A stretch of DNA of 64,000 nt from Candidatus Fervidifonticultor sextus (GTDB lineage Bacteria; Sysuimicrobiota; Sysuimicrobiia; Sysuimicrobiales; Humicultoraceae), in contig JAVKHQ010000007.1 in NCBI GenBank assembly GCA_031459875.1, forward strand, positions 1-64,000, given 5' to 3'. Below, one piece after another: positions 1-64,000 of this stretch; position 1 is the first letter of the stretch; each line of letters starts with the position of its first letter. Both the position numbers and the translations under genes were made by a program. The notes below the pieces were generated by a model. It was not told the DNA's origin. It ran no database searches and saw nothing but the letters and a program-made list of their open reading frames with translations.

Positions 1-782
1 ATGAACGTCCCGATCCAGCTGGACTCCAGGATGATCCGCCACATGCGGCCCAGTTGACGGAGGCTCGGGAACAGGCGGCCGAGCCGCTGGGTGACGGCCT
101 GGCCCACCCCTCCCGGACGGGACACGTCCTCAAGGGCCTGGGTGATGCCGAACATGCCGATGAGCACAGGCACCAGGCCGATGCCGTTGGCCATGAAGGG
201 GTTGTCGAAGGTGAAGCGGCGAACACCGGTCATGACGTCGATGCCCACCGTCGCCAGGAGCACGCCGGCGGCGCCCATCACGACCCCCTTCAGGAGGGAG
301 GGGCCCGAGACGCTGGCGATGATGGTCAGGCTGGCGACCGCCAGCGCGAAATATTCCGGCGGACCGAACAGCAGGGAGAAGCGGGCCAGCGCCGGGGACG
401 CCGCCAGCAGCGCGGCCGTGCTCACCAGCCCGCCGATGAGCGACGCGATCACCGCGCCGCCCAGGGCCATCCCGGCCTGGCCCCGACGCGCCATCGGCAG
501 GCCGTCGAAGACGGTGGCGATGGCATTGGGGTTGCCCGGAATCCCGAAGAGGACAGCCGGAATCGAGGCGCCGGTGACCGCGCCGAAGTAGAGGCCCAGC
601 ATCAGGGCGATCCCGGTCAGGGGGTCGAGCTGGATGGTCACGGGCAGGAACAGCGCCAGCCCCATGGTGGCCGTGAGCCCCGGCAGCGCGCCGATGAAGA
701 TCCCGACGATGTCGCCTACCACGATCCACAGCAGCGTGCTCGGTCGGAGGACGAACGCCAACCCCTGGGCGAGCGGTTCCAC
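1..782 (-). CDS. tctA: Tripartite tricarboxylate transporter large permease TctA (runs off window edge)
   Basis: Minus-strand frame from GTG at 782 reads MEPLAQGLAFVLRPSTLLWIVVGDIVGIFIGALPGLTATMGLALFLP...GIPGNPNAIATVFDG, a typical TctA N-terminus. It lies directly downstream of tctB/tctC. Confidence 0.9.
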   Translation of the reverse strand, partial: MEPLAQGLAFVLRPSTLLWIVVGDIVGIFIGALPGLTATMGLALFLPVTIQLDPLTGIALMLGLYFGAVTGASIPAVLFGIPGNPNAIATVFDGLPMARRGQAGMALGGAVIASLIGGLVSTAALLAASPALARFSLLFGPPEYFALAVASLTIIASVSGPSLLKGVVMGAAGVLLATVGIDVMTGVRRFTFDNPFMANGIGLVPVLIGMFGITQALEDVSRPGGVGQAVTQRLGRLFPSLRQLGRMWRIILESSWIGTF

Positions 783-783
783 A

Positions 784-1239
784 CTAGACCCCCAGCGGTC
801 CCTGCGGCAGCGCCACGTCGAGGAGGCGGCCGAACCCCAGCCACAGGACTGCGGCCGCGCCCGCCCCGACCAGCAGGTGGGCCAGCAGGGGATACCGCCG
901 CGGACGGTCGAGCCGAAGCGAGGTTCCAATCACAAAGAGCGCGGTGGCCGGCACGAAACCCATCGCCGGCATGAGGACGAGGTACGCGGCCGTGGCCGCG
1001 GCCACCGGGAGGCTGTTGCCCAGCGGCTCGGCGGCGCGTCGGGCCGGGGGGCGGCGCGCATCGTCTGCCAGCGCGGCAGCGGCCCCCACCAGGACCACGG
1101 CCGCGGCGCCGATCGGCAGCGCCCGCGGACCGGGATCGCCGCGGACGTGTCGGCTGGGGATCTCTTGGGAGAGCCAGATGGCCGACAGCGCCGCGACCGC
1201 GATGGCGGTGCTGACCGCCAGACGCGCGGACCGGCTCAC
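784..1239 (-). CDS. tctB: Tripartite tricarboxylate transporter small membrane subunit TctB
   Basis: 151 aa with 4 hydrophobic segments, GPRALP motif and C-terminal F.RLLDVALPQG; between tctC and tctA. Confidence 0.85.
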   Translation of the reverse strand: MSRSARLAVSTAIAVAALSAIWLSQEIPSRHVRGDPGPRALPIGAAAVVLVGAAAALADDARRPPARRAAEPLGNSLPVAAATAAYLVLMPAMGFVPATALFVIGTSLRLDRPRRYPLLAHLLVGAGAAAVLWLGFGRLLDVALPQGPLGV

Positions 1240-2201
1240 CGCATCAGGCCCACCTGCCGCAGCAGCTTCGAGAGGTCCAGCGTCAGCACAGCGAAGTACC
1301 GCTCGAGCTCCTCATTGGTCAGGTAGGTCTTCACCAGCCCGTTGGCGCGTGAGTACGCGATCCATTCGGGGTCGTTCATGGCCCGGCCCACCGCCGCCGC
1401 GATCACGCGCCGCGTCTCCATCGGGATGCCCTTGGGACCGCTGATGGAACGGAAACTCCCCTGCGGGATGTTCTTGAATCCCAGCTCCTCGACCGTCGGC
1501 GTCTGCGGGAAGAGCGGGGTGCGCCGCAGGCTGGTGACCGCCAGCGGCCGCAGGCGGCCGGCCTGCGCCACCACCTCCGACTGGGAGAAGACCCCCGCCG
1601 TCACCACATTGCCGAGGACGCCGGCGATCAGGCGCGCCCCGCCCTCGAACGGGACGACGGTCCAGGGGCCTCCGGCCGCCCTGTTGAGGGCCTCGGCGGT
1701 CAGGTGGGTCAGCGCCCCCACCCCGGCGTGCCCGATGGTGATCTTGCCGGGATTCTGCCTGCCGGCGTCGATGAGGTCCTTGAGGGTCTGGTAGGGCGCG
1801 CTGTCCAGGACCGCGATGACGAAGGCGTCCCAGTTCAGGCTGGCGATGTGGTCGAGCTGGATGATGGAGCCGGCGGCCAGACCCTGCAGGGTCGCGGTCA
1901 CCGTGTGCGTGCCCGACAGCAGCAGCGTGTGCCCGTCCGGTCTGGCCCGCAGGACCTCGTTGGTGCCGATGCCGCTGCCGGCGCCCGGGATGTTGCGGAT
2001 CACGATGGGGACCTCGGTGAAGCGCTGCATCGCCCGCTGGAGCTGCCGGGCAATGAGGTCGGTCCCTCCGCCCGCGGCGAAGGGGACCACGATGGTCACC
2101 GGCCGGTTCTCGGGCCAGGCGGGAGCCGCCGCACCACCGGCACCTCCCGAAAGGACCGCCACCAGGAAGACGGCGGCGGCCAGCGATCGGGTGCGTGTCA
2201 C
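1236..2201 (-). CDS. tctC: Tripartite tricarboxylate transporter substrate-binding protein (Bug/TctC)
   Basis: Signal peptide then WPENRPVTIVVPFAAGGGTDLIAR and PDGHTLL. Likely start is GTG 2201 after a GAGGAGG RBS. Confidence 0.92.
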   Translation of the reverse strand: MTRTRSLAAAVFLVAVLSGGAGGAAAPAWPENRPVTIVVPFAAGGGTDLIARQLQRAMQRFTEVPIVIRNIPGAGSGIGTNEVLRARPDGHTLLLSGTHTVTATLQGLAAGSIIQLDHIASLNWDAFVIAVLDSAPYQTLKDLIDAGRQNPGKITIGHAGVGALTHLTAEALNRAAGGPWTVVPFEGGARLIAGVLGNVVTAGVFSQSEVVAQAGRLRPLAVTSLRRTPLFPQTPTVEELGFKNIPQGSFRSISGPKGIPMETRRVIAAAVGRAMNDPEWIAYSRANGLVKTYLTNEELERYFAVLTLDLSKLLRQVGLMR

Positions 2202-2251
2202 GTTGCTCGCCTCCTCGCTCAGAATCCCCCTGAGTTGTGTTTCTTGAGGGG

Positions 2252-5200
2252 TCAAGACTCGTCCTGCCGGGCCGCGAACGCCTCGATGAAGGCGCCCGCC
2301 GAGTCCAGCGACGTGAAGACGGGCACGCCGAACTCCGCGGCGGCCCGCCGGAGCGCGAACCCGGCGCGGTCGGGCCGCCAGCCGCGGGTCGGGGTGTTGA
2401 CGACCGCACCGATGCGCCTGTCCCGGACCAGAACGGCCGCCCGTGTCACCTCGACGGGTTCGGCGGCCACGCCGCGCGCCGCCAGCGCCGCGGCGGTCCC
2501 CGGGGTGGCGGTGATCTCGAATCCCGCCGCCGCGGCGCGGGCGGCCAGGGCCGCAGCGCCGTCCTTGTCACGGTCTGCCACGGATAGCAGCAGGGAACGC
2601 TCGATCGCCGGCGGCACGCCCGCGGCCACGAAGGCCTGGCGAAGCGCCGCCGCGGGCGTGGGGCCGGTGCCCATCACCTCGCCCGTCGAGCGCATCTCCG
2701 GACCCAGCAGGGGATCGGCACCGTGGAGCTTGCCGCTGGAGAACACCGGCGCCTTGACCGCCCACCGATCCGGCGGCGGCAGGAGCGTCATCCCCGCGTA
2801 GCCGAACTCCGCCAGCGACCGGCCGAGCATCACCTCGGTGGCGAGCCGGACCAGCGGCACGCCGGTGGCCTTACAGACGAAGGGGACGGTGCGGCTGGCG
2901 CGCAGGTTCACCTCCAGGACGTAGGGCTGTCCCTGCCAGATCACCAGCTGGATGTTGAGGAACCCTCTGACCTGCAGCGCCCAGGAGAGCCGCGCCGCGT
3001 AGTCGACGATCACGCGGGCGATCTCGGGATGCACGGAGCGCGCCGGCAGCAGCGCCAGGCTGTCACCCGAGTGCACGCCGGCGCACTCGATCTGCTCCAT
3101 CAGGGCGGGGATGAGCAGGTTGGTCCCGTCCGCCACCGCGTCGAGTTCCACCTCCAGGCCTTCGAGGTAGCGGTCCAGCAGGACCGGGCCCGACTCCCCC
3201 GCCAGCGCCCGGAGCGCCGCGTCGCGCAGGTCTTCGGGGGTCCGGGCGATGACCATCCCGCGGCCGCCGAGCACGTAGGAGGGCCGGACCAGCAGCGGCA
3301 GCCCTTCCCGCGCGCCGATGGCCATGACCTCGTCGAGGGAGGCGGCGGTCCAGCCAGATGGCTGCGGGATGTTGAGTTCGCGCAGCAGCGCGGCGAACTT
3401 TCGCCGGTCCTCGGAGATGTCCAGGCTCTCGGCCGAGGTCCCCAGCAGGCGCACCCCGACCTGCGCCAGCGGCACCGCCGCATTGAGCGGGGTCTGCCCG
3501 CCGAACTGCACCAGCACGCCCCGCGCGCCCTCACGCTCCACCACGGCGCGGATGTCGTCGGGGGTCAGGGGCTCCACGTAGAGGCGGTCGGAGATGTCGA
3601 AATCGGTGGAGAGCGTCTCTGGATTGTTGTTGATGACCACGGCCTCCCACCCGGCCTGCTTGAGCGCCTGGATCGCGTGGACCGTACAGTAGTCGAACTC
3701 GATGCCCTGGCCGATCCGGATGGGCCCCGATCCCAGGACCACCGCCGTCCGGCCCGCCGCCTGGGGCGCTTCGTCCTCGTCCTCAAAGGTGCTGTAGTAG
3801 TAGGGCGTCTGGGCCGGGAACTCGCCGGCGCACGTGTCCACGCACTTGTAGGTGGGGCGCAGCCCCAGCGCCAGCCGCCGGGCCCGGACATCGCGCGGGG
3901 TGCAGCCCGAGAAGTGTGCGATGGTCCGGTCGTCGAAGCCCAGACGAAGCAGGGATCGCAGCTCCGCCGCCCCCTCCCCGAGGGCATTGCGCGACGGCTC
4001 ATCGCGGCCGGCCGTCGCCCAATTCCGCGCGGCCTGCTCCGCTCCCACGATGCGCGCGATGGCGCCGATGAAGAACGGATCGATGCCGCTGGCCTCGGCC
4101 AGGGCGAGGACCGACAGGCCGCGCCGCAGGGCCTCGGCCAGGGCGAACAGGCGGTGCTCGTGGGGCTGGCGGATGCGGCGGTGGAGGTCGTCGTCGGTCC
4201 AGGCATCCACCATCCGGTGCCACAGGCCCAGGGCGCCCACATCCAGCGAGCGCACCGCCTTCATCAGGGCTTCCTCGAAGGTGCGTCCCAGGGCCATGGC
4301 CTCGCCGGTGGACTGCATCTGCGTTCCCAGCGTCCGCTCCACGCCCGGGAACTTGTCGAACGGCCAGCGCGGAATCTTGACGACCACGTAGTCCAGGGCC
4401 GGCTCGAAGCACGCCGTCTTGCCGGTGATGGCGTTGGCGATCTCGTCCAGCCGCCGGCCGAGCGCGATCTGCGCCGCCACGCGCGCGATGGGGTATCCCG
4501 TGGCCTTGCTGGCTAGCGCGCTGGAGCGGCTGACCCGCGGGTTCACCTCGATGACGTAGTACCGCGGCACCGCGCCCGGGGCGGAGGAGGCCGGATCCAG
4601 CGCGAACTGCACGTTGCAGGCCCCCACAATGCCCAGGCCCCGGACGATCCGCAGCGCCGCCGACCGGAGCCGATGATACTCACGGTCGGTCAGCGTCTGG
4701 CTGGGCGCCACGACGATCGAGTCGCCGGTGTGGACGCCCATCGGGTCGACGTTCTCCATGTTGCACACGACGATGGCGTTGTCGGCGGCGTCGCGGAGGA
4801 CCTCGTACTCGACCTCCTTCCACCCGGCGACGGAACGCTCGACCAGCACCTGGCCGATGCGGCTTGAGCGGATGCCGCGCCGCGCGATCGCCCGCACCTC
4901 GTCGAGGGTGGTGGCGATGCCCCCACCGCTCCCGCCAAGGGTGAACGCCGGGCGCACGACCACCGGCAGGCCGATCGCCGCTGCCGCGTCGGTCGCCTCC
5001 TCCACCGTGGCTGCGCTGCGCGACGGCGGCAGCGGTTCGCCGAGGGATTCCATGGTGGCCTTGAAGAGGGCCCGGTCTTCGGCCCGCGCGACGGCCTCCA
5101 GCGGGGTCCCCAACACCCCCACGCCGTAGCGCGCCAGCACCCCGCGCTCGTGGAGCGCCACGGCCAGGTTCAGGGCGGTCTGCCCGCCCACGGTCGCCAG

Positions 5201-5503
5201 CAGCCCCTGCGGCCGCTCCCGGGCGATGATGCCGGCGAGCACCTCGGGGACCAGCGGCTCGATGTAGACCCGGTCGGCGACCTCGGGGTCGGTCATGATG
5301 GTGGCGGGGTTGCTGTTGACCAGCACGACCCGGATGCCAGCCTCGCGCAGGGCCCGGCACGCCTGGGTGCCCGCATAATCGAACTCCGCGGCCTGGCCGA
5401 TCACGATGGGGCCGGAGCCGATGATGAGCACTTTCGAGAGGCCCGATGCAGCCCGGGGTGCCAGACGGGCCTCCGGGCAGGATGCGACGTCAGACGCGGG
5501 CAC
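2252..5503 (-). CDS. carB: Carbamoyl-phosphate synthase large subunit
   Basis: 1083 aa; GSGPIVIGQAAEFDYAG, second repeat GSGPIRIGQGIEFDYC, EVNPRVSRSS, C-terminal MGS domain. Confidence 0.97.
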   Translation of the reverse strand: MPASDVASCPEARLAPRAASGLSKVLIIGSGPIVIGQAAEFDYAGTQACRALREAGIRVVLVNSNPATIMTDPEVADRVYIEPLVPEVLAGIIARERPQGLLATVGGQTALNLAVALHERGVLARYGVGVLGTPLEAVARAEDRALFKATMESLGEPLPPSRSAATVEEATDAAAAIGLPVVVRPAFTLGGSGGGIATTLDEVRAIARRGIRSSRIGQVLVERSVAGWKEVEYEVLRDAADNAIVVCNMENVDPMGVHTGDSIVVAPSQTLTDREYHRLRSAALRIVRGLGIVGACNVQFALDPASSAPGAVPRYYVIEVNPRVSRSSALASKATGYPIARVAAQIALGRRLDEIANAITGKTACFEPALDYVVVKIPRWPFDKFPGVERTLGTQMQSTGEAMALGRTFEEALMKAVRSLDVGALGLWHRMVDAWTDDDLHRRIRQPHEHRLFALAEALRRGLSVLALAEASGIDPFFIGAIARIVGAEQAARNWATAGRDEPSRNALGEGAAELRSLLRLGFDDRTIAHFSGCTPRDVRARRLALGLRPTYKCVDTCAGEFPAQTPYYYSTFEDEDEAPQAAGRTAVVLGSGPIRIGQGIEFDYCTVHAIQALKQAGWEAVVINNNPETLSTDFDISDRLYVEPLTPDDIRAVVEREGARGVLVQFGGQTPLNAAVPLAQVGVRLLGTSAESLDISEDRRKFAALLRELNIPQPSGWTAASLDEVMAIGAREGLPLLVRPSYVLGGRGMVIARTPEDLRDAALRALAGESGPVLLDRYLEGLEVELDAVADGTNLLIPALMEQIECAGVHSGDSLALLPARSVHPEIARVIVDYAARLSWALQVRGFLNIQLVIWQGQPYVLEVNLRASRTVPFVCKATGVPLVRLATEVMLGRSLAEFGYAGMTLLPPPDRWAVKAPVFSSGKLHGADPLLGPEMRSTGEVMGTGPTPAAALRQAFVAAGVPPAIERSLLLSVADRDKDGAAALAARAAAAGFEITATPGTAAALAARGVAAEPVEVTRAAVLVRDRRIGAVVNTPTRGWRPDRAGFALRRAAAEFGVPVFTSLDSAGAFIEAFAARQDES

Positions 5504-6566
5504 GATCCGCCACCAGGTCCAGGAACCGGTCGAACAGGGCCGTGGAGTCCTGCGGGCCTGGCCGACCCTCGGGGTGGAACTGCACCGAGAAAATGGGGCG
5601 GCGGCCGTGCCGCATCCCTTCCACGGTGCCGTCGTGCAGGTTGCGGTGGGTCACCTCGAATCCGGTCCCGGCCAGGGAGGGTTCGTCCACGGCATAGCCG
5701 TGGTTCTGCGTCGTGATCGCCACCCGGCCGGTGGTCTCGTCGCGCACGGGATGGTTGGACCCTCGGTGGCCGAACGGCAGCTTGAAGGTGGCCGCTCCCG
5801 CGGCGATGGCCAGGATCTGGTGGCCCAGGCAGATCCCCATCACCGGCAGGTCGTCCCACAGCGCCCGAACTTCGCGGGCGATCGGGTGCAGCCGCGCGGG
5901 ATCGCCCGGCCCGTTGGTGAGGACCAGCCCATCGGGAGAGACCGCGCGGATCGCATCGGCAGAGGCGTCGTGGGGGAAGACGACCACTTCGCAGCCGCGG
6001 GCCCTCAGGTGCGAGACGATGCTCCGCTTGGCCCCGCAGTCCAGGACGGCGATGCGGGGACCCTCCCCGGACCAGTGGAGGACCTCCGGGGTGGACACCT
6101 CAGCCACCAGGTCCAGGTCGCCCAGGTTCGGCAGCACCCGGGCTTCGGCGACCAGTTCCTCCGGCGACCGGCTCCCGGTGGCGATGACGCCCCGGCGGAC
6201 CCCGCCGCTGCGCAGGTGCCGTACCAGGCGGCGCGTGTCGAGCCCGGCGATACCGGTGATCCCCCAGCGCCGCAGGTAGGCGTCGAGGCCGCCCCCGACC
6301 CGGGGATGGTCCGGCGCAGCCCACCGGACCGCGAACCCCGCCGCATGCGGCCGGCTCGACTCCGTCCAGTCGTCGCAAAACCCGTAGTTCCCGACCAGGG
6401 GATAGGCCATCACGACGATCTGCCCGCGATACGACGGGTCGGTGAGGACTTCCTGATAGCCGGTCAGGCTGGTGGTGAAGACCACCTCGCCCCCGGCCAA
6501 TCCGGACGCGCCCAGGGCCTCGCCGGTCAGGACCAGACCGTCATCAAGCGCCAGCGTCGCCCGCAT
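5490..6566 (-). CDS. carA: Carbamoyl-phosphate synthase small (glutaminase) subunit
   Basis: GYQEVLTDPSY, GPGDP, GICLGHQ (catalytic Cys), QFHPE; RBS AGGAGG upstream. Confidence 0.97.
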   Translation of the reverse strand: MRATLALDDGLVLTGEALGASGLAGGEVVFTTSLTGYQEVLTDPSYRGQIVVMAYPLVGNYGFCDDWTESSRPHAAGFAVRWAAPDHPRVGGGLDAYLRRWGITGIAGLDTRRLVRHLRSGGVRRGVIATGSRSPEELVAEARVLPNLGDLDLVAEVSTPEVLHWSGEGPRIAVLDCGAKRSIVSHLRARGCEVVVFPHDASADAIRAVSPDGLVLTNGPGDPARLHPIAREVRALWDDLPVMGICLGHQILAIAAGAATFKLPFGHRGSNHPVRDETTGRVAITTQNHGYAVDEPSLAGTGFEVTHRNLHDGTVEGMRHGRRPIFSVQFHPEGRPGPQDSTALFDRFLDLVADRARV

Positions 6567-6581
6567 CCCGCCTCCTGCCGT

Positions 6582-6619
6582 TTCGCATGATCATACATAG
6601 TATCGCATAAATATTCAAG
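6582..6619 (-). promoter_or_regulatory. sigma70-type carA promoter overlapped by two tandem ARG boxes (ArgR operator)
   Basis: Minus strand reads CT-TGAATATTTATGCG-ATACTA-TGTATGATCATGCG-AA. TTGAAT-N17-TATGAT forms -35/-10, and both 14-mers resemble the ARG box TGAATWWWWATKCA. It is an AT-rich island in GC-rich DNA. Confidence 0.75.
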
Positions 6620-6689
6620 CCGGAGCTGCCCGCCGCGCCCCGGCACCTGCCGAGGAGTCGGGTGAGGCCGCGCAGAACTCCCCACCCCG

Positions 6690-7501
6690 GTGTCGGCGAA
6701 GATCGTCCTCCGCGAGGTCACCAAGGTTTACCCGGCCCGGAGGGGCCCGGTCGTGGCGCTGGACCGGTTCTCCCTCCAGGTAGCCGAGGGGGAGTTCGTC
6801 TGCATCGTCGGCCCCTCGGGGTGCGGCAAGTCCACGCTGCTGCGCATCCTGGCGGGCCTGGTGCCCCAGACCTCGGGCGTGGTGGAGATCGCCGCGGGCC
6901 GCCGTGGCAAACCCCTCCACAGCCTGGTCTTTCAGGAGTACGCCATCTTTCCCTGGAAGACCGTCTTCCAGAATGTCGTCTTCGGCCTCCAGATGCGCGG
7001 CGTGCCGAAAGGGGACCGCGAGACGGCCGCCCACGCGTGGATCGACCGCGTCGGCCTGCGGGAGTTCGCCGACGCCTATCCGCGCCAGCTCTCGGGCGGG
7101 ATGCGCAGCGCGTGGGCATCGCCCGGGCGTTCGCCAACGACCCCGAAGTGCTCCTGATGGACGAGCCCATGGGGGCCCTCGACGCCCAGACCCGTCTGCT
7201 GCTCATGGACGAACTGCTGCGCCTGTGGGAGACCGATCGCAAGACCGTCGTCTACATCACCCACGACATCGAGGAAGCGCTCCTGCTGGGCGACCGGGTC
7301 GTCCTGATGACCGCCCGACCCGGACGGGCCAAGGCCACCTTCATTGTCCCCTTTCCCCGACCCCGCGGCATCGAGGTGATGGCCTCCCCCGCCTTCGCGC
7401 GCCTCTCCTACGAGATCTGGGAAGCCCTGCGGGACGAGGCGATTGCCGCCATGGGCGACGCCGCCTCCCAGCCGCCCCCGGCCGCAGAGGGGCCCCGATG
7501 A
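6690..7501 (+). pseudogene. NitT/TauT/SsuB-family ABC ATPase with a 1-nt frameshift near 7106 (true pseudogene or sequence error)
   Basis: One frame gives GPSGCGKST...LSGGMR; another continues [21 protein letters not shown]...YITHD. The sequence ATGCGCAGCGCGTG lacks one C relative to ATG CGC CAG CGC GTG. Confidence 0.85.
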
Positions 7502-8289
7502 GCCCCGAGCGCCGCGATCGCCTGCTGGCCGCCGGCGCACCGTTGCTGCTGCTGGCCTTGTGGGAAGCGGCCGTGGGGATAGGGCTCCTGGACGCGCGGC
7601 TGTTCCCGCCCCCCTCGTCGGTGGCGGTCACCCTCTACCGTCTCGTGGCAGGGGGCGAGGTGGTCCGCCACGCCGCGGTCACCGTGCTCCGCGTGCTGGC
7701 GGGGTTTGGCATCGGAGCCTCCGCCGGCCTAGTCGGCGGCCTGCTGCTGGGGGCCATCCGGCCGCTGCGCGCGGCGCTGGAACCCACCATCTCGGCCCTC
7801 TACGTGATTCCCAAGGTGGCGATCCTGCCCCTGGTCATGTTGATTTTCGGCCTGGGCGAGGCGTCGAAGATCGCCATCGTGGCCATTGCCACGTTCTTCA
7901 TCGTCATCATCAACACCACGGCCGCGGTGGTCGGCGTGGAGCCGATCTACCTCGAGGCCGGGCGGGCGTTTGGGGCCCGGGGGACGCAACTGTTCGCACA
8001 TGTCGTCCTGCCCGGGTCGCTGCTGGCGATCGTCACCGGGCTGCGGCTGGCCCTGGGGACGGCCCTCATCGTGGTCATCGCCGCGGAGTTCGTGGCCACC
8101 CAGGAAGGCATCGGCTATTTCATCTGGCACGCCTGGAACACGCTGCGGCCCGAAGAGTTATTTGCGGGCTTCATCGTCATCGGCGGGCTCGGTATGCTGT
8201 CCTATGCGGCCATCCGCTGGGTGGGCCGCCTGGTCATGCCGTGGCTGGAGGAGGACCGTGTGCGAGAGGGGAGTATTGATCATGCGTAG
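7498..8289 (+). CDS. NitT/TauT-family ABC permease
   Basis: [10 protein letters not shown]..., [23 protein letters not shown] (EAA-like loop), VIAAEF; ATGA overlap with the ATPase stop. Confidence 0.9.
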
Positions 8290-9292
8290 CCGGATCCACC
8301 TGTGCACCCTGCTGGTCCTGGGCATCCTGGCGGCGGCCCTCGCGCTGCCGGCGAGGGCCGCCCCGCCGGCTGAGAAGGTCGTGGTCGCCCACGTCCCGCT
8401 CATTAACTTCGCCACCCTCTACGTGGCCATCGAGCGCGGCTTCATGCGCGAGCAGGGAATCGAAGTCGACCTTCAGCGGGTAGCGTCGGGGACCGAAGCC
8501 CTGGTCTTCCTGGCGCAGGACCGGCTTGACGTGGGCGCCATCGGCCTGTCGGCTTCCATCTTCAACGCCTTCAACCGGAAGCTGGAACTGCGGATCGTGG
8601 CCTCGACCTCCGCCTGGGGCCAGCGGCACGGGACCAGGATCCTCACACGGCTCGACCTGTTCGACTCGGGCGAGGTGCGATCGGTGCGCGACCTGAGGGG
8701 CCGCCGCGTCGCCGTCGCCGGCGGCGTGGGATCCACCGGACACTACCTGTTCCTGATCGGTGCCCGCCGCGGCGGTATCGGCCCGCGGGATTTCGAAGTG
8801 GTCAGCCTGCCCAACCCCGACCACGGGCCCGCCCTGCGCGCCGGCCGCGTCGACGCCTCGCTGACCGGGTCGCCCTTCTCCTCGGCCGCGCTGGCCCAGT
8901 TCATGGCCCGGCCGCTGCTGGAGAACTTCGCGCCCGGCAACGCGTCCACGGTCTTTGCCTACTCAGGGAAGTTCATGCGCGAGCGGCCTGAGGTGGCCAC
9001 ACGGTTCCTGATGGCGCTGATGCAGGGCGCGCGGGCCATGCAGGGCCCGAAGTTCCTCGACCCGGAGAACGTGGCGGCCTACAAGAAGTACACCGGCGTG
9101 CGCGACGAGGTGCTGCAGCAGGAACCGCCGCTGACCTACTATCCGGATATGCGGATCGTGACCGCCACCATCGTGGACATGGAACGGGTCTTCCGCGAGG
9201 CCGGGCTGGCCGACTACATGACGCCCGTTCCCCTGGAGGCGATGGTCGACCGGCGCTTCCAGCAGGAGGCGGTGCGCAGGCTGGGGTCGTAG
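8282..9292 (+). CDS. NitT/TauT (NMT1/SsuA-like) ABC substrate-binding protein
   Basis: Signal peptide [52 protein letters not shown]. Confidence 0.88.
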   Translation: MRSRIHLCTLLVLGILAAALALPARAAPPAEKVVVAHVPLINFATLYVAIERGFMREQGIEVDLQRVASGTEALVFLAQDRLDVGAIGLSASIFNAFNRKLELRIVASTSAWGQRHGTRILTRLDLFDSGEVRSVRDLRGRRVAVAGGVGSTGHYLFLIGARRGGIGPRDFEVVSLPNPDHGPALRAGRVDASLTGSPFSSAALAQFMARPLLENFAPGNASTVFAYSGKFMRERPEVATRFLMALMQGARAMQGPKFLDPENVAAYKKYTGVRDEVLQQEPPLTYYPDMRIVTATIVDMERVFREAGLADYMTPVPLEAMVDRRFQQEAVRRLGS

Positions 9293-9398
9293 GGCTTCCA
9301 CAGCCGCGGGGCACCCATGAGGCCAGAGCAGGCGGCCTCCCCCACACCGGCGAAGTAAGGGGTGCGGGCACGGTAACCGCCGAGGGAGGTGGGAGGTG

Positions 9399-10706
9399 AT
9401 GCGGCGCATGCGGATCGCTGCCGCCGTGTGGGTGTGCGTGCTGGCGCTGGGCGGAGCGGCGGGTGTCTCGGGCCCCGCCCAGGAGATGGTGTTCACGTCC
9501 AACCAGTTCACCCCCGTCGAGGAACAGGAGTGGGCGAGGAGCACCCTGCTGGCCCGGTTCACGCAGGAGTCCGGGGTGGCCGTCAGGTTCATCACCGAGG
9601 CCGAGGGACCGTACGTCGACCGCCTGCTGGCCGAGGCGCGCGCGGGCCGCGGCACGATCGACGTCACGGGGACGCTGCACGGCATCTTCCCCGTGTTCAT
9701 CGCCAACAACGCCATCCGCGACATGAGCGAGGTCCAGAGGCAACTCGATGCCAGGAAGGACCGTACCTTCTACAAGGACCTGCTGGCGGTCGCGAAGATG
9801 GAGGGCATCCAGGCCTTCATCCCCTGGATGCAGGCCACCTACCTGCTCGCCGCCAGACGGGAGGCCCTGCAGCACTTCCCCCGCGACCGGAACCCGATGC
9901 GGATGACCTACGACGACCTGCTGCAGTGGGGGGAGAACATCAGGCAGGCCACCGGGCAACGCCGGCTGGGCTTCCCGGCAGGGCCGCTGGGGCTGTACGG
10001 CCGGTTCCTGCACGGGTACATCTACCCATCCTACACCGGTTCGCAGGTGAAGGCGTTCAAGTCTGCGGAAGCCGTGGACATGTGGCGGTTCCTGCGTCGG
10101 CTGTGGGGCGTGACCCACCCGTCGTCGTTCACCTACGCCTTCATGCACGAGCCGCTGCTGCTGGGCGAGGTCTGGGTGGGGTGGGACCACACGGCCCGGC
10201 TCATCCCGGCGCTGCGGCAGCGGCCCGGCGACTTCGTCGTCCTCCCCTCCCCGGCCGGGCCGAAGGGACGGTCGTTCCTCTCGGTGGTGGTGGGGCTGAG
10301 CATCCCGCGCACCGCGCCCAACCCCGAACTGGGCGTGCGCCTGATCGAGTACCTGACCCGCCCGGCCACCCAGGTGGCGACCCTGCAGGGGGTGGCCTTC
10401 TTCCCCGTCTCCCCTGAGGCGGCCAGGGAGGTGCCGTCGGGTGGATTGAAGGTCGTCGCCGACGGCGTCTCCGCGCAGGCCGGGGCGCCCGATGCGCGCA
10501 CGGCGCTGCTGCCCATCGGTCTGGGCGCCCGCACGGGCGAGTTCGTGCCGCTGTACGTGGACACGTTCCGGCTGATCGCCATCGAGGGGCGCAACATCGA
10601 GGAGGTGCTGGCAGCCCAGGCCCGCAAGCTGGAAGAGCTCTACCGGGCCACCAACGCGCCGTGCCCGCCGCCGGATCCGCCCATCAGGCCGTGCAGGCCG
10701 GACTGA
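9399..10706 (+). CDS. Carbohydrate ABC transporter substrate-binding protein
   Basis: Signal peptide, RBS GGGAGG, CUT1-type SBP size, C-terminal CPPPDP...C pair; heads a permease-permease-ATPase-GH operon. Confidence 0.88.
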   Translation: MRRMRIAAAVWVCVLALGGAAGVSGPAQEMVFTSNQFTPVEEQEWARSTLLARFTQESGVAVRFITEAEGPYVDRLLAEARAGRGTIDVTGTLHGIFPVFIANNAIRDMSEVQRQLDARKDRTFYKDLLAVAKMEGIQAFIPWMQATYLLAARREALQHFPRDRNPMRMTYDDLLQWGENIRQATGQRRLGFPAGPLGLYGRFLHGYIYPSYTGSQVKAFKSAEAVDMWRFLRRLWGVTHPSSFTYAFMHEPLLLGEVWVGWDHTARLIPALRQRPGDFVVLPSPAGPKGRSFLSVVVGLSIPRTAPNPELGVRLIEYLTRPATQVATLQGVAFFPVSPEAAREVPSGGLKVVADGVSAQAGAPDARTALLPIGLGARTGEFVPLYVDTFRLIAIEGRNIEEVLAAQARKLEELYRATNAPCPPPDPPIRPCRPD

Positions 10707-11572
10707 CGGGGAGGGGGGTCCGGTTCGACTGGACTCCCTACCTGCTGGTGCTGCCCACCCTGGGCTTCCTCGTGCTGTTCTTCGTCTATCCCATGCTCCA
10801 GGCAGTCTGGCTCAGCGTGGCCGCTCCCGGCGGGGCGGCCACGCTGGAGCACTTCCAGCGGATGAGCGGCGACCTGTACTTCAGGCCGGCCGTCCGATAC
10901 ACGCTCATCATCACGGCCATCGCCGTTCCGCTGCAAGTGCTGCTGGGGCTTGCCATCGCGCTGCTGGTCAACTCCCGGTTCCCGGGCCACTCGTACTTCC
11001 TCTACCTCTGCGCGGTTCCCCTCGGGATCTCCGACCTCGCCGCGGGGCTGATCTGGCTGTCCATCTTCACCGAGCGGGGCTACCTGAACGCGGTCCTGCA
11101 GGCCGCGGGGCTGGTGACGCACCCGATCACCTTCCTGACCTTCGAGCGTCCCGAGTGGCTGGTCGGGGCGATCATCCTGACCGAGGTCTGGCGGGCCACC
11201 GCCATTGTCATGATCATCCTCCTGGCTGGCCTGCAGTTGATCCCCCGGGATTACGTGGAAACCGCCAGCGTCTTTGGGGCGAACCGGTGGCAGACGCTGC
11301 GACACGTTCTGCTGCCGCTGCTGCGGCCCAGCCTCCAGACCGCGCTCATCATTCGCACCATCCTGGCGTTTCAGGTGTTCGCCACGGTCGTCACGCTCGC
11401 CGGGCGCCAGGTCCCGGTGCTGGCCGGGGAGGCCTACTTCTGGTATTCGCTGTATCGCAGCCCCCACGTCGCCAGCGCGTACGCGGTGTTGATCCTCTTC
11501 CTCTCCGGCAGCATCACCTGGATCTACCTGCGGGTCCTCCGCCAGCGGGAGGCGGAGGTGGCGCCCACGTGA
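10691..11572 (+). CDS. Carbohydrate ABC permease (MalF-like); start uncertain (GTG 10691 or CTG 10703)
   Basis: PYLLVLPTLGFLVLFFVYP, LAGLQLIPRDYVETASVFGA (EAA loop). Confidence 0.9.
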   Translation: MQAGLTGRGVRFDWTPYLLVLPTLGFLVLFFVYPMLQAVWLSVAAPGGAATLEHFQRMSGDLYFRPAVRYTLIITAIAVPLQVLLGLAIALLVNSRFPGHSYFLYLCAVPLGISDLAAGLIWLSIFTERGYLNAVLQAAGLVTHPITFLTFERPEWLVGAIILTEVWRATAIVMIILLAGLQLIPRDYVETASVFGANRWQTLRHVLLPLLRPSLQTALIIRTILAFQVFATVVTLAGRQVPVLAGEAYFWYSLYRSPHVASAYAVLILFLSGSITWIYLRVLRQREAEVAPT

Positions 11573-11597
11573 CGTCCCCACGCGGAGCGGTACCCCC

Positions 11598-12407
11598 ATG
11601 ACGTTGCGACGGCTCGGCATCTACAGCGCCGCGCTGGTCATCGGAGCCTGGGTGGCGCTGCCGCTGGCGCTGATCACCCTGGCGGCCCTTACCCCCCGAG
11701 ACCTGCTCTACCGGTGGCCCCGTCCCATCTGGCCGGAGCAGTTCACGCTGGACACGCTGGCGTTCTTCCTGCGCGCCCGGGATGTTCTGCGGGCCACGGG
11801 CAACAGCGTCTTCGTCGCGGCGATGACCATCGGACTGTCCTTCGTGATCGCATCGCCCGCCGGCTACGCGCTGGCCCGCTACCGGTTCAACGGCCGTGAC
11901 GCGCTGCAACTGGCCATCCTGGCGACGAAGATGTTCCCCGCGACGGTACTGTCCATTCCGCTGGCCGTGGCGTTCATCCGGTGGGGGCTGTACGACACGC
12001 TGCTGGGTGTCGCCATCGTGCACACGGCGCTTGCCATCCCGTTCGTGACCGTCATCGTCGTCAGCGTCTTCCTGGGCATCTCCTTCGAACTGGAGGAAGC
12101 CGCCATGACCCTGGGGTGCAGCCGGCTGCAGGCGTTTTTGCGCATCACGCTCCCCATGGCCCTGCCCGGACTGGCCGCCGCCGCCATCTTCACCTTCGTC
12201 CTCTCCTGGAACGAAGTCTTCGCCGCCACCATCCTGACCCTGGACAACCGCACGCTGCCGGCGCTCATCATCAACTCGGTGGTCGCCGCGGGCGCGCCGC
12301 TCCACTACCGGTTTGCCGGCGGGTTCTTCATGGTTGTGCCGGCGCTGGTCATCATCTTCTTGATCAGGCGCTACCTCCTGACCCTGTGGGGGGTGACCGT
12401 GCGCTAG
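11598..12407 (+). CDS. Carbohydrate ABC permease (MalG-like)
   Basis: ELEEAAMTLGC EAA motif, FVLSWNE. Confidence 0.92.
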   Translation: MTLRRLGIYSAALVIGAWVALPLALITLAALTPRDLLYRWPRPIWPEQFTLDTLAFFLRARDVLRATGNSVFVAAMTIGLSFVIASPAGYALARYRFNGRDALQLAILATKMFPATVLSIPLAVAFIRWGLYDTLLGVAIVHTALAIPFVTVIVVSVFLGISFELEEAAMTLGCSRLQAFLRITLPMALPGLAAAAIFTFVLSWNEVFAATILTLDNRTLPALIINSVVAAGAPLHYRFAGGFFMVVPALVIIFLIRRYLLTLWGVTVR

Positions 12408-12446
12408 TGCGTCGCCCGGCGCCCGCCGCCGGAGGCGGGGAGATCC

Positions 12447-13544
12447 ATGGCTGAGATCGCACTGCACCGCCTGCGCAAGACCTACGGCCGCGTCGTCGCC
12501 ATAGAGGACCTGACGCTGCAGATCCAAGACGGCGAGTTCCTGGTGCTGCTGGGGCCGTCGGGGTGCGGCAAGACCACTACCCTGCGCGCCATCGCCGGCC
12601 TGGAGACCCTCGACCGGGGGCGGATCGTCATCGGCGGGCGGGACGTCACGACCCTGCCGCCGGGGCGGCGCGGCATCGCCATGGTGTTCCAGTCCTACGC
12701 GGTGTTCCCCCACATGCGGGTCTACGACAACATCGTCTTTGGGCTGCGCATGCGCGGGGTGCCCGAGCCGGAGCAGCGGCGACGCGCCGCCGAGACCGCG
12801 GCGCTGCTGGAGATCGCCGACCTGCTCGACCGCTACCCCGCCCAGCTCTCGGGCGGGCAGCGGCAGCGCGTGGCGGTGGCGCGGGCCATCGTCATGCGGC
12901 CGGACGTCCTGCTGATGGACGAGCCGCTGTCCAACCTGGATGCGCTGCTGCGCCTGACGATGCGGGCCGAGCTCAAGCGGCTCCACCGCGAGGTCGGGTC
13001 GACGACGGTCTACGTGACCCACGACCAGGTGGAGGCGTTGAGCCTGGGCGACCGCATCGCCGTCATGCGGCAGGGCCGTATCGTCCAGTGCGGGACCGCC
13101 ACGGAGATCTACGACACGCCGGCCAACCGCTTCGTGGGCGGCTTCATCGGCACCCCCCCCATGAACTTCCTGGAAGGGACGCTGCGATCCGCCGACGGGC
13201 AACCGGCGGTGGCCACGGGCGGCGTCACCCTCACCCTCCCGGGAGCCTTCCGCGGGGCCCTGGCCGGCCGCCTGGGCGGTGCGGTCCTGGTGGGCATCCG
13301 GCCCGAGCACATCGAGGTGCTGACGGCCCCGGCGGCGGAGGCGATTCCGGCGACGGTCGTGGTGCTGGAACCCGTCGGGTCGCACCAGTTGATGACGGTC
13401 CGTGTGGGCCAGGAGATCGTCAAGGTGACGGTCCCGCCGGACCTGTCGGTCGCGCCCGGCCGGCAGGTGTGGCTGCGCCTGCATCCCGCCCGCATCCGGC
13501 TGATGGACGCGCAGACCGGCGAGGCGATCGCGGTGGAGACATGA
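12447..13544 (+). CDS. Carbohydrate ABC ATPase (MalK/MsmX-like) with TOBE domain
   Basis: GPSGCGKTT, LSGGQRQRVA, LLMDEPLSNLD, YVTHDQ, FIGTPPMN. Confidence 0.95.
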   Translation: MAEIALHRLRKTYGRVVAIEDLTLQIQDGEFLVLLGPSGCGKTTTLRAIAGLETLDRGRIVIGGRDVTTLPPGRRGIAMVFQSYAVFPHMRVYDNIVFGLRMRGVPEPEQRRRAAETAALLEIADLLDRYPAQLSGGQRQRVAVARAIVMRPDVLLMDEPLSNLDALLRLTMRAELKRLHREVGSTTVYVTHDQVEALSLGDRIAVMRQGRIVQCGTATEIYDTPANRFVGGFIGTPPMNFLEGTLRSADGQPAVATGGVTLTLPGAFRGALAGRLGGAVLVGIRPEHIEVLTAPAAEAIPATVVVLEPVGSHQLMTVRVGQEIVKVTVPPDLSVAPGRQVWLRLHPARIRLMDAQTGEAIAVET

Positions 13545-14836
13545 ACGATGCCGGGCTGCTCCGACTGGCCGAGGCCGTCCTGCGCGGCAACGACCTCGGC
13601 GACTACACGAAACCGAGCCCGCGGCTGTACCCCCACCAGTGGAACTGGGACAGCGCCTTCATCGCCATCGGCTGGGCCCACCTGGACTGGTCCCGGGCGA
13701 CGCGGGAGATCGAAACGCTGCTGGCCGCCCAGTGGACCGACGGCATGGTACCCCACATCCGCTACAACCCGGATGTCACCGACTACCATCCCGGACCGGA
13801 CTGGTGGCGTGACACGCCGGTCCGCCAGGAGGGTGTGATCACCAGTGGGATCTCGCAGCCGCCGGTGCTGCCCACAGCGGTCTACCTCGTCGGGATGCTG
13901 CAGCCCGATCCCGGCAGGCGGCGGGCCTGGTGGGATCAATGGTATGAGCCGCTGCGTCAGGCGGTGGCGTATTTCCCGCAGCGCCGGACCACCGGGGGCT
14001 CGCCCCTGATCGCCGTGATCCACCCCTGGGAGAGCGGCCTGGACAACAGCCCGCGGTGGGACTTCGCCGCCCGGGCCGGGTGGCGCCCCACGCGGCCCTA
14101 CCGCAGGGTGGACACGACGATGGTAGAACGCGCTCACCGCCCGACCCAGGCCGACTACGACATGTACATGTACCTGGTCGAACAGATCGTCGCAAGCGGC
14201 TACGACATGGCCGCCTACCTTCCCCGGGCCCCTTTCCTGGTCTACGACGCGTTGTTCAACGCCATCTGGTACCGCGCGGCGGTGGACCTGAACCGGATCG
14301 CCGATGCCGTCGGCCGACCGCCGGCGATCAGCCCGGAGGCGTTGCGGGCGTTTCGGGATGCCTACCTGACCACGCTCTGGCATGCGCCGTCGCGGCTCTT
14401 CCGCGACTTCGATGTGCGGGGGGGCGTGCCCATCCCCGCAGACACCGCGGCCGGCCTGGGCGCCATCTACGGAGGACTGGTGGACGCGGAGCAGGCGCGC
14501 GCCATGGTGGATCACTACCGCCGGCGCTGTACGGGCTGCCGCATGATCCCCTCGGTCCCGCCGGATGACACGGGCTTCGACCCCGAGCGCTACTGGCGCG
14601 GCCCCGTCTGGGTCAACCTCAACTGGCTGGTGGCGCGCGGGCTGGAGGCGCTGGGCCTGCGCCCAGAGGCGCAGGCCCTGGCGGAGTCGACGATCGAACT
14701 GGTCCGGACCGCGGGGTGCCACGAGTACTACCACCCGTACACCGGAGCAGGGCTCGGTGGAGCCGACTTCTCCTGGAGTGCGGCCCTGGTGATCGATCTC
14801 CTCCGCCGGCCCATCGGCGGCGTCGAGGCTGAGTAA
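13541..14836 (+). CDS. GH63-like (MGH1) glycoside hydrolase, glucosylglycerate/mannosylglycerate hydrolase-like
   Basis: LYPHQWNWDSAF, HPWESGLDNSPRWD, YWRGPVWVNLNW, EYY...G.G...FSWSAAL are motifs of the GgH/MgH group; ATGA overlap with the ATPase. Confidence 0.85.
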   Translation: MNDAGLLRLAEAVLRGNDLGDYTKPSPRLYPHQWNWDSAFIAIGWAHLDWSRATREIETLLAAQWTDGMVPHIRYNPDVTDYHPGPDWWRDTPVRQEGVITSGISQPPVLPTAVYLVGMLQPDPGRRRAWWDQWYEPLRQAVAYFPQRRTTGGSPLIAVIHPWESGLDNSPRWDFAARAGWRPTRPYRRVDTTMVERAHRPTQADYDMYMYLVEQIVASGYDMAAYLPRAPFLVYDALFNAIWYRAAVDLNRIADAVGRPPAISPEALRAFRDAYLTTLWHAPSRLFRDFDVRGGVPIPADTAAGLGAIYGGLVDAEQARAMVDHYRRRCTGCRMIPSVPPDDTGFDPERYWRGPVWVNLNWLVARGLEALGLRPEAQALAESTIELVRTAGCHEYYHPYTGAGLGGADFSWSAALVIDLLRRPIGGVEAE

Positions 14837-14851
14837 AAGAAGGAGGCCGAT

Positions 14852-15988
14852 ATGCTCCGCAAGGGCTACCGTCTGCCGTTTCGGCTGCTGGGCATCCCCA
14901 TCTACCTGGACCCGACGTTCCTGATCATCCTCCCGCTGCTGGCCTGGGTCATCGGCAGCCGCCTGGACCTCTACATCCGGCTCTTCCGTCTGCCCGTGGA
15001 CGCGCAGGCCCTGCAGGAGGGCCACACTCCCTACCTGCTGGGACTGGCCGCGGCGCTCGGGCTGTTCGCCAGCGTGCTCATCCACGAACTGGGGCACTCG
15101 GTCGTGGGACGCGGTTACGGGGTGCAGGTGAAGCGGATCACCCTGTGGCTGCTGGGCGGGGTCGCCCAGTTCGAGGAGATGCCGCGCCAGCGGGGCGCGG
15201 AGGCGGTCGTGGCCATCGCCGGGCCGCTGACGAGTCTTGCGGTGGCTGCCGTCTGCAGCCTGGTCGCGGCCATCGTCCCGCCGGCCGCGCTGGCGGTCCG
15301 GTTCGTGCTCGGCTATCTCGTCTTCATGAACGGGGCCCTGGCAGCGTTCAACATGCTGCCGGCGCTCCCCCTCGACGGCGGCCGGGTCCTGCGCTCCCTG
15401 CTGGCGCTGCGGATGCCACAACTGCGCGCGACCCAGATCGCGGCGGGGATCAGCAGCGCGATCGCCATCATGCTGGGGCTGGCCGGCTTCCTCACCTTCA
15501 ACCTCTTTCTCATCCTGATCGCCTTCTTCGTCTACATGGCCGGGTCGGCCGAGACGCAGAACGCCCTGGTGGCGGAAATGCTGGAGGGGATCGGCGTCGA
15601 GGACCTGATGACGCGCGACGTCCAGACGGTGCCCATCGCGATGCCGATCGCTGACCTGATCCAGAAGATGCTGCGCGAGCGCCACCTCGGCTACCCGGTG
15701 GTGGACGCCGCCGGGAACCTGGCGGGCATCGTCACGCTCAACGACCTGCAGGGCGCGGACGCCTCGGCGCCGGTGGAGCGGGTCATGTCGCCCACCGTGG
15801 CGACGATCTCCGTCCGGGGCAGCGCCCTCGAAGCGTTCGAGGCGATGAGCCGGAACAACTACGGGCGGCTGGTCGTGCTCGGTCCCGGCCGGCAGATGGT
15901 GGGCATCATCACCAAGACAGACCTGATCCGCGCGGTGCAGGTGCGCGTGGTGGGGCTGGCCATCCAGCCCGAACCGGCCAGGACCTGA
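14852..15988 (+). CDS. Site-2 protease (M50) with tandem CBS domains
   Basis: HELGH zinc motif, FNMLPALPLDGG, C-terminal CBS pair. Confidence 0.93.
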   Translation: MLRKGYRLPFRLLGIPIYLDPTFLIILPLLAWVIGSRLDLYIRLFRLPVDAQALQEGHTPYLLGLAAALGLFASVLIHELGHSVVGRGYGVQVKRITLWLLGGVAQFEEMPRQRGAEAVVAIAGPLTSLAVAAVCSLVAAIVPPAALAVRFVLGYLVFMNGALAAFNMLPALPLDGGRVLRSLLALRMPQLRATQIAAGISSAIAIMLGLAGFLTFNLFLILIAFFVYMAGSAETQNALVAEMLEGIGVEDLMTRDVQTVPIAMPIADLIQKMLRERHLGYPVVDAAGNLAGIVTLNDLQGADASAPVERVMSPTVATISVRGSALEAFEAMSRNNYGRLVVLGPGRQMVGIITKTDLIRAVQVRVVGLAIQPEPART

Positions 15989-16016
15989 AGGCGCGTCGAC
16001 TCCGGGGAAGCGGCGT

Positions 16017-16475
16017 CTAGCGGACGATCAACACCGGACAGGGCGCCTGCTGGACCACCTGCTGGCTCACCGAGCCCAGGAGCGCGGCTTCCACCCGGCC
16101 GAGGCCGCGGGAGCCGAGGACGATGAGGTCGCAGCCGCGCGTCCGGGCGGCCTCCAGGATGGCCGCGGCCGCCGGGCCCTCCAGCACGGTTTCCTCATGA
16201 CGCACCCCGCGCTCGTCGAGGACTTCCGCCGCCTGGCGCACCAGGGCTTCCCCGACGGCCAGCCGCTTCGCCATGAGATGGTCGACATACGGCGATCCCA
16301 GATCGCGAGGAAGCGGCTCATACGCGGTGAGCACGACCACGGTGGCATCGTACCGGCGCGCGATGTCCCTGGCCACGGCCAGCGCCCTCCGCGCGTGGTC
16401 GGAGCCGTCCGTGGCGTAGAGGATCGTCGAGAAGACATGTTCCTCCGTGTGGTCGCGCTCTTGCGTCGACGTCAT
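16017..16475 (-). CDS. Universal stress protein (UspA family)
   Basis: TILYATDGS, DLIVLGSRGLG...LLGSVSQQVVQQAPCPVLIVR. Confidence 0.93.
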   Translation of the reverse strand: MTSTQERDHTEEHVFSTILYATDGSDHARRALAVARDIARRYDATVVVLTAYEPLPRDLGSPYVDHLMAKRLAVGEALVRQAAEVLDERGVRHEETVLEGPAAAAILEAARTRGCDLIVLGSRGLGRVEAALLGSVSQQVVQQAPCPVLIVR

Positions 16476-16547
16476 GCGCTGACTCCCCCGGCGGGATAAG
16501 CCTTCCCGTGTATAATCGTGGCAGCCGTCCTGCTCTCTTGAACTTCC

Positions 16548-18263
16548 ATGCCAGAGACCCGGTTCCTCGCAGACCTCGGGCTGCTGTTCCTGGCGGCCCT
16601 CATCGGAGGCGGACTCGCCCACCTCCTGCGGCAGCCGCTGATCGTCGGCTACATCATCGGCGGCATCCTCGTCGGGCCGTTCACCCCCGGACCGACCATC
16701 TCCGACCCCCGGTCGTTCCAGGTGTTCGCCGAGATCGGCGTCGTGCTGCTCCTGTTCTCGGTGGGCGTGGAGTTCTCCATCGAAGAACTGCTCCGCGCCG
16801 GCAAGGTGGCCCTCTACGGCGGCCCGGTGGCCATTGCACTGATTGTCCTCCTGACGGCCCTGGGAGGGAGGCTGCTGGGATGGCCCCTGGCGCAGAGCCT
16901 GGTGGTCGGCGGGGCGGTCAGCACCGCCAGCACCATGGTGATCTTCAAGTTCCTGTTGGAGCGCGGCGAACTCAACGCCCCACACGGCCGCCTCATGGTC
17001 GGGATCACCCTCATGGAGGACCTGGCGGTCGTGGCCATGAGCATCCTGCTGCCGGCTTTGGGTGCCGCCGGGGAGCAGCGTCTCCCGCTGTTCACCAGAG
17101 GCCTGCTGGAGGCGGCCCTGGTCCTGGTGCCGCTCCTCTGGCTGGCCCGGCGGGTCGTGCCGCGGGTGCTGCACCGCGTGGCGCTGACGCGCAACATGGA
17201 ACTGTTCCTCCTGGTCGCGTTGGCCATCGCCGTCGGCACGGCGGCGTTGACCCTTCGCCTGGGGCTGACGCTGGCCCTGGGAGCCTTCCTCGCCGGCCTC
17301 CTCATCAGCGAATCCGAGTTCTCCCACGAAGCGCTGGCCAGGGTCTTACCGATGCGTGATGTCTTCGTCGCGGTCTTCTTCGTCTCGTTGGGGATGCTGG
17401 TTCGCCCGCAGTCCCTGGTGGCCGAATGGCCGACGGTGGTGGTGCTCATTCTGATTGTGACGCTCGGTAAGTTCGGCGTGTGGAGCAGCCTCGTCCGCCT
17501 GGCAGGCCACCGGCCGGCGACCGCCATCATGACCGGCGTGGGCCTGATGCAGGTCGGGGAGATCGCCTACGTCCTGGCGGGCGTCGGTCGCCTCCACGGA
17601 CTGATCACTCCCTCGGTCCACCAGGCCATCATCGCCACCTCGCTGGTGACCATCCTGCTCAACGCCCAGGTCTTTCGGCGCACGCCGCGCTGGCTGCAGG
17701 CCCTCCTGGCGCGGCGTGCGCCCGCGGGAGTGGCGGAGGCCGCCGGCGAGCCGCAGGAAGGGCATGCGATCATCTGCGGCTTCGGCCGGGTCGGCCGCCA
17801 GGTGGCCGACGCACTCGACACCTTCGGAACCCGGTACACCGTGATCGATCTGGATCCTGAAGCCACGGCCGCCGCGAGGATGCGGGGGGCGGTCTCCGTT
17901 TTCGGCGACGCCGGCAACGACCTGATCCTCGACCGTGCAGGAGCCTGGCGGGCGCGCCTGGCGGTCGTCGCCATCCCCGACTTTGACGCGGCCCATCGCT
18001 GCGTGCGGGCCCTGCGCCGGATGAGCGAGGACCTGCCCATCCTCGTCCGCGTGCACCACGTCGGGCACCGGGCCCGGATGCTGGACGCCGGGGCCACAGA
18101 GGTCATCCAGCCCGAGGTCGAAGCCGGCCTCACCATCGTGCGGCACAGCCTGGACCGCCTGGGCGTGGACCACGCCGAGGGCCGGCGCTACCTGGAGGGA
18201 GTGCGGCGCCACTGGTCCGCGGCCTCCGACGAGGAGGCCAGCCCGGTCAGCGAGGTAAGATGA
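16548..18263 (+). CDS. CPA2 cation:proton antiporter with TrkA-N/RCK domain (Kef/YbaL-like)
   Basis: About 12 TM segments, LGAFLAG, FFVSLG, C-terminal ICGFGRVG Rossmann motif; TATAAT at 16511-16516. Confidence 0.92.
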   Translation: MPETRFLADLGLLFLAALIGGGLAHLLRQPLIVGYIIGGILVGPFTPGPTISDPRSFQVFAEIGVVLLLFSVGVEFSIEELLRAGKVALYGGPVAIALIVLLTALGGRLLGWPLAQSLVVGGAVSTASTMVIFKFLLERGELNAPHGRLMVGITLMEDLAVVAMSILLPALGAAGEQRLPLFTRGLLEAALVLVPLLWLARRVVPRVLHRVALTRNMELFLLVALAIAVGTAALTLRLGLTLALGAFLAGLLISESEFSHEALARVLPMRDVFVAVFFVSLGMLVRPQSLVAEWPTVVVLILIVTLGKFGVWSSLVRLAGHRPATAIMTGVGLMQVGEIAYVLAGVGRLHGLITPSVHQAIIATSLVTILLNAQVFRRTPRWLQALLARRAPAGVAEAAGEPQEGHAIICGFGRVGRQVADALDTFGTRYTVIDLDPEATAAARMRGAVSVFGDAGNDLILDRAGAWRARLAVVAIPDFDAAHRCVRALRRMSEDLPILVRVHHVGHRARMLDAGATEVIQPEVEAGLTIVRHSLDRLGVDHAEGRRYLEGVRRHWSAASDEEASPVSEVR

Positions 18264-18270
18264 GGGCAGG

Positions 18271-21660
<3,390 letters not shown>

Positions 21661-21667
21661 GCGTCCT

Positions 21668-23560
21668 GTGACGCTGCTGACCGACCACGACCTCTACCTG
21701 TTCAACGAGGGGACCCACTTCCGCCTCTACGAGAAACTGGGGGCGCACCCGGTGCAGATGGAGGGCCGAGAGGGGACGTACTTCGCGGTGTGGGCGCCCA
21801 ACGCTGAAGGTGTCTTCGTGATCGGTGACTTCAACGGGTGGGACAGGACCGCGACCCCGCTCTACCCGCGGGCGACGTCGGGCATCTGGGAGGGCTTCAT
21901 ACCGGGGGTCGGCAGGGGGGCCCGCTACCAGTACCACGTCGTCTCGCGGTTTCATGGCTACCGCGCCGACAAGGCCGACCCGTTCGCGTTTTACGGGGAG
22001 TGTCCTCCGGCAACGTCCTCGATCGTCTGGGACCTGGACTACCGGTGGGGCGATCAGGGATGGATGGCACAGCGGGCGCAACGCAACGCCCTGGACGCGC
22101 CCATGGCCATCTACGAGGTGCACCTGGGCTCGTGGCGGCGGGTCCCGGAGGACGGCAACCGGCCCCTGACGTACCGCGAGCTGGCCCCGGCGCTGGCGGG
22201 CTACCTGCGGGAGATGGGCTTCACCCACGCGGAGTTCCTCCCGGTCATGGAGCACCCGTTCTACGGGTCGTGGGGCTATCAGGTCACCGGCTACTTCTCA
22301 CCCACCGCACGGTACGGGACGCCCCAGGACTTCATGTACCTGGTGGACTACCTGCACCAGCAGGGCTTCGGCGTCATCCTGGACTGGGTGCCTTCCCACT
22401 TCCCGCGCGACGAGCACGGGCTGGGGTACTTCGACGGCACCCACCTGTACGAGCACGCCGACCCCCGCAAGGGCCTCCATCCCGACTGGGACAGCTTCAT
22501 CTTCAACTACGGTCGGAACGAGGTGCGCAGCTTCCTGATCAGTGCCGCGCTGTTCTGGCTGGACCGCTACCACGTGGATGGTCTCCGCACCGACGCGGTG
22601 GCCTCGATGCTCTACCTGGACTACTCACGGCGAGAAGGGGAGTGGATCCCCAACGAGTTCGGCGGGCGGGAGAATCTGGAAGCCATCGCGCTGCTGCGCA
22701 GACTCAACGAGGAAGTCTACCGGCACCATCCCGACGTCCAGACGATAGCCGAGGAGTCCACCTCCTGGCCCATGGTGTCCCGGCCGGCCTACGTGGGCGG
22801 TCTGGGGTTCGGCCTGAAGTGGGACATGGGCTGGATGCACGACACGTTGGCCTACATGGCGCGGGACCCGATCTACCGGCGGTATCACCACAACGAACTC
22901 ACGTTTCGCATGCTCTACGCCTTCACCGAGAACTTCGTCCTGCCGCTGTCCCACGATGAGGTCGTCTATGGCAAGGGCTCGCTGCTGGCCAGAATGCCCG
23001 GGGCCGACTGGATGCCGTTCGCCAACCTGCGGCTGCTGTTCGGCTACATGTACGGCCAGCCCGGGAAGAAACTGCTGTTCATGGGCGGCGAGTTCGCCCA
23101 GGGCCGCGAGTGGAACCACGAGACGAGCCTGGACTGGCACCTGCTCGCCTACGCCCCTCACCAGGGGGTGGCGCGGTGGGTGGCCGACCTCAACCGGGTC
23201 TACCGGGAGGAGCCGGCCCTGCACGAGTGGGACTGCCGGCCCGAGGGGTTCGAGTGGATCGACGCCAACGACGCTGACCAGAGCGTCCTGACCTTCCTGC
23301 GGTGCGGGCGCTCCCCGGACGCGCTGATCCTGGTCGTCTGCCACTTCACGCCGGTGCCCCGCACCGGCTACCGCGTGGGAGTCCCACGCGGAGGGTTCTG
23401 GCGGGAGATCCTCAACAGCGACGCCCGTGAGTACGGCGGCAGCGGACAGGGCAATGCCGGCGGTGTCGAGGCGACGCCCATCCCCTGGCACGGCCGGTCC
23501 CACTCGCTGAACCTGACGATCCCGCCGCTGGGCGTGCTCTTCTTCAAGTGGGTGCCCTAG
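21668..23560 (+). CDS. glgB: 1,4-alpha-glucan branching enzyme
   Basis: [51 protein letters not shown]. Confidence 0.97.
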
Positions 23561-25850
23561 GTCCGACCCAGGTCAAGATTGTCCCCAGCAGGCGCGTGAA
23601 CTCCTCCACGCTGCCGATCGCATACTTCGCGGCGGTCGGATAGGGACTCGGGCCCACCTTGATGGTGACGGCGTGGTCCGCCAGCGCCAGGAAGGCGTCT
23701 TCATCGGTACGATCGTCGCCCGCATACACCACGGCGCACCGCACCGGCCAGTCCCCTCCCACCACGTGGTCCAGCAGCCACCGCGCGGCGTGCCCTTTGT
23801 GCCAGTCGACCGCCGGCCGGATTTCCAGGACCATCTTGCCCCGCCGCAGCACGAGTTTCCCCGGCGGTGCCCGTCCGATCTCCCCCAGGACGATCTGGCG
23901 GACCGCCTCCACCCGATCGCGGTCCACGAGTCGGTAGTGGACGCTGGCCGTCAGACCCTTGTCCTCCACGATGGCGCCCCGGATGCCGCGCAGCCGCTCC
24001 CGCAGGCGCCGGCTGCACGCGGCGATGAGGACACGGACCTCGCCGGCCTCCTTGCGCTCGGCGGCCCAGCCGGGTCCGGCCAGTTCGAACCCGTGGTTGC
24101 CGACGTAGATGACGTCCTTGAGGCCGACGCGCTCCCGGAGGTCGGGCAGGGCCCGGCCGCTGATGACCGCCACCAGGCACTGCGGTCGGCGGGCCAGCCG
24201 CGCCAGCAGTGCGCGCGTCAGCGGAGGCAGGGCCGCCTGGGCGGGGCGGTCCACCAGCGGCGCCAGCGTCCCGTCGAAGTCCACCAGGAGGGCCAGGCGG
24301 TCACGGGAGGTGATCGACTCGCGCAGGGCCAGCAGGTCGGCGAAGACCGACCGGGTGGCGGTCCGCCCGGCCATCAGGTGCGCCGCCGCCCGGAAGTGCT
24401 GCTCCATCCAGTAGTAGATGTCGTGATGGCGCAGGTGGGCGCGCATCTGACGCATCCGCTCCGCTCGCTCGGCGGGCGGCATGTGCAGCGCCTGCAGCAG
24501 TGCGTTGGCCATGCGCTCGGCATCGTACGGATTGACCGCCACCGACCAGGGCGCTTCGTCGGCGGCGCCGGCCAGTTCGCTCAGCACCAGCACGCCCCGG
24601 CCGTCGACCTGACAGGCGACGAACTCCTTGGCCACCAAGTTCATCCCGTCCTGGAGGGACGTGACCAGGCAGACGTCGGCCATCCGGTACAGTGCCGCCA
24701 TGCCCGCCGGCGCCAGCGGCGTGGGGATGTGGATGATCGGCTGCCAGTCTTCCGTCCCATAGGTAACGTTGATCCGCCGGATCTCCGCCCCGATTCGGTC
24801 CTGCAACTCGCGGTAAGCCCGAATCCGCGTGCGGCTCGGCGCGGACTTCTGGAGGAACGTGAAGCGACCACGGAGGCCCGGCGAGCGCTGGAAGAGCAAC
24901 TCGATGGCGCGGAGGCGTTCGGGGATCCCCTTGGTGTAGTCGAGGCGGTCCACACCCACCCCGACGAAGCGATCCCCGAGACGAAAGCGGCGGCGCAGCC
25001 GCGCCATCCAGCGCTGGCAGGCCCGCGAGGCAGCCAGACCTTCCCACGCGTCGGCATCGATGCTGATCGGGTGCGCCTGCACCCGCGTATAGCGTCCCCC
25101 GTACTCGACGATCCCCTCCTCCCGGTCCACCTCCGCACCCAGTTCGCGGGACGCGCAGTCGAGGAAGTTCTCCACGTGGCGCGGGAGGTGAAACGCCAGC
25201 AGGTCGTTGGCCAGCAGGCCTTCGATCAGGTCGGCGCTCTGGGGACAGATACGAAAGACGTCCCAGGCCGGCCAGGGGATGTGCCAGAAGTGCATCAGGA
25301 AGAGGTCGGGACGGGCTGCCCGCAGGTAGCGGGGGGTCAGGGCCAGGTGGTAGTCGTGGAGCCAGATCAGGGCGTCGGTGGAGACCGTCTCCAGCGTGGC
25401 CTCCGCAAAGCGTCGGTTCGTTATCTGGTACCCGGTCCAGTAGCGCCCCGCGAACCGGGCCTTGTCCACCGCCAGGTGGAACAGCGGCCACAGCGACTGA
25501 TTGGCGTAGCCGTGGTAGGACCGCTCCACCTCGTCCCGACTCAGGCGCACGCGGCGCAGGGTGTAGCGGGGCGCCTCCGGCGGCACGCGGACGCACCCCC
25601 GTTCGTCCGTCACGGTGAAGTCCGCGTCTCCGCTCCCCCAGGCCACCCACACGCCGCCGGAGGCCTGGAGGACCGGGTCGAGCGCCGCGACCAGGCCTCC
25701 CGCCGGCCTCTCGACCTCGAGGCCCCCCTCGCCCTGTCGGTGGACGTAGGGTTCCCGGTTGCTGACGACGACCAGGTGCCGCGAGCCCAGCAGGTCGCGA
25801 ACGGTCTGCTGGATCCTGGCGAGTTTCCCTGTCTGCACCTGTGTCAACAT
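23544..25850 (-). CDS. otsAB: Bifunctional trehalose-6-phosphate synthase/phosphatase (OtsA-OtsB fusion)
   Basis: GT20 motifs [39 protein letters not shown], followed by a HAD domain DFDGTL...[16 protein letters not shown] on minus strand at 25911-25916. Confidence 0.93.
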
Positions 25851-26021
25851 GGCTGCGCTCTGGCACGCCTGCGGGGTCGACGACGGGCTCGGATCAAGAG
25901 GCGTACCCCGATTATACCCCGCGGAATAGCACGGTCGCCAGAACGCGGTGGTCGGCTGGAGCCGGGGCTGCAGACCTTCCGGATCTACCACGGGTCCTGG
26001 TACTTTGTCGGTCACGCGCGC

Positions 26022-26051
26022 TTGACAGCCCGCCGCCGCGTCCAGTACAGT
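26022..26051 (+). promoter_or_regulatory. sigma70-type promoter of the gltB leader
   Basis: TTGACA-N18-TACAGT directly upstream of the structured leader. Confidence 0.7.
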
Positions 26052-26114
26052 ACGTCCCAATAGCAGGCCGGGGGCCGCCCCGACGCGGCCTGGCGCGACC
26101 GGTCCTGCGTCAGC

Positions 26115-26229
26115 GAGGAAGTGCGCCTAGGGTTCCGCGGCCCAGACCACGGCCGGACCGGTCCAAGCGGCGCAGGCGGGAATCCACCCGCTACACCGTC
26201 GGGATAGAAGCCCGAGGGGGAGGTTCCTC
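26115..26229 (+). ncRNA. ykkC-family riboswitch aptamer, probably subtype 2a (ppGpp)
   Basis: GAGGAA-GTGCGCCTAGGGTTCCG...GGTCCAAGCGGCGCA-GGCGGG/CCCGCT-ACACCG-TCGGG-ATAGAAG-CCCGA-GGGGGAGG-TTCCTC. It has the ykkC core plus a P0 helix (GAGGAA/TTCCTC) and lies upstream of glutamate synthase. Confidence 0.85.
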
Positions 26230-26268
26230 AAGTCCCGGAGACGGGAGGAGCCCACCCCTCGGGTTTCT
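26208..26268 (+). terminator. Riboswitch expression-platform terminator
   Basis: AAGCCCGAGGGG..GGTTCCT pairs with AGGAGCC.CCCCTCGGGTTT around an inner TCCCG-GAGA-CGGGA stem, followed by a short T tail. It overlaps the aptamer 3' strand. Confidence 0.7.
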
Positions 26269-26292
26269 GCATTCAGCCGCGCCGGAGGTAGC

Positions 26293-29200
26293 ATGGCAGG
26301 GCCTGTCCCCTCCACCTGGGATCGGGAGCGAGACGCCTGCGGGGTCGGGTTCGTGGCCGACCGCCGCGGCCGGCGCAGCCATGCCATCCTGCGGCGGGCC
26401 CTGGCCGCGGTGGCGGCGATGAGCCATCGCGGCGCGGTGGCCGCCGACGCCAAGACCGGCGACGGCGCGGGGGTCCTGACGCACATCCCTTACACCCTGC
26501 TGCGCCGAGACCTGCGCTTGAGGACACCCAACGCCGACCTCGGCCTGGGGATGGTCTTCCTCCCGCAGGAGACCGACGCCGCGCGCCGGGCGTGGATGCT
26601 GATCGCCTCCACCCTGGAGGAGCATCACGTGCCGGTCCTCGGCTGGCGGCTGGTGCCGCTCGACCCGACGGCGCTGGGCGAGCATGCCCGCCGGACCATG
26701 CCGGAGATCACCCAGGTCGTCGTCGGCCGGCCCAAAGGGCACGACGATGAGGCCTTCGAGCGCACCCTCTACCGCGTGCGCCGCCTGATCGAGCGCCGGG
26801 CCGCGGCCGAAGGGCTGGGTGTCTACATCCCGTCCTTCTCGCACGCGACGGTGGTCTACAAGGGCCTCTTCGTCTCGCCGCAGTTGCCGAAGTTCTACCC
26901 CGACCTGGAGAACCCGGCATTCGAGACGGCCATCGCGGTCTTCCACCAGCGCTACAGCACCAACACCTTCCCGTCGTGGCCGCTGGCCCAGCCGTTCCGC
27001 CTGCTGGCGCACAACGGCGAGATCAACACGCTCCAGGGCAACGTGACCTGGATGACCGCGCGCGAGGCGCTGCTGCGCTCCCCCCTGTGGCCCGAAGGCC
27101 TCGGCCGCGTGCTGCCGGTCATCCAGCCCGGCGGCAGCGATTCCGCCATGCTGGACAACGTGCTGGAACTGTTGACGCGCAGCGGCCGGGACCTCCTGCA
27201 CGCCATGCTCATGCTGGTGCCCAGCGCCTGGGAAGGCATCCCCGACCTCCCCGAGGCGGTGCGCGCCTTCTTCGAGTTCCACGGGTGCCTGGTCGAGCCG
27301 TGGGACGGGCCGGCGGCGCTGGCCTTCTCCGACGGCCGGTACGCCGCGGCCGCGCTGGACCGCAACGGGCTGCGGCCGGCTCGGTACGTGATCACGCGGG
27401 ACGGGCTGGTCGTGGTGGCCTCGGAGGCGGGCGTGCTGGACGTCCCGCCGGACCAGGTCGTGGAGAAGGGCCGGCTGGGACCCGGGCAGGTCCTCGCGGT
27501 CGACACCTTCAAGGGGATTGTGCTGCACGACGAGGAGGTCAAGGGCCTGCTCGCCATGCGCAGGCCCTACGCCGACTGGCTGGAGCGCCACCTCATCAGG
27601 CTGGGCGCGTGCCGTGCCGCCGCGCCGCTGGAGGTCCCGCCCGATCTTGTGGCGCAGCAACGGGTCTTCGGCTTCACCGGCGAGGACCTCCACCGGGTGC
27701 TGCGGCCCATGGTCGAGGAGGGTAAGGACCCGGTCTTCTCCATGGGCGACGACACGCCGCTCGCGGCGCTGACCGACCGGCCGCGCACGCTGGCGGACTA
27801 CTTCCGGCAGCGGTTCGCTCAGGTGACCAACCCGCCCATCGACCCGCTGCGCGAACGCCTGGTCATGTCGCTGGCCACCTACCTGGGGCCGCAGCGCAGC
27901 CTGCTGGAGGAGGATCCCCAACACGCCCGGCTCGTCCACCTGCCCTCGCCGGTCCTGACGGCCGAGATGGTGGAGGCGATCCGCGCCCACAGCCCGGCGC
28001 CGGTGGCGCGGCTGTCGGTGCTGTTTCCGGCCGCCTGCGGCCCCGGGGGGATGCGCGCCGCGCTGGAGGCGCTGCTCGATGCGGCCGCACAGGCGGTGCG
28101 CGGCGGCGCGGGCATCCTCATGCTGAGCGATCGGGGCGCCACCCCGGAGCGGGCGCCGATCCCGATGCTGCTGGCCGTCTCGGCGGTCCACCACGGGCTG
28201 ATCCGGGCGGGCCTGCGCGCGCGGTGCGGCCTGCTGGTCGAAGCCGGCGAGGCCAAGGACATCCACCAGATCGCGTGCCTGATCGGCTACGGTGCGAGCG
28301 GGGTCTATTCCTACCTGGTCCACCAGACCATCGCCGCCGAGGCCGCCGACCCCCACGAGGCGCACCGGCGCATCGAGGTCTGGCGGCAGGCGGTCGAAGC
28401 CGGCCTCCTCAAGATCATGTCGAAGATGGGGATCAGCACCCTCTCGGCCTACCACGGCGCGCAGATCTTCGAGGCGGTCGGCCTGGCGCAGGACGTGATC
28501 GACCGCTACTTTCCGGGAACGCCGTCGCGCCTGGGCGGCGCGACCCTGGAGGACCTGGCCGCCACCGTGCTGGCCCGCCACGCCGGGGCCTACCGGACCA
28601 GCGGCCCGGTGCTGGAGACCGGATGGCTGCGCTTCCGCAAGGGCGGAGAATACCACGCGTTCAACCCGGAGGTCATCAAGGCCATCCATCGGATCGCCCG
28701 CGGCGAGGGATCGGGCAACGGGGACCCGCACCGCCACCTCGCCGCGCTGGTCGAGGGCCGGCCGCCGACGGCGGTCCGCGATCTGCTGGAGTTCGTCCCC
28801 GGCGATCCCGTGCCCCTCGAAGAGGTCGAACCCGCCTCACAGATCATCAGGCGCTTCGTCATCTCGGCGATGTCCCACGGCGCGCTCTCCCTGGAGGCCC
28901 ACCAGACCCTGGCCATCGCCGCCAACCGGATCGGCGCGCGGTCGAACTCCGGGGAAGGCGGCGAGGATCCTGCCCGCTATGCGCCCCGGCCGGATGGCGA
29001 CTCGGCGAACAGCACCATCAAGCAGATCGCCTCGGCGCGCTTCGGGGTCACCCCCGCCTACGTCCGCTCGGCGGTGGAGCTCGAGATCAAGATGGCCCAG
29101 GGCAGCAAGCCGGGCGAGGGCGGCCAGCTCCCGGGCCACAAGGTCAGCGAGGAGATCGCGCGCATCCGGCGGTCCCAGCCCGGCATCACGCTGATCTCCC

Positions 29201-30858
29201 CGCCGCCCCACCACGACATCTACAGCATCGAGGATCTGGCCCAGTTGATCTACGACCTCAAGGCGGTCCACCCGCAGGCCCGGGTGGCGGTGAAGCTGGT
29301 CGCCGAGACCGGTGTCGGGACCATTGCGGCCGGGGTCGCCAAGGGGTACGCCGACACGATCCAGATCAGCGGGCTGGACGGCGGGACCGGCGCCTCGCCG
29401 CTGGATTCGATCAAGCACGCGGGACTGCCCTGGGAAATCGGCCTGGCCGAGACCCAGCGGGTGCTAATCGATAGCGGCCTGCGGGGCCGGGTGCGGCTGC
29501 GGGTGGACGGCGGCCTGAAGACCGCGCGGGACGTGGTCATCGCCGCGGCGCTGGGGGCCGATGAGTTCGGCTTCGGCAGCGCTGTGGTGACCGCGCTGGG
29601 GTGCGTGATGGCCCGCCAGTGCCACCTCAACACCTGCCCGGTCGGCATCGCGACCCAGCGCGAGGACCTGCGCCGCAAGTTTCCGGGCACGCCGGAGCAC
29701 GTGATCAACTTCCTGGTCGGGCTGGCAGAGCAGGTCCGCAGGCTGCTCGCGGACCTGGGCGTGCGCCGCCTGGACGAGATCATCGGCCGGGCCGACCGGC
29801 TGCGTCCCAGGATGCCCGGACGGTCCGGGCCCGAAAGGCCAAGGCCGGCAGCCTCCGGGGAACGGGAGCGCCCACGCCTTGATGTCGCGGCACTGCTCGC
29901 GAGTTATCCTCCGCCGCACGACGACCGGCCGCGCCGTTGTCTGGCCGAGCGCAACGCGCGCCCCGACGAGCCCTATGACGAGACCCACCTGATGCCGCTG
30001 CTGCCGGCGATCGAAGCCGGCCAGCCCGTGGAACTCCACCTGCCGCTACGCAACGTGCACCGCGCGGTCGCTTCCAGGCTGGCCGGGGCGATCGCGTCCC
30101 GATGGGGGGACGCCGGGCTCCCGGAGGGGTCGGTGCGCCTCCACTTTACCGGTGCCGCCGGCCAGTCGTTCGGCGCCTTCCTCCTCCCCGGCATGCACCT
30201 GCACCTGGTCGGCGAGGCCAACGACTACGTGGGCAAGAGCATGGCCGGCGGCGAGATCGTCCTGACTCCGCCGGCGCCGCTGCGGGCCGAGAGCCACCGC
30301 CACGTGATCGCGGGCAACACGCTCCTCTACGGCGCGACCGGGGGTCGGTTCTTCGCCGCCGGCCGGGTCGGCGAACGCTTCGCCGTGCGCAACAGCGGCG
30401 CGGTGGCGGTCGTCGAGGGCGCGGGCGACCACGCCTGCGAGTACATGACCGGCGGGGTCGTGGTGGTCCTGGGCGAGACCGGCCGGAACTTCGGCGCGGG
30501 CATGACGGGCGGCGAAGCGTTCGTCTACGACGACGCCGGGACCTTCCCCCACCGGTACAACACGCAGCTCGTGACGATCACCCGGCTGACCCCCGACGAT
30601 GCCGACCGTCTGCGCGACCTCGTGGCGGCGCACCACCGGGCGACCGGCAGCCGCCGCGCGCGGATGCTGCTCGGCAACTGGGAAGCCCACACGATGAAGT
30701 TCTGGAAGGTTGCCCCCAAGGCCCCGGACAAGCCGGCGCCGGGCCCCGGGACCTCCGGCCGGGCGCGCGAGGGGGCGATGCCGGCGGGGCCCGCGACTGA
30801 ACCTGCCGGCCTCGCCGTGATCCGGCACAGAGGGCTATCGCCCCAAGCGTGGGCCTAG
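26293..30858 (+). CDS. gltB: Glutamate synthase large subunit (no adjacent small subunit)
   Basis: ERDA|CGVGF N-terminal Cys, HQRYSTNT, HNGEINT, QGSKPGEGGQLPG, CVMARQCHLNTCP 3Fe-4S motif, GXGXG domain. Confidence 0.97.
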   Translation: MAGPVPSTWDRERDACGVGFVADRRGRRSHAILRRALAAVAAMSHRGAVAADAKTGDGAGVLTHIPYTLLRRDLRLRTPNADLGLGMVFLPQETDAARRAWMLIASTLEEHHVPVLGWRLVPLDPTALGEHARRTMPEITQVVVGRPKGHDDEAFERTLYRVRRLIERRAAAEGLGVYIPSFSHATVVYKGLFVSPQLPKFYPDLENPAFETAIAVFHQRYSTNTFPSWPLAQPFRLLAHNGEINTLQGNVTWMTAREALLRSPLWPEGLGRVLPVIQPGGSDSAMLDNVLELLTRSGRDLLHAMLMLVPSAWEGIPDLPEAVRAFFEFHGCLVEPWDGPAALAFSDGRYAAAALDRNGLRPARYVITRDGLVVVASEAGVLDVPPDQVVEKGRLGPGQVLAVDTFKGIVLHDEEVKGLLAMRRPYADWLERHLIRLGACRAAAPLEVPPDLVAQQRVFGFTGEDLHRVLRPMVEEGKDPVFSMGDDTPLAALTDRPRTLADYFRQRFAQVTNPPIDPLRERLVMSLATYLGPQRSLLEEDPQHARLVHLPSPVLTAEMVEAIRAHSPAPVARLSVLFPAACGPGGMRAALEALLDAAAQAVRGGAGILMLSDRGATPERAPIPMLLAVSAVHHGLIRAGLRARCGLLVEAGEAKDIHQIACLIGYGASGVYSYLVHQTIAAEAADPHEAHRRIEVWRQAVEAGLLKIMSKMGISTLSAYHGAQIFEAVGLAQDVIDRYFPGTPSRLGGATLEDLAATVLARHAGAYRTSGPVLETGWLRFRKGGEYHAFNPEVIKAIHRIARGEGSGNGDPHRHLAALVEGRPPTAVRDLLEFVPGDPVPLEEVEPASQIIRRFVISAMSHGALSLEAHQTLAIAANRIGARSNSGEGGEDPARYAPRPDGDSANSTIKQIASARFGVTPAYVRSAVELEIKMAQGSKPGEGGQLPGHKVSEEIARIRRSQPGITLISPPPHHDIYSIEDLAQLIYDLKAVHPQARVAVKLVAETGVGTIAAGVAKGYADTIQISGLDGGTGASPLDSIKHAGLPWEIGLAETQRVLIDSGLRGRVRLRVDGGLKTARDVVIAAALGADEFGFGSAVVTALGCVMARQCHLNTCPVGIATQREDLRRKFPGTPEHVINFLVGLAEQVRRLLADLGVRRLDEIIGRADRLRPRMPGRSGPERPRPAASGERERPRLDVAALLASYPPPHDDRPRRCLAERNARPDEPYDETHLMPLLPAIEAGQPVELHLPLRNVHRAVASRLAGAIASRWGDAGLPEGSVRLHFTGAAGQSFGAFLLPGMHLHLVGEANDYVGKSMAGGEIVLTPPAPLRAESHRHVIAGNTLLYGATGGRFFAAGRVGERFAVRNSGAVAVVEGAGDHACEYMTGGVVVVLGETGRNFGAGMTGGEAFVYDDAGTFPHRYNTQLVTITRLTPDDADRLRDLVAAHHRATGSRRARMLLGNWEAHTMKFWKVAPKAPDKPAPGPGTSGRAREGAMPAGPATEPAGLAVIRHRGLSPQAWA

Positions 30859-31431
30859 GGTGCTGGCTTCAGCAGTGACCCTCTGCAGCTCCTCGGCGAC
30901 ACCTTCGGTTCCCGCCCGCGCCTGAAGGTAGGCCGAATCCAGATCCCTGTGGAGGGCCAGGATCGCGATGCACCACTCGCGGGCCTCGGTGTCGTTCCAG
31001 TGCACCACGGCATTGAGCCGATCCACGAGCAGGTCTTCGATGCCGATAATCTGGATAGGTCCTTCGTCGGTGTCCACGCGTGTCAGCCGTGCGGGATCAC
31101 CCGCCAGGGGAGGGGCCGGGAAGTCCACAACCACGTCGGTTTCGACGTGGACCCACGCCCCGTCGTGGCGCTCGAATCCCAGCAGGGGGAGGACCTCCGC
31201 GATCCGCCGGGCGGACACGCTGGTCACCAGGTCGACGTCCCGGGAAAGGTACGCGCCCCCTGTGTAGAACGAGACCGCCGAGCCGCCCACGACCACGACC
31301 GAATCTCCGGTCTTGCCCAACACCCTGGCAATGACAGCGGCAGTGCGGAGTTGGACCTCCAGCGGGCTGGCCAGGTCCTTCAGCGCGGCCAGGTCCGCCC
31401 GCGCCCGCACGAGCAGGGGGTCCTCGCTCAT
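30835..31431 (-). CDS. Pol-beta superfamily nucleotidyltransferase (DUF6036/AbiEii-like)
   Basis: VVVVGGSAVSFY...SRDVDLV motif and EDLLVDRL helix; ATG 31431 overlaps the stop of the upstream small ORF. Confidence 0.72.
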   Translation of the reverse strand: MSEDPLLVRARADLAALKDLASPLEVQLRTAAVIARVLGKTGDSVVVVGGSAVSFYTGGAYLSRDVDLVTSVSARRIAEVLPLLGFERHDGAWVHVETDVVVDFPAPPLAGDPARLTRVDTDEGPIQIIGIEDLLVDRLNAVVHWNDTEAREWCIAILALHRDLDSAYLQARAGTEGVAEELQRVTAEASTLGPRLGR

Positions 31432-31646
31432 AGGGTGCGGGGCGAAGAGACTAACCGGTAGGCGCGGGGGCCCTGCTTCACCAGCCGGGTTGCAAACGCA
31501 CGCCGCCCGATCCGCAGCGAGAGTGCGCGCAGGGCCGCCGCCTCGCCAGGATCCCGCGGACGGCGACGAATGCCCCGGGGACGCAACGCCCGCGCGGGCA
31601 TCGCTTCCCGCCAGAGTGAGCGGATCAGCCTGCGCAGTTCGCTCAC
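31428..31646 (-). CDS. Small basic hypothetical protein, possible partner of the nucleotidyltransferase
   Basis: 72 aa, GTG start about 8 nt after GGGAGG, ATGA translational coupling to the next gene. Confidence 0.45.
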   Translation of the reverse strand: MSELRRLIRSLWREAMPARALRPRGIRRRPRDPGEAAALRALSLRIGRRAFATRLVKQGPRAYRLVSSPRTL

Positions 31647-31731
31647 CGCGCATCCCTCCCGGATGTTCGCCCCGGCTTCCTGTTCCTACGGTACCGGAAG
31701 GCGAGGGGCAACGACAACCTTCGGCCGGGCG

Positions 31732-32229
31732 TTACGGGCGCGACCCGGCAAGCCGCCGCGCCTCGATCGCCCGGTGCACCCGCGCCATCACCGGCACGCC
31801 GCCTGCGATGAGGACCACCTCGCTCGCCAGCAGGGGCGGGAAGAGCACGCCGAAGGGAACCCGCAGGATCACCGAGAGCATCAGGCTCACGGCCGCGGCG
31901 ATCACCAGCGCGTAGGCCAGAGCGCCGATCCACGGAGCGCGCCGGCCGCCGAGCACGCACAGGGCGGCACCGACCAGATTGGCCAGCGGCATGAAGCCCA
32001 GTTCCCAGGGACCCACCTGGGGACTGGTCAGATTGCTGAGGAAGTTGCCGACGACGAAAGCGGCCACCAGGTGCGGCCGCCAGATCACCAGCGACTTGAG
32101 CGCCTCCGGCAGGCGGAACTGCACCGGGCCGTAGCTGATGGGGCCGAAGGCGATCGTCAGCGCCGCATAGGCCGCGGCGACCACACAGACCTCGGCCAGC
32201 GCCCGCAGCCCCCCGGCCCTGGCGGTCAC
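31732..32229 (-). CDS. queT: Queuosine precursor transporter QueT
   Basis: AAAYAALTIAFGPISYGPVQFRLPEAL...GNFLSNL signature; directly downstream of queF. Confidence 0.88.
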   Translation of the reverse strand: MTARAGGLRALAEVCVVAAAYAALTIAFGPISYGPVQFRLPEALKSLVIWRPHLVAAFVVGNFLSNLTSPQVGPWELGFMPLANLVGAALCVLGGRRAPWIGALAYALVIAAAVSLMLSVILRVPFGVLFPPLLASEVVLIAGGVPVMARVHRAIEARRLAGSRP

Positions 32230-32233
32230 AAAC

Positions 32234-32707
32234 CTACTCCCGTCGGCCTGCCCCTGCGCCCGCCTCTCCGGCAGGGCTCCCGGCGCCGCCGTCGGGCCAG
32301 CGGACCGTGACGGTCGTGTGGACGCCGCCCCGGATGTTGTAGTCCAGCACGAGTTCCATCCATTTAGGGTCGGTGGCGCCGACCAGGTCCAGGAGGATCC
32401 GGTTGGCGGCGTGTTCCTGATAGATGCCGACGTTGCGGTAGGAGTGCAGGTAGTATTTGAGCGACTTGAGCTCGAGCACGCGCTCGCGGGGGACGTACCG
32501 GACGGTGAGCCGGCCGAAGTCCGGCAGCCCCGACCACGGGCAGACGGCGGTGAACTCTTCGGTGGAAATCTCCACCACGGCGTCGCTGCCTGGATACTCG
32601 TAGGGAAAGGTCTCGAGGCGCGCGGCATTGATCCGGTCGTAGCCCTCGATGTCCCACCGCTGCTCGCCGACGGCGGCGCCGGCAGCCTGGCTCCCGGAGC
32701 GGCTCAT
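32234..32707 (-). CDS. queF: preQ0 reductase (preQ1 synthase), unimodular
   Basis: EFTAVCPWSGLPDFG, ELKSLKYYL, RGGVHTTV; promoter TTGCCG-N17-TATGAT on minus strand at about 32744-32772. Confidence 0.93.
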   Translation of the reverse strand: MSRSGSQAAGAAVGEQRWDIEGYDRINAARLETFPYEYPGSDAVVEISTEEFTAVCPWSGLPDFGRLTVRYVPRERVLELKSLKYYLHSYRNVGIYQEHAANRILLDLVGATDPKWMELVLDYNIRGGVHTTVTVRWPDGGAGSPAGEAGAGAGRRE

Positions 32708-32865
32708 CTCGACACCTCCCCGTACTGGCGGTCCCTTGCCAGCATCATACGCGCCTCCCGGGGCAGCGGCAACGGGCGGGCTCCCGCCGATAGGCCCGGA
32801 GGGCCGAGACGACGAACCATGAGCAATGGTCTCTCACTGAGAGTGGGAACAGCGAGGAGGATGCC

Positions 32866-35127
32866 ATGGCGGTCATCGGCAGGCCCACACGCCGCGTCGA
32901 GGGTCGGGAGAAGGTCACCGGCGCGGCCCGGTACACCGAGGACCTCCGGCTGCCCGGGATGCTCCACGCCCGGCTGCTCCTGAGCCCGCATCCGCGCGCC
33001 AGGGTCGTCCACCTGGACCGGAAGGCCGCGCTGGCAGTCGCCGGCGTCACTGCGGTCGTCGCGGCGGAGGACCTGGCTCCCCTTGGCGGGGAGGCGGAAG
33101 ACCTGCTGGCCGGCGCGCTGACGCGGTACACGGGCGAACCCGTGGCGGTCGTGCTGGGCGAGACCGAGGCCGCCGCAGCGGACGGGTTGGAAGCCCTGCG
33201 CGGAGGCACCCGCTTCGAGCCGCTGCCGGCGGTGCTTACGATCGAGGAGGCCGTGCGAGAGGGTGCGCCGCTCGTCCGCGACTCCGCCGACGTCGAAGAA
33301 GGCGACACCCAGGCCCATGCCACCGTCGCGGTCGAGGTCAAGAAAGAGGCACGGCCCAGCAACATCGCCGACCGCGTGACGTTCTCCCGCGGCGATGCGG
33401 CTGCGGCGCTGCAGCAGGCCGAGGTCGTCATCCGCCGCACCTACACCACCTCGCGCATCCACCAGGGGTACATCGAGCCGCAGGCGACGGTGGCCGTGCC
33501 CGACCCGGCCACCGGCGAACTGGTGATCTACACCTCGACGCAGGGCTCGTTCTACGTGCGGTCGGAGGTGGCCAGGGCGCTGGGACTGTCCCAGCAGCAG
33601 GTCCGCGTCGTCCCCATGACCGTGGGCGGGGGGTTCGGCGGCAAGATCCTGGTCTTTCAACCGCTGGCGGGCGCGCTGGCGCTGCTCCTGCGGAGGCCCG
33701 TGCGCCTCGTGCTGACCCGCCACGAGGACTTCATGGCCGCCGAGCCCGGCCCGGCTACACAGATCGAAGTGGAACTGGGCGCCACGCGGGGCGGCGACCT
33801 GACCGCGCTGCGGGCCAGGATGTGGTTCGACTCGGGAGCCTCGCCCGGGTCGCCGCTGTCGGTCGCCGGCCTGATGCTGGGGGGCTACTACCGGTTCCCG
33901 CACCTGCACATCGAGGCGGTCGAGGTGCTCACCAACAAACCCCCCGCGGGCGCCTACCGCGCGCCCGGCGTGCCGCAGGCGACCTTCGCCATCGAGTCGG
34001 CGATGGACGAACTCGCACAGAGGCTCGGAGCGGATCCCGTGGCCTTTCGATTGCGGCACGCCTCGGCGCCCGGCGATCCGATGCCGCACGGCCGGGCCTG
34101 GCAGAAGATGAGCCTGCGCGAGGTCCTCGACGCGCTCGACCGCCATCCCGCGCGCCGGCGGCCCCGGGGTCCCGGTGAGGGCATCGGCATCGCCATCGGC
34201 GGCTGGCCCGGCGGGCTGGAGTCCGCCACCGCCTGCGTGCGCGCCAACACCGACGGCACGTTCCAGGTGATCATGGGGGCGGTGGACATCACGGGCACGG
34301 CCACCACGATGGCCCTCATCGCCGCCGAGGTGCTGGGCGTGGCGCCCGAGCGGATCCGGGTCGTCACGGCGGACACCAGCCAGGCGCCGTACGCCGGCAT
34401 GTCGGGCGGCAGCAAGATCACCTACACGGTCGGCAAGGCAGTGCGCCTGGCCGCCGAGGACGCGCGCCGCCAGATCCTGGCCATCGCGGCCAGCCATCTG
34501 GAAGCGCGGCTCGACGACCTGGAGATCTCAGACGGGATCGTCCGGGTCAAGGGGTCGCCAACGTCGGCCCTCCCCCTGGCCGAGATCGCCGCCATGAGCA
34601 TGAAGTTCGGGGCCAAGTACCCGCCGGTCTTCGGGCAGGGGTCCACGGCCATCACCCGGCAGTCCCCGGGGTTCGCCGGCCACCTGGTCCGGGTCCGGGT
34701 GGACCGCGAGACCGGGGAGGTCCGCATCCTGGAGTATGTCGTCGTGCAGGATGTCGGCTTCGCCATCAACCCGGCCGCAGTCGAGGGCCAGATGGTCGGC
34801 GGCGCGGCCCAGGGCGTCGGGTGGGGGCTGCTGGAGCAGATGCGCTACGACGAATCCGGCAACCTGCTCACCGGAACGTTCGCGGACTACGCCCTGCCCA
34901 GGGCTCCCCAGGTGCCCAGGGTCGAGACGATCATCGTCGAGGTCCCCTCCGAGGAAGGGCCGTTCGGGGCCAAGGGCGTCGGCGAGCCGCCGGTCATTCC
35001 CGCCGCCGCGGCGATCGCCAACGCCGTGGCCGATGCGATCGGAGCCCGGATCACGGCACTGCCGATCACGCCCGGGCGCATCTTCCTGGCGCTGCAGGAC
35101 CAGGACGGCCGCCCGGCGACAGGATGA
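32866..35127 (+). CDS. Xanthine dehydrogenase-family molybdopterin-binding large subunit
   Basis: KVTGAARYTED, VGGGFGGK, AYRAPG, QMVGGAAQGVG, GAKGVGEP. Confidence 0.92.
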   Translation: MAVIGRPTRRVEGREKVTGAARYTEDLRLPGMLHARLLLSPHPRARVVHLDRKAALAVAGVTAVVAAEDLAPLGGEAEDLLAGALTRYTGEPVAVVLGETEAAAADGLEALRGGTRFEPLPAVLTIEEAVREGAPLVRDSADVEEGDTQAHATVAVEVKKEARPSNIADRVTFSRGDAAAALQQAEVVIRRTYTTSRIHQGYIEPQATVAVPDPATGELVIYTSTQGSFYVRSEVARALGLSQQQVRVVPMTVGGGFGGKILVFQPLAGALALLLRRPVRLVLTRHEDFMAAEPGPATQIEVELGATRGGDLTALRARMWFDSGASPGSPLSVAGLMLGGYYRFPHLHIEAVEVLTNKPPAGAYRAPGVPQATFAIESAMDELAQRLGADPVAFRLRHASAPGDPMPHGRAWQKMSLREVLDALDRHPARRRPRGPGEGIGIAIGGWPGGLESATACVRANTDGTFQVIMGAVDITGTATTMALIAAEVLGVAPERIRVVTADTSQAPYAGMSGGSKITYTVGKAVRLAAEDARRQILAIAASHLEARLDDLEISDGIVRVKGSPTSALPLAEIAAMSMKFGAKYPPVFGQGSTAITRQSPGFAGHLVRVRVDRETGEVRILEYVVVQDVGFAINPAAVEGQMVGGAAQGVGWGLLEQMRYDESGNLLTGTFADYALPRAPQVPRVETIIVEVPSEEGPFGAKGVGEPPVIPAAAAIANAVADAIGARITALPITPGRIFLALQDQDGRPATG

Positions 35128-35334
35128 GCCCCCGCCCCAGACGGTGGGGACGGCGCCGTTGGGCCGCACCCGGTGCGGCATCCGGCGCCTGGATTCGCCG
35201 AGGCCGTCGCCCGATGATGGAGGATGGCCGGGGTGGGCGTCGAATTTTCTATTTTGGTCCGTAGGGGCCGGCGGACAACACCGGAGACCGCCGCCCGCCG
35301 CAGACCAATCTCGGATGTTCCACGGAGGTGAAAG

Positions 35335-36081
35335 ATGCGACGATTACTGTTCGCGCTGGCGGTGGTAGTCCTCCTGGTCGTGACGGCCGGTGTTCCGGCA
35401 TCGGCGGCCTCGTGGTTCCAGTTGCGGGTCAACCCGTCTTCGGGCGACTGGCGTGGCGGGTCGCCCGGATTTAGTGACCTCCCGTACACGTTCACCGCCA
35501 ACATGTTCGGGCTCACCGGCTTCTGGCAGCCGTCGGGGTTCCGGCTGGGGCTGAGGGGGAACCTCGACACGGGATCGCTGTCGTCGTTCTCCGCGGGCAT
35601 CGGCTACACCGGCGGCAACTGGCGCTGGTGGGACCTCAGCCTCGGCCTGCCGCTTCCCCTCGGTCCCGCCACGGCGTTGATCTTTGCCGGCATGGGAGAC
35701 ACCAGGTGGCAGGCGGACCTCCCGGGCGGCTTCTCGCGCCAGACCACGAGCGGCATGGTGTTTGGCGCCGACGTCTGGGTGCCGCTGAGGGAAGGCCGGT
35801 GGTACGTCTACGGCCACGCGCTGTTCGGCCCGAGCCACAACTACAGGTACGCGAACCTCGGCTTTGACCCCAGGTTCACGGGGAAGGCGGACGTGGCCAA
35901 CTACTCCGCAGCTCTCGGCTACAACTTCCCCGGCACCATGAACAGCATCGAGCTCGGATGGCGGTCCGGCGGGTTTAGGGTGAAGGACGCCATACCGGTG
36001 ATTCCTGGGGACGTAAACATCAACGGCATGGAGACCCGCTGGTCAGGCGTCTATCTCGGCGTGGTGGTGCGCCGGCCCTAG
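35335..36081 (+). CDS. Secreted protein, probable outer-membrane beta-barrel
   Basis: Signal peptide; Gly/aromatic-rich amphipathic strands; ends WSGVYLGVVVRRP; RBS GGAGG. Confidence 0.65.
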   Translation: MRRLLFALAVVVLLVVTAGVPASAASWFQLRVNPSSGDWRGGSPGFSDLPYTFTANMFGLTGFWQPSGFRLGLRGNLDTGSLSSFSAGIGYTGGNWRWWDLSLGLPLPLGPATALIFAGMGDTRWQADLPGGFSRQTTSGMVFGADVWVPLREGRWYVYGHALFGPSHNYRYANLGFDPRFTGKADVANYSAALGYNFPGTMNSIELGWRSGGFRVKDAIPVIPGDVNINGMETRWSGVYLGVVVRRP

Positions 36082-36105
36082 CCGGACGGGACGGCGGACG
36101 GATGC

Positions 36106-36129
36106 GAGGGGCGGCGGATGCCGCCCCTC
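36106..36129 (+). terminator. GC hairpin after the barrel gene
   Basis: Perfect 10-bp stem GAGGGGCGGC-GGAT-GCCGCCCCTC; weak U tract. Confidence 0.5.
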
Positions 36130-36184
36130 CGTCTTGGGCCCTGCGGCATTCTGCTATAATCCAGGTGCGCGAAGTGTCGAACGT

Positions 36185-36259
36185 GGGGACGTAGCTCAGC
36201 GGGAGAGCACCTGCTTTGCACGCAGGGGGTCGGGGGTTCGAATCCCCTCGTCTCCACCA
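36185..36259 (+). tRNA. tRNA-Ala (TGC)
   Basis: GGGGACG/CGTCTCC acceptor stem with G3:U70, anticodon arm CCTGC-TTTGCAC-GCAGG, GTTCGAATC T-loop, encoded CCA; extended -10 TGcTATAAT at 36152-36160. Confidence 0.97.
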
Positions 36260-36330
36260 ATCCAGTCAGGACGCGGGTTTCCGCCGTTGAGCCCCTCGCC
36301 AAACCCGCCGAAAAAGCAGGGGCTCACCCC

Positions 36331-36450
36331 CTCGCTGATGCCGTCGAGGCGTTCCTGCTGACCAAGCGCGTGGCCGGCTGTACCGAGGCCGCGCTCCAGG
36401 TCTACCCCTGGTGGCTGCGCCGGCTGACCGCCGAGGTGCCCGAGGTGACG
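36331..36450 (+). pseudogene. Possible tyrosine-integrase N-terminal (SAM-like) remnant
   Basis: LADAVEAFLLTKRVAGCTEAALQVYPWWLRRL resembles Xer/Int N-termini and sits right after the tRNA; no catalytic domain follows. Confidence 0.45.
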
Positions 36451-36493
36451 GCGCGGCCTCGCGGCGGGTCAAGACGGTGGGTGGTCGTGTCGA

Positions 36494-37234
36494 TCAGTTG
36501 CAGCGCGGCAGCTCAATGGAGATAGGAGCGTTGAAGTCCTGGTAGTCCATACCCATCATGGGCTTGCCCTGGTCGAACATCTCCGACCGTCGCGGCATCC
36601 CGTCTGCTGTGACGTAGAAGCGCTGCTCGCCGGCGGGCTGTCCCGGCATCCGCCACACGATCCGGTAGACCCGCACGGGAACACCGCCCAGCGTCGCGTC
36701 GGAGAGCCGCCCCACCTCGACCTCGGACTCCCCGCCCCCTTGCCCACCGCTGCTCCCGCCGCCCTCGTCCAGGGTCTGGCACCGCCACCCCATGAGGCGC
36801 TGCGCGGCCGCCTGCATCATGGCGTTCACGGCCGCCTGCATGAGGAACCCGGCGAGGAAACCGACCGGGTCCATGAAGGCGCCGATCAGCCCGCCGAGGC
36901 CGAGCGAGGGCTGCGGCACCGCCGGCTGCGCGGACCTGCTCACGAACCGGGAGGCCACCTGTCGCCCGACGATGATCGATTCGGCCGTCCCTTCCGGGAA
37001 CTCCACGACCGCCCGCCGCCGGTCGGGATTCACCACCTCCGTAAGGATCGTCATCTGTCGTTGGGCGCTCAGCTCGGGAGCTAGCGCCATGATCATCCTG
37101 TAGGTGCGGAGGGCCTGCAGGCGGTCGAAGGCCGCCTTGACCTCCTCCCAGGCCCCCGCGTCCCCGCTCACCCGCTGGGCCAGCGCAGGCGTGACCGCCA
37201 GGACCACCAGCAGCACCGCGGCGATCAGGCGCAC
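36494..37234 (-). CDS. Secreted hypothetical protein (possibly LolA/LppX-like fold)
   Basis: Signal peptide MRLIAAVLLVVLAVTPALA, LRTYRM, C-terminal DYQDFNAPISIELP. Confidence 0.65.
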   Translation of the reverse strand: MRLIAAVLLVVLAVTPALAQRVSGDAGAWEEVKAAFDRLQALRTYRMIMALAPELSAQRQMTILTEVVNPDRRRAVVEFPEGTAESIIVGRQVASRFVSRSAQPAVPQPSLGLGGLIGAFMDPVGFLAGFLMQAAVNAMMQAAAQRLMGWRCQTLDEGGGSSGGQGGGESEVEVGRLSDATLGGVPVRVYRIVWRMPGQPAGEQRFYVTADGMPRRSEMFDQGKPMMGMDYQDFNAPISIELPRCN

Positions 37235-37307
37235 TGCCCTCACCCCCTGCCATGGTCTGCGGGCGGGATCCCGCCGAGTCCGTCGTCGGTTCCCGCCGCG
37301 TGCGGCG

Positions 37308-37550
37308 CTACCCCTTCGGGTAGGAGTAGTTGACCATCCACTGCACCCCGAACCGGTCCGTGAAGCTGCCGCAGTAGTCGCCCCACACCTGGTCGGCGAT
37401 CGGCATCTCGATCTTCCCACCCGCCGAAAGCGCGTTGAAGATCCGGTCCGCCTCCTCCTTCGTCTCCGGATGGACGGAGATGTAGACGTTGTTGCCCTGC
37501 ACGAGCGTCTGCCCGAGCGACTCAAGGGTGTCGGAGGCCATCAGAACACC
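37308..37550 (-). pseudogene. C-terminal fragment of a VOC/PhnB-family protein
   Basis: LMASD...ADRIFNALSAGGKIEMPIADQVWGDYCGSFTDRFGVQWMVN; in-frame stop immediately upstream, N-terminal half missing. Confidence 0.75.
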
Positions 37551-37584
37551 ATTCTAGCAGGAGCGGCGCGAACGCGCCGGACAT

Positions 37585-37688
37585 GACAGCTCGCCCGAGG
37601 TCGCCGGGGCCTTCGCGCACGCAGACCCATACGTGACGAACGGGCCGGTCACGCGCTGGCGGTGCGGAAGTGAACCACCGTGATCGGC
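37585..37688 (+). pseudogene. YciI-family C-terminal remnant
   Basis: EVAGAFAHADPYVTNGPVTRWR/VRK*TTVIG: DPY motif with a frameshift and an internal stop. Confidence 0.55.
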
Positions 37689-37759
37689 GAATCCCTCGTC
37701 TCCACCAAGCGTCAAGCTGCGAGTTTCCGGCCGCGACAGGGTGACAGTCGAGACGTCCG

Positions 37760-39853
37760 TCATCGGAGATCGAACAGGTAGTACCCGCCGTCGGCGTATT
37801 CGAGCCGCGGGCCGTCTTCCCCGAACGCCTCCCGGGCCAGCCAGCCGCCGGGACGGCGCCACCGGACGATGAGCGGATACTGCGGGTACACGACGAGGTG
37901 TGTGAACCCGGCACGAGTCAGAACGGTGCGGACCTCCTGTCCGCTCTCGGCCGCCAGGACCGCATCCCGCAGGTCGCGTCCGAAGAGGCGGCCGTACCAC
38001 GACAGCGGCACGAAGAAGCGATCGTAGTAGTACGCCTTGTCCTCGCCGGCACCGTAGATGCGGGCCGAGGCGGGGAGCGCGCGCCGGGCGTAGTCGGCCA
38101 CGTTGAATCCCGCCACGCGTTGCTCCAGATATGCGGTCCTCGACAGCCGCCGCGCCGCCACCTGCCAGGGGAAGTATGACAGCGCCGGCGCGATCCAGGC
38201 CCCGGCCCCCAGCGCCAGCCCCACGGTCAGGACGAGGGCCGAGGACAGCGCGCCCGGGCCGCGCCGCGGCTCTGCGAACAGTCCCGCCGCCCCGACGAGG
38301 GCGGCCAGCGGGAGGACGGGCAGCAGGAACCTCAGATACTGCGCGGTCACGAACCAGATCAGACCCGACGCGCCGAGCACGCCGGCCAGCCACCGCGGGA
38401 CCTGACGGCGGGCCACGGCCAGCAGGGTGGCCGGCAGGAGGATCAGGTAGACGATGCCGAGCGTCCCGTCCTCCACGAAGCGGCCGGGGAAACGCGTGAC
38501 CCGCCACGGGATCAGGAGCAGGTCCACAGGCGACCTCCCCGTCCCCTGCACCGGCAGCGCCGGCAGCCCGCCCCCTGGCCCCGCCAGCGGGCTTTTGAAG
38601 ACCTCGTTGAACAGAGGAAATACCGGGTTCCCCGTCAGCAGCCAGGCCCTGAGGTACCAGTATGCTCCGGTGGCGGCCAGCCCGACGGCCAGGGCCAGCA
38701 GGTCCGGCCACAGCGAACGGTCCGCGCGCGTGCGCCGTGCCATCAGGAGGAACGCCGCGACGCCGGGGAGTACGACTGCAGAGGCGGTGACCTTCACCCC
38801 CAGGGCCGCGCCGGCCAGTAGGCCGACCAGCAGGGCGCGTCCAGGTCCCGGTCGACGGGCGTAGCGCTCCAGGGCGGCCGCCAGCCCGACGGCGAAGAGC
38901 ACGACCCAGAGATCGGTGTAGGCCGCCCCACCGACCCACCACACCAGCGGGGTGCCGGCCGCAACCGCCGCGCCCGCCAGGCCGACGCGAGCGTTCCAGA
39001 GTCTCGCGCCCAGGTCATAGGTCAGGAAGCAGGCCGTCGCTCCGGCGAGGAAATGGAGGAGTTTGGGCACGGCCTCCCCCGGGACGAGGGTCATGCCCAT
39101 GGCGAAGAGCAGGTCGCCGTTCAGCTGGAAGTAACTCGCGGCGTTCTGGCGCATCTCCACGATCGCGCCAACTCTGGCGAACTCGCGAGCAATCGGCAGG
39201 TGCGCGGCGAGCGCGTCGTAGCGCACCTCGGGGGCTGTGGCGCCCACCAGCCCGATCAACAGGAGCAGCACGAACCCCCACCACCAGGCCAGGCCCGGAC
39301 GCTCCTCGGCAGGCAAGGATGCAGCGTCCCGTCCACGCCGCAGGGAAAGGACGGCGCCGCCCACGCCGGCGAGGACACATGCGACCACGAAGGGCGCCCT
39401 CAAAACCCCCAGCGTGCCCGATGCGAGGCCGAGCACGATCAAAACCGCCCACCCTGCGGTGGCCAGGAGCGGCGCGGTCTGCCAGGAGCCGGTCTCGTCG
39501 GCGAGGTCCAGCCACGGTGCGAGCATTCGTCCGTAGCCGTAGGCCGCGGCCAGCATGCAGCAGGCGACGGCGAATGCCCAGGCGACCTGGGCGCCGGCGG
39601 CGATGGACGTCGCGGCGAGGCCCGCGACCGCCACCAGCAGCCAGACGGCCCGCGCCGGCCGGCGGCGCTCGAGCCACCGTAGGGCGGCAGCAGGAACGGC
39701 CACCGCCGCGGCGCCGGCGAGTCCGACCAGGGCGAGGAACGCGTAGTCCCTCCCCGGGCGCAGGAGAGGGAGTGCAGCCACGTAGAGGGCAGGGGGCAGG
39801 GAGACCCACGGAGCCAGGATCGTGGTGAGTCGGGAGAGCCGGCTCACCGTCAT
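37760..39853 (-). CDS. Multi-TM GT-C-type glycosyltransferase (ArnT/PMT-like)
   Basis: About 697 aa with many TM helices; YDALAAHLP loop, AYTDLW, GNPVFP, RFLLPVLP and a soluble C-terminal domain. Confidence 0.72.
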   Translation of the reverse strand: MTVSRLSRLTTILAPWVSLPPALYVAALPLLRPGRDYAFLALVGLAGAAAVAVPAAALRWLERRRPARAVWLLVAVAGLAATSIAAGAQVAWAFAVACCMLAAAYGYGRMLAPWLDLADETGSWQTAPLLATAGWAVLIVLGLASGTLGVLRAPFVVACVLAGVGGAVLSLRRGRDAASLPAEERPGLAWWWGFVLLLLIGLVGATAPEVRYDALAAHLPIAREFARVGAIVEMRQNAASYFQLNGDLLFAMGMTLVPGEAVPKLLHFLAGATACFLTYDLGARLWNARVGLAGAAVAAGTPLVWWVGGAAYTDLWVVLFAVGLAAALERYARRPGPGRALLVGLLAGAALGVKVTASAVVLPGVAAFLLMARRTRADRSLWPDLLALAVGLAATGAYWYLRAWLLTGNPVFPLFNEVFKSPLAGPGGGLPALPVQGTGRSPVDLLLIPWRVTRFPGRFVEDGTLGIVYLILLPATLLAVARRQVPRWLAGVLGASGLIWFVTAQYLRFLLPVLPLAALVGAAGLFAEPRRGPGALSSALVLTVGLALGAGAWIAPALSYFPWQVAARRLSRTAYLEQRVAGFNVADYARRALPASARIYGAGEDKAYYYDRFFVPLSWYGRLFGRDLRDAVLAAESGQEVRTVLTRAGFTHLVVYPQYPLIVRWRRPGGWLAREAFGEDGPRLEYADGGYYLFDLR

Positions 39854-39907
39854 CTCAGACAGGAACTCGCCGGCGCGATCGCGTAGACGGGATACCGAGC
39901 CGGAGCG

Positions 39908-40729
39908 ATGCCACCACGAGCTTCCCAGTCTACAGAGAAAGCCTTCTGGGAGCACACGGGTGATCGATTCCCTTCTCTCAAAGGGGCCCCCTCCACCGAC
40001 TACTACTTCGACTGCGAGCGCACGCTCTTCCAGGACTACTTCCCCGCCCTCCAAGACCTCCTGCTCCTGAAGACCGACCTGTGGGACGAGGCCAAGAACA
40101 CCGAGATCCTGCGCTGGGCCGCAGAGCAGGGGGCCAGACCCGTGGGGATCGACATTGCAGACAGCATCGTCCGGCAGGCCAGAGCGATCCTGCGCCGCCA
40201 CGAGGCGTGCCTGGTGGCCGATGTGCGAGCCCTCCCATTCCGCGCCAACGCCTTCGACCTGGTCTACTCCATGGGCACGATCGAGCACTTCCCCGAGTAC
40301 CGGACCGCCGTCGGCGAGATCTACCGCGTGCTGAAGCCCGGGGGCCGGGCGATCATCGGCGTGCCCAACAAACTCGACCCCTTCCTCCGTCCCCTGCTGG
40401 TCTCCCTCCTGCAGGTGCTCGGCCGCTATCCCTACGGAAGCGAGCGCGCCTTCACGCCTGCGGCCTTGCGCCGCCTCCTGACCGACGCCGGTTTTCGGGT
40501 GACGGCCCTCTCCGGGATCCTCTTCATGCCGGGCTGGCTGCGGATCGCCGACCTGTGGTGCCACCTGCGGGTTGCGCGCCTGGCCAGGCTCACCGGCTGG
40601 CTGGTCCGCCCCTTTGCCTGGGCGTACCGGCGCTTCCCTGCGCTCCGCCGCCACGGCTACCTGCTTGCCTGCGTGGTGGTGAAACCCGACGGCGCAGTGC
40701 CGGGCCTCCCTCCCGGGAAGACGTCCTGA
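39908..40729 (+). CDS. Class I SAM-dependent methyltransferase
   Basis: GIDI, ADVRALPFRANAFDLVYSMGTIEH, RVLKPGG; atypical motif I (KTDLWDEA). Confidence 0.85.
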   Translation: MPPRASQSTEKAFWEHTGDRFPSLKGAPSTDYYFDCERTLFQDYFPALQDLLLLKTDLWDEAKNTEILRWAAEQGARPVGIDIADSIVRQARAILRRHEACLVADVRALPFRANAFDLVYSMGTIEHFPEYRTAVGEIYRVLKPGGRAIIGVPNKLDPFLRPLLVSLLQVLGRYPYGSERAFTPAALRRLLTDAGFRVTALSGILFMPGWLRIADLWCHLRVARLARLTGWLVRPFAWAYRRFPALRRHGYLLACVVVKPDGAVPGLPPGKTS

Positions 40730-42288
40730 TGGCCCTCCCCTGGTGGGGAGAAGCCGCCATGCTGGCCAGGCTGGCCCGCGACCTCGGGACCTTCCTCCGC
40801 ACGCCGGTGACCGTCGAAGCAGCCCGCGAGGCCACGCGGGCACGGCTGGCCTCGCGCGAGGCACGCTTCCTCCGGATTGCCAGAGAGCTGATCTACGGGT
40901 ATCCGCGCAGCCCCTACCGACGCCTGCTGCGCGCGGCCGGATGTGAGTTCGGAGACCTGGAGCGCCTGGTCGCCCGCCTGGGCCTGGAGGCGGCGCTCGC
41001 CCGCCTGGCCGCCGACGGCGTCTACGTCACCTGCGAGGAGTTCAAGGGCCGCCGAGAAGCCGTCCGCGGGAACCAGCGGTTCCACTTTGTCAACGCCGAC
41101 TTCGACAACCCCCGCGCGGCGGCGCACTATGCAGCCCCAAGCGGCGGGACGCGCGGGCCGGCCGTCGCGGTGAAGATGAGCCTGACGTTCATCGAGGACC
41201 TGGCGACCAACACCGCGCTGGCGCTCCACGCGCACGGCCTGACCGGGCACGACCACGTGATCTGGCTGGTGGCCGGCGTGACCCCGATGCTCATCTACGC
41301 GAAGCTGGGCCGGCCGCCGCTGGCCTGGCACTACCAGATCCCGCCGCTGCCGGTCCCAACGCGGGCGGGCTCCCGCTACCTGGCCCTGCTGGGCCGGCTG
41401 GCGTCGATCCGGCTGCCGGCCCCCTCCTTCCTCGATCTCCGGAACCCCGAGGCGATGGCGGCCCGCCTCGCCGGGCTGCGCCGCAGCGGGTCGCGGGTCT
41501 GCGTGACGACCTACGCCAGTTCCGCGGTCCGCATCGCCGCGGCCGCGCAGGAGCAGGGGCTCGACCTGTCAGGGGTCTGGTTCATCACCCTGGGCGAGCC
41601 CTTCACCGAGGGCAAGCGGCGCATCATCGAAGCCTCGGGGGCGCGCGCGCTGGTCCGTTACGCCTTCACCGAAGCCGGCATCATCGGTTATGCCTGCGCC
41701 ACGCCCCAGGCGCCCGACGACCTCCACTTCTTCCGCGACTGCTACGGGCTGGTCCAGCGGCCGCGCCCGGTGGACGCCGCCGGCCTGCAGGTGGACGGCT
41801 TCCTGTTCACGTCGCTCCTGCCGTCCGCCCCCAAGGTCCTGCTTAACGTCGAGAGCGGCGACTACGGCGTGATCGAGCAGCGGCCGTGCGGGTGCGGCCT
41901 AGGCGAGGCGGGGCTGACCACACACCTCGCTCACATCCGCAGCTTTGAGAAACTCAGCGGCGAGGGGATGACGTTTGTCCAGACCGACCTGCTCAGGGTA
42001 CTGGAGGAGGTCCTGCCCGCCCGCTTCGGCGGGACGGGCACCGACTACCAGATCCTGGAGGAAGAGTCAGACGGCATCCTGCGGCTCGCGTTGATCGTCA
42101 GCCCCCGCGTCGGCGCCGTGGACGAGGACCGCCTGCGGCGGACATTCCTGGAGGAACTGGGCCGTGGGGGAGCCGTGGCCCGGGTCGGCGCGCGCTTCTG
42201 GCAGCGCGCCGACACCATTGCGGTGAGGCGACAGTGGCCGAAGACCACCCCGGCGGGGAAGATCCTGCCGTTCGAGATGGCACAATGA
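40729..42288 (+). CDS. PaaK/CapK-like adenylate-forming (ANL) ligase
   Basis: PSGGTRG (P-loop), LGEP, YAFTEAG, ESGDYG and terminal AGKILP resemble ANL motifs; TGATG overlap. Confidence 0.65.
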   Translation: MALPWWGEAAMLARLARDLGTFLRTPVTVEAAREATRARLASREARFLRIARELIYGYPRSPYRRLLRAAGCEFGDLERLVARLGLEAALARLAADGVYVTCEEFKGRREAVRGNQRFHFVNADFDNPRAAAHYAAPSGGTRGPAVAVKMSLTFIEDLATNTALALHAHGLTGHDHVIWLVAGVTPMLIYAKLGRPPLAWHYQIPPLPVPTRAGSRYLALLGRLASIRLPAPSFLDLRNPEAMAARLAGLRRSGSRVCVTTYASSAVRIAAAAQEQGLDLSGVWFITLGEPFTEGKRRIIEASGARALVRYAFTEAGIIGYACATPQAPDDLHFFRDCYGLVQRPRPVDAAGLQVDGFLFTSLLPSAPKVLLNVESGDYGVIEQRPCGCGLGEAGLTTHLAHIRSFEKLSGEGMTFVQTDLLRVLEEVLPARFGGTGTDYQILEEESDGILRLALIVSPRVGAVDEDRLRRTFLEELGRGGAVARVGARFWQRADTIAVRRQWPKTTPAGKILPFEMAQ

Positions 42289-42983
42289 GCCCTCCCCTGC
42301 TCTCGGTCGTGATCCCGGTGTACAACGAACGGGGCACGATCGAGGAGGTGCTGCGCCGCGTCCGGGCCGTGGGGATCGCAAGCGAGATCATCGTCGTGGA
42401 CGACGGCTCCACCGACGGCACGCAGGAGGCCCTCCGGCGCCTCTGCGAGCATGCCAGCCGCGATCACACCCGGATCCTCTTTCAGGCGACCAACCGGGGG
42501 AAGGGTGCCTCGGTGCGATGGGCCTTCCAGGAGGCGCGCGGCCGCATCGTCCTGATCCAGGACGCGGATCTGGAGTACGACCCCGCCGACTACCCGCGGC
42601 TGCTCCAGCCCATCCTGAACGGAGACGCCGATGTCGTCTTTGGCTCCCGGCTCCGCCAGCCGGGCTACAGCGGGAGCATCGGCCAGGTGCTGGGCAACCG
42701 CGTCCTGACCAGCCTCTCCAACCTGCTGACCGGACTGCGGCTCACCGATGTCTACGTCGGCTACAAGGTCTTCCGGCGGGAGGTGCTGGCGCAGATCCGG
42801 CTCAGGGAGGACCGGTTCGGATTCGAGGCCGAAGTCACGGCCAAGGTGGCCCGCGGCGGCTGGCGGGTGCGCGAGGTGCCCGTCTCCTACCGTCCGCGCA
42901 CCTGTGCCGAGGGGAAGAAGATCAGGCTGCGGGATGCCCTCTGGGGCCTCTGGTGCATCGTCAGGTACCGGCTGGCGGACTGA
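42285..42983 (+). CDS. GT2 polyprenol-phosphate glycosyltransferase (DPM1-like)
   Basis: SVVIPVYNE, VDDGSTDGT, GKGA, QDADLEYDP, FGFEAEVT. Confidence 0.92.
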   Translation: MSPPLLSVVIPVYNERGTIEEVLRRVRAVGIASEIIVVDDGSTDGTQEALRRLCEHASRDHTRILFQATNRGKGASVRWAFQEARGRIVLIQDADLEYDPADYPRLLQPILNGDADVVFGSRLRQPGYSGSIGQVLGNRVLTSLSNLLTGLRLTDVYVGYKVFRREVLAQIRLREDRFGFEAEVTAKVARGGWRVREVPVSYRPRTCAEGKKIRLRDALWGLWCIVRYRLAD

Positions 42984-43008
42984 CCGTGGTTCCCGGGCGG
43001 CCAGGCAG

Positions 43009-43488
43009 TCACGCGCCCCGGCCCTCTGATGCGGTCAGCGGCGCTACCCGTGCGCCCGTGGCCCGGATCAGGTCTTGGGGATCGATCCAGATCTGCAGCC
43101 CGCGCACCCCGGCGCTGACACTGATGTGCGCATGGTCCAGCGCCGAGGCGTCAATGAAGACCGGATACCGGCGCCGGGTGCCCAGGGGGGAGACCGCGCC
43201 CTTGATGTATCCGACGAGCCGCACCAGCGCCGAGGCGTCTGCCATCTCCATGCGTTTCACCCCGGCACTCCTGGCCAGCGCGCGCAGATCCAGCTCCCGG
43301 CTCCCCGGGACGCAGGCCAGGAAGACCTCACCGCGATCCGACCGCACGACGAGCGTCTTGAAGACCTGCTCCGGCGGCAGGCCCAGCCGCGCTGCGGCCT
43401 CGGCGGCCGTGTGGGCTTCGGCCTCGAACTCCAGCAGGCGGTAGGCCAGGCCCAGGGCGTCCAGGGCGCGGGTGGCTCGGGTCCGCAT
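43009..43488 (-). CDS. ybaK: Cys-tRNA(Pro) deacylase
   Basis: QVFKTLV, GYIKGAVSPLG, VSAGVRG. Confidence 0.9.
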   Translation of the reverse strand: MRTRATRALDALGLAYRLLEFEAEAHTAAEAAARLGLPPEQVFKTLVVRSDRGEVFLACVPGSRELDLRALARSAGVKRMEMADASALVRLVGYIKGAVSPLGTRRRYPVFIDASALDHAHISVSAGVRGLQIWIDPQDLIRATGARVAPLTASEGRGA

Positions 43489-43825
43489 CCTGGACTACCG
43501 TTCGCCGCCTGCTTCCGGGCAGCCCTCTGGGCCAGGCAGAACGGCGCAAAAGACGGCGGCCCCGGGTAGGCTCGGTGCGGCTCGCGACACTCCGCGCGGG
43601 TGACTGGGCGGTCCGCCTGGTGTCTTGCTGAGGAGGCTGTGGCCCGCTTCTTGGTCGCGGCCGGCTCCTGTCCTCGCCAGGGGGTGCCGCAGTCTCTCCC
43701 TGCCGCGAGCGCCCGCTGTACCCGGGGCCCTTCGGTCACTTCCACCATAAATGAAGGGGCTTCGGGCTGGCTATCCGGTGGCCACCTGATTGCGGAGCGT
43801 GCCCCCATCCGGCCGCCTCCGCGCG

Positions 43826-43863
43826 TTGACGGACGGCATGAGCCATGACTAGAATTATAGTCA
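43826..43863 (+). promoter_or_regulatory. TA operon promoter with palindromic operator
   Basis: TTGACG-N18-TAGAAT; the inverted repeat TGACTA-N6-TAGTCA (43846-43863) straddles the -10. Confidence 0.65.
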
Positions 43864-43865
43864 AA

Positions 43866-44189
43866 ATGGCGCGACGGCCGACGTTCGAGTTGACCTATGC
43901 TCCGGTCACGAGGCGACACCTGCGGGCGATCGAGCCGGGATGCTATCGACTCATACGCCGCGAGATTGAAACCCAATTGCCGGTCGGGCCTGACACTGAG
44001 ACGCGCAGTCGAAAACCTTTGAAGCGGCCAGGGATCTTTGGGGCGGTGTGGGAGATGCGGTTCGGTCCCGGATGCCGGTTTCGCGTCTTCTACAGGGTCA
44101 ACCGGGACGAGCGGCACGTCGAGATCCTGGCGATTGGCGAGAAGGAAGGAAGCAGTCTGTTCGTGGGCGGAGAGGCAATTGAAACATGA
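43866..44189 (+). CDS. RelE/ParE-family toxin
   Basis: WEMRFG..RFRVFYRV...VEILAIGEK; ATGA-coupled to the antitoxin. Confidence 0.8.
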   Translation: MARRPTFELTYAPVTRRHLRAIEPGCYRLIRREIETQLPVGPDTETRSRKPLKRPGIFGAVWEMRFGPGCRFRVFYRVNRDERHVEILAIGEKEGSSLFVGGEAIET

Positions 44190-44449
44190 GGATTGCTTCC
44201 GTCGCCGAGGTCAAGGCCAAGTTGAGCGGCTACATCGAGGCGAGCAAGACGGGGCCCATCATCGTCACCAAGAACGGGAAACCCGTGGCCGTCCTGCTGT
44301 CGGTGCAAGACGAGGACGAGATAGAGCGATTGCTATTGGCCTACTCCCCCAGGTTGCAGCGCGTCCTGGCGATGGCGGAACAACAGATTCGAGCCGGGAA
44401 GGGGATCAAGCACGACGCGTTCTGGCATGAGTTTCCCGCAGAGGCATGA
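44186..44449 (+). CDS. Phd/YefM-family antitoxin
   Basis: SVAEVKAKLSGYI...GPIIVTKNGKPVAVL. Confidence 0.9.
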   Translation: MRIASVAEVKAKLSGYIEASKTGPIIVTKNGKPVAVLLSVQDEDEIERLLLAYSPRLQRVLAMAEQQIRAGKGIKHDAFWHEFPAEA

Positions 44450-44477
44450 GGACCTGCACGCACGCTATACTGACCGC

Positions 44478-46508
44478 ATGACCGATGCCACCGCGGCGCG
44501 TCCGGGTCGACCCTCCGCGGTCTCCCTCCACCCCGGCCTCGCTCCGGTGCTGGCCGAGATCGGCGAGGTGCCGCCCGGTCCGTTCGTCCCGGCCTCGTTC
44601 CAGCGGGACGCGCTGGCGGCCCTCGTCACCCACGACGTGCTGGTCATGGCGCCGACCGGCAGCGGGAAGACGTGGATCGCGCAGGAGGCGATCCGCGCCC
44701 GGGCCGCCGGGGCCGGCCAGACCTGGTACACGACACCGCTGAAGGCGCTGTCCAACCAGAAGTTCCGGCAGTTCCAGGGCCTGTTCGGCGAAGAGGCCGT
44801 CGGGCTGCTGACCGGCGAGCGCCGGATCAACCCCCGTGCGCCGATCATCGTCGGCACGACCGAGATCCTGCGCAACGTCCTCTATGGCGGCGCTGACGGG
44901 ATCGGGTTCATCGTGCTCGACGAGGCGCACTACCTGGGGGATGTGGAGCGCGGCACCGCGTGGGAAGAAGTCCTGCTGCTGGCCTCACCCAGCACGCGGC
45001 TGCTGCTGCTCTCGGCCTCGCTGCCCAACGCCGACGAACTGGCCGGCTGGCTGGAAGAGGTGCGCGGCCGGCGTCCCGTGGTCGTGCGCGAGGACCGGCG
45101 TCCCGTGCCGCTGCGCATCCTGCTGGCGGACGCGGCGGGCCGCCTCCTGCCGCCGGCCATGGCCGGAAGGCTGCGGCGCGAAGAGCGGCGCCGGACCTGG
45201 CTCCCTGAACTGCTCCGCCAGCTCGAGGCGGGCCATCTGCTGCCGGCGATCCTTTTCTTCCCCTCCCGGCGCGAGTGCGACGTTGCCGTGCGCGAACTCG
45301 CGCCGCTGCGCCAGGGCGGCGCGGAGGAGCGCGCGCGGGCCCTGGGCCGGTGGGAAGCCGAGTACCCGACGCTATTGGGCCATCCCTTCCGGCACACGTT
45401 GATCCAGGCGGGGATCGCGCCGCACCACGCCGGCCACCTGATGGCGTGGCGCCTGGCGGTGGAGGATCTGCTGGCCCGCGGCCTGATCCGTGCCGTCGCG
45501 GCGACGACGACGCTGGCCAGCGGCCTGGATGTGCCGGCGCGCACCGTGGTCCTGAGCACGCTGGTCAGGAACAGCCCCGAAGGGCCCGTGGCGCTGTCGG
45601 CCACTGAGTTCCAGCAGATGTCCGGCCGGGCCGGCCGCCGGGGACGCGACCGGGTCGGCGTGGTCGTCGTCCCCGCCTCCGAGCGCAGCGAGGCGCACCT
45701 GGGGTTGGGCCTGGCCGAGGCCGACCCCGAGCCGGTGACCTCGGCGTTTGCGCCGTCCTACACGCAGGTGCTCAACATGCTGGCGCGCCGCCGTCTCGAG
45801 GAGGCGGTCGCCGAACTCCATCGGTCCTTCGCCGCCTACCAGGGCCTGCTGGGCCGCCGGATGCGCCTGCCGCGCCACCTGCCCGAGGGCGCCGTCGCCG
45901 AGGCCGCCCACCGGGCCCGGGACGGCCTGACGGCGGCGTTCCTGATGCGCGCCGCGGTCCTCCAGGTCCTCGGGTATCTGGACGCCAGCGCCCGCCCGAC
46001 CGACGACGGCCGCTGGGCGATGCGCCTCCGCCATCCCCGGCTGCTGGTCCTGGCCGAACTGGTGCGCCGGCGGCAGGTGCCCGCGACCGTCCCCCGCCTG
46101 GCCGCAACGGCCGCGGCGCTCGGCACCGAGCGACCGCCCCGCGGAGGCGGGACGAAGGCGCGCCTGGCCGCGCTCTCGCACGTCGTAGAGGAGGTCGTGC
46201 GCCTGGAGCGGATGTTCGGGTTGGAACCCGACCCCGTCGCCGGGGAGTTCAAGGTCGAGTGGAACCGGCACCGCCACCGCGTGATGCCTTCTCCGGCCGA
46301 GCGCCGGGCCGAGGCGGTGGAGGCCTGGGCTCGGGGGGCGGAGTGGCTCCGCCTCGTCACCGCGGTCGAGTCGGAGGAAGGCGACCTGCAGCGGACGGTG
46401 CTTCAGGCGGCGGAGGTCCTCATGCAACTGGAGGGGTTGCCCTTCCCGTCGCTGCGGGCGCTGGCGCACGAGGCGCGGGAGGCGCTGCTGCGACCGCCGG
46501 TGGTGTAG
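44478..46508 (+). CDS. Ski2/HelY-like SF2 (DEAH) helicase
   Basis: APTGSGKT, TPLKALSNQK, DEAH, SAS, HHAG, QMSGRAGRRG, DSHCT-like tail (EEGDLQR); TATACT 6 nt before ATG. Confidence 0.9.
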   Translation: MTDATAARPGRPSAVSLHPGLAPVLAEIGEVPPGPFVPASFQRDALAALVTHDVLVMAPTGSGKTWIAQEAIRARAAGAGQTWYTTPLKALSNQKFRQFQGLFGEEAVGLLTGERRINPRAPIIVGTTEILRNVLYGGADGIGFIVLDEAHYLGDVERGTAWEEVLLLASPSTRLLLLSASLPNADELAGWLEEVRGRRPVVVREDRRPVPLRILLADAAGRLLPPAMAGRLRREERRRTWLPELLRQLEAGHLLPAILFFPSRRECDVAVRELAPLRQGGAEERARALGRWEAEYPTLLGHPFRHTLIQAGIAPHHAGHLMAWRLAVEDLLARGLIRAVAATTTLASGLDVPARTVVLSTLVRNSPEGPVALSATEFQQMSGRAGRRGRDRVGVVVVPASERSEAHLGLGLAEADPEPVTSAFAPSYTQVLNMLARRRLEEAVAELHRSFAAYQGLLGRRMRLPRHLPEGAVAEAAHRARDGLTAAFLMRAAVLQVLGYLDASARPTDDGRWAMRLRHPRLLVLAELVRRRQVPATVPRLAATAAALGTERPPRGGGTKARLAALSHVVEEVVRLERMFGLEPDPVAGEFKVEWNRHRHRVMPSPAERRAEAVEAWARGAEWLRLVTAVESEEGDLQRTVLQAAEVLMQLEGLPFPSLRALAHEAREALLRPPVV

Positions 46509-46522
46509 GCGGGCCTCTGGAC

Positions 46523-46735
46523 CTACGGTCTTCGGATGGATTCGAGGCCGACCCGGCGCGCTACGGACTCAAGCCGTGAGTCCCAACAAGCGAACAGCAC
46601 CGGGGCGGACAGGCGTTCCCTGTGAGAGTGAGCGCCGAGGCCAGATGGAGGGCATCGTATGCCCGGAGATGGTACTTCTCCGCAGCGTCCCCCGCAGTCA
46701 TGATCAGCGAGTCTGTCACGCGAACGTGAACGAGC
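46523..46735 (-). pseudogene. VapC/PIN toxin C-terminal remnant, frameshifted
   Basis: VTDSLIMTAGDAAEKYHLRAYDALHLASALTL, then a shifted frame VLFACWDSRLESVARRVGL; N-terminal half absent. Confidence 0.75.
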
Positions 46736-46967
46736 GCCCTCTGATCTTGACCGGTCTTCGCGCTCCCCTGGGTTTCCCGCCATTCCAGTGCGCGGTTCCA
46801 TCCTGCAGCATCGCCTCGAACCGCTCGTCGATCTCGCCTTCCGGAGCCGGCACCATGACCGCGATGGGCTCCCCGTGGGTGGTGACCACGATGCGCTCGC
46901 CCTCTTTGATGCGCCGCAGATAGTGGCTCAGACGTGCCTTGAGCTCCCTCACGCCGACAGTCGCCAT
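46716..46967 (-). CDS. Phd/YefM-family antitoxin
   Basis: MATVGVRELKARLSHYLRRIKEGERIVVTTHGEPIAVM; RBS GAGGAG. Confidence 0.88.
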   Translation of the reverse strand: MATVGVRELKARLSHYLRRIKEGERIVVTTHGEPIAVMVPAPEGEIDERFEAMLQDGTAHWNGGKPRGARRPVKIRGRSFTFA

Positions 46968-47037
46968 GAAACGGCTCCTCATCCTTTGTGACTAGATTTT
47001 ATTGAATTATGGACACATCCACATCAGCCGACCCCCA

Positions 47038-47961
47038 TCATCTCTGTTGCCGCACACCATCGGCCAACACCGCGTCCAGTCCGCGCCGCAGATCGCCCAG
47101 TTCACTCTCTGCCACCGGCCGCAGCGGCGCCCGCACGTGGGGCCCGATCACCCCGCGCAGCGCCAGCGCCGCCTTGATGTGGGGGACCGAGGCGCCGTTG
47201 TGCAGCATGCGGCACACCGCCGCGACCTGCCGGTACGCTTCCTTCACGTCAGGCCAGGCCCCGCGCGCCGCCGCCCGCCACAGCGCCACATACGGCTCCG
47301 GCACCGCGGCCGCCGGCCCGGAGACCGTGCCCGCCCACCCCATGGCGACCATGGCAGGGATGAGCAGGTCGGCGCCGACCAGGATGCGGAAGCCCGGACC
47401 TGCCGCCTCCGAGATCAGCACCACACCGTAGGGGTCCCCGGTGCTGTCCTTCATGCCGACCAAGTTCGGCCGCCCGAGCAGCGCGCGGACCACCGACGGG
47501 GTCAGGGGATTGCCCGTGGTCTGCGGGATGTTGTAGAGCAGCACCGGGTGATCGGGGACTGCGTCGGCCACCGCCTCGAAGTGGGCGATGAGCGCCTCCT
47601 CGGCGTGCCGGAAGTAGAACGGCGCCATGACCGCCAGCGCATCCACGCCCGCTCCGACGGCGGTTCGAGCCGCCGCGATCGTCCCCGCCGTCGTCATCCC
47701 GCCCACCTGCGCGATGACCGGGACCCGGCCGGCTGAGGCGGTCACCGCCGCGCGCAGCACGGTGACCCGCTCCTCCAGGTCCAGCAGTGGCCCCTCCCCT
47801 GTTGTCCCGCACGCGAAGATCCCGTCCACGCCCCGGTCCACCAGCCACCCGACCAGATCGCCCACGCCGCGCGCATCCACCTGGCCGTCTGCGTGCATCG
47901 GGGTCGGGAGGGCGATGATCACCCCCCGCAGACGCTCGACAACCTCACGCCGGATGCCCAT
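47038..47961 (-). CDS. DHDPS/NanA-family class I aldolase
   Basis: GTTGE, catalytic Tyr in LLYNIP, Schiff-base Lys in GMKDS. Confidence 0.9.
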   Translation of the reverse strand: MGIRREVVERLRGVIIALPTPMHADGQVDARGVGDLVGWLVDRGVDGIFACGTTGEGPLLDLEERVTVLRAAVTASAGRVPVIAQVGGMTTAGTIAAARTAVGAGVDALAVMAPFYFRHAEEALIAHFEAVADAVPDHPVLLYNIPQTTGNPLTPSVVRALLGRPNLVGMKDSTGDPYGVVLISEAAGPGFRILVGADLLIPAMVAMGWAGTVSGPAAAVPEPYVALWRAAARGAWPDVKEAYRQVAAVCRMLHNGASVPHIKAALALRGVIGPHVRAPLRPVAESELGDLRRGLDAVLADGVRQQR

Positions 47962-48144
47962 GGAGATTCAGCACCCTCCCGGCCGCCTGCGCGGCCCCGC
48001 TCACGCTCTCGCCGTACCCGCGGGTCCCGTGCCCTGGACGCTTCGACGCCTGCACCGCCTCCTCTTGCTCTGCGGGGTGGAGCCGGTCCTGCCCGGTATC
48101 CATCGCCGCCCTCCTGACGCTACAGTAGTTGTGGAGGCGCCTCC

Positions 48145-49119
48145 GTGAGCCTGCACGAACACCCGGACGCGCACCGCTCATGCGACGTGACCGCCGGCAC
48201 CCTGCCCAAAGGAATCGTCCCCGTCCTGCAGACGCCCTTCGCGCAGGACGGGAGCATCGACCTCGAGGGCCTGGAGCGGCTCACTGAGGACGCCGTCCGC
48301 GCCGGGGCGCGCGGCGTCCTGGCCCCGGCCGTGGCCAGCGAGGTGGACTACCTCGCGCGCGCGGAGCGGCGCAGGCTCGTCTCCATCATCGCCCGATCGC
48401 TGGCGGGGCGCCTGCCGTTCATCGTCGGCGCGTCGTCGAACCACGTCGAGGAGTGCGTGGAGGTCGCGCGGCTCGCCGAGCAGGTCGGCGCCGCAGCGTA
48501 CCTGGTTGCCGTGCCGGACGCGCTCTACCGCAGCCCTGAGGACATCCCGGGCTTCTTCCAGGCCATCGCATCGAAGGCCGGGCTCCCGCTGATCATCCAG
48601 GACCTGGAGTGGAGCGGCCCCGGCCTGCCCCTCGAGGTACTCCGCACCCTCAAGGCGGCGATTCCCACCCTGGCGGGGATCAAGATCGAGACGGTCCCGG
48701 CCGGGCCGAAGTACACCGCCGTGCGGGAGGCCTTTGGGGAGGCCTTCTACATTTGCGGCGGCTGGGCGGTCCCCCAGATGATCGAGGCGCTGGACCGCGG
48801 CGTGGACGCCATGATCCCCGAGGCGTCCATGGTGAGGGTCTATGCGGCGATCTACCGCCTCTACCATGCCGGAAATCGCGGGAAGGCGCAGGAGGTCTTC
48901 CGGGAACTGCTGCCGGTCCTGGCATTTGCCAACCAGGAGATCCGCCTCTCCATCGCCTTCTTCAAGGCGCTGCTCGTCCGGAAAGGGATCTTCCGGTACG
49001 AGACGATGCGCTGGCCGGGCTTCCGCTGGGATGCCTACCACCGTCGAATCGCCGACGAATTGATCGAGCACTACCTGGCGCTGGAGGAGCGCGTAGGCCG
49101 GCTCTCCCTACCGACCTAG
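48145..49119 (+). CDS. DHDPS-family protein, 2-keto-3-deoxy-pentonate dehydratase-like subgroup
   Basis: AVASE in place of GxxGE, IIQD in place of the Tyr, IKIET: the pattern of L-KDA-dehydratase-like enzymes. Confidence 0.8.
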   Translation: MSLHEHPDAHRSCDVTAGTLPKGIVPVLQTPFAQDGSIDLEGLERLTEDAVRAGARGVLAPAVASEVDYLARAERRRLVSIIARSLAGRLPFIVGASSNHVEECVEVARLAEQVGAAAYLVAVPDALYRSPEDIPGFFQAIASKAGLPLIIQDLEWSGPGLPLEVLRTLKAAIPTLAGIKIETVPAGPKYTAVREAFGEAFYICGGWAVPQMIEALDRGVDAMIPEASMVRVYAAIYRLYHAGNRGKAQEVFRELLPVLAFANQEIRLSIAFFKALLVRKGIFRYETMRWPGFRWDAYHRRIADELIEHYLALEERVGRLSLPT

Positions 49120-50385
49120 GCCGGGCAGGAACATCACCAGCTGGGGCACCAGCGTAATGAGGAAGAGACACCCGACCAGGACGACGATGTAGGGGACGAG
49201 TTCCTTCAGGATCACTGCCATCGGCAACTTCGTCAGCCCGCTCAGCAGGAACAGCAGCATCCCGAAGGGCGGGGTGAGCAGCCCGATCATCACGTTGAGC
49301 ACAAAGACCACCCCGAAGTGGACCAGGTCGATGCCCAGCGCCTGAACGATGGGGATCACGATGGGCAGGAAGATGAGCATGATGGCCAGCGTCTCCATGA
49401 ACATGCCCAGGATCAGGAAAAGCACGTTCAGGATCAGCAGCATCACCACCGGATTCCGGGTGATCTCCAGGAAGAACGCCGCGATGGCCTGGGGGATCTG
49501 CTCGCGGGCCAAAATCCATCCGAACACCGAGGCCGTGGTCACGATGAACATGATCATGGCCGTGTTCTCGACCACGCGCAGGGCCAGGCGGGGGATCTCG
49601 CGGGGCGGGATCTCGCGGTAGGCGACCGTTCCCAGGGCCAGGGCGTACAGCACCGCGACGGCCGCCGCCTCGGTCGGCGTGAAGAACCCGCTGTAGATGC
49701 CCCCCAGGAGGATGACCGGGGCAAGCAGCGGCGGGACGGCCTTCCAGAACGCTGCCACGAACTCCCGGAACGTGACCCGCGCCTCGCGGGGGAAGCCCCG
49801 CCGGACGGCCTGGACGTAGACCAGGCCCATCATCGCCAGCCCCATGAGGACCCCCGGGATCACGCCGCCCAGGAAGAGAGCCCCCACCGAGACCTGGGCC
49901 ATGGACCCGTAGATGACCATGGGGATGGACGGCGGGATGATCGGCCCGATGGTGGAGGTCGCGGCCGACAGCGCCGCGGCGAACGGGCGGGGGTAGCCGG
50001 CGCCTTCCATCGCCTCGACCTCCATCATGCCCACGCCTGCGGCGTCGGCGATGGCCGAACCCGACATGCCGGCGAAGATCATGCTGTTCACGACGTTCAC
50101 GTGCGCCAGGCCGCCCGGCACGTGGCCGACCACGGCATGGGCGAACTGGAAGATGCGCCGTGTCGTGCCGGTGGTGTTCATCACCTCGGCAGCCAGGATG
50201 AAGAACGGCACCGCCAGCAGCAGGAAGGAGTCGATCCCGAAGATCATCCGCTGGGCAACGATGGTGATGTCGATGGTCCCCACCAGCACCATGTAGATCG
50301 CGCACCCCAGGCCCAACGCGAAGGCCACCGGGAGTCCCGTCGCGAACCCGACCGCGACGACGCCCAGCAGGATCCACTTCTCCAC
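49108..50385 (-). CDS. dctM: TRAP transporter large permease
   Basis: LLAVPFFILA, GMSGSAIADAA, IIPPSIP, FTPTEAA, GLLTPPFG. Confidence 0.95.
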   Translation of the reverse strand: MEKWILLGVVAVGFATGLPVAFALGLGCAIYMVLVGTIDITIVAQRMIFGIDSFLLLAVPFFILAAEVMNTTGTTRRIFQFAHAVVGHVPGGLAHVNVVNSMIFAGMSGSAIADAAGVGMMEVEAMEGAGYPRPFAAALSAATSTIGPIIPPSIPMVIYGSMAQVSVGALFLGGVIPGVLMGLAMMGLVYVQAVRRGFPREARVTFREFVAAFWKAVPPLLAPVILLGGIYSGFFTPTEAAAVAVLYALALGTVAYREIPPREIPRLALRVVENTAMIMFIVTTASVFGWILAREQIPQAIAAFFLEITRNPVVMLLILNVLFLILGMFMETLAIMLIFLPIVIPIVQALGIDLVHFGVVFVLNVMIGLLTPPFGMLLFLLSGLTKLPMAVILKELVPYIVVLVGCLFLITLVPQLVMFLPGLGR

Positions 50386-50888
50386 TAGCGAGCCCTCAGC
50401 GAGCGGATCAGATCTGCGGCCTGCTGGAGGTGGTGGATCAGGAGGAGCACGCAGGCGACCGGGACGGCGACGACCAGGTACCCCGAGGGCACCTCCATGG
50501 CGGGTGAGGGAATCTTCCGATAGAACGCGAAGAACGCCAGGCCGCTTTGGAGCCCGTACAGCAGGAAGAAGAGGATGGCCACCTCGTGGACCAGCAGCAG
50601 GACCGTCCTGGCCCGCCCGGGCAGCCTGTTGGGGACGAAATCCATGCGGATCTGCGCGCGCCGCCGGCTCACCAGCGCCGCCCCCAGGAAGACCATCCAG
50701 ATGTACAGGTACCGGGCCAGTTCATCCGCCCAGGTGGGCGGCCGCGTCAGGACGTCGCGCATGAAGATCTGGTAGATGACGACGACGAACATGAGCAGGA
50801 GGAGCAGGGAGGGCACCGTCTCCTCCACGAGGTGGACGATGCCCTCCCACAGCCGGACCCGGGTGGACCGTGCGGCCTGCGGCGTCAC
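50385..50888 (-). CDS. dctQ: TRAP transporter small permease
   Basis: WADELARYLYIWMVFLGA...QIRMD. Confidence 0.92.
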   Translation of the reverse strand: MTPQAARSTRVRLWEGIVHLVEETVPSLLLLLMFVVVIYQIFMRDVLTRPPTWADELARYLYIWMVFLGAALVSRRRAQIRMDFVPNRLPGRARTVLLLVHEVAILFFLLYGLQSGLAFFAFYRKIPSPAMEVPSGYLVVAVPVACVLLLIHHLQQAADLIRSLRAR

Positions 50889-50894
50889 CGACGT

Positions 50895-51890
50895 CTAGCG
50901 CGCCGACGCGATGGCCTCATACACGCCCTGACCCCAGACCTTCCCGAACTTGTCCGGCAGGCAGCGCCGGGCCTGGGCGCGGAAGGCGTCCATGTCGGGG
51001 GTGATCACCTCCATGCCCGCGGCCCTGAACTTGCCCAGCAGTTCGGCCTCATCCTTCAGCACCAGCGCATTGGAGACCTTACCCCCCTCCTCGAAGGCCT
51101 GCACCACGATGCGCTGGCCCTCGGCCCCCAGCGCCTCCCACGTCTTCTCGTGGATGATGGGGATGATCGGCCCGACCTGGTGGCCGGTCAGCACCAGGTA
51201 CTTGGCGACCTCGTAGAATTTGAAAGCGTTGATGTTGGTGAACGGGTTCTCCTGGCCGTCCACCACGCCGGTCTTCAGAGCCAGGTAGACCTCACCGATG
51301 CCCATCGGGACCGGGTTGCCGCCCATGCACCGGAGGTTCTCGATGTAGATCGGGTTGTTGGGCACCCGGATCTTCAACCGGGCCAGCTCCGCCGGCGTCC
51401 TGAAGGGCTTGTTGGTGGTGAAGTGCCGGGTCCCCAGGTACCAGACGTCCACCACCCGGATGGTGATGGCGCTGGGCAACTGCTTGAACAGTTCTTGCCC
51501 GATGCGCCCCTTCATGACCCTGAACATGTGGTCGACATCGACGAACAGGTAGGCGGCCTCCAGCACGCCGACCGTGGCCAGATATGGCGCCATCCAGGAC
51601 GGGTTGGAGAACCACATGTCCTGGGTGCCGCGCATGGTGTTGATCATCTGCTCGGCCTGGCTGCCGAGCTGATCGCCGGGAAACACCTGCAGCTGGATGC
51701 GGCCCCCGGACCGCTGGGCGATGATGTCTGCGGCCTTCCTGGCGCCCACATCCACCGGATGGCCCACCGGGTTGTTGGTGCCGAAACGGATCACGATGCG
51801 TTGCTGGGCGGCCAGCGGCTGGATCCCGACCAGCAGCGCCAGCACGGCCACGACCGTCACCGTCAGCCCACGTCGTATTACCTGCTCCAT
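50895..51890 (-). CDS. dctP: TRAP substrate-binding protein
   Basis: LKIRVP (conserved carboxylate-binding Arg), EVYLALKTGVVDGQENP. Confidence 0.95.
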   Translation of the reverse strand: MEQVIRRGLTVTVVAVLALLVGIQPLAAQQRIVIRFGTNNPVGHPVDVGARKAADIIAQRSGGRIQLQVFPGDQLGSQAEQMINTMRGTQDMWFSNPSWMAPYLATVGVLEAAYLFVDVDHMFRVMKGRIGQELFKQLPSAITIRVVDVWYLGTRHFTTNKPFRTPAELARLKIRVPNNPIYIENLRCMGGNPVPMGIGEVYLALKTGVVDGQENPFTNINAFKFYEVAKYLVLTGHQVGPIIPIIHEKTWEALGAEGQRIVVQAFEEGGKVSNALVLKDEAELLGKFRAAGMEVITPDMDAFRAQARRCLPDKFGKVWGQGVYEAIASAR

Positions 51891-51904
51891 GCTCCTCTCC
51901 TCCT

Positions 51905-53656
51905 TTACTCGGGTGCGCCAGCTCCCGTCGTCTGTGTCCCCCTGAGGCCTGCCATAAGCTCGTGACGGCTTCCACCCCCCTGTCCGGTTGGGGATCCTTG
52001 CCGCGCTCCCACCCGCAGGCGGCGCAGGCGCCTCATCACTTCACTGTGGCCCTCGCCGAAGTATTGCGCCAGCGCCAGGTAGTCGCGGTAGAGGGTCTCG
52101 TAGATCTGCTGCGCATCCGGTCGCGGGCGGTAGCGGATGCGGTCGGCGCTGCCCATGCGCCGGATGGCCTCGACCATGGTGTCGTAGCCTCCTGCACGCT
52201 CGCCCGCAGCCGCGGCCGCATAGATCGCCGCTCCCACCGCCGAGGCATGCTGGACTCGCGCTACCAGCACCTCGCGGCCGATGATGTCGGCGGTCAACTG
52301 CAACAGCAGCGGGTTGCGCTCGGCCAGCCCGCCGCAGGCGTGGACCTCGTGCACCGGGACGCCGCCGGCCTCGAACGTCTCGATGACCCGACGCGTGCCG
52401 AACGCGGTGGACTCCAGCAGCGCGCGGTAGATCTCGTGGGGTTCAGTGGTGACCGTCAGCCCCACCAGGAGGCCCGTCAGGTCGGCGTCCACCAGCGGCG
52501 TGCGGCAGCCGTTCCACCAGTCCAGCGCCAGTACTCCCGCCTCGCCGGGGGCCAGTCGGGCGGCGTCGGCTTCGAGGCGGTCGTAGACCGCAGCCTCGCC
52601 CCCATCCCCCCCTGCGTAGCGCGCGGGCACTGCGGTTCGCACGAACCACTGGAAGATGTCGCCGACCGAGGCCTGGCCGGCCTCGTACCCGAACAGCCCC
52701 GGCAGGATGCCGTCTTCGACCACGCCCGAGATGCCGCGCACGATCCGGCGCGCGGGGTCAACGAGGAGGTGGCAGGTCGAGGTCCCCATGATCGCCACGA
52801 GCCGGCCTGGCTCGCAGACGCCCACGGCGGGCACGGCGGCGTGCGCGTCGATGACCGCCACGGCGACCGGCGTGCCCTCGCGCAGGCCGGTCCGCTGCGC
52901 CCATGTGGCCGACAGGCCGCCGGCGCACGCCGCCACCGGGTGCGGGGGCGGGCCGAGTTTTTCCAGGAACGACGGCAGGTCGGGATCCAGCGACGCCCAG
53001 AACGCCGCCGGCGGATAGCCGGCGTCCTTCTGCCAGTGCGCCTTGTACCCCGCCTGACAGGCGCTGCGCACCTCCTCGCCGACCAGTTGCCAGACGATCC
53101 AGTCGCCGCCCTCGATCCAGCGGGCGGCGGCAGCGGCCACCTGCGGCGCCTCGGCCAGTACCTGCCAGGCCTTGGCCCAGGACCACTCCGACGAGGTGCG
53201 CCCTCCGTACCACTGGAGGAACCCCGCATCCGGCCGGCCTGCGGTGGCGTTGATCCGATCCGCGTACGGCTGCGCGGCGTGGTGCTTCCACAACTTGGGC
53301 CAGGCGTTGGGGTCCGTGGCGAACTCGGGCAACAGGCACAGCGGCGCGCCCTGGGCCGTGGCGGGCATCACGGTGCACGACGTAAAGTCCACGCCGATCC
53401 CGATAATGGCCCGCTGCGGCGCCCCCGCGGTCAGGGTGCGCAGCAGGGTCTCCAGCGCCTCGATCCAGTCGCCGGGGTGCTGCAGCGCCCAGTCTGGCGG
53501 CAGACGCTCCTCGGTGTCGGGCAGCGCCCGATCGATGACACCGTGGGGATACGAGTAGGTCGCCGTGCCGGCGATGCGTCCATCGGCGGTGTCCACCAGC
53601 ACCGCGCGCGCCGACTCGGTGCCGAAGTCTACCCCGATCGTGTAGCGCGTCGCCAC
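51905..53656 (-). CDS. araB: Ribulokinase (FGGY family)
   Basis: IGVDFGTESAR, WALQHP, LWKHHAAQ, IDAH, IMGTSTCH, YEAGQ, LDWWNG.RTP. Confidence 0.9.
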   Translation of the reverse strand: MATRYTIGVDFGTESARAVLVDTADGRIAGTATYSYPHGVIDRALPDTEERLPPDWALQHPGDWIEALETLLRTLTAGAPQRAIIGIGVDFTSCTVMPATAQGAPLCLLPEFATDPNAWPKLWKHHAAQPYADRINATAGRPDAGFLQWYGGRTSSEWSWAKAWQVLAEAPQVAAAAARWIEGGDWIVWQLVGEEVRSACQAGYKAHWQKDAGYPPAAFWASLDPDLPSFLEKLGPPPHPVAACAGGLSATWAQRTGLREGTPVAVAVIDAHAAVPAVGVCEPGRLVAIMGTSTCHLLVDPARRIVRGISGVVEDGILPGLFGYEAGQASVGDIFQWFVRTAVPARYAGGDGGEAAVYDRLEADAARLAPGEAGVLALDWWNGCRTPLVDADLTGLLVGLTVTTEPHEIYRALLESTAFGTRRVIETFEAGGVPVHEVHACGGLAERNPLLLQLTADIIGREVLVARVQHASAVGAAIYAAAAAGERAGGYDTMVEAIRRMGSADRIRYRPRPDAQQIYETLYRDYLALAQYFGEGHSEVMRRLRRLRVGARQGSPTGQGGGSRHELMAGLRGTQTTGAGAPE

Positions 53657-53663
53657 GAGGCCC

Positions 53664-55079
53664 TCACGCGAAGACCCGGGGCTCGATCCCGGTCATCCTG
53701 CAGAACCACACCAGGTCGTCCACGTAGTTGCCGTAGACGCCGTGGATGTGGTTGGAGTCGTACTCGCCGAGGAACTCTTCGGCCGACACCTTGAACCTGG
53801 CGAAGGCGTGCGGCCATTCGGGTGTGGTGGCCCTGGCCCGGGCGGCCGCCTCCTCCGGGACGAACTGCAGGAACTCGCCCGGCACGATGGCCATCCAGTA
53901 CCGGCCGTTGCGCCGCGCCAGCCGCGCCAGGGTCACCTCGCCGGGGGCCGCAATGTGCATCACGGAGGCGCCACCGGCCGGGAAGTAGATGATCGCCGGG
54001 TAGAGGTGCACGTGGGGGAGGTTGACCGCCGGGTCAAAGGACCGGCCGGCGAAGTAGGTGGCGTGCTGGCCGGAGTTGACCAGGTCCCACACATCGTCGG
54101 CGGCGTCGTAGTGGCGGACGTCGGCGAAGAGCACCGGAGTCCCGGCGAGGTGCTTGAAGATCTCCATCGTGAGCGCGCCGTCGCTGTCGGCCTCGGTGGC
54201 GCACACGATGGGGTCGTGGGGACCTTCCCAGTCGTAGGGGTCGTTGAGGAACGCCTCGGCCACGTCCATGGTGGCGAAGTGGTTGGTCATCTCCGGCTGG
54301 CCCTTGATGCCGCAGAAGTCCAGCCGCCACTCGTCGATGATCTCGCGCACCGCGTGGTAGGACTTGATCTGGCGGCGCAGGAGGTCGGGGGTGAGCTTGC
54401 GCCCGTCGTAGTGGATCGTGGCGCCGTGCCGCTGGAGCCAGGCGATGCCGGCGTCCGCGCGACTGTCGGGAATGGCCTCCGCGCGCCGGATGATCTCGAA
54501 CTGGTCGATGTGCTCGATGTCGACCCCGAACTCCCGCCGCCACTGGTCCAGCGCCGGCACGGCGGTGTACATGCCCATGGATCGGCCGCCGATGACCCCG
54601 TACACCTCGCCTCGCAGCCGGTTCTTCGCCACCGCCGGCCGCAGGAAGCGCAGCACCCGCTCGAAGACCCCCTCGTCGTCAATGTCGCCCGAGACGCGGC
54701 CGCAGAAGGCGCCCACCTGGTCGAGGCTGCCGGCGGCGGCCAGCATCGCCACCAGCCCCGGATACTGGGGGTTCACGTTGCTGAACAGGAGGATCGGGCC
54801 GGGGACGAACTGCGCGGCGATGGCCGAGTAGTGGGGCCACGCCCAGATGGCGTAGTTGAAGACCGTGGCCTCGACACCCTGGGCGGCCAGGTACCGGCCC
54901 TCGCTGGCCGCCAGATCGGTGGTCCACACGATCTCGCGCCCGGTCACCACCTCCCACCCGACGGTCCGCAGCCGCGCGGCCAGGCGGTCCTGGAACTGCC
55001 GGGTCATCGGGAGCAGTTCGGCGTGCACGTGGGGCCGGCCGTCGGAGAACGTCAGGATGCCGACCTTGGGGCTCCGCAT
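53664..55079 (-). CDS. L-fucose/D-arabinose isomerase-family protein
   Basis: 471 aa; GGRSMGM, EAFLNDPYDW, CATEADSDGA, DVRH, NSG, EWPHAF, SNHIHGVYG match FucI motifs. Confidence 0.85.
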   Translation of the reverse strand: MRSPKVGILTFSDGRPHVHAELLPMTRQFQDRLAARLRTVGWEVVTGREIVWTTDLAASEGRYLAAQGVEATVFNYAIWAWPHYSAIAAQFVPGPILLFSNVNPQYPGLVAMLAAAGSLDQVGAFCGRVSGDIDDEGVFERVLRFLRPAVAKNRLRGEVYGVIGGRSMGMYTAVPALDQWRREFGVDIEHIDQFEIIRRAEAIPDSRADAGIAWLQRHGATIHYDGRKLTPDLLRRQIKSYHAVREIIDEWRLDFCGIKGQPEMTNHFATMDVAEAFLNDPYDWEGPHDPIVCATEADSDGALTMEIFKHLAGTPVLFADVRHYDAADDVWDLVNSGQHATYFAGRSFDPAVNLPHVHLYPAIIYFPAGGASVMHIAAPGEVTLARLARRNGRYWMAIVPGEFLQFVPEEAAARARATTPEWPHAFARFKVSAEEFLGEYDSNHIHGVYGNYVDDLVWFCRMTGIEPRVFA

Positions 55080-55120
55080 GAGCGACCTCCGCTTCCCCGC
55101 GGCGCAGTGCCGGCGGGTAG

Positions 55121-55133
55121 GAGAACGTTATCA
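55121..55133. promoter_or_regulatory. LacI-type operator, copy 1
   Basis: GAGAACGTTATCA quasi-palindrome centred on AACGTT; an identical copy is at 55244. Confidence 0.75.
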
Positions 55134-55243
55134 GAGTCCTGGAGGAGCATTCGCGGCCAGCAGGGGGATTCCTGCCTCGCCCGCCGGACCCGGGCTCCGG
55201 CGGCCGGGACGGAAGGAACCGCTCCTGAGCAGGTGGAAGTCAA

Positions 55244-55256
55244 GAGAACGTTATCA
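55244..55256. promoter_or_regulatory. LacI-type operator, copy 2 (autoregulatory)
   Basis: Identical GAGAACGTTATCA ending 1 nt before the regulator ATG. Confidence 0.75.
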
Positions 55257-55257
55257 C

Positions 55258-56286
55258 ATGCCTACCATCCGCGACGTCGCCCGCCGCGCCGGGGTCTCGG
55301 TGGCGGCCGCCGCCCGCGCCCTCGGCGGCTACGGTTACACCAGTGCAGCCACGCGGGAAAAGGTGCTGCGTGCAGCCCAAGCCCTCGACTACCACCCCAA
55401 CGCCATCGCCCGCAGCATGATCAAGGGACGCACGCAGACCCTGGGCGTGATCGTCTCCGACAACGCCAACCCGTTCTTCGCCTCGGTGGTGCGCGGCATC
55501 GAGGACGCGGTCCTGGGCCAGGGCTACGCCATCGTCCTCTGCAACGCCGACGAGGATCCGGCCAAGGAGGCGATCTACCTCCGGACAGTCCGCCAGAAGC
55601 GCGTCGACGGCCTGGTCATCTCGCCGTCGGGCGGGTCGGCGGCGGCCCTGCGGGGTCTGATGGACAGCGGGACCTCCATCGTCCAGGTGGACCGTCGCCT
55701 GCCCCGGCTGGCAGCGGATGCCGTGCTCACCGACAACCGGGCAGGCGTGCGCGCGGCCGTCGAGCACCTGATCCGTCTCGGCCACCGTCGCATCGGTATC
55801 CTCAGCGGCCCGCGGCGGCTCTACACCGGCCGCGAGCGCCTGGAAGGCTATCTGGCTACCATGCGGGATGCCGGGCTCCCGGTGGCGGACGGGTGGGTCC
55901 AGGAGGGCAACTTCAAGGAAGCGAGCGGCTACGAACTGGTCGGCCGCTTCCTGGGACTTCGCCGCCGGCCCACGGCCATCTTCATCGCCAACAACCTGAT
56001 GACCATCGGCGCGCTGCTGGGCCTCAAAGAGGCCGGCGTGCGGATTCCGGAGGAGATGGCCGTGGTGGGCTTCGACGACATGGACTGGGCGCCGATCCTC
56101 ACCCCACCGCTGACGGCCGTGGCCCAGCCCGGGTATCACCTGGGGGCGACGGCGGGCCGGCTCCTGCTGGAACGACTGGCCCAATCCTACCGGGGCAGGC
56201 CCCGCACCGTCGTCTTCCAGCCCCGACTGGTCGTCCGGGAATCCTGCGGCGCGCCCCTGCGCCAGGGCCCCGGGGTCAGGCGCTGA
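55258..56286 (+). CDS. LacI-family transcriptional regulator
   Basis: MPTIRDVARRAGVS HTH, YHPNAIAR hinge, VVGFDD. Confidence 0.95.
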   Translation: MPTIRDVARRAGVSVAAAARALGGYGYTSAATREKVLRAAQALDYHPNAIARSMIKGRTQTLGVIVSDNANPFFASVVRGIEDAVLGQGYAIVLCNADEDPAKEAIYLRTVRQKRVDGLVISPSGGSAAALRGLMDSGTSIVQVDRRLPRLAADAVLTDNRAGVRAAVEHLIRLGHRRIGILSGPRRLYTGRERLEGYLATMRDAGLPVADGWVQEGNFKEASGYELVGRFLGLRRRPTAIFIANNLMTIGALLGLKEAGVRIPEEMAVVGFDDMDWAPILTPPLTAVAQPGYHLGATAGRLLLERLAQSYRGRPRTVVFQPRLVVRESCGAPLRQGPGVRR

Positions 56287-56436
56287 GGCCCCCTCCCCCG
56301 CGGGCGACCCGGGGCCGGCCCCCGCGTCTGAGAGACGCCTAAACCGGCCGGGTTTTGGGCAAATTCCCTCTGCCTGGCCAGGATGGGGATGGACCGCGGG
56401 CTCGCCAGCGCCGGACTCGACCGGGAGTGGTGGGCT

Positions 56437-56859
56437 ATGCGCGCAAGGCGAGCGCAAGCCGGGCTGAGTCTGATCGAGGTCACCGTGGTGGGCGCCGTCG
56501 CCGCGGTGGTTCTCGTGGCCTCGATCGGCCAGTACCGGGAGTTCGTCAGCAACCAGCGGCTGAATGCCTGGGCGGAGACCATCGCTACAGATCTCCGGGC
56601 CGCCCAGCAGCTCAGCGTGGCCAGACGTGAGACGGTCGTCGCGGTCTTCGCCCCGAACCTCTACGCCATCCGCATCGGCGGCACCGACGTCAAGGTCGGC
56701 ACCCTTCCTCCGGACCTCGTCAGCTCCTCAGAGACCGTCACCTTCACGACCCTCGGGACGACCTCGAATGCGGGGACCATCACGCTGCGCAGCACGATGA
56801 CCAACCGGACCAAGCAGATTTCCATCTCGTCATCCACGGGGCGCATCAGAATCGACTGA
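56437..56859 (+). CDS. Minor pilin, FimT/GspH-like
   Basis: Prepilin site AQAG|LSLIE plus hydrophobic helix; DLRAAQQLSV. Confidence 0.8.
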   Translation: MRARRAQAGLSLIEVTVVGAVAAVVLVASIGQYREFVSNQRLNAWAETIATDLRAAQQLSVARRETVVAVFAPNLYAIRIGGTDVKVGTLPPDLVSSSETVTFTTLGTTSNAGTITLRSTMTNRTKQISISSSTGRIRID

Positions 56860-56873
56860 CGGACGGTGCGGGC

Positions 56874-57299
56874 ATGATCTCCAGACGGGCACAGGCGTGC
56901 CGCCGGTCAGGCGGCCAGCGGGGGTTTACCCTGATCGAGGTGATGATCGGCATGCTCCTGCTGGCATCCATCGTGGTCATGTTGGCCCAGGGCTACATGG
57001 CCGCGCTCAGCCGGGCCGGGGAGACCGGCGACCACACCATGGCGGCGGCGTGGGCGCAGGCCATGGTGGACTACCTCCGCAACCAGGGCTATGGGGTCAG
57101 CGGTTCCTGGAGCGAGACGCCGGCGGCCTGCGCCGCGCCCAAACCGTGCCTCCCCCCCGTGTTCAGCCGCGCCGACATCGTCGTCAGCAACACCGGGATC
57201 CCGTCCCTCAAGCAGATCGACATCACCCTCTACCGGATGGGGTCGGGGTCGCCCTTCATGGCGCTCTCCACGTACGCCGCGGACCTGAGGTTTCCGTGA
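56874..57299 (+). CDS. Minor pilin, PilV/GspI-like
   Basis: QRG|FTLIEVMIG. Confidence 0.82.
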   Translation: MISRRAQACRRSGGQRGFTLIEVMIGMLLLASIVVMLAQGYMAALSRAGETGDHTMAAAWAQAMVDYLRNQGYGVSGSWSETPAACAAPKPCLPPVFSRADIVVSNTGIPSLKQIDITLYRMGSGSPFMALSTYAADLRFP

Positions 57300-57988
57300 T
57301 GCGGCGGACCATGGCAGGCCGGACCGGGCGCGGCGAGCGGGGGCTCACCCTTGTCGAAGTCATCGCCGCCATGGCGATCGGCTCATTGGTGCTCTCGACG
57401 ATCTACCTGGCGCTGGGCACGGCGATCAAGGCCCGCCTCCTGGTGTGGAGCCAGGTGCACAACCAGCAGCACGGCCGCCTGGTCATCCAGTGGATGGCCG
57501 ACCGCCTGCGCCAGGCCGGCTACGCCGTCAGCCCGGCCAGCCCGCTGCCGCGCTGCCAGGACGCGCTGGTCGCCGAGGATCCGGCGCTGCGCCCCACCGC
57601 CTCTCAGATCTACTTCAACACGGACCTGGACGGCGCAGGGGCCGGCGCCCCGACGCAGACCATCGGGTTCCGCGTGGGCAGGGAGAGCGCGGGTGGGACC
57701 ATGGTCAATGTGGTCGAGGAGTCGGTGGCCGACTGCACAAGCGGCGCCCCCTCACGGGTTTCCAGCGTGACCGACCCAACCTCCGTGGCCATCGCCTCGC
57801 TGACGTTTGACTACTACGATGCCAGCGGGACCCCGGTCACCGACCTCGCGACGCCAGACAGCATTCGGACGATCCGCATGGTCCGCATTACCCTGGTCGA
57901 GCAGGCCTCGGCCGGCTCGCTGGGTCCCAGGGGGCAGACATGGAGCGTACTCGTCTCGCTACGGAATCCGGACCCGCGCAACCCGTGA
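57299..57988 (+). CDS. Minor pilin, PilW/GspJ-like
   Basis: ERG|LTLVEV, DRLRQAGY, IRMVRITL, VSLRN. Confidence 0.82.
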   Translation: MRRTMAGRTGRGERGLTLVEVIAAMAIGSLVLSTIYLALGTAIKARLLVWSQVHNQQHGRLVIQWMADRLRQAGYAVSPASPLPRCQDALVAEDPALRPTASQIYFNTDLDGAGAGAPTQTIGFRVGRESAGGTMVNVVEESVADCTSGAPSRVSSVTDPTSVAIASLTFDYYDASGTPVTDLATPDSIRTIRMVRITLVEQASAGSLGPRGQTWSVLVSLRNPDPRNP

Positions 57989-59289
57989 GCCGGGGGCGTC
58001 CGGCCCCCCGCGGCGAACGGGGGAACGTCCTGTTGATCATCCTGGTGTTCCTGGTGGCAGGCGGGGTCCTGGCCATGGGCCTCCTCAACAGCCTGCTGGG
58101 AGAGATCCAGGGGGGCCTGTCCTACCGCCATGCGGTCCAGGCCCTGTCGGTCGCCGAGGCCGGCGTGCACTACGCGGCCGCCAGGGTCAATGAGGCAGGC
58201 GGCGCCGCGTATGCCGGCGAGACCGACCGCTGGGTCTCGCACCCCCTCCAGGGGAACGTCGGCCTGTTCGATGTCACGGTGCGGTGCTCCGACGGCACGG
58301 TCCCGGGGAATCCCAGCCCCTGTGCAGGCGCTCCCCAACCCAACGTGCGCGTCGTCACCTCGACTGGGTACGTGCCGAGCAAGGCGATCCCGCTGGGGCG
58401 CCGCACCGTGGTCACCACCATCCGGCAGCAGATCCTCACCTCTTTGCAGTACGCGGTCTGCGGGGAGGATGGGGTGACCCTCAACCAGAGCACCAGCACC
58501 TACGGCGACGTGGGCAGCAACCGCAACATCACCCTGCTGGGCCCGCCCCAGACGCCTGGATCGCTGGCGCGCATCTACGCCTTTGCCGGCCAGCGAGGCG
58601 ACGCCACCGCCGGCGGCGCGGTGGCCTGCTCGGCGTCGTGCGGGCCGTCCTACTACCAGGTCCAGGGGACCGCGACGAGCTACGGGACCCCGGGCCGCCA
58701 GGTCTGCCCGGTGCTGCCGTCCTTCGCGTGCACCCCGGGCACACGAGACGAGATCCGCGGCGCCGGGGCGAGCCTGGTGATCAGCGCGGCGAACGGCAAC
58801 ACGGCGCTGCGCAACGTCAGCCTGGGGAGGAACTCCACCCTGACCTTCCAGACCACCGGCCCCAACGAGACCCTCGTCGTCCAGATGAACAGCCTGACGG
58901 TCGGGCAGAACAGCCGCGTGCGCGTGACCGGAGGCGGCAAGGTGGTCCTGCACCTGGCCGACCGCTCGACGATCAACCAGGGCACGCTCTTCGGCGTCGA
59001 CGCCACCGATGTCGGCATCGAGCCCGGCCGCTTCCTGATCCAGAGCTGCGCGACGGACGGGGGGGCCAACGAGTTCGCCCTGGAGTTCCACCAGACCGGC
59101 GGCATCTACGCCATCCTGTTCGCGCCGAACGGGACGGTGCAGCTGGACCAGGCGAACCTCTCCCGCGGGGCGATCTCTTCGCGTTACGTGCAGTTTGATC
59201 AAGGTACCGACTTCCGGTACGACACCACCGGCCTGGCCATCAGCGCCGGCCCCTACAACACCATCGCGGCCTGGCGGGAGCAGCCGTAG
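57985..59289 (+). CDS. Large minor pilin, PilX/GspK-like, with a beta-rich C-terminal domain
   Basis: ERG|NVLLI (no E5), ALSVAEAGV, Cys pairs, LFAPNG, terminal WRE. Confidence 0.78.
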   Translation: MSRGRPAPRGERGNVLLIILVFLVAGGVLAMGLLNSLLGEIQGGLSYRHAVQALSVAEAGVHYAAARVNEAGGAAYAGETDRWVSHPLQGNVGLFDVTVRCSDGTVPGNPSPCAGAPQPNVRVVTSTGYVPSKAIPLGRRTVVTTIRQQILTSLQYAVCGEDGVTLNQSTSTYGDVGSNRNITLLGPPQTPGSLARIYAFAGQRGDATAGGAVACSASCGPSYYQVQGTATSYGTPGRQVCPVLPSFACTPGTRDEIRGAGASLVISAANGNTALRNVSLGRNSTLTFQTTGPNETLVVQMNSLTVGQNSRVRVTGGGKVVLHLADRSTINQGTLFGVDATDVGIEPGRFLIQSCATDGGANEFALEFHQTGGIYAILFAPNGTVQLDQANLSRGAISSRYVQFDQGTDFRYDTTGLAISAGPYNTIAAWREQP

Positions 59290-59425
59290 CGGCTCCCGCG
59301 ACCGGCCCGGCACGCCGTTGACCTCCCCGGCGGCGTGCCGGGCCACTTCACCAGGCAGGAATTCTGCTGCGCAATCCGTAATTCACCAACTCGTCTGTTC
59401 CTGAATCCTCAACCAGGGGGGGCTG

Positions 59426-60199
59426 GTGCGCGGCCTCTATCTGATTCCCGGTGCCATATCCCGCAGGGAGGGCGGGGCCGCTGAACTGGCGCGGCGGGCT
59501 GCCGTCGTCCAGCGCCTAGCCAATGCGGGCTGGACCATGGACACCTGGGAGGTCACTGCAGGGCCGGCGTCCATCGAGTCCGCCTACGAGGAGTACCTCG
59601 CGGTGCCCGGCGCCATCGAGCGGCTAGTCGAGGCCGAGCGCGCGGGGTTCGACGGCGCGATTTTGGGCTGCTTTGGCGATCCGGGGCTGGAGGCCGCCCG
59701 GGAGATGGTGAGCATCCCGGTCACCGGCCCCGGGGAAGCCTCCATGCTCTTCGCCGCCACGCTGGGGCACCGGTTCAGCATCGTGACCGTCCTGGACACC
59801 GTCTGTGCCCTGCTGGAGCGGCTGGCCTGGCAGGTCGGCGTAGACCGGAAACTGGCCTCGGTGCGGGCGATCGACGTCCCGGTGCTGGACCTCGACCGCG
59901 ACCCCAAGGAGACCTTTGCCCGCATGGTCCGCGAGGCCGAGGCGGCCCGCGACCGCGATCGCGCCGACGTCATCGTCATGGGCTGCATGACGATGGCCTT
60001 CCAGGAGCGCCAGGCGGAGATGGCGCGCCTGCTGGGGATCCCCGTCGTCAACCCGCTGCACGCCGCGGTGAAGATGATGCAGGCCCTCGCCGAGCTCGGG
60101 CTGCGCCACAGCCGGCGGGCCTATCCGACCCCGCCGAAGCTGCGACAGCAGGCTGCGGCCACCGGACCCGGAGGAGTCACCCCGCGTGGGGCGCGCTGA
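59426..60199 (+). CDS. Hydantoin/allantoin racemase-like (Asp/Glu racemase superfamily)
   Basis: GPASIE, GCFGDPGLEAARE, GCMTM two-cysteine pair. Confidence 0.85.
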   Translation: MRGLYLIPGAISRREGGAAELARRAAVVQRLANAGWTMDTWEVTAGPASIESAYEEYLAVPGAIERLVEAERAGFDGAILGCFGDPGLEAAREMVSIPVTGPGEASMLFAATLGHRFSIVTVLDTVCALLERLAWQVGVDRKLASVRAIDVPVLDLDRDPKETFARMVREAEAARDRDRADVIVMGCMTMAFQERQAEMARLLGIPVVNPLHAAVKMMQALAELGLRHSRRAYPTPPKLRQQAAATGPGGVTPRGAR

Positions 60200-60683
60200 C
60201 CGGCTCGATGCCCTCGACCAGAGCATCATCCGCTGCCTCCAGCGCGACGGCCGGACCAGCTACAGCGCCATGGCCAAACTGCTGGGGGTCACCGAGGGCA
60301 CGGTGCGTAACCGGGTGGCCCGCCTGCTGGCCGACCGCGTCATCCGCGTCGTGGGCGTGGCGGACCTCTTCAAGGTCGGCATGCACGCCGCCGCCATCAC
60401 CGGCATCAACGTCCAGCGCCACAAGATGAAGCAGGCGCTGTCGCGCCTGATGGAGATGCCCGAGGTCCGCTACATCGCCGTGACCACCGGCGCCTTCGAC
60501 ATCATCATCGAGGTGGTGCTGCCCGACACCGACGCGCTCCACGACTTCCTGGTGGACCGCCTGGCGGGCGTGCCGGGGTTGCTGCGGACCGACACCTCCA
60601 TGATCCTCAAGATCCACAAGCAGAGCTACACCTGGCTCCCGGAGCCGGACGGCGCGCGCCCGCTCCCAAGAGGCGCGCGATGA
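60186..60683 (+). CDS. Lrp/AsnC-family regulator
   Basis: LDALDQSIIRCLQRDGR...GVTEGTVRNRV, TTGAFD. Confidence 0.92.
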   Translation: MGRADRLDALDQSIIRCLQRDGRTSYSAMAKLLGVTEGTVRNRVARLLADRVIRVVGVADLFKVGMHAAAITGINVQRHKMKQALSRLMEMPEVRYIAVTTGAFDIIIEVVLPDTDALHDFLVDRLAGVPGLLRTDTSMILKIHKQSYTWLPEPDGARPLPRGAR

Positions 60684-60696
60684 GGGGGGAGAGCAC

Positions 60697-62274
60697 GTGC
60701 GAGAGCGACGAGGGATGGCAGTCCTGCTGGGGCTCGCCCTGGTGGCCGGGACCTTGCTGCCGGCGGCCGGCGGGCCGGCCGCCGCTGGCGGCGTGGTGTT
60801 CCCCATCGTGGGGGACCCGATCTTCAACCCATGGCACCCGCGGGCGTTCATCGAGTCAATTCCTCCCAACCGGGTCCTCTTCAACGGGCTGACGAAAATC
60901 GGCAAAGACCGCCAGCCCGCGCCCGACCTGGCCGAGCGGTGGGAGATCTCGCCCGACGGGCTGGTCTGGACGTTCCACCTGCGCAGGGGCGTCAAGTGGC
61001 ACGACGGCCGCGACTTCACCGCCGACGACGTGAAGTTCACCTACGACCTCGTCATCAACCCGCGCCTGGGGGCCCAGAACGCCGGGGCGTTCCGGGCCCT
61101 CAAGGAAGTCAGGGTCGTCGATGCCAGCACCGTGCAGCTGGTGCTGGAGACGCCCGTGGCGAGCCTGGGCGCGCTGGTGGCCACCAACGCCGGGATTATC
61201 CCCCGTCACGGCTTTGCCGGCGTGAGCGACCCCTGGACCCACGACGCCTTCAACAAGCGGGCGCCCGTCGGCACCGGCGCCTTCAAGATCCGGCAGTACG
61301 TGGCGGGGTCGTTCGTGGTGCTGGAGCGCAACCCGGCCTACTTTGCCGGCGCGCCCACCATCGAGACGGTCACCTTCAAGGTCCTGCCTGACGTGAACGC
61401 CCAGGTGGCCCAGTTGCTTGCCGGCGACCTGACGCTCATCTTCATCGACAACCCGGCGCTGGTCCGGGCCGTCCAGCGGAATCCCAACGTGGAGATCTCC
61501 ACGGTCCCCGAGGCCACCTTCTACTGGGTCGCCCCGCACTTCGGTAACCGGCTCTTCCAGGACCGGCGCGTGCGGCAGGCCATCATGCACTCGTGGGATC
61601 GCCCGGCCATGATCAGGGGATTCCTGGAAGGCTTCGCGACCCCGGCCAGCGGGCCGATCTCCCCGGCGCTGGGCACCTACTACAACCCCAACGTGAAGAC
61701 CTACGAATTCGACAGGGCCAAGGCCCGGGCGCTGCTGGCCGAGGCCGGCTGGCAGATGGGCCCCGACGGCGTCCTGGTCAAGGACGGCCAGCGGTTCCGC
61801 GTCACGCTCACCTACCCCACCGTGCAGTACTTCGAGCCCCTGGCCGCGTTGATCCAGCAGTACCTGCGGGCGGTGGGCATCGAGGTCGCCCTCGACGGCC
61901 TGGAGTTCAACCAGTTCATCGCCCAGCGCTTCCTGCCCAAGCGCTACGAACTCATTGCCGGATGGTGGCGGTATCCGCCCGATCCGGACATGTTCCCCTA
62001 CCTCCACAGCAGCAACGCCGAGCGCGGGTTCAACGTGCCGGCCTACAGGAATGCCGAGGTGGACCGGTGGCTCGAGGAAGGCCGCAAGGCCACCACGGCG
62101 CGCGACCGCCAGCGCGCCTACGCCAGGCTCCAGGAACTGGTCGCCGAGGATCTGCCCTACCTCTACCTCTGGTGGCCGAACGAGATCCGGGCGATCAGCA
62201 AGCGCCTCAAGGGCGTGCCATCCATCGGGCTGCGGGACGGCTTCCAGTACATGCACGAGTGGAGGCTGGAGTAG
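60697..62274 (+). CDS. Peptide/nickel ABC substrate-binding protein (SBP family 5)
   Basis: PDLAERWEIS.DG..WTFHLR.GVKWHDG.FTADDV, PVGTGAF. Confidence 0.93.
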   Translation: MRERRGMAVLLGLALVAGTLLPAAGGPAAAGGVVFPIVGDPIFNPWHPRAFIESIPPNRVLFNGLTKIGKDRQPAPDLAERWEISPDGLVWTFHLRRGVKWHDGRDFTADDVKFTYDLVINPRLGAQNAGAFRALKEVRVVDASTVQLVLETPVASLGALVATNAGIIPRHGFAGVSDPWTHDAFNKRAPVGTGAFKIRQYVAGSFVVLERNPAYFAGAPTIETVTFKVLPDVNAQVAQLLAGDLTLIFIDNPALVRAVQRNPNVEISTVPEATFYWVAPHFGNRLFQDRRVRQAIMHSWDRPAMIRGFLEGFATPASGPISPALGTYYNPNVKTYEFDRAKARALLAEAGWQMGPDGVLVKDGQRFRVTLTYPTVQYFEPLAALIQQYLRAVGIEVALDGLEFNQFIAQRFLPKRYELIAGWWRYPPDPDMFPYLHSSNAERGFNVPAYRNAEVDRWLEEGRKATTARDRQRAYARLQELVAEDLPYLYLWWPNEIRAISKRLKGVPSIGLRDGFQYMHEWRLE

Positions 62275-62275
62275 T

Positions 62276-63223
62276 CTGAGCCGCTACCTCCTCCAGCGTG
62301 CGGCCCAGGCACTGGTCGTCCTCTTCGTCGTCTCCACCATCACCTTCGTGATGGTCAGCCTGGCCCCGGGCGGGCCGGCTATCATGACGACGATGGAGAC
62401 CACGCCCGAGATGCGCGAAGCCCACCGGCGGCGGCTGGGGCTCGACCAGCCGCTGCCAGTGCGGTTCGTGAAGTGGACGGCCGCGGCCGTCCGGGCGGAC
62501 TTCGGCCGGTCGTTCAACGACGGGCGCCGCGTCGGCGAGGTGATCCGGGAGCGCCTGCCCAACACGCTGCTGCTTGGGGGCGCGGCGCTCCTGCTGTCCG
62601 TCCTGATCGGGATCCCCGCCGGCATCGTGTCGGCCACGCGCCGGGCGTCGCCGGTCGACTACACCGTCACCTTCTTGAGTTTCATCGGCGTCTCGATCCC
62701 GGCCTTCTGGTTCGCGATCCTCCTCATCCTCCTCTTCTCGGTCCGGCTGGACTGGCTGCCGGCCTCCGGCATGGCCACCATCGGGGCTCCCTTCTCGCTG
62801 GCCGACCGGCTCCTCCACCTGATCATGCCGGCATTCGTCCTGGCGACGGCCACCATGCCCGGCCTGGTGCGGTTCATGCGGTCGGCCCTGCTGGAGGAAC
62901 TCGGGCAGGACTACGTGCGCACCGCGCGGGCCAAGGGTCTGGCCGGCCGCCGGGTCCTCACCCGTCATGCGATCCGCAACGCCCTCATCCCCGTCGTCAC
63001 CATCCTGGGCGTGCTCATCCCCCGGCTGGTGGGCGGGGCGGTCATCACCGAGACGATCTTTGGCTGGCCGGGCATGGGACAACTGGCGGTCGCGTCCACC
63101 GTGGGACGCGACTACCCGCTGGTCATGGGCCTGACCGTCGTGGTGGCCATCGTGGTCGTGTTCTCCAACCTGGTCGTGGACCTGGCCTACGGCTGGCTCG
63201 ACCCCCGCATCACCTATGGGTAG
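62276..63223 (+). CDS. DppB/OppB-like permease (apparent CTG start)
   Basis: (L/M)SRYLLQRAAQ, GLDQP, DYVRTARAKG, ETIFGWPGMG, LDPRI. Confidence 0.9.
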   Translation: MSRYLLQRAAQALVVLFVVSTITFVMVSLAPGGPAIMTTMETTPEMREAHRRRLGLDQPLPVRFVKWTAAAVRADFGRSFNDGRRVGEVIRERLPNTLLLGGAALLLSVLIGIPAGIVSATRRASPVDYTVTFLSFIGVSIPAFWFAILLILLFSVRLDWLPASGMATIGAPFSLADRLLHLIMPAFVLATATMPGLVRFMRSALLEELGQDYVRTARAKGLAGRRVLTRHAIRNALIPVVTILGVLIPRLVGGAVITETIFGWPGMGQLAVASTVGRDYPLVMGLTVVVAIVVVFSNLVVDLAYGWLDPRITYG

Positions 63224-63231
63224 CGCGGCGC

Positions 63232-64000
63232 GTGGCTAGCACGCGGTTCCGGACGGCGGTGGCTCCCCCATCCCGCGGGACGGTGGCGCTGGTGGGTGCG
63301 GCGCCTGCGCGGACGCTGTGGCGGACGGCCGCCAGACGCCTGCGCCGCAACCCCCCCGCCATGATCTCCATCGTGTTCCTGGCAGCCATCCACCTCGTGG
63401 CGGCCGTAGGGGTGGGGGTGCTGCCGCACGATCCTTTTGCGACCAATCCGCTGGAATCGCTGCGGGCAGGCAGCCTCCAGCACCCTCTGGGCACCGATGA
63501 GGTCGGCCGGGACGTCCTGGCCCGGCTGGTGCTGGGCTCCCGCGTCTCGCTGGCGGTCGGGTTCGTCGCCATGGCCATCTCCGTGCTGGTGGGCGTCGCG
63601 GTCGGGGCGGCGGCGGGCTACCTCGGACGGTGGATCGATGTGGTCCTGATGCGCTTCACCGACGCGATGATGGCGCTGCCGACTCTCTTCGTGGTCCTGG
63701 CCGCCCTGGCCGTCTTCGGCGGCGGGCCCATCACGGCCACGGTGGTGATCGGCCTGACCGCCTGGATGCCGGTGGCACGCGTCGTGCGCGGCGAGTACCT
63801 CCGGTGGCGGGTGAGCGAGTTCGTGGACGCCGCCAGGGCCGTCGGGGGGAGCGACCTGCGCATCATGCTGCGCCACATCCTGCCCCAGGTGGTCCCGTCG
63901 ATCATCGTGGCGGCCACCCTGAACATCGCGTTTGCCATCCTGACCGAGTCGGCCATCTCCTACCTGGGGCTGGGCATCCGGCCGCCGCTGCCGTCCTGGG
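63232..64000 (+). CDS. DppC/OppC-like permease (runs off window edge)
   Basis: RRLRRNP, HPLGTDEVGRD, EFVDAARAVG, ESAISYLGLG. Confidence 0.9.
   Translation, partial: MASTRFRTAVAPPSRGTVALVGAAPARTLWRTAARRLRRNPPAMISIVFLAAIHLVAAVGVGVLPHDPFATNPLESLRAGSLQHPLGTDEVGRDVLARLVLGSRVSLAVGFVAMAISVLVGVAVGAAAGYLGRWIDVVLMRFTDAMMALPTLFVVLAALAVFGGGPITATVVIGLTAWMPVARVVRGEYLRWRVSEFVDAARAVGGSDLRIMLRHILPQVVPSIIVAATLNIAFAILTESAISYLGLGIRPPLPSW

Follow-up and report, generated by a model that had tools for sequence, protein, structure and literature searches.

A repressor-controlled locus in a hot-spring bacterium with a possible role in catabolism of the ulosonic acid Kdo

Results

Organization of the locus

The window (the whole 64,000-nt stretch that was analysed) comes from the uncultured hot-spring bacterium Candidatus Fervidifonticultor sextus, whose 3.05-Mb genome is 96% complete. 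A LacI-family repressor of 342 amino acids (lacI, 55259-56286, plus strand; PF00356 and Peripla_BP domains) lies opposite a minus-strand run that encodes, from the lacI side, a FucI-like isomerase, an AraB ribulokinase and the TRAP transporter DctPQM. This arrangement had been reported in the preliminary description, and HMM scores bear out all of the genes. The spacers along the run, taken from gene coordinates, are 7, 14, 6 and -1 nt. We placed the start of lacI at the ATG at 55259, not at the longest-ORF start at 54856, because the HTH begins at 55259. The repressor scores as RbsR/PurR-like (about 244 bits), under equivalog cut-offs.

The two identical operators described previously were recovered. 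The 13-mer GAGAACGTTATCA occurs at 55121-55133, with the isomerase start codon 42 nt downstream, and at 55244-55256, ending 2 nt ahead of the lacI ATG. A search of the 3.05-Mb genome found exactly these two exact copies, both between lacI and the isomerase gene; relatives carry comparable half-palindromes ahead of their isomerase gene. Judged from sequence, the operon anatomy and the genome-unique operator pair argue for one repressor-controlled system.

The far end of the locus differs from the preliminary description, in which an aldolase followed the run; this aldolase belongs neither to the operon nor to the visible LacI regulon. An overlooked gene, ald2 (48145-49119, plus strand), intervenes; it is convergent with dctM, with a 12-nt overlap, and divergent from the aldolase gene, ald1 (47038-47961, minus strand). 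Because ald2 is on the plus strand between dctM and ald1, ald1 is a separate transcription unit. The intergenic region between the divergent genes (47962-48144) contains zero copies of the operator, which counts against the pathway for Kdo (3-deoxy-D-manno-octulosonate) that we propose below.

The isomerase and its partner kinase

The FucI-like aldose-ketose isomerase (53664-55079, minus strand; Pfam Fucose_iso_N1, N2 and C) is short, at 471 amino acids, and falls far under the cut-off for FucI equivalogs (87 of 775 bits). Its residues E296 and D320 align without gaps to their E. coli FucI (1fui) counterparts E337 and D361 and are invariant across 14 family members. FucI-type enzymes accept the D-arabinose/L-fucose configuration, not D-mannose or ManNAc. 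From the catalytic pair and the genomic partners we infer a substrate of the D-arabinose/L-fucose type. In a comparison set of 79 isomerase loci, drawn from some ten phyla, GH172/DUF2961 genes adjoin the isomerase in seven, and FucU and alpha-L-fucosidase genes are its neighbours in L031, L053 and L083. PMC10115798 describes GH172 enzymes as exo-D-arabinofuranosidases and, for D. gadei on D-arabinan, an enzyme predicted to be a fucose isomerase as the top-abundance CAZyme.

The FGGY ribulokinase (araB, 51905-53656, minus strand; 583 amino acids) scores above the cut-offs of both TIGR01234 (644 bits; cut-off 583) and NF003154 (657 vs 428). By score it is an L-ribulokinase equivalog, which counts against a D-ribulose step. 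E. coli AraB is promiscuous, and on this basis we assume that AraB acts on D-ribulose. The score would also suit an ordinary L-arabinose operon, in which the FucI-like enzyme replaces AraA, the product of AraB is L-ribulose-5-phosphate, an unrecognised epimerase lies elsewhere, and the TRAP and DHDPS genes are unrelated neighbours. The NCBI family name of the isomerase, "L-fucose/L-arabinose isomerase family protein", points the same way, as does a class II aldolase/epimerase-like gene that adjoins the isomerase at L021 and that also counts against catabolism of Kdo.

Several lines of evidence make an L-arabinose operon very improbable. As previously noted, the cluster genes include no class II aldolase or epimerase, and we found that the 96%-complete genome lacks an AraD equivalog (the top TIGR00760 hit reaches 36.6 bits, cut-off 389) as well as AraA_N and AraA. 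Co-occurrence of araD in homologous clusters, which the preliminary description had named as evidence against its scheme, was looked for. The class II gene at L021 is the only one among 80 isomerase loci; it scores equally as ribulose-1-phosphate or fuculose-1-phosphate aldolase and has a rhamnulokinase-like kinase as its neighbour. Across 94 genomes of the phylum, 47 carry the isomerase and eight an AraD-like gene; the two occur together in three of the 47, on separate contigs. Within the family to which the window's organism belongs (34 genomes) the corresponding numbers are 22 and zero. Moreover, the TRAP genes belong to the operon, and linkage of the isomerase to DHDPS genes and acid transporters recurs across phyla.

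Isomerase loci in other genomes

Among the 79 loci the isomerase is linked to an FGGY kinase in 37 and to a DHDPS-family gene in 25. TRAP systems are present in 13 and TTT systems in three, one or the other occurring in 14 loci, of which 11 have a DHDPS gene. A CUT1 ABC system together with a sialidase-fold BNR_2 protein is found in ten loci, seven of them with a DHDPS gene. Compact clusters have the order LacI-FGGY-isomerase-DHDPS-DctPQM in NC10 (L022, L027, L030, L032), LacI-DHDPS-ABC-BNR_2-isomerase-FGGY in Bipolaricaulota and Marinimicrobia (L047, L050, L060, L068), and isomerase-FGGY-DHDPS-ABC in Mesoaciditoga (L038, L044, L065), followed by BNR_2-PfkB-LacI in L038 and PfkB-LacI in L065. 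No sugar-acid dehydratase occurs in these compact clusters; the parts present are those that a Kdo pathway requires. Metagenome locus L088 combines the closest DctP found (54%), a FucI-like isomerase, BNR_2, two DHDPS genes and a TIGR01315 pentulose kinase (601 bits vs cut-off 409), and at L100 and L130 a canonical 599-amino-acid FucI lies beside DHDPS and TRAP genes. The kinases that partner the isomerase are pentulose kinases but not orthologs: they are of AraB, TIGR01315 and XylB-like types.

A congener, Ca. Fervidifonticultor secundus (L012), has ABC-BNR_2-DHDPS in place of the window's dctPQM-ald2-ald1, between the same flanks: lacI-isomerase-araB on one side and a DEAD/DSHCT helicase on the other. 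The predicted model of BNR_2 (pLDDT 92) has GH33 sialidases or a KDNase as all 21 of its best PDB matches (Z 30.8-38.2), with a GH93 arabinanase lower (Z 28.0). A BNR_2 gene is absent from the genome of Ca. F. sextus.

The TRAP transporter

The three transporter genes, all on the minus strand, are dctM (49108-50385; PF06808 407 bits; TIGR00786 446 bits, cut-off 268), dctQ (50385-50888; PF04290 110 bits) and dctP (50895-51890; TIGR00787 210 bits, cut-off 175). DctM and DctQ weakly match YiaN and YiaM. DctP has a SiaP-type carboxylate triad: its R155, R175 and N215 align with R125, R145 and N185 in SiaP of V. cholerae (7a5q). Its predicted model (pLDDT 91) has SiaP structures among its best hits (Z about 40, 30-32% identity), although the model ties with all TRAP solute-binding proteins (Z 37-40), so that fold and sequence do not single out a ligand.

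These matches to sialic-acid binders, and the title of PDB 2v4c, according to which SiaP binds KDN as well, would fit the same scheme with a different 2-keto-3-deoxy or ulosonic acid, whether KDN, a relative of sialic acid, Dha or O-methylated Kdo. Cleavage would then free an aldehyde other than D-arabinose, which isomerase and kinase would take as their substrate. The resemblance of BNR_2 to sialidases and a KDNase is in keeping with such a substrate, as are PfkB kinases in five of the 79 loci; recurrent URO-D-like (6/79; also L130) and B12-binding (4/79) genes hint at methylated substrates in relatives. We nevertheless regard a different acid as improbable. The partner kinases are of pentulose type (AraB and the L088 kinase by equivalog score, others being nearest to ribulokinase or xylulokinase), the stereochemistry of FucI-type enzymes is wrong for D-mannose or ManNAc, and a ROK kinase, NanE and a deacetylase are all absent from the locus.

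Two DHDPS-family proteins

Ald1 (307 amino acids; PF00701 215 bits) is a DHDPS/NanA-family pyruvate lyase with a full set of catalytic motifs (GTTGE, YNIPQTTG, GMKDSTG), and it scores under every NCBIfam equivalog cut-off (dapA 186 of 206 bits, nanA 112 of 382). Its YNIPQTTG motif has Thr in place of the Arg that is typical of DapA and present in the genome's own DapA; the better dapA lies elsewhere (C1:50822-51679, 334 bits). The whole 3.05-Mb genome has only five DHDPS-family genes, and ald1 is the best candidate for a ulosonate (Kdo) aldolase. Orthologs occur in six of the 94 phylum genomes, all six isomerase-positive; that they are found in just six of the 47 isomerase-positive genomes counts against Kdo. 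So does the tree, in which the isomerase-linked DHDPS genes form at least six separate clades with an unresolved backbone and no single conserved "Kdo aldolase" orthogroup is recovered.

Ald2 (324 amino acids; PF00701 101 bits) is divergent. It retains the Schiff-base Lys, lacks GTTGE and the Tyr of YN(IP), and has the motifs AVASE, QDLE and IKIE. Its nearest solved relative is L-2-keto-3-deoxyarabonate dehydratase (7c0c, E 2.3e-19; 3fkk, E 1.2e-18), and it clusters with dctM-adjacent genes of L008, L015, L027 and L138 (support 100/99). Genome G044 has an ald2 copy, 68% identical, after dctM; its DctP is 87% identical and is accompanied by a DHDPS gene and the ald2-like gene, which precede FMN-dehydrogenase fragments and the gene for a TPP enzyme. 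No isomerase or kinase lies near this DctP, and a search of the genome, which is 86% complete, found no isomerase; this again counts against Kdo. At L133 an ald2-like gene is linked to genes for an aldo-keto reductase, for an Amidohydro_2 protein and for a member of the proline-racemase family. The solved relatives of ald2 and these L133 neighbours hint at keto-deoxy-pentonate or hydroxyproline-type chemistry and speak against Kdo, whose catabolism leaves ald2 without a role.

Such observations suggest an alternative, which we consider unlikely but the strongest of those weighed here: two parallel modules of one stereochemical family instead of a single linear pathway. In the first, isomerase and kinase would take a neutral sugar of the D-arabinose/L-fucose type that enters otherwise; in the second, TRAP, ald2 and ald1 would take a sugar acid or keto-deoxy acid related to it (L-fuconate, D-arabinonate or a 2-keto-3-deoxy-pentonate, for example), with ald1 a keto-deoxy-aldonate aldolase and ald2 a keto-deoxy-pentonate dehydratase, akin to the non-phosphorylative L-fucose/D-arabinose and Weimberg/Dahms routes. 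The solved relatives of ald2, the isomerase-free TRAP module of G044 and the reductase and lactonase-like genes of L133 favour this arrangement. Ald1 matches YagE keto-deoxy-acid aldolases (E 7e-36) about as well as it does DapA, isomerase-AraB at L054 has a GD_AH dehydratase gene and one resembling glucose dehydrogenase beside it, and 4ovt, which we take to be a solute-binding protein with L-fuconate bound, is among the structure matches of DctP. IclR regulators flank DHDPS and TRAP genes at L092, L100 and L130, an arrangement similar to that of the C. jejuni fucose locus. However, aldonate dehydratase, aldose dehydrogenase, lactonase and KGSA dehydrogenase are absent from the window locus and from the compact NC10, Bipolaricaulota and Mesoaciditoga clusters, and thus an imported aldonate could not reach the DHDPS enzyme. 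Parallel modules also leave unexplained the sialidase-fold protein in ten loci and L088, and the translational packing of the TRAP genes behind isomerase and kinase under a single operator.

Discussion

A possible pathway for Kdo

Kdo, a constituent of the outer membranes of bacteria, is an acid sugar with eight carbons. We propose, with a probability of about 0.5, that the locus serves repressor-controlled catabolism of a 3-deoxy-2-ulosonic acid that the cell scavenges, with Kdo as the likeliest such acid. DctPQM, with its carboxylate-binding triad, would import the free acid. A DHDPS/NanA-family Schiff-base lyase, preferably ald1, would split it into pyruvate and D-arabinose, which the isomerase would convert to D-ribulose; the AraB-type kinase would then yield D-ribulose-5-phosphate for the pentose-phosphate pathway, with no need of a 4-epimerase. 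LacI would bind both operators, and the sugar or an intermediate would presumably release it. As to which acid is imported, the partner kinases offer a pointer: being pentulose kinases, they suggest a ketose of five carbons and hence an acid of eight. Isomerase and kinase may be a conserved D-arabinose core whose feeder cassettes differ between genomes, being TRAP, ald2 and ald1 here, an ABC importer, sialidase-like hydrolase and DHDPS protein in the congener, and GH172 D-arabinofuranosidase elsewhere. The preliminary description had suggested the same sequence of cleavage, isomerization and phosphorylation; comparative linkage and the lack of an epimerase favour it, and the unexplained ald2 and the position of ald1 outside the operon do not.

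Comparison with known systems

The proposal resembles nan clusters (SiaPQM/SAT, sialidase, NanA, NanK/NanE) in its TRAP or CUT1 ABC importer for a 2-keto-3-deoxy acid sugar, in a GH33-fold hydrolase (only in relatives of this locus) and in a lyase that would release pyruvate and an aldose ahead of a kinase. It differs in the low identity of DctP to SiaP, in having a FucI-like isomerase and a pentulose kinase of the FGGY family instead of NanK (ROK) and NanE, in a lyase that is not a NanA equivalog, and in a proposed C8 substrate, Kdo, rather than C9 sialic acid. In E. coli B, D-arabinose is catabolised through FucI and a D-ribulokinase to D-ribulose-5-phosphate. The fold of the isomerase, the FGGY ribulokinase and epimerase-free entry are shared, whereas here the isomerase is short, the kinase is AraB-type, and the pentose would be formed intracellularly, out of an acid that has been imported. 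The E. coli yiaK-S operon likewise joins a TRAP acid-sugar importer (YiaMNO) to an FGGY pentulose kinase (LyxK); unlike the window locus, it decarboxylates 3-keto-L-gulonate-6-phosphate and requires epimerases, including an AraD paralog. Ald2 shares the DHDPS/NAL superfamily and Schiff-base lysine with the dehydratase of the non-phosphorylative L-arabinose route, but the similarity is remote, and the arabinose dehydrogenase, lactonase, arabinonate dehydratase and KGSA dehydrogenase of that route are absent here.

Cleavage of Kdo to pyruvate and D-arabinose, the reaction proposed for ald1, is known as an enzyme activity only; the passage of PMC12199768 on it cites enzymology of 1966 and 1990 and names no gene. 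The BNR_2 proteins can be likened by description to KdhAB/KdoH of Francisella, Helicobacter and Legionella, which cleave Kdo glycosides and whose KdhAB catalytic subunit is termed "sialidase-like" (PMC3573668). KdhAB is a two-component inner-membrane LPS trimmer, whereas the BNR_2 proteins have about 310-350 amino acids and come from catabolic gene clusters that include an ABC importer. If the proposal is correct, the locus would represent a route of Kdo utilisation not yet described, as the comparison across phyla suggests.

Organisation of the locus

HMM scans assigned eight genes between positions 47038 and 56286 of the window. Six lie on the minus strand: ald1 (47038-47961), of the DHDPS family; dctM (49108-50385), dctQ (50385-50888) and dctP (50895-51890), for the large permease, small permease and binding protein of a TRAP transporter; araB (51905-53656), for a ribulokinase; and a gene for a FucI-like isomerase of 471 aa (53664-55079). 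A second DHDPS-family gene, ald2 (48145-49119), and lacI (55259-56286), for a LacI-family repressor, are on the plus strand. Spacers along isomerase-araB-dctP-dctQ-dctM measure 7, 14, 6 and -1 nt, so these genes are most naturally read as co-transcribed. The region has a G+C content of about 70% and belongs to a metagenome-assembled genome (MAG) of 3.05 Mb that is 96% complete. Among public genomes it is closest to MAGs of 'Candidatus Fervidifonticultor' from hot springs, in the CSP1-3/Sysuimicrobiota lineage, which some records label Armatimonadota. Four DNA runs, all from one hot-spring study, contain the stretch, and no RNA run is listed for it.

The product of the divergent lacI combines an HTH_LacI domain with a periplasmic-binding-protein fold, and the operator is palindromic. 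The 13-mer GAGAACGTTATCA, an imperfect, CG-centred palindrome around AACGTT, occurs in exact copies at 55121-55133 and 55244-55256, as the preliminary description had it. No further exact copy was found genome-wide, and a search allowing one mismatch added one unrelated operator-like site on contig C39. Half-palindromes akin to GAGAACGTTATCA were found upstream of the isomerase gene in relatives. The operator is absent from the 183-nt region between ald1 and ald2.

The preliminary description also had the aldolase gene follow dctM, and overlooked ald2, which sits between them on the opposite strand, convergent with dctM (12-nt overlap) and divergent from ald1. Judged from this layout ald1 is a neighbour of the operon and not a member, with no sequence sign that it belongs to the LacI regulon. 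The original observation was largely real; one gene had been missed and the operon overstated.

Beyond lacI, an ORF at 56897-57988(+) has a prepilin-type N-terminal methylation motif from residue 145 of the longest ORF, and its true start is probably later than that of the longest ORF. It is followed by a DUF7305 ORF (57940-59289). Both are again found beside the locus in the closest relative, L008 (96% identity in the isomerase; L numbers denote loci fetched around isomerase or DctP relatives in other genomes or metagenomes). They probably encode type IV pilin-like proteins or pseudopilins and have no connection with the sugar locus. An Asp/Glu/hydantoin racemase gene occupies 59426-60199(+); in the syntenic loci L008, L009 and L018 such a gene is followed by an AsnC regulator and an SBP_bac_5/Opp-type ABC system, which looks like a peptide or D-amino-acid uptake module adjoining the sugar locus.

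The isomerase and the kinase

The isomerase matches all three FucI Pfam domains (PF07881, PF07882 and PF02952). Its residues E296 and D320, invariant in the isomerase family, are matched without gaps to E337 and D361 of E. coli FucI (1fui), which, following the FucI structure paper, we take to be the catalytic Glu/Asp pair. It scores well below the FucI equivalogs (87.5 bits against 775 for NF008220, 81.5 against 850 for TIGR01089), is 471 aa long as against about 590, and matches FucI entries of the PDB with E 1e-19 at best and partial coverage. These comparisons make it a short representative of the FucI fold, with at least 2876 proteins related to it at E <= 0.001 among 8000 candidates scored. 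A sulfoquinovose isomerase (SftI) is ruled out by a score of 34 bits against a cut-off of 700 and by the absence of sulfo-pathway genes.

The genomic partners of the isomerase point to a substrate in the D-arabinose/L-fucose configuration. DUF2961/GH172 genes adjoin it in 7 of 79 loci, and passages of PMC10115798 describe GH172 enzymes as exo-alpha-D-arabinofuranosidases. FucU mutarotase and alpha-L-fucosidase are its neighbours in L031, L053 and L083, and in L021 a class II aldolase and a rhamnulokinase-like kinase point the same way.

AraB exceeds both ribulokinase equivalog cut-offs (TIGR01234, 644 bits vs 583; NF003154, 657 vs 428). The FGGY kinases adjacent to the isomerase are not orthologous to one another: AraB equivalogs are found in the lineage of the window and in L054, the kinases of NC10, L077 and L081 score best as TIGR01315 or as ribulokinase, that of L088 passes TIGR01315 (601 bits vs 409), and XylB-like kinases occur elsewhere. 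Because pentulose kinases thus replace one another beside the isomerase, the ketose would be a pentulose. For AraB and the TIGR01315 group D-ribulose is a fitting substrate: E. coli AraB also accepts D-ribulose, and we take TIGR01315 to include the D-ribulokinase of the Klebsiella ribitol operon.

Absence of an epimerase

The araBAD pathway has AraA and AraD, and neither is found in the genome of the window: at 96% completeness it has no PF02610 (AraA_N) match and no AraD, the best match reaching 36.6 bits where the cut-off is 389. Of the two PF00596 proteins it encodes, one is a generic class II aldolase and the other is MtnB-like. Among 94 genomes of the phylum, this one included, 47 have the isomerase, 8 have an AraD-like protein (E <= 1e-20) and only 3 have both, on different contigs in each case (genomes G047, G067 and G090). 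Within the family of the window the isomerase is present in 22 of 34 genomes and AraD in 0 of 34, so the proposed lack of an epimerase holds for the genome and the family alike. These tallies include G016, a genome flagged unpublished that is isomerase-positive and AraD-negative; leaving it aside gives 46/93, 8/93 and 3/46 for the phylum, and 21/33 and 0/33 for the family.

Co-occurrence of araD in homologous clusters had been named as evidence that would speak against the pathway. When 80 loci of other genomes were searched by tblastn with three AraD-like proteins, a class II aldolase adjoined the isomerase in L021 alone (1/80), and its scores as an epimerase, a ribulose-1-P aldolase and a fuculose-1-P aldolase are equal and all under cut-off. 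Because AraA and AraD are absent from the genome and AraD is rare in company with the isomerase, an L-arabinose route via L-ribulose-5-P appears unlikely.

In L021 (1902-4764; isomerase 83% identical) the opposite strand holds this aldolase and a rhamnulokinase-like FGGY kinase after the isomerase; the locus also has AraB and an rbs-type ABC system. By its predicted products the aldolase-kinase pair would serve a phosphorylative pathway of L-fucose type using the same isomerase.

Linked genes in other phyla

To describe the surroundings of the isomerase, ORFs of the 80 loci were chosen by cross-locus support and clustered, and cluster representatives were annotated. Single-member clusters were left unannotated, and L073, whose isomerase ORF was lost in the choice of ORFs, was excluded, leaving 79 loci. 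Within 9 kb of the isomerase there is an FGGY kinase in 37 of them, a DHDPS-family gene in 25, TRAP genes in 13, TTT (TctABC) genes in 3, either kind of acid transporter in 14, and a sialidase-like BNR_2 protein in 10. Of the 14 loci with an acid transporter 11 have a DHDPS gene, to which L009 and L034 can be added by tblastn, and so do 7 of the 10 BNR_2 loci; for scale, the genome of the window has 5 DHDPS-family genes in 3.05 Mb, and no BNR_2 gene. The linkage counts are inflated by kinship among the loci, but the arrangements vary by lineage.

In NC10 (L022, L027, L030, L032) the order is LacI-FGGY-isomerase-DHDPS-DctPQM. Bipolaricaulota and Marinimicrobia (L047, L050, L060, L068) have LacI-DHDPS-SBP-permease-permease-BNR_2-isomerase, then FGGY. 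Mesoaciditoga (L038, L044, L065) has isomerase-FGGY-DHDPS-ABC, continued by BNR_2-PfkB-LacI in L038 and PfkB-LacI in L065, and reaching the contig end in L044. The isomerase stands with DctPQM and two DHDPS genes in Pseudothermotoga and another Thermotogota MAG (L072, L079), and Sysuimicrobiota relatives (L011, L017) have isomerase-FGGY-TctCBA-DHDPS. Further combinations, from a metagenome scan with the DctP alignment, are DHDPS, TIGR01315 kinase, FucI_C-like protein, DctP, BNR_2 and DHDPS in L088 (closest DctP among the matches listed, 54%), DHDPS-DctPQM-IclR adjoining isomerase-FGGY in L092, and a canonical 599-aa FucI adjoining DHDPS and TRAP genes in L100 and L130. Aldose dehydrogenase, lactonase and sugar-acid dehydratase genes are absent from all the compact clusters, so the DHDPS enzyme must get a 2-keto-3-deoxy acid ready-made.

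Some loci carry additional genes. L008 has two, at its positions 13079-14242 and 18454-19110, that are absent from the window; they encode a 387-aa URO-D-like protein between araB and dctP and a B12-binding corrinoid protein between ald2 and ald1. The URO-D Pfam match has an E of only about 3e-4 and is seen in the L015 and L059 homologs of the L008 protein. The isomerase has a URO-D-like gene nearby in 6 of 79 loci and a B12-binding gene in 4, and L130 is a further case (the loci are L008, L015, L059, L058, L070, L079 and L130). This hints at a corrinoid methyltransferase step in some forms of the system, perhaps one that demethylates an O-methylated sugar. Downstream of the isomerase in L047, L051 and L059 (Bipolaricaulota and Caldisericota MAGs) are genes for pyruvate:ferredoxin oxidoreductase subunits, neighbours that may suit a pyruvate-releasing pathway or be a coincidence.

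Positions 44427-56286 of the window can be compared with L012, from Ca. Fervidifonticultor secundus. The two share lacI-isomerase-araB on one flank and a DEAD/DSHCT helicase on the other; between these L012 has SBP-permease-permease-BNR_2-DHDPS and the window has dctPQM-ald2-ald1. In gene content this is a clean exchange of transporter/feeder cassettes.

The model of the BNR_2 family (pLDDT 92) was compared with 48,161 PDB representatives. Its best 21 matches are all GH33 sialidases or a KDNase (Z 30.8-38.2), with an rmsd of 2.0-2.7 over about 300 residues, and the next fold is a GH93 arabinanase (Z 28.0). The model thus places BNR_2 in the GH33 sialidase fold, a six-bladed propeller with exo-sialidases closest. 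Residues R197, R274, R323, E301 and Y304 are invariant in BNR_2, though the catalytic Arg triad and Tyr of sialidases could not be placed on the family residue by residue. The only known Kdo hydrolase has a sialidase-like protein as its catalytic subunit, according to passages of PMC3573668.

The TRAP binding protein and the DHDPS-family proteins

By family scores DctP, DctQ and DctM are encoded side by side, and DctP has, as R175, the carboxylate-binding Arg of a DctP-type TRAP system. R155, R175 and N215 align with the three carboxylate ligands of SiaP (7a5q), R125, R145 and N185, of which R145 is R147 in the H. influenzae numbering. DctP matches SiaP with E 5e-47 and 30-32% identity and keeps the R/R/N triad; binding proteins for other acids tie with SiaP in fold score, and no ligand could be read from a fold search with the DctP model, in which all TRAP binding proteins tie. 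The TRAP ligand screen of Vetting et al. in 2015 reportedly, if uncertainly, had Kdo in its library. A metagenome scan with the DctP alignment, which is not a reciprocal ortholog test, returned distant relatives with at most 54% identity among the matches listed.

The ald1 product matches PF00701 (215 bits, residues 11-295 of 307) and so belongs to the DHDPS/NAL superfamily. Its motifs GTTGE, YNIP and GMKDSTG (Schiff-base Lys) align with those of DapA from the same genome, the catalytic positions (G-T/S-T-G-E, the Tyr of YN-P and the Schiff-base Lys) being those we take from E. coli DapA and NanA; this motif set is canonical. It falls under the DapA equivalog (TIGR00674, 186 bits vs 206) and is not a NanA equivalog (TIGR00683, 112/382 bits; NF003164, 135/281 bits). 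Its YNIPQTTG has Thr where DapA has the Arg (YN-P-x-R-T) that binds aspartate semialdehyde; a housekeeping dapA is ruled out by this missing Arg and by a separate dapA in the genome that scores 334 bits. Orthologs of ald1 occur in 6 of the 94 phylum genomes, all six isomerase-positive, and lie about 8 kb from the isomerase in G004 and G030. Most isomerase-kinase pairs therefore function without ald1, a rarity that fits a D-arabinose core with variable feeders and weakens a specific role for ald1.

Another isomerase-linked DHDPS clade (L012:9016-10224, L059:7789-8835, L072:14273-15187 and L079:11429-12349) scores 239-256 bits against the dapA NCBIfam cut-off of 206. Its members carry YNIPLFTG or YNIPLFSG, without the Arg of true DapA, and would therefore be mis-named DapA automatically.

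A proposed pathway for Kdo

Carboxylate import, a pyruvate lyase, a D-arabinose-type isomerase and a pentulose kinase that needs no epimerase have one common natural acid that fits, Kdo. In the proposed pathway Kdo would be imported as the carboxylate and split by the lyase into pyruvate and D-arabinose; the isomerase would convert D-arabinose to D-ribulose, which the kinase would phosphorylate to D-ribulose-5-P, no epimerase being required. We give this reading of the locus, first put forward in the preliminary description, a probability of about one half. On this reading the locus is a nan-type ulosonate catabolic cluster of a new form. In the nan sialic-acid cluster, NanK (a ROK kinase) and the epimerase NanE lie downstream of the lyase; neither is among the eight genes of 47038-56286, all of which belong to other families.

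The pathway remains plausible, and the cross-phylum context supports it. Against it count the position of ald1 outside the operon, the rarity of ald1 orthologs, the properties of ald2 and the G044 locus described below, and the lack of a common aldolase: in a tree with an unresolved backbone, DHDPS genes linked to the isomerase are spread over six or more clades besides that of ald2, with no single 'Kdo aldolase' orthogroup among them.

The ald2 product has AVASE and QDLE in place of the GTTGE and YN-P Tyr motifs and keeps the Lys in IKIE, so it is not a canonical DHDPS aldolase; its best solved relatives are L-2-keto-3-deoxyarabonate dehydratases (E 2e-19). This likeness, and the context in L133 (an aldo-keto reductase, Amidohydro_2 and a proline-racemase family protein), raise an alternative in which the locus would be two parallel modules, one for a neutral sugar and one for a related acid. 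Genome G044, whose DctP ortholog is 87% identical (tblastn), also favours it. There the locus L175 (G044:C33:24000-40943) has DHDPS, DctPQM and an ald2-like gene; fragments of FMN-dependent dehydrogenase and a TPP enzyme of 638 aa come next, and an HpcH/HpaI aldolase lies upstream. Isomerase and kinase are absent from the locus, and the isomerase was not found in the 86%-complete genome. L175 may represent a different downstream route for the same imported acid, and these cases suggest that part of the TRAP-DHDPS module may serve different keto-deoxy-acid chemistry. Set beside them is the cassette exchange with L012, the best argument that ald1 and/or ald2 are functionally tied to the operon despite their separate transcription units. 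We consider the parallel modules unlikely.

Nearly all bacteria that bear LPS make Kdo, which is also found in plant RG-II. In the genome of the window, KDO8P synthase has a partial match of 59 bits at a contig end (G000:C7:5-295), below cut-off, and CTP_transf_3 has matches of 21-25 bits only. The organism may not make Kdo itself, on signs too weak for a conclusion, and any Kdo used would therefore be scavenged. In hot springs the heat-labile ketosidic bond would perhaps release Kdo spontaneously.

In the literature searched we found no paper on Kdo catabolism, degradation, utilisation or lyase; for Kdo aldolase, passages of PMC12199768 cite only enzymology of 1966 and 1990. The main text of the paper describing Sysuimicrobiota (CSP1-3) does not mention arabinose, fucose, TRAP, isomerase, sugar or lipopolysaccharide. 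A broader and more tentative possibility is that the locus, together with relatives from some ten phyla that are mostly uncultured, represents the first genetically defined Kdo catabolic pathway. This would comprise the gene or genes of the orphan Kdo aldolase (EC 4.1.2.23), cytoplasmic Kdo hydrolases of sialidase fold, and TRAP, TTT or ABC importers for Kdo or Kdo-glycosides, all feeding a short FucI-like D-arabinose isomerase and pentulose kinases, with feeder cassettes exchangeable on a conserved D-arabinose core. The natural swap of a TRAP cassette for an ABC system and hydrolase helps to infer the substrate, and the gene set, which covers binding protein, isomerase and kinase, two proteins of the lyase family and a repressor whose operator is defined, could put sequences on the orphan EC number. 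It could also assign a role to a large, so far unassigned branch of the FucI family and account for proteins of sialidase fold in organisms that do not encounter sialic acid. If the proposal is true, Kdo, the universal sugar of LPS, would, perhaps above all in hot springs, be a widely harvested carbon source.
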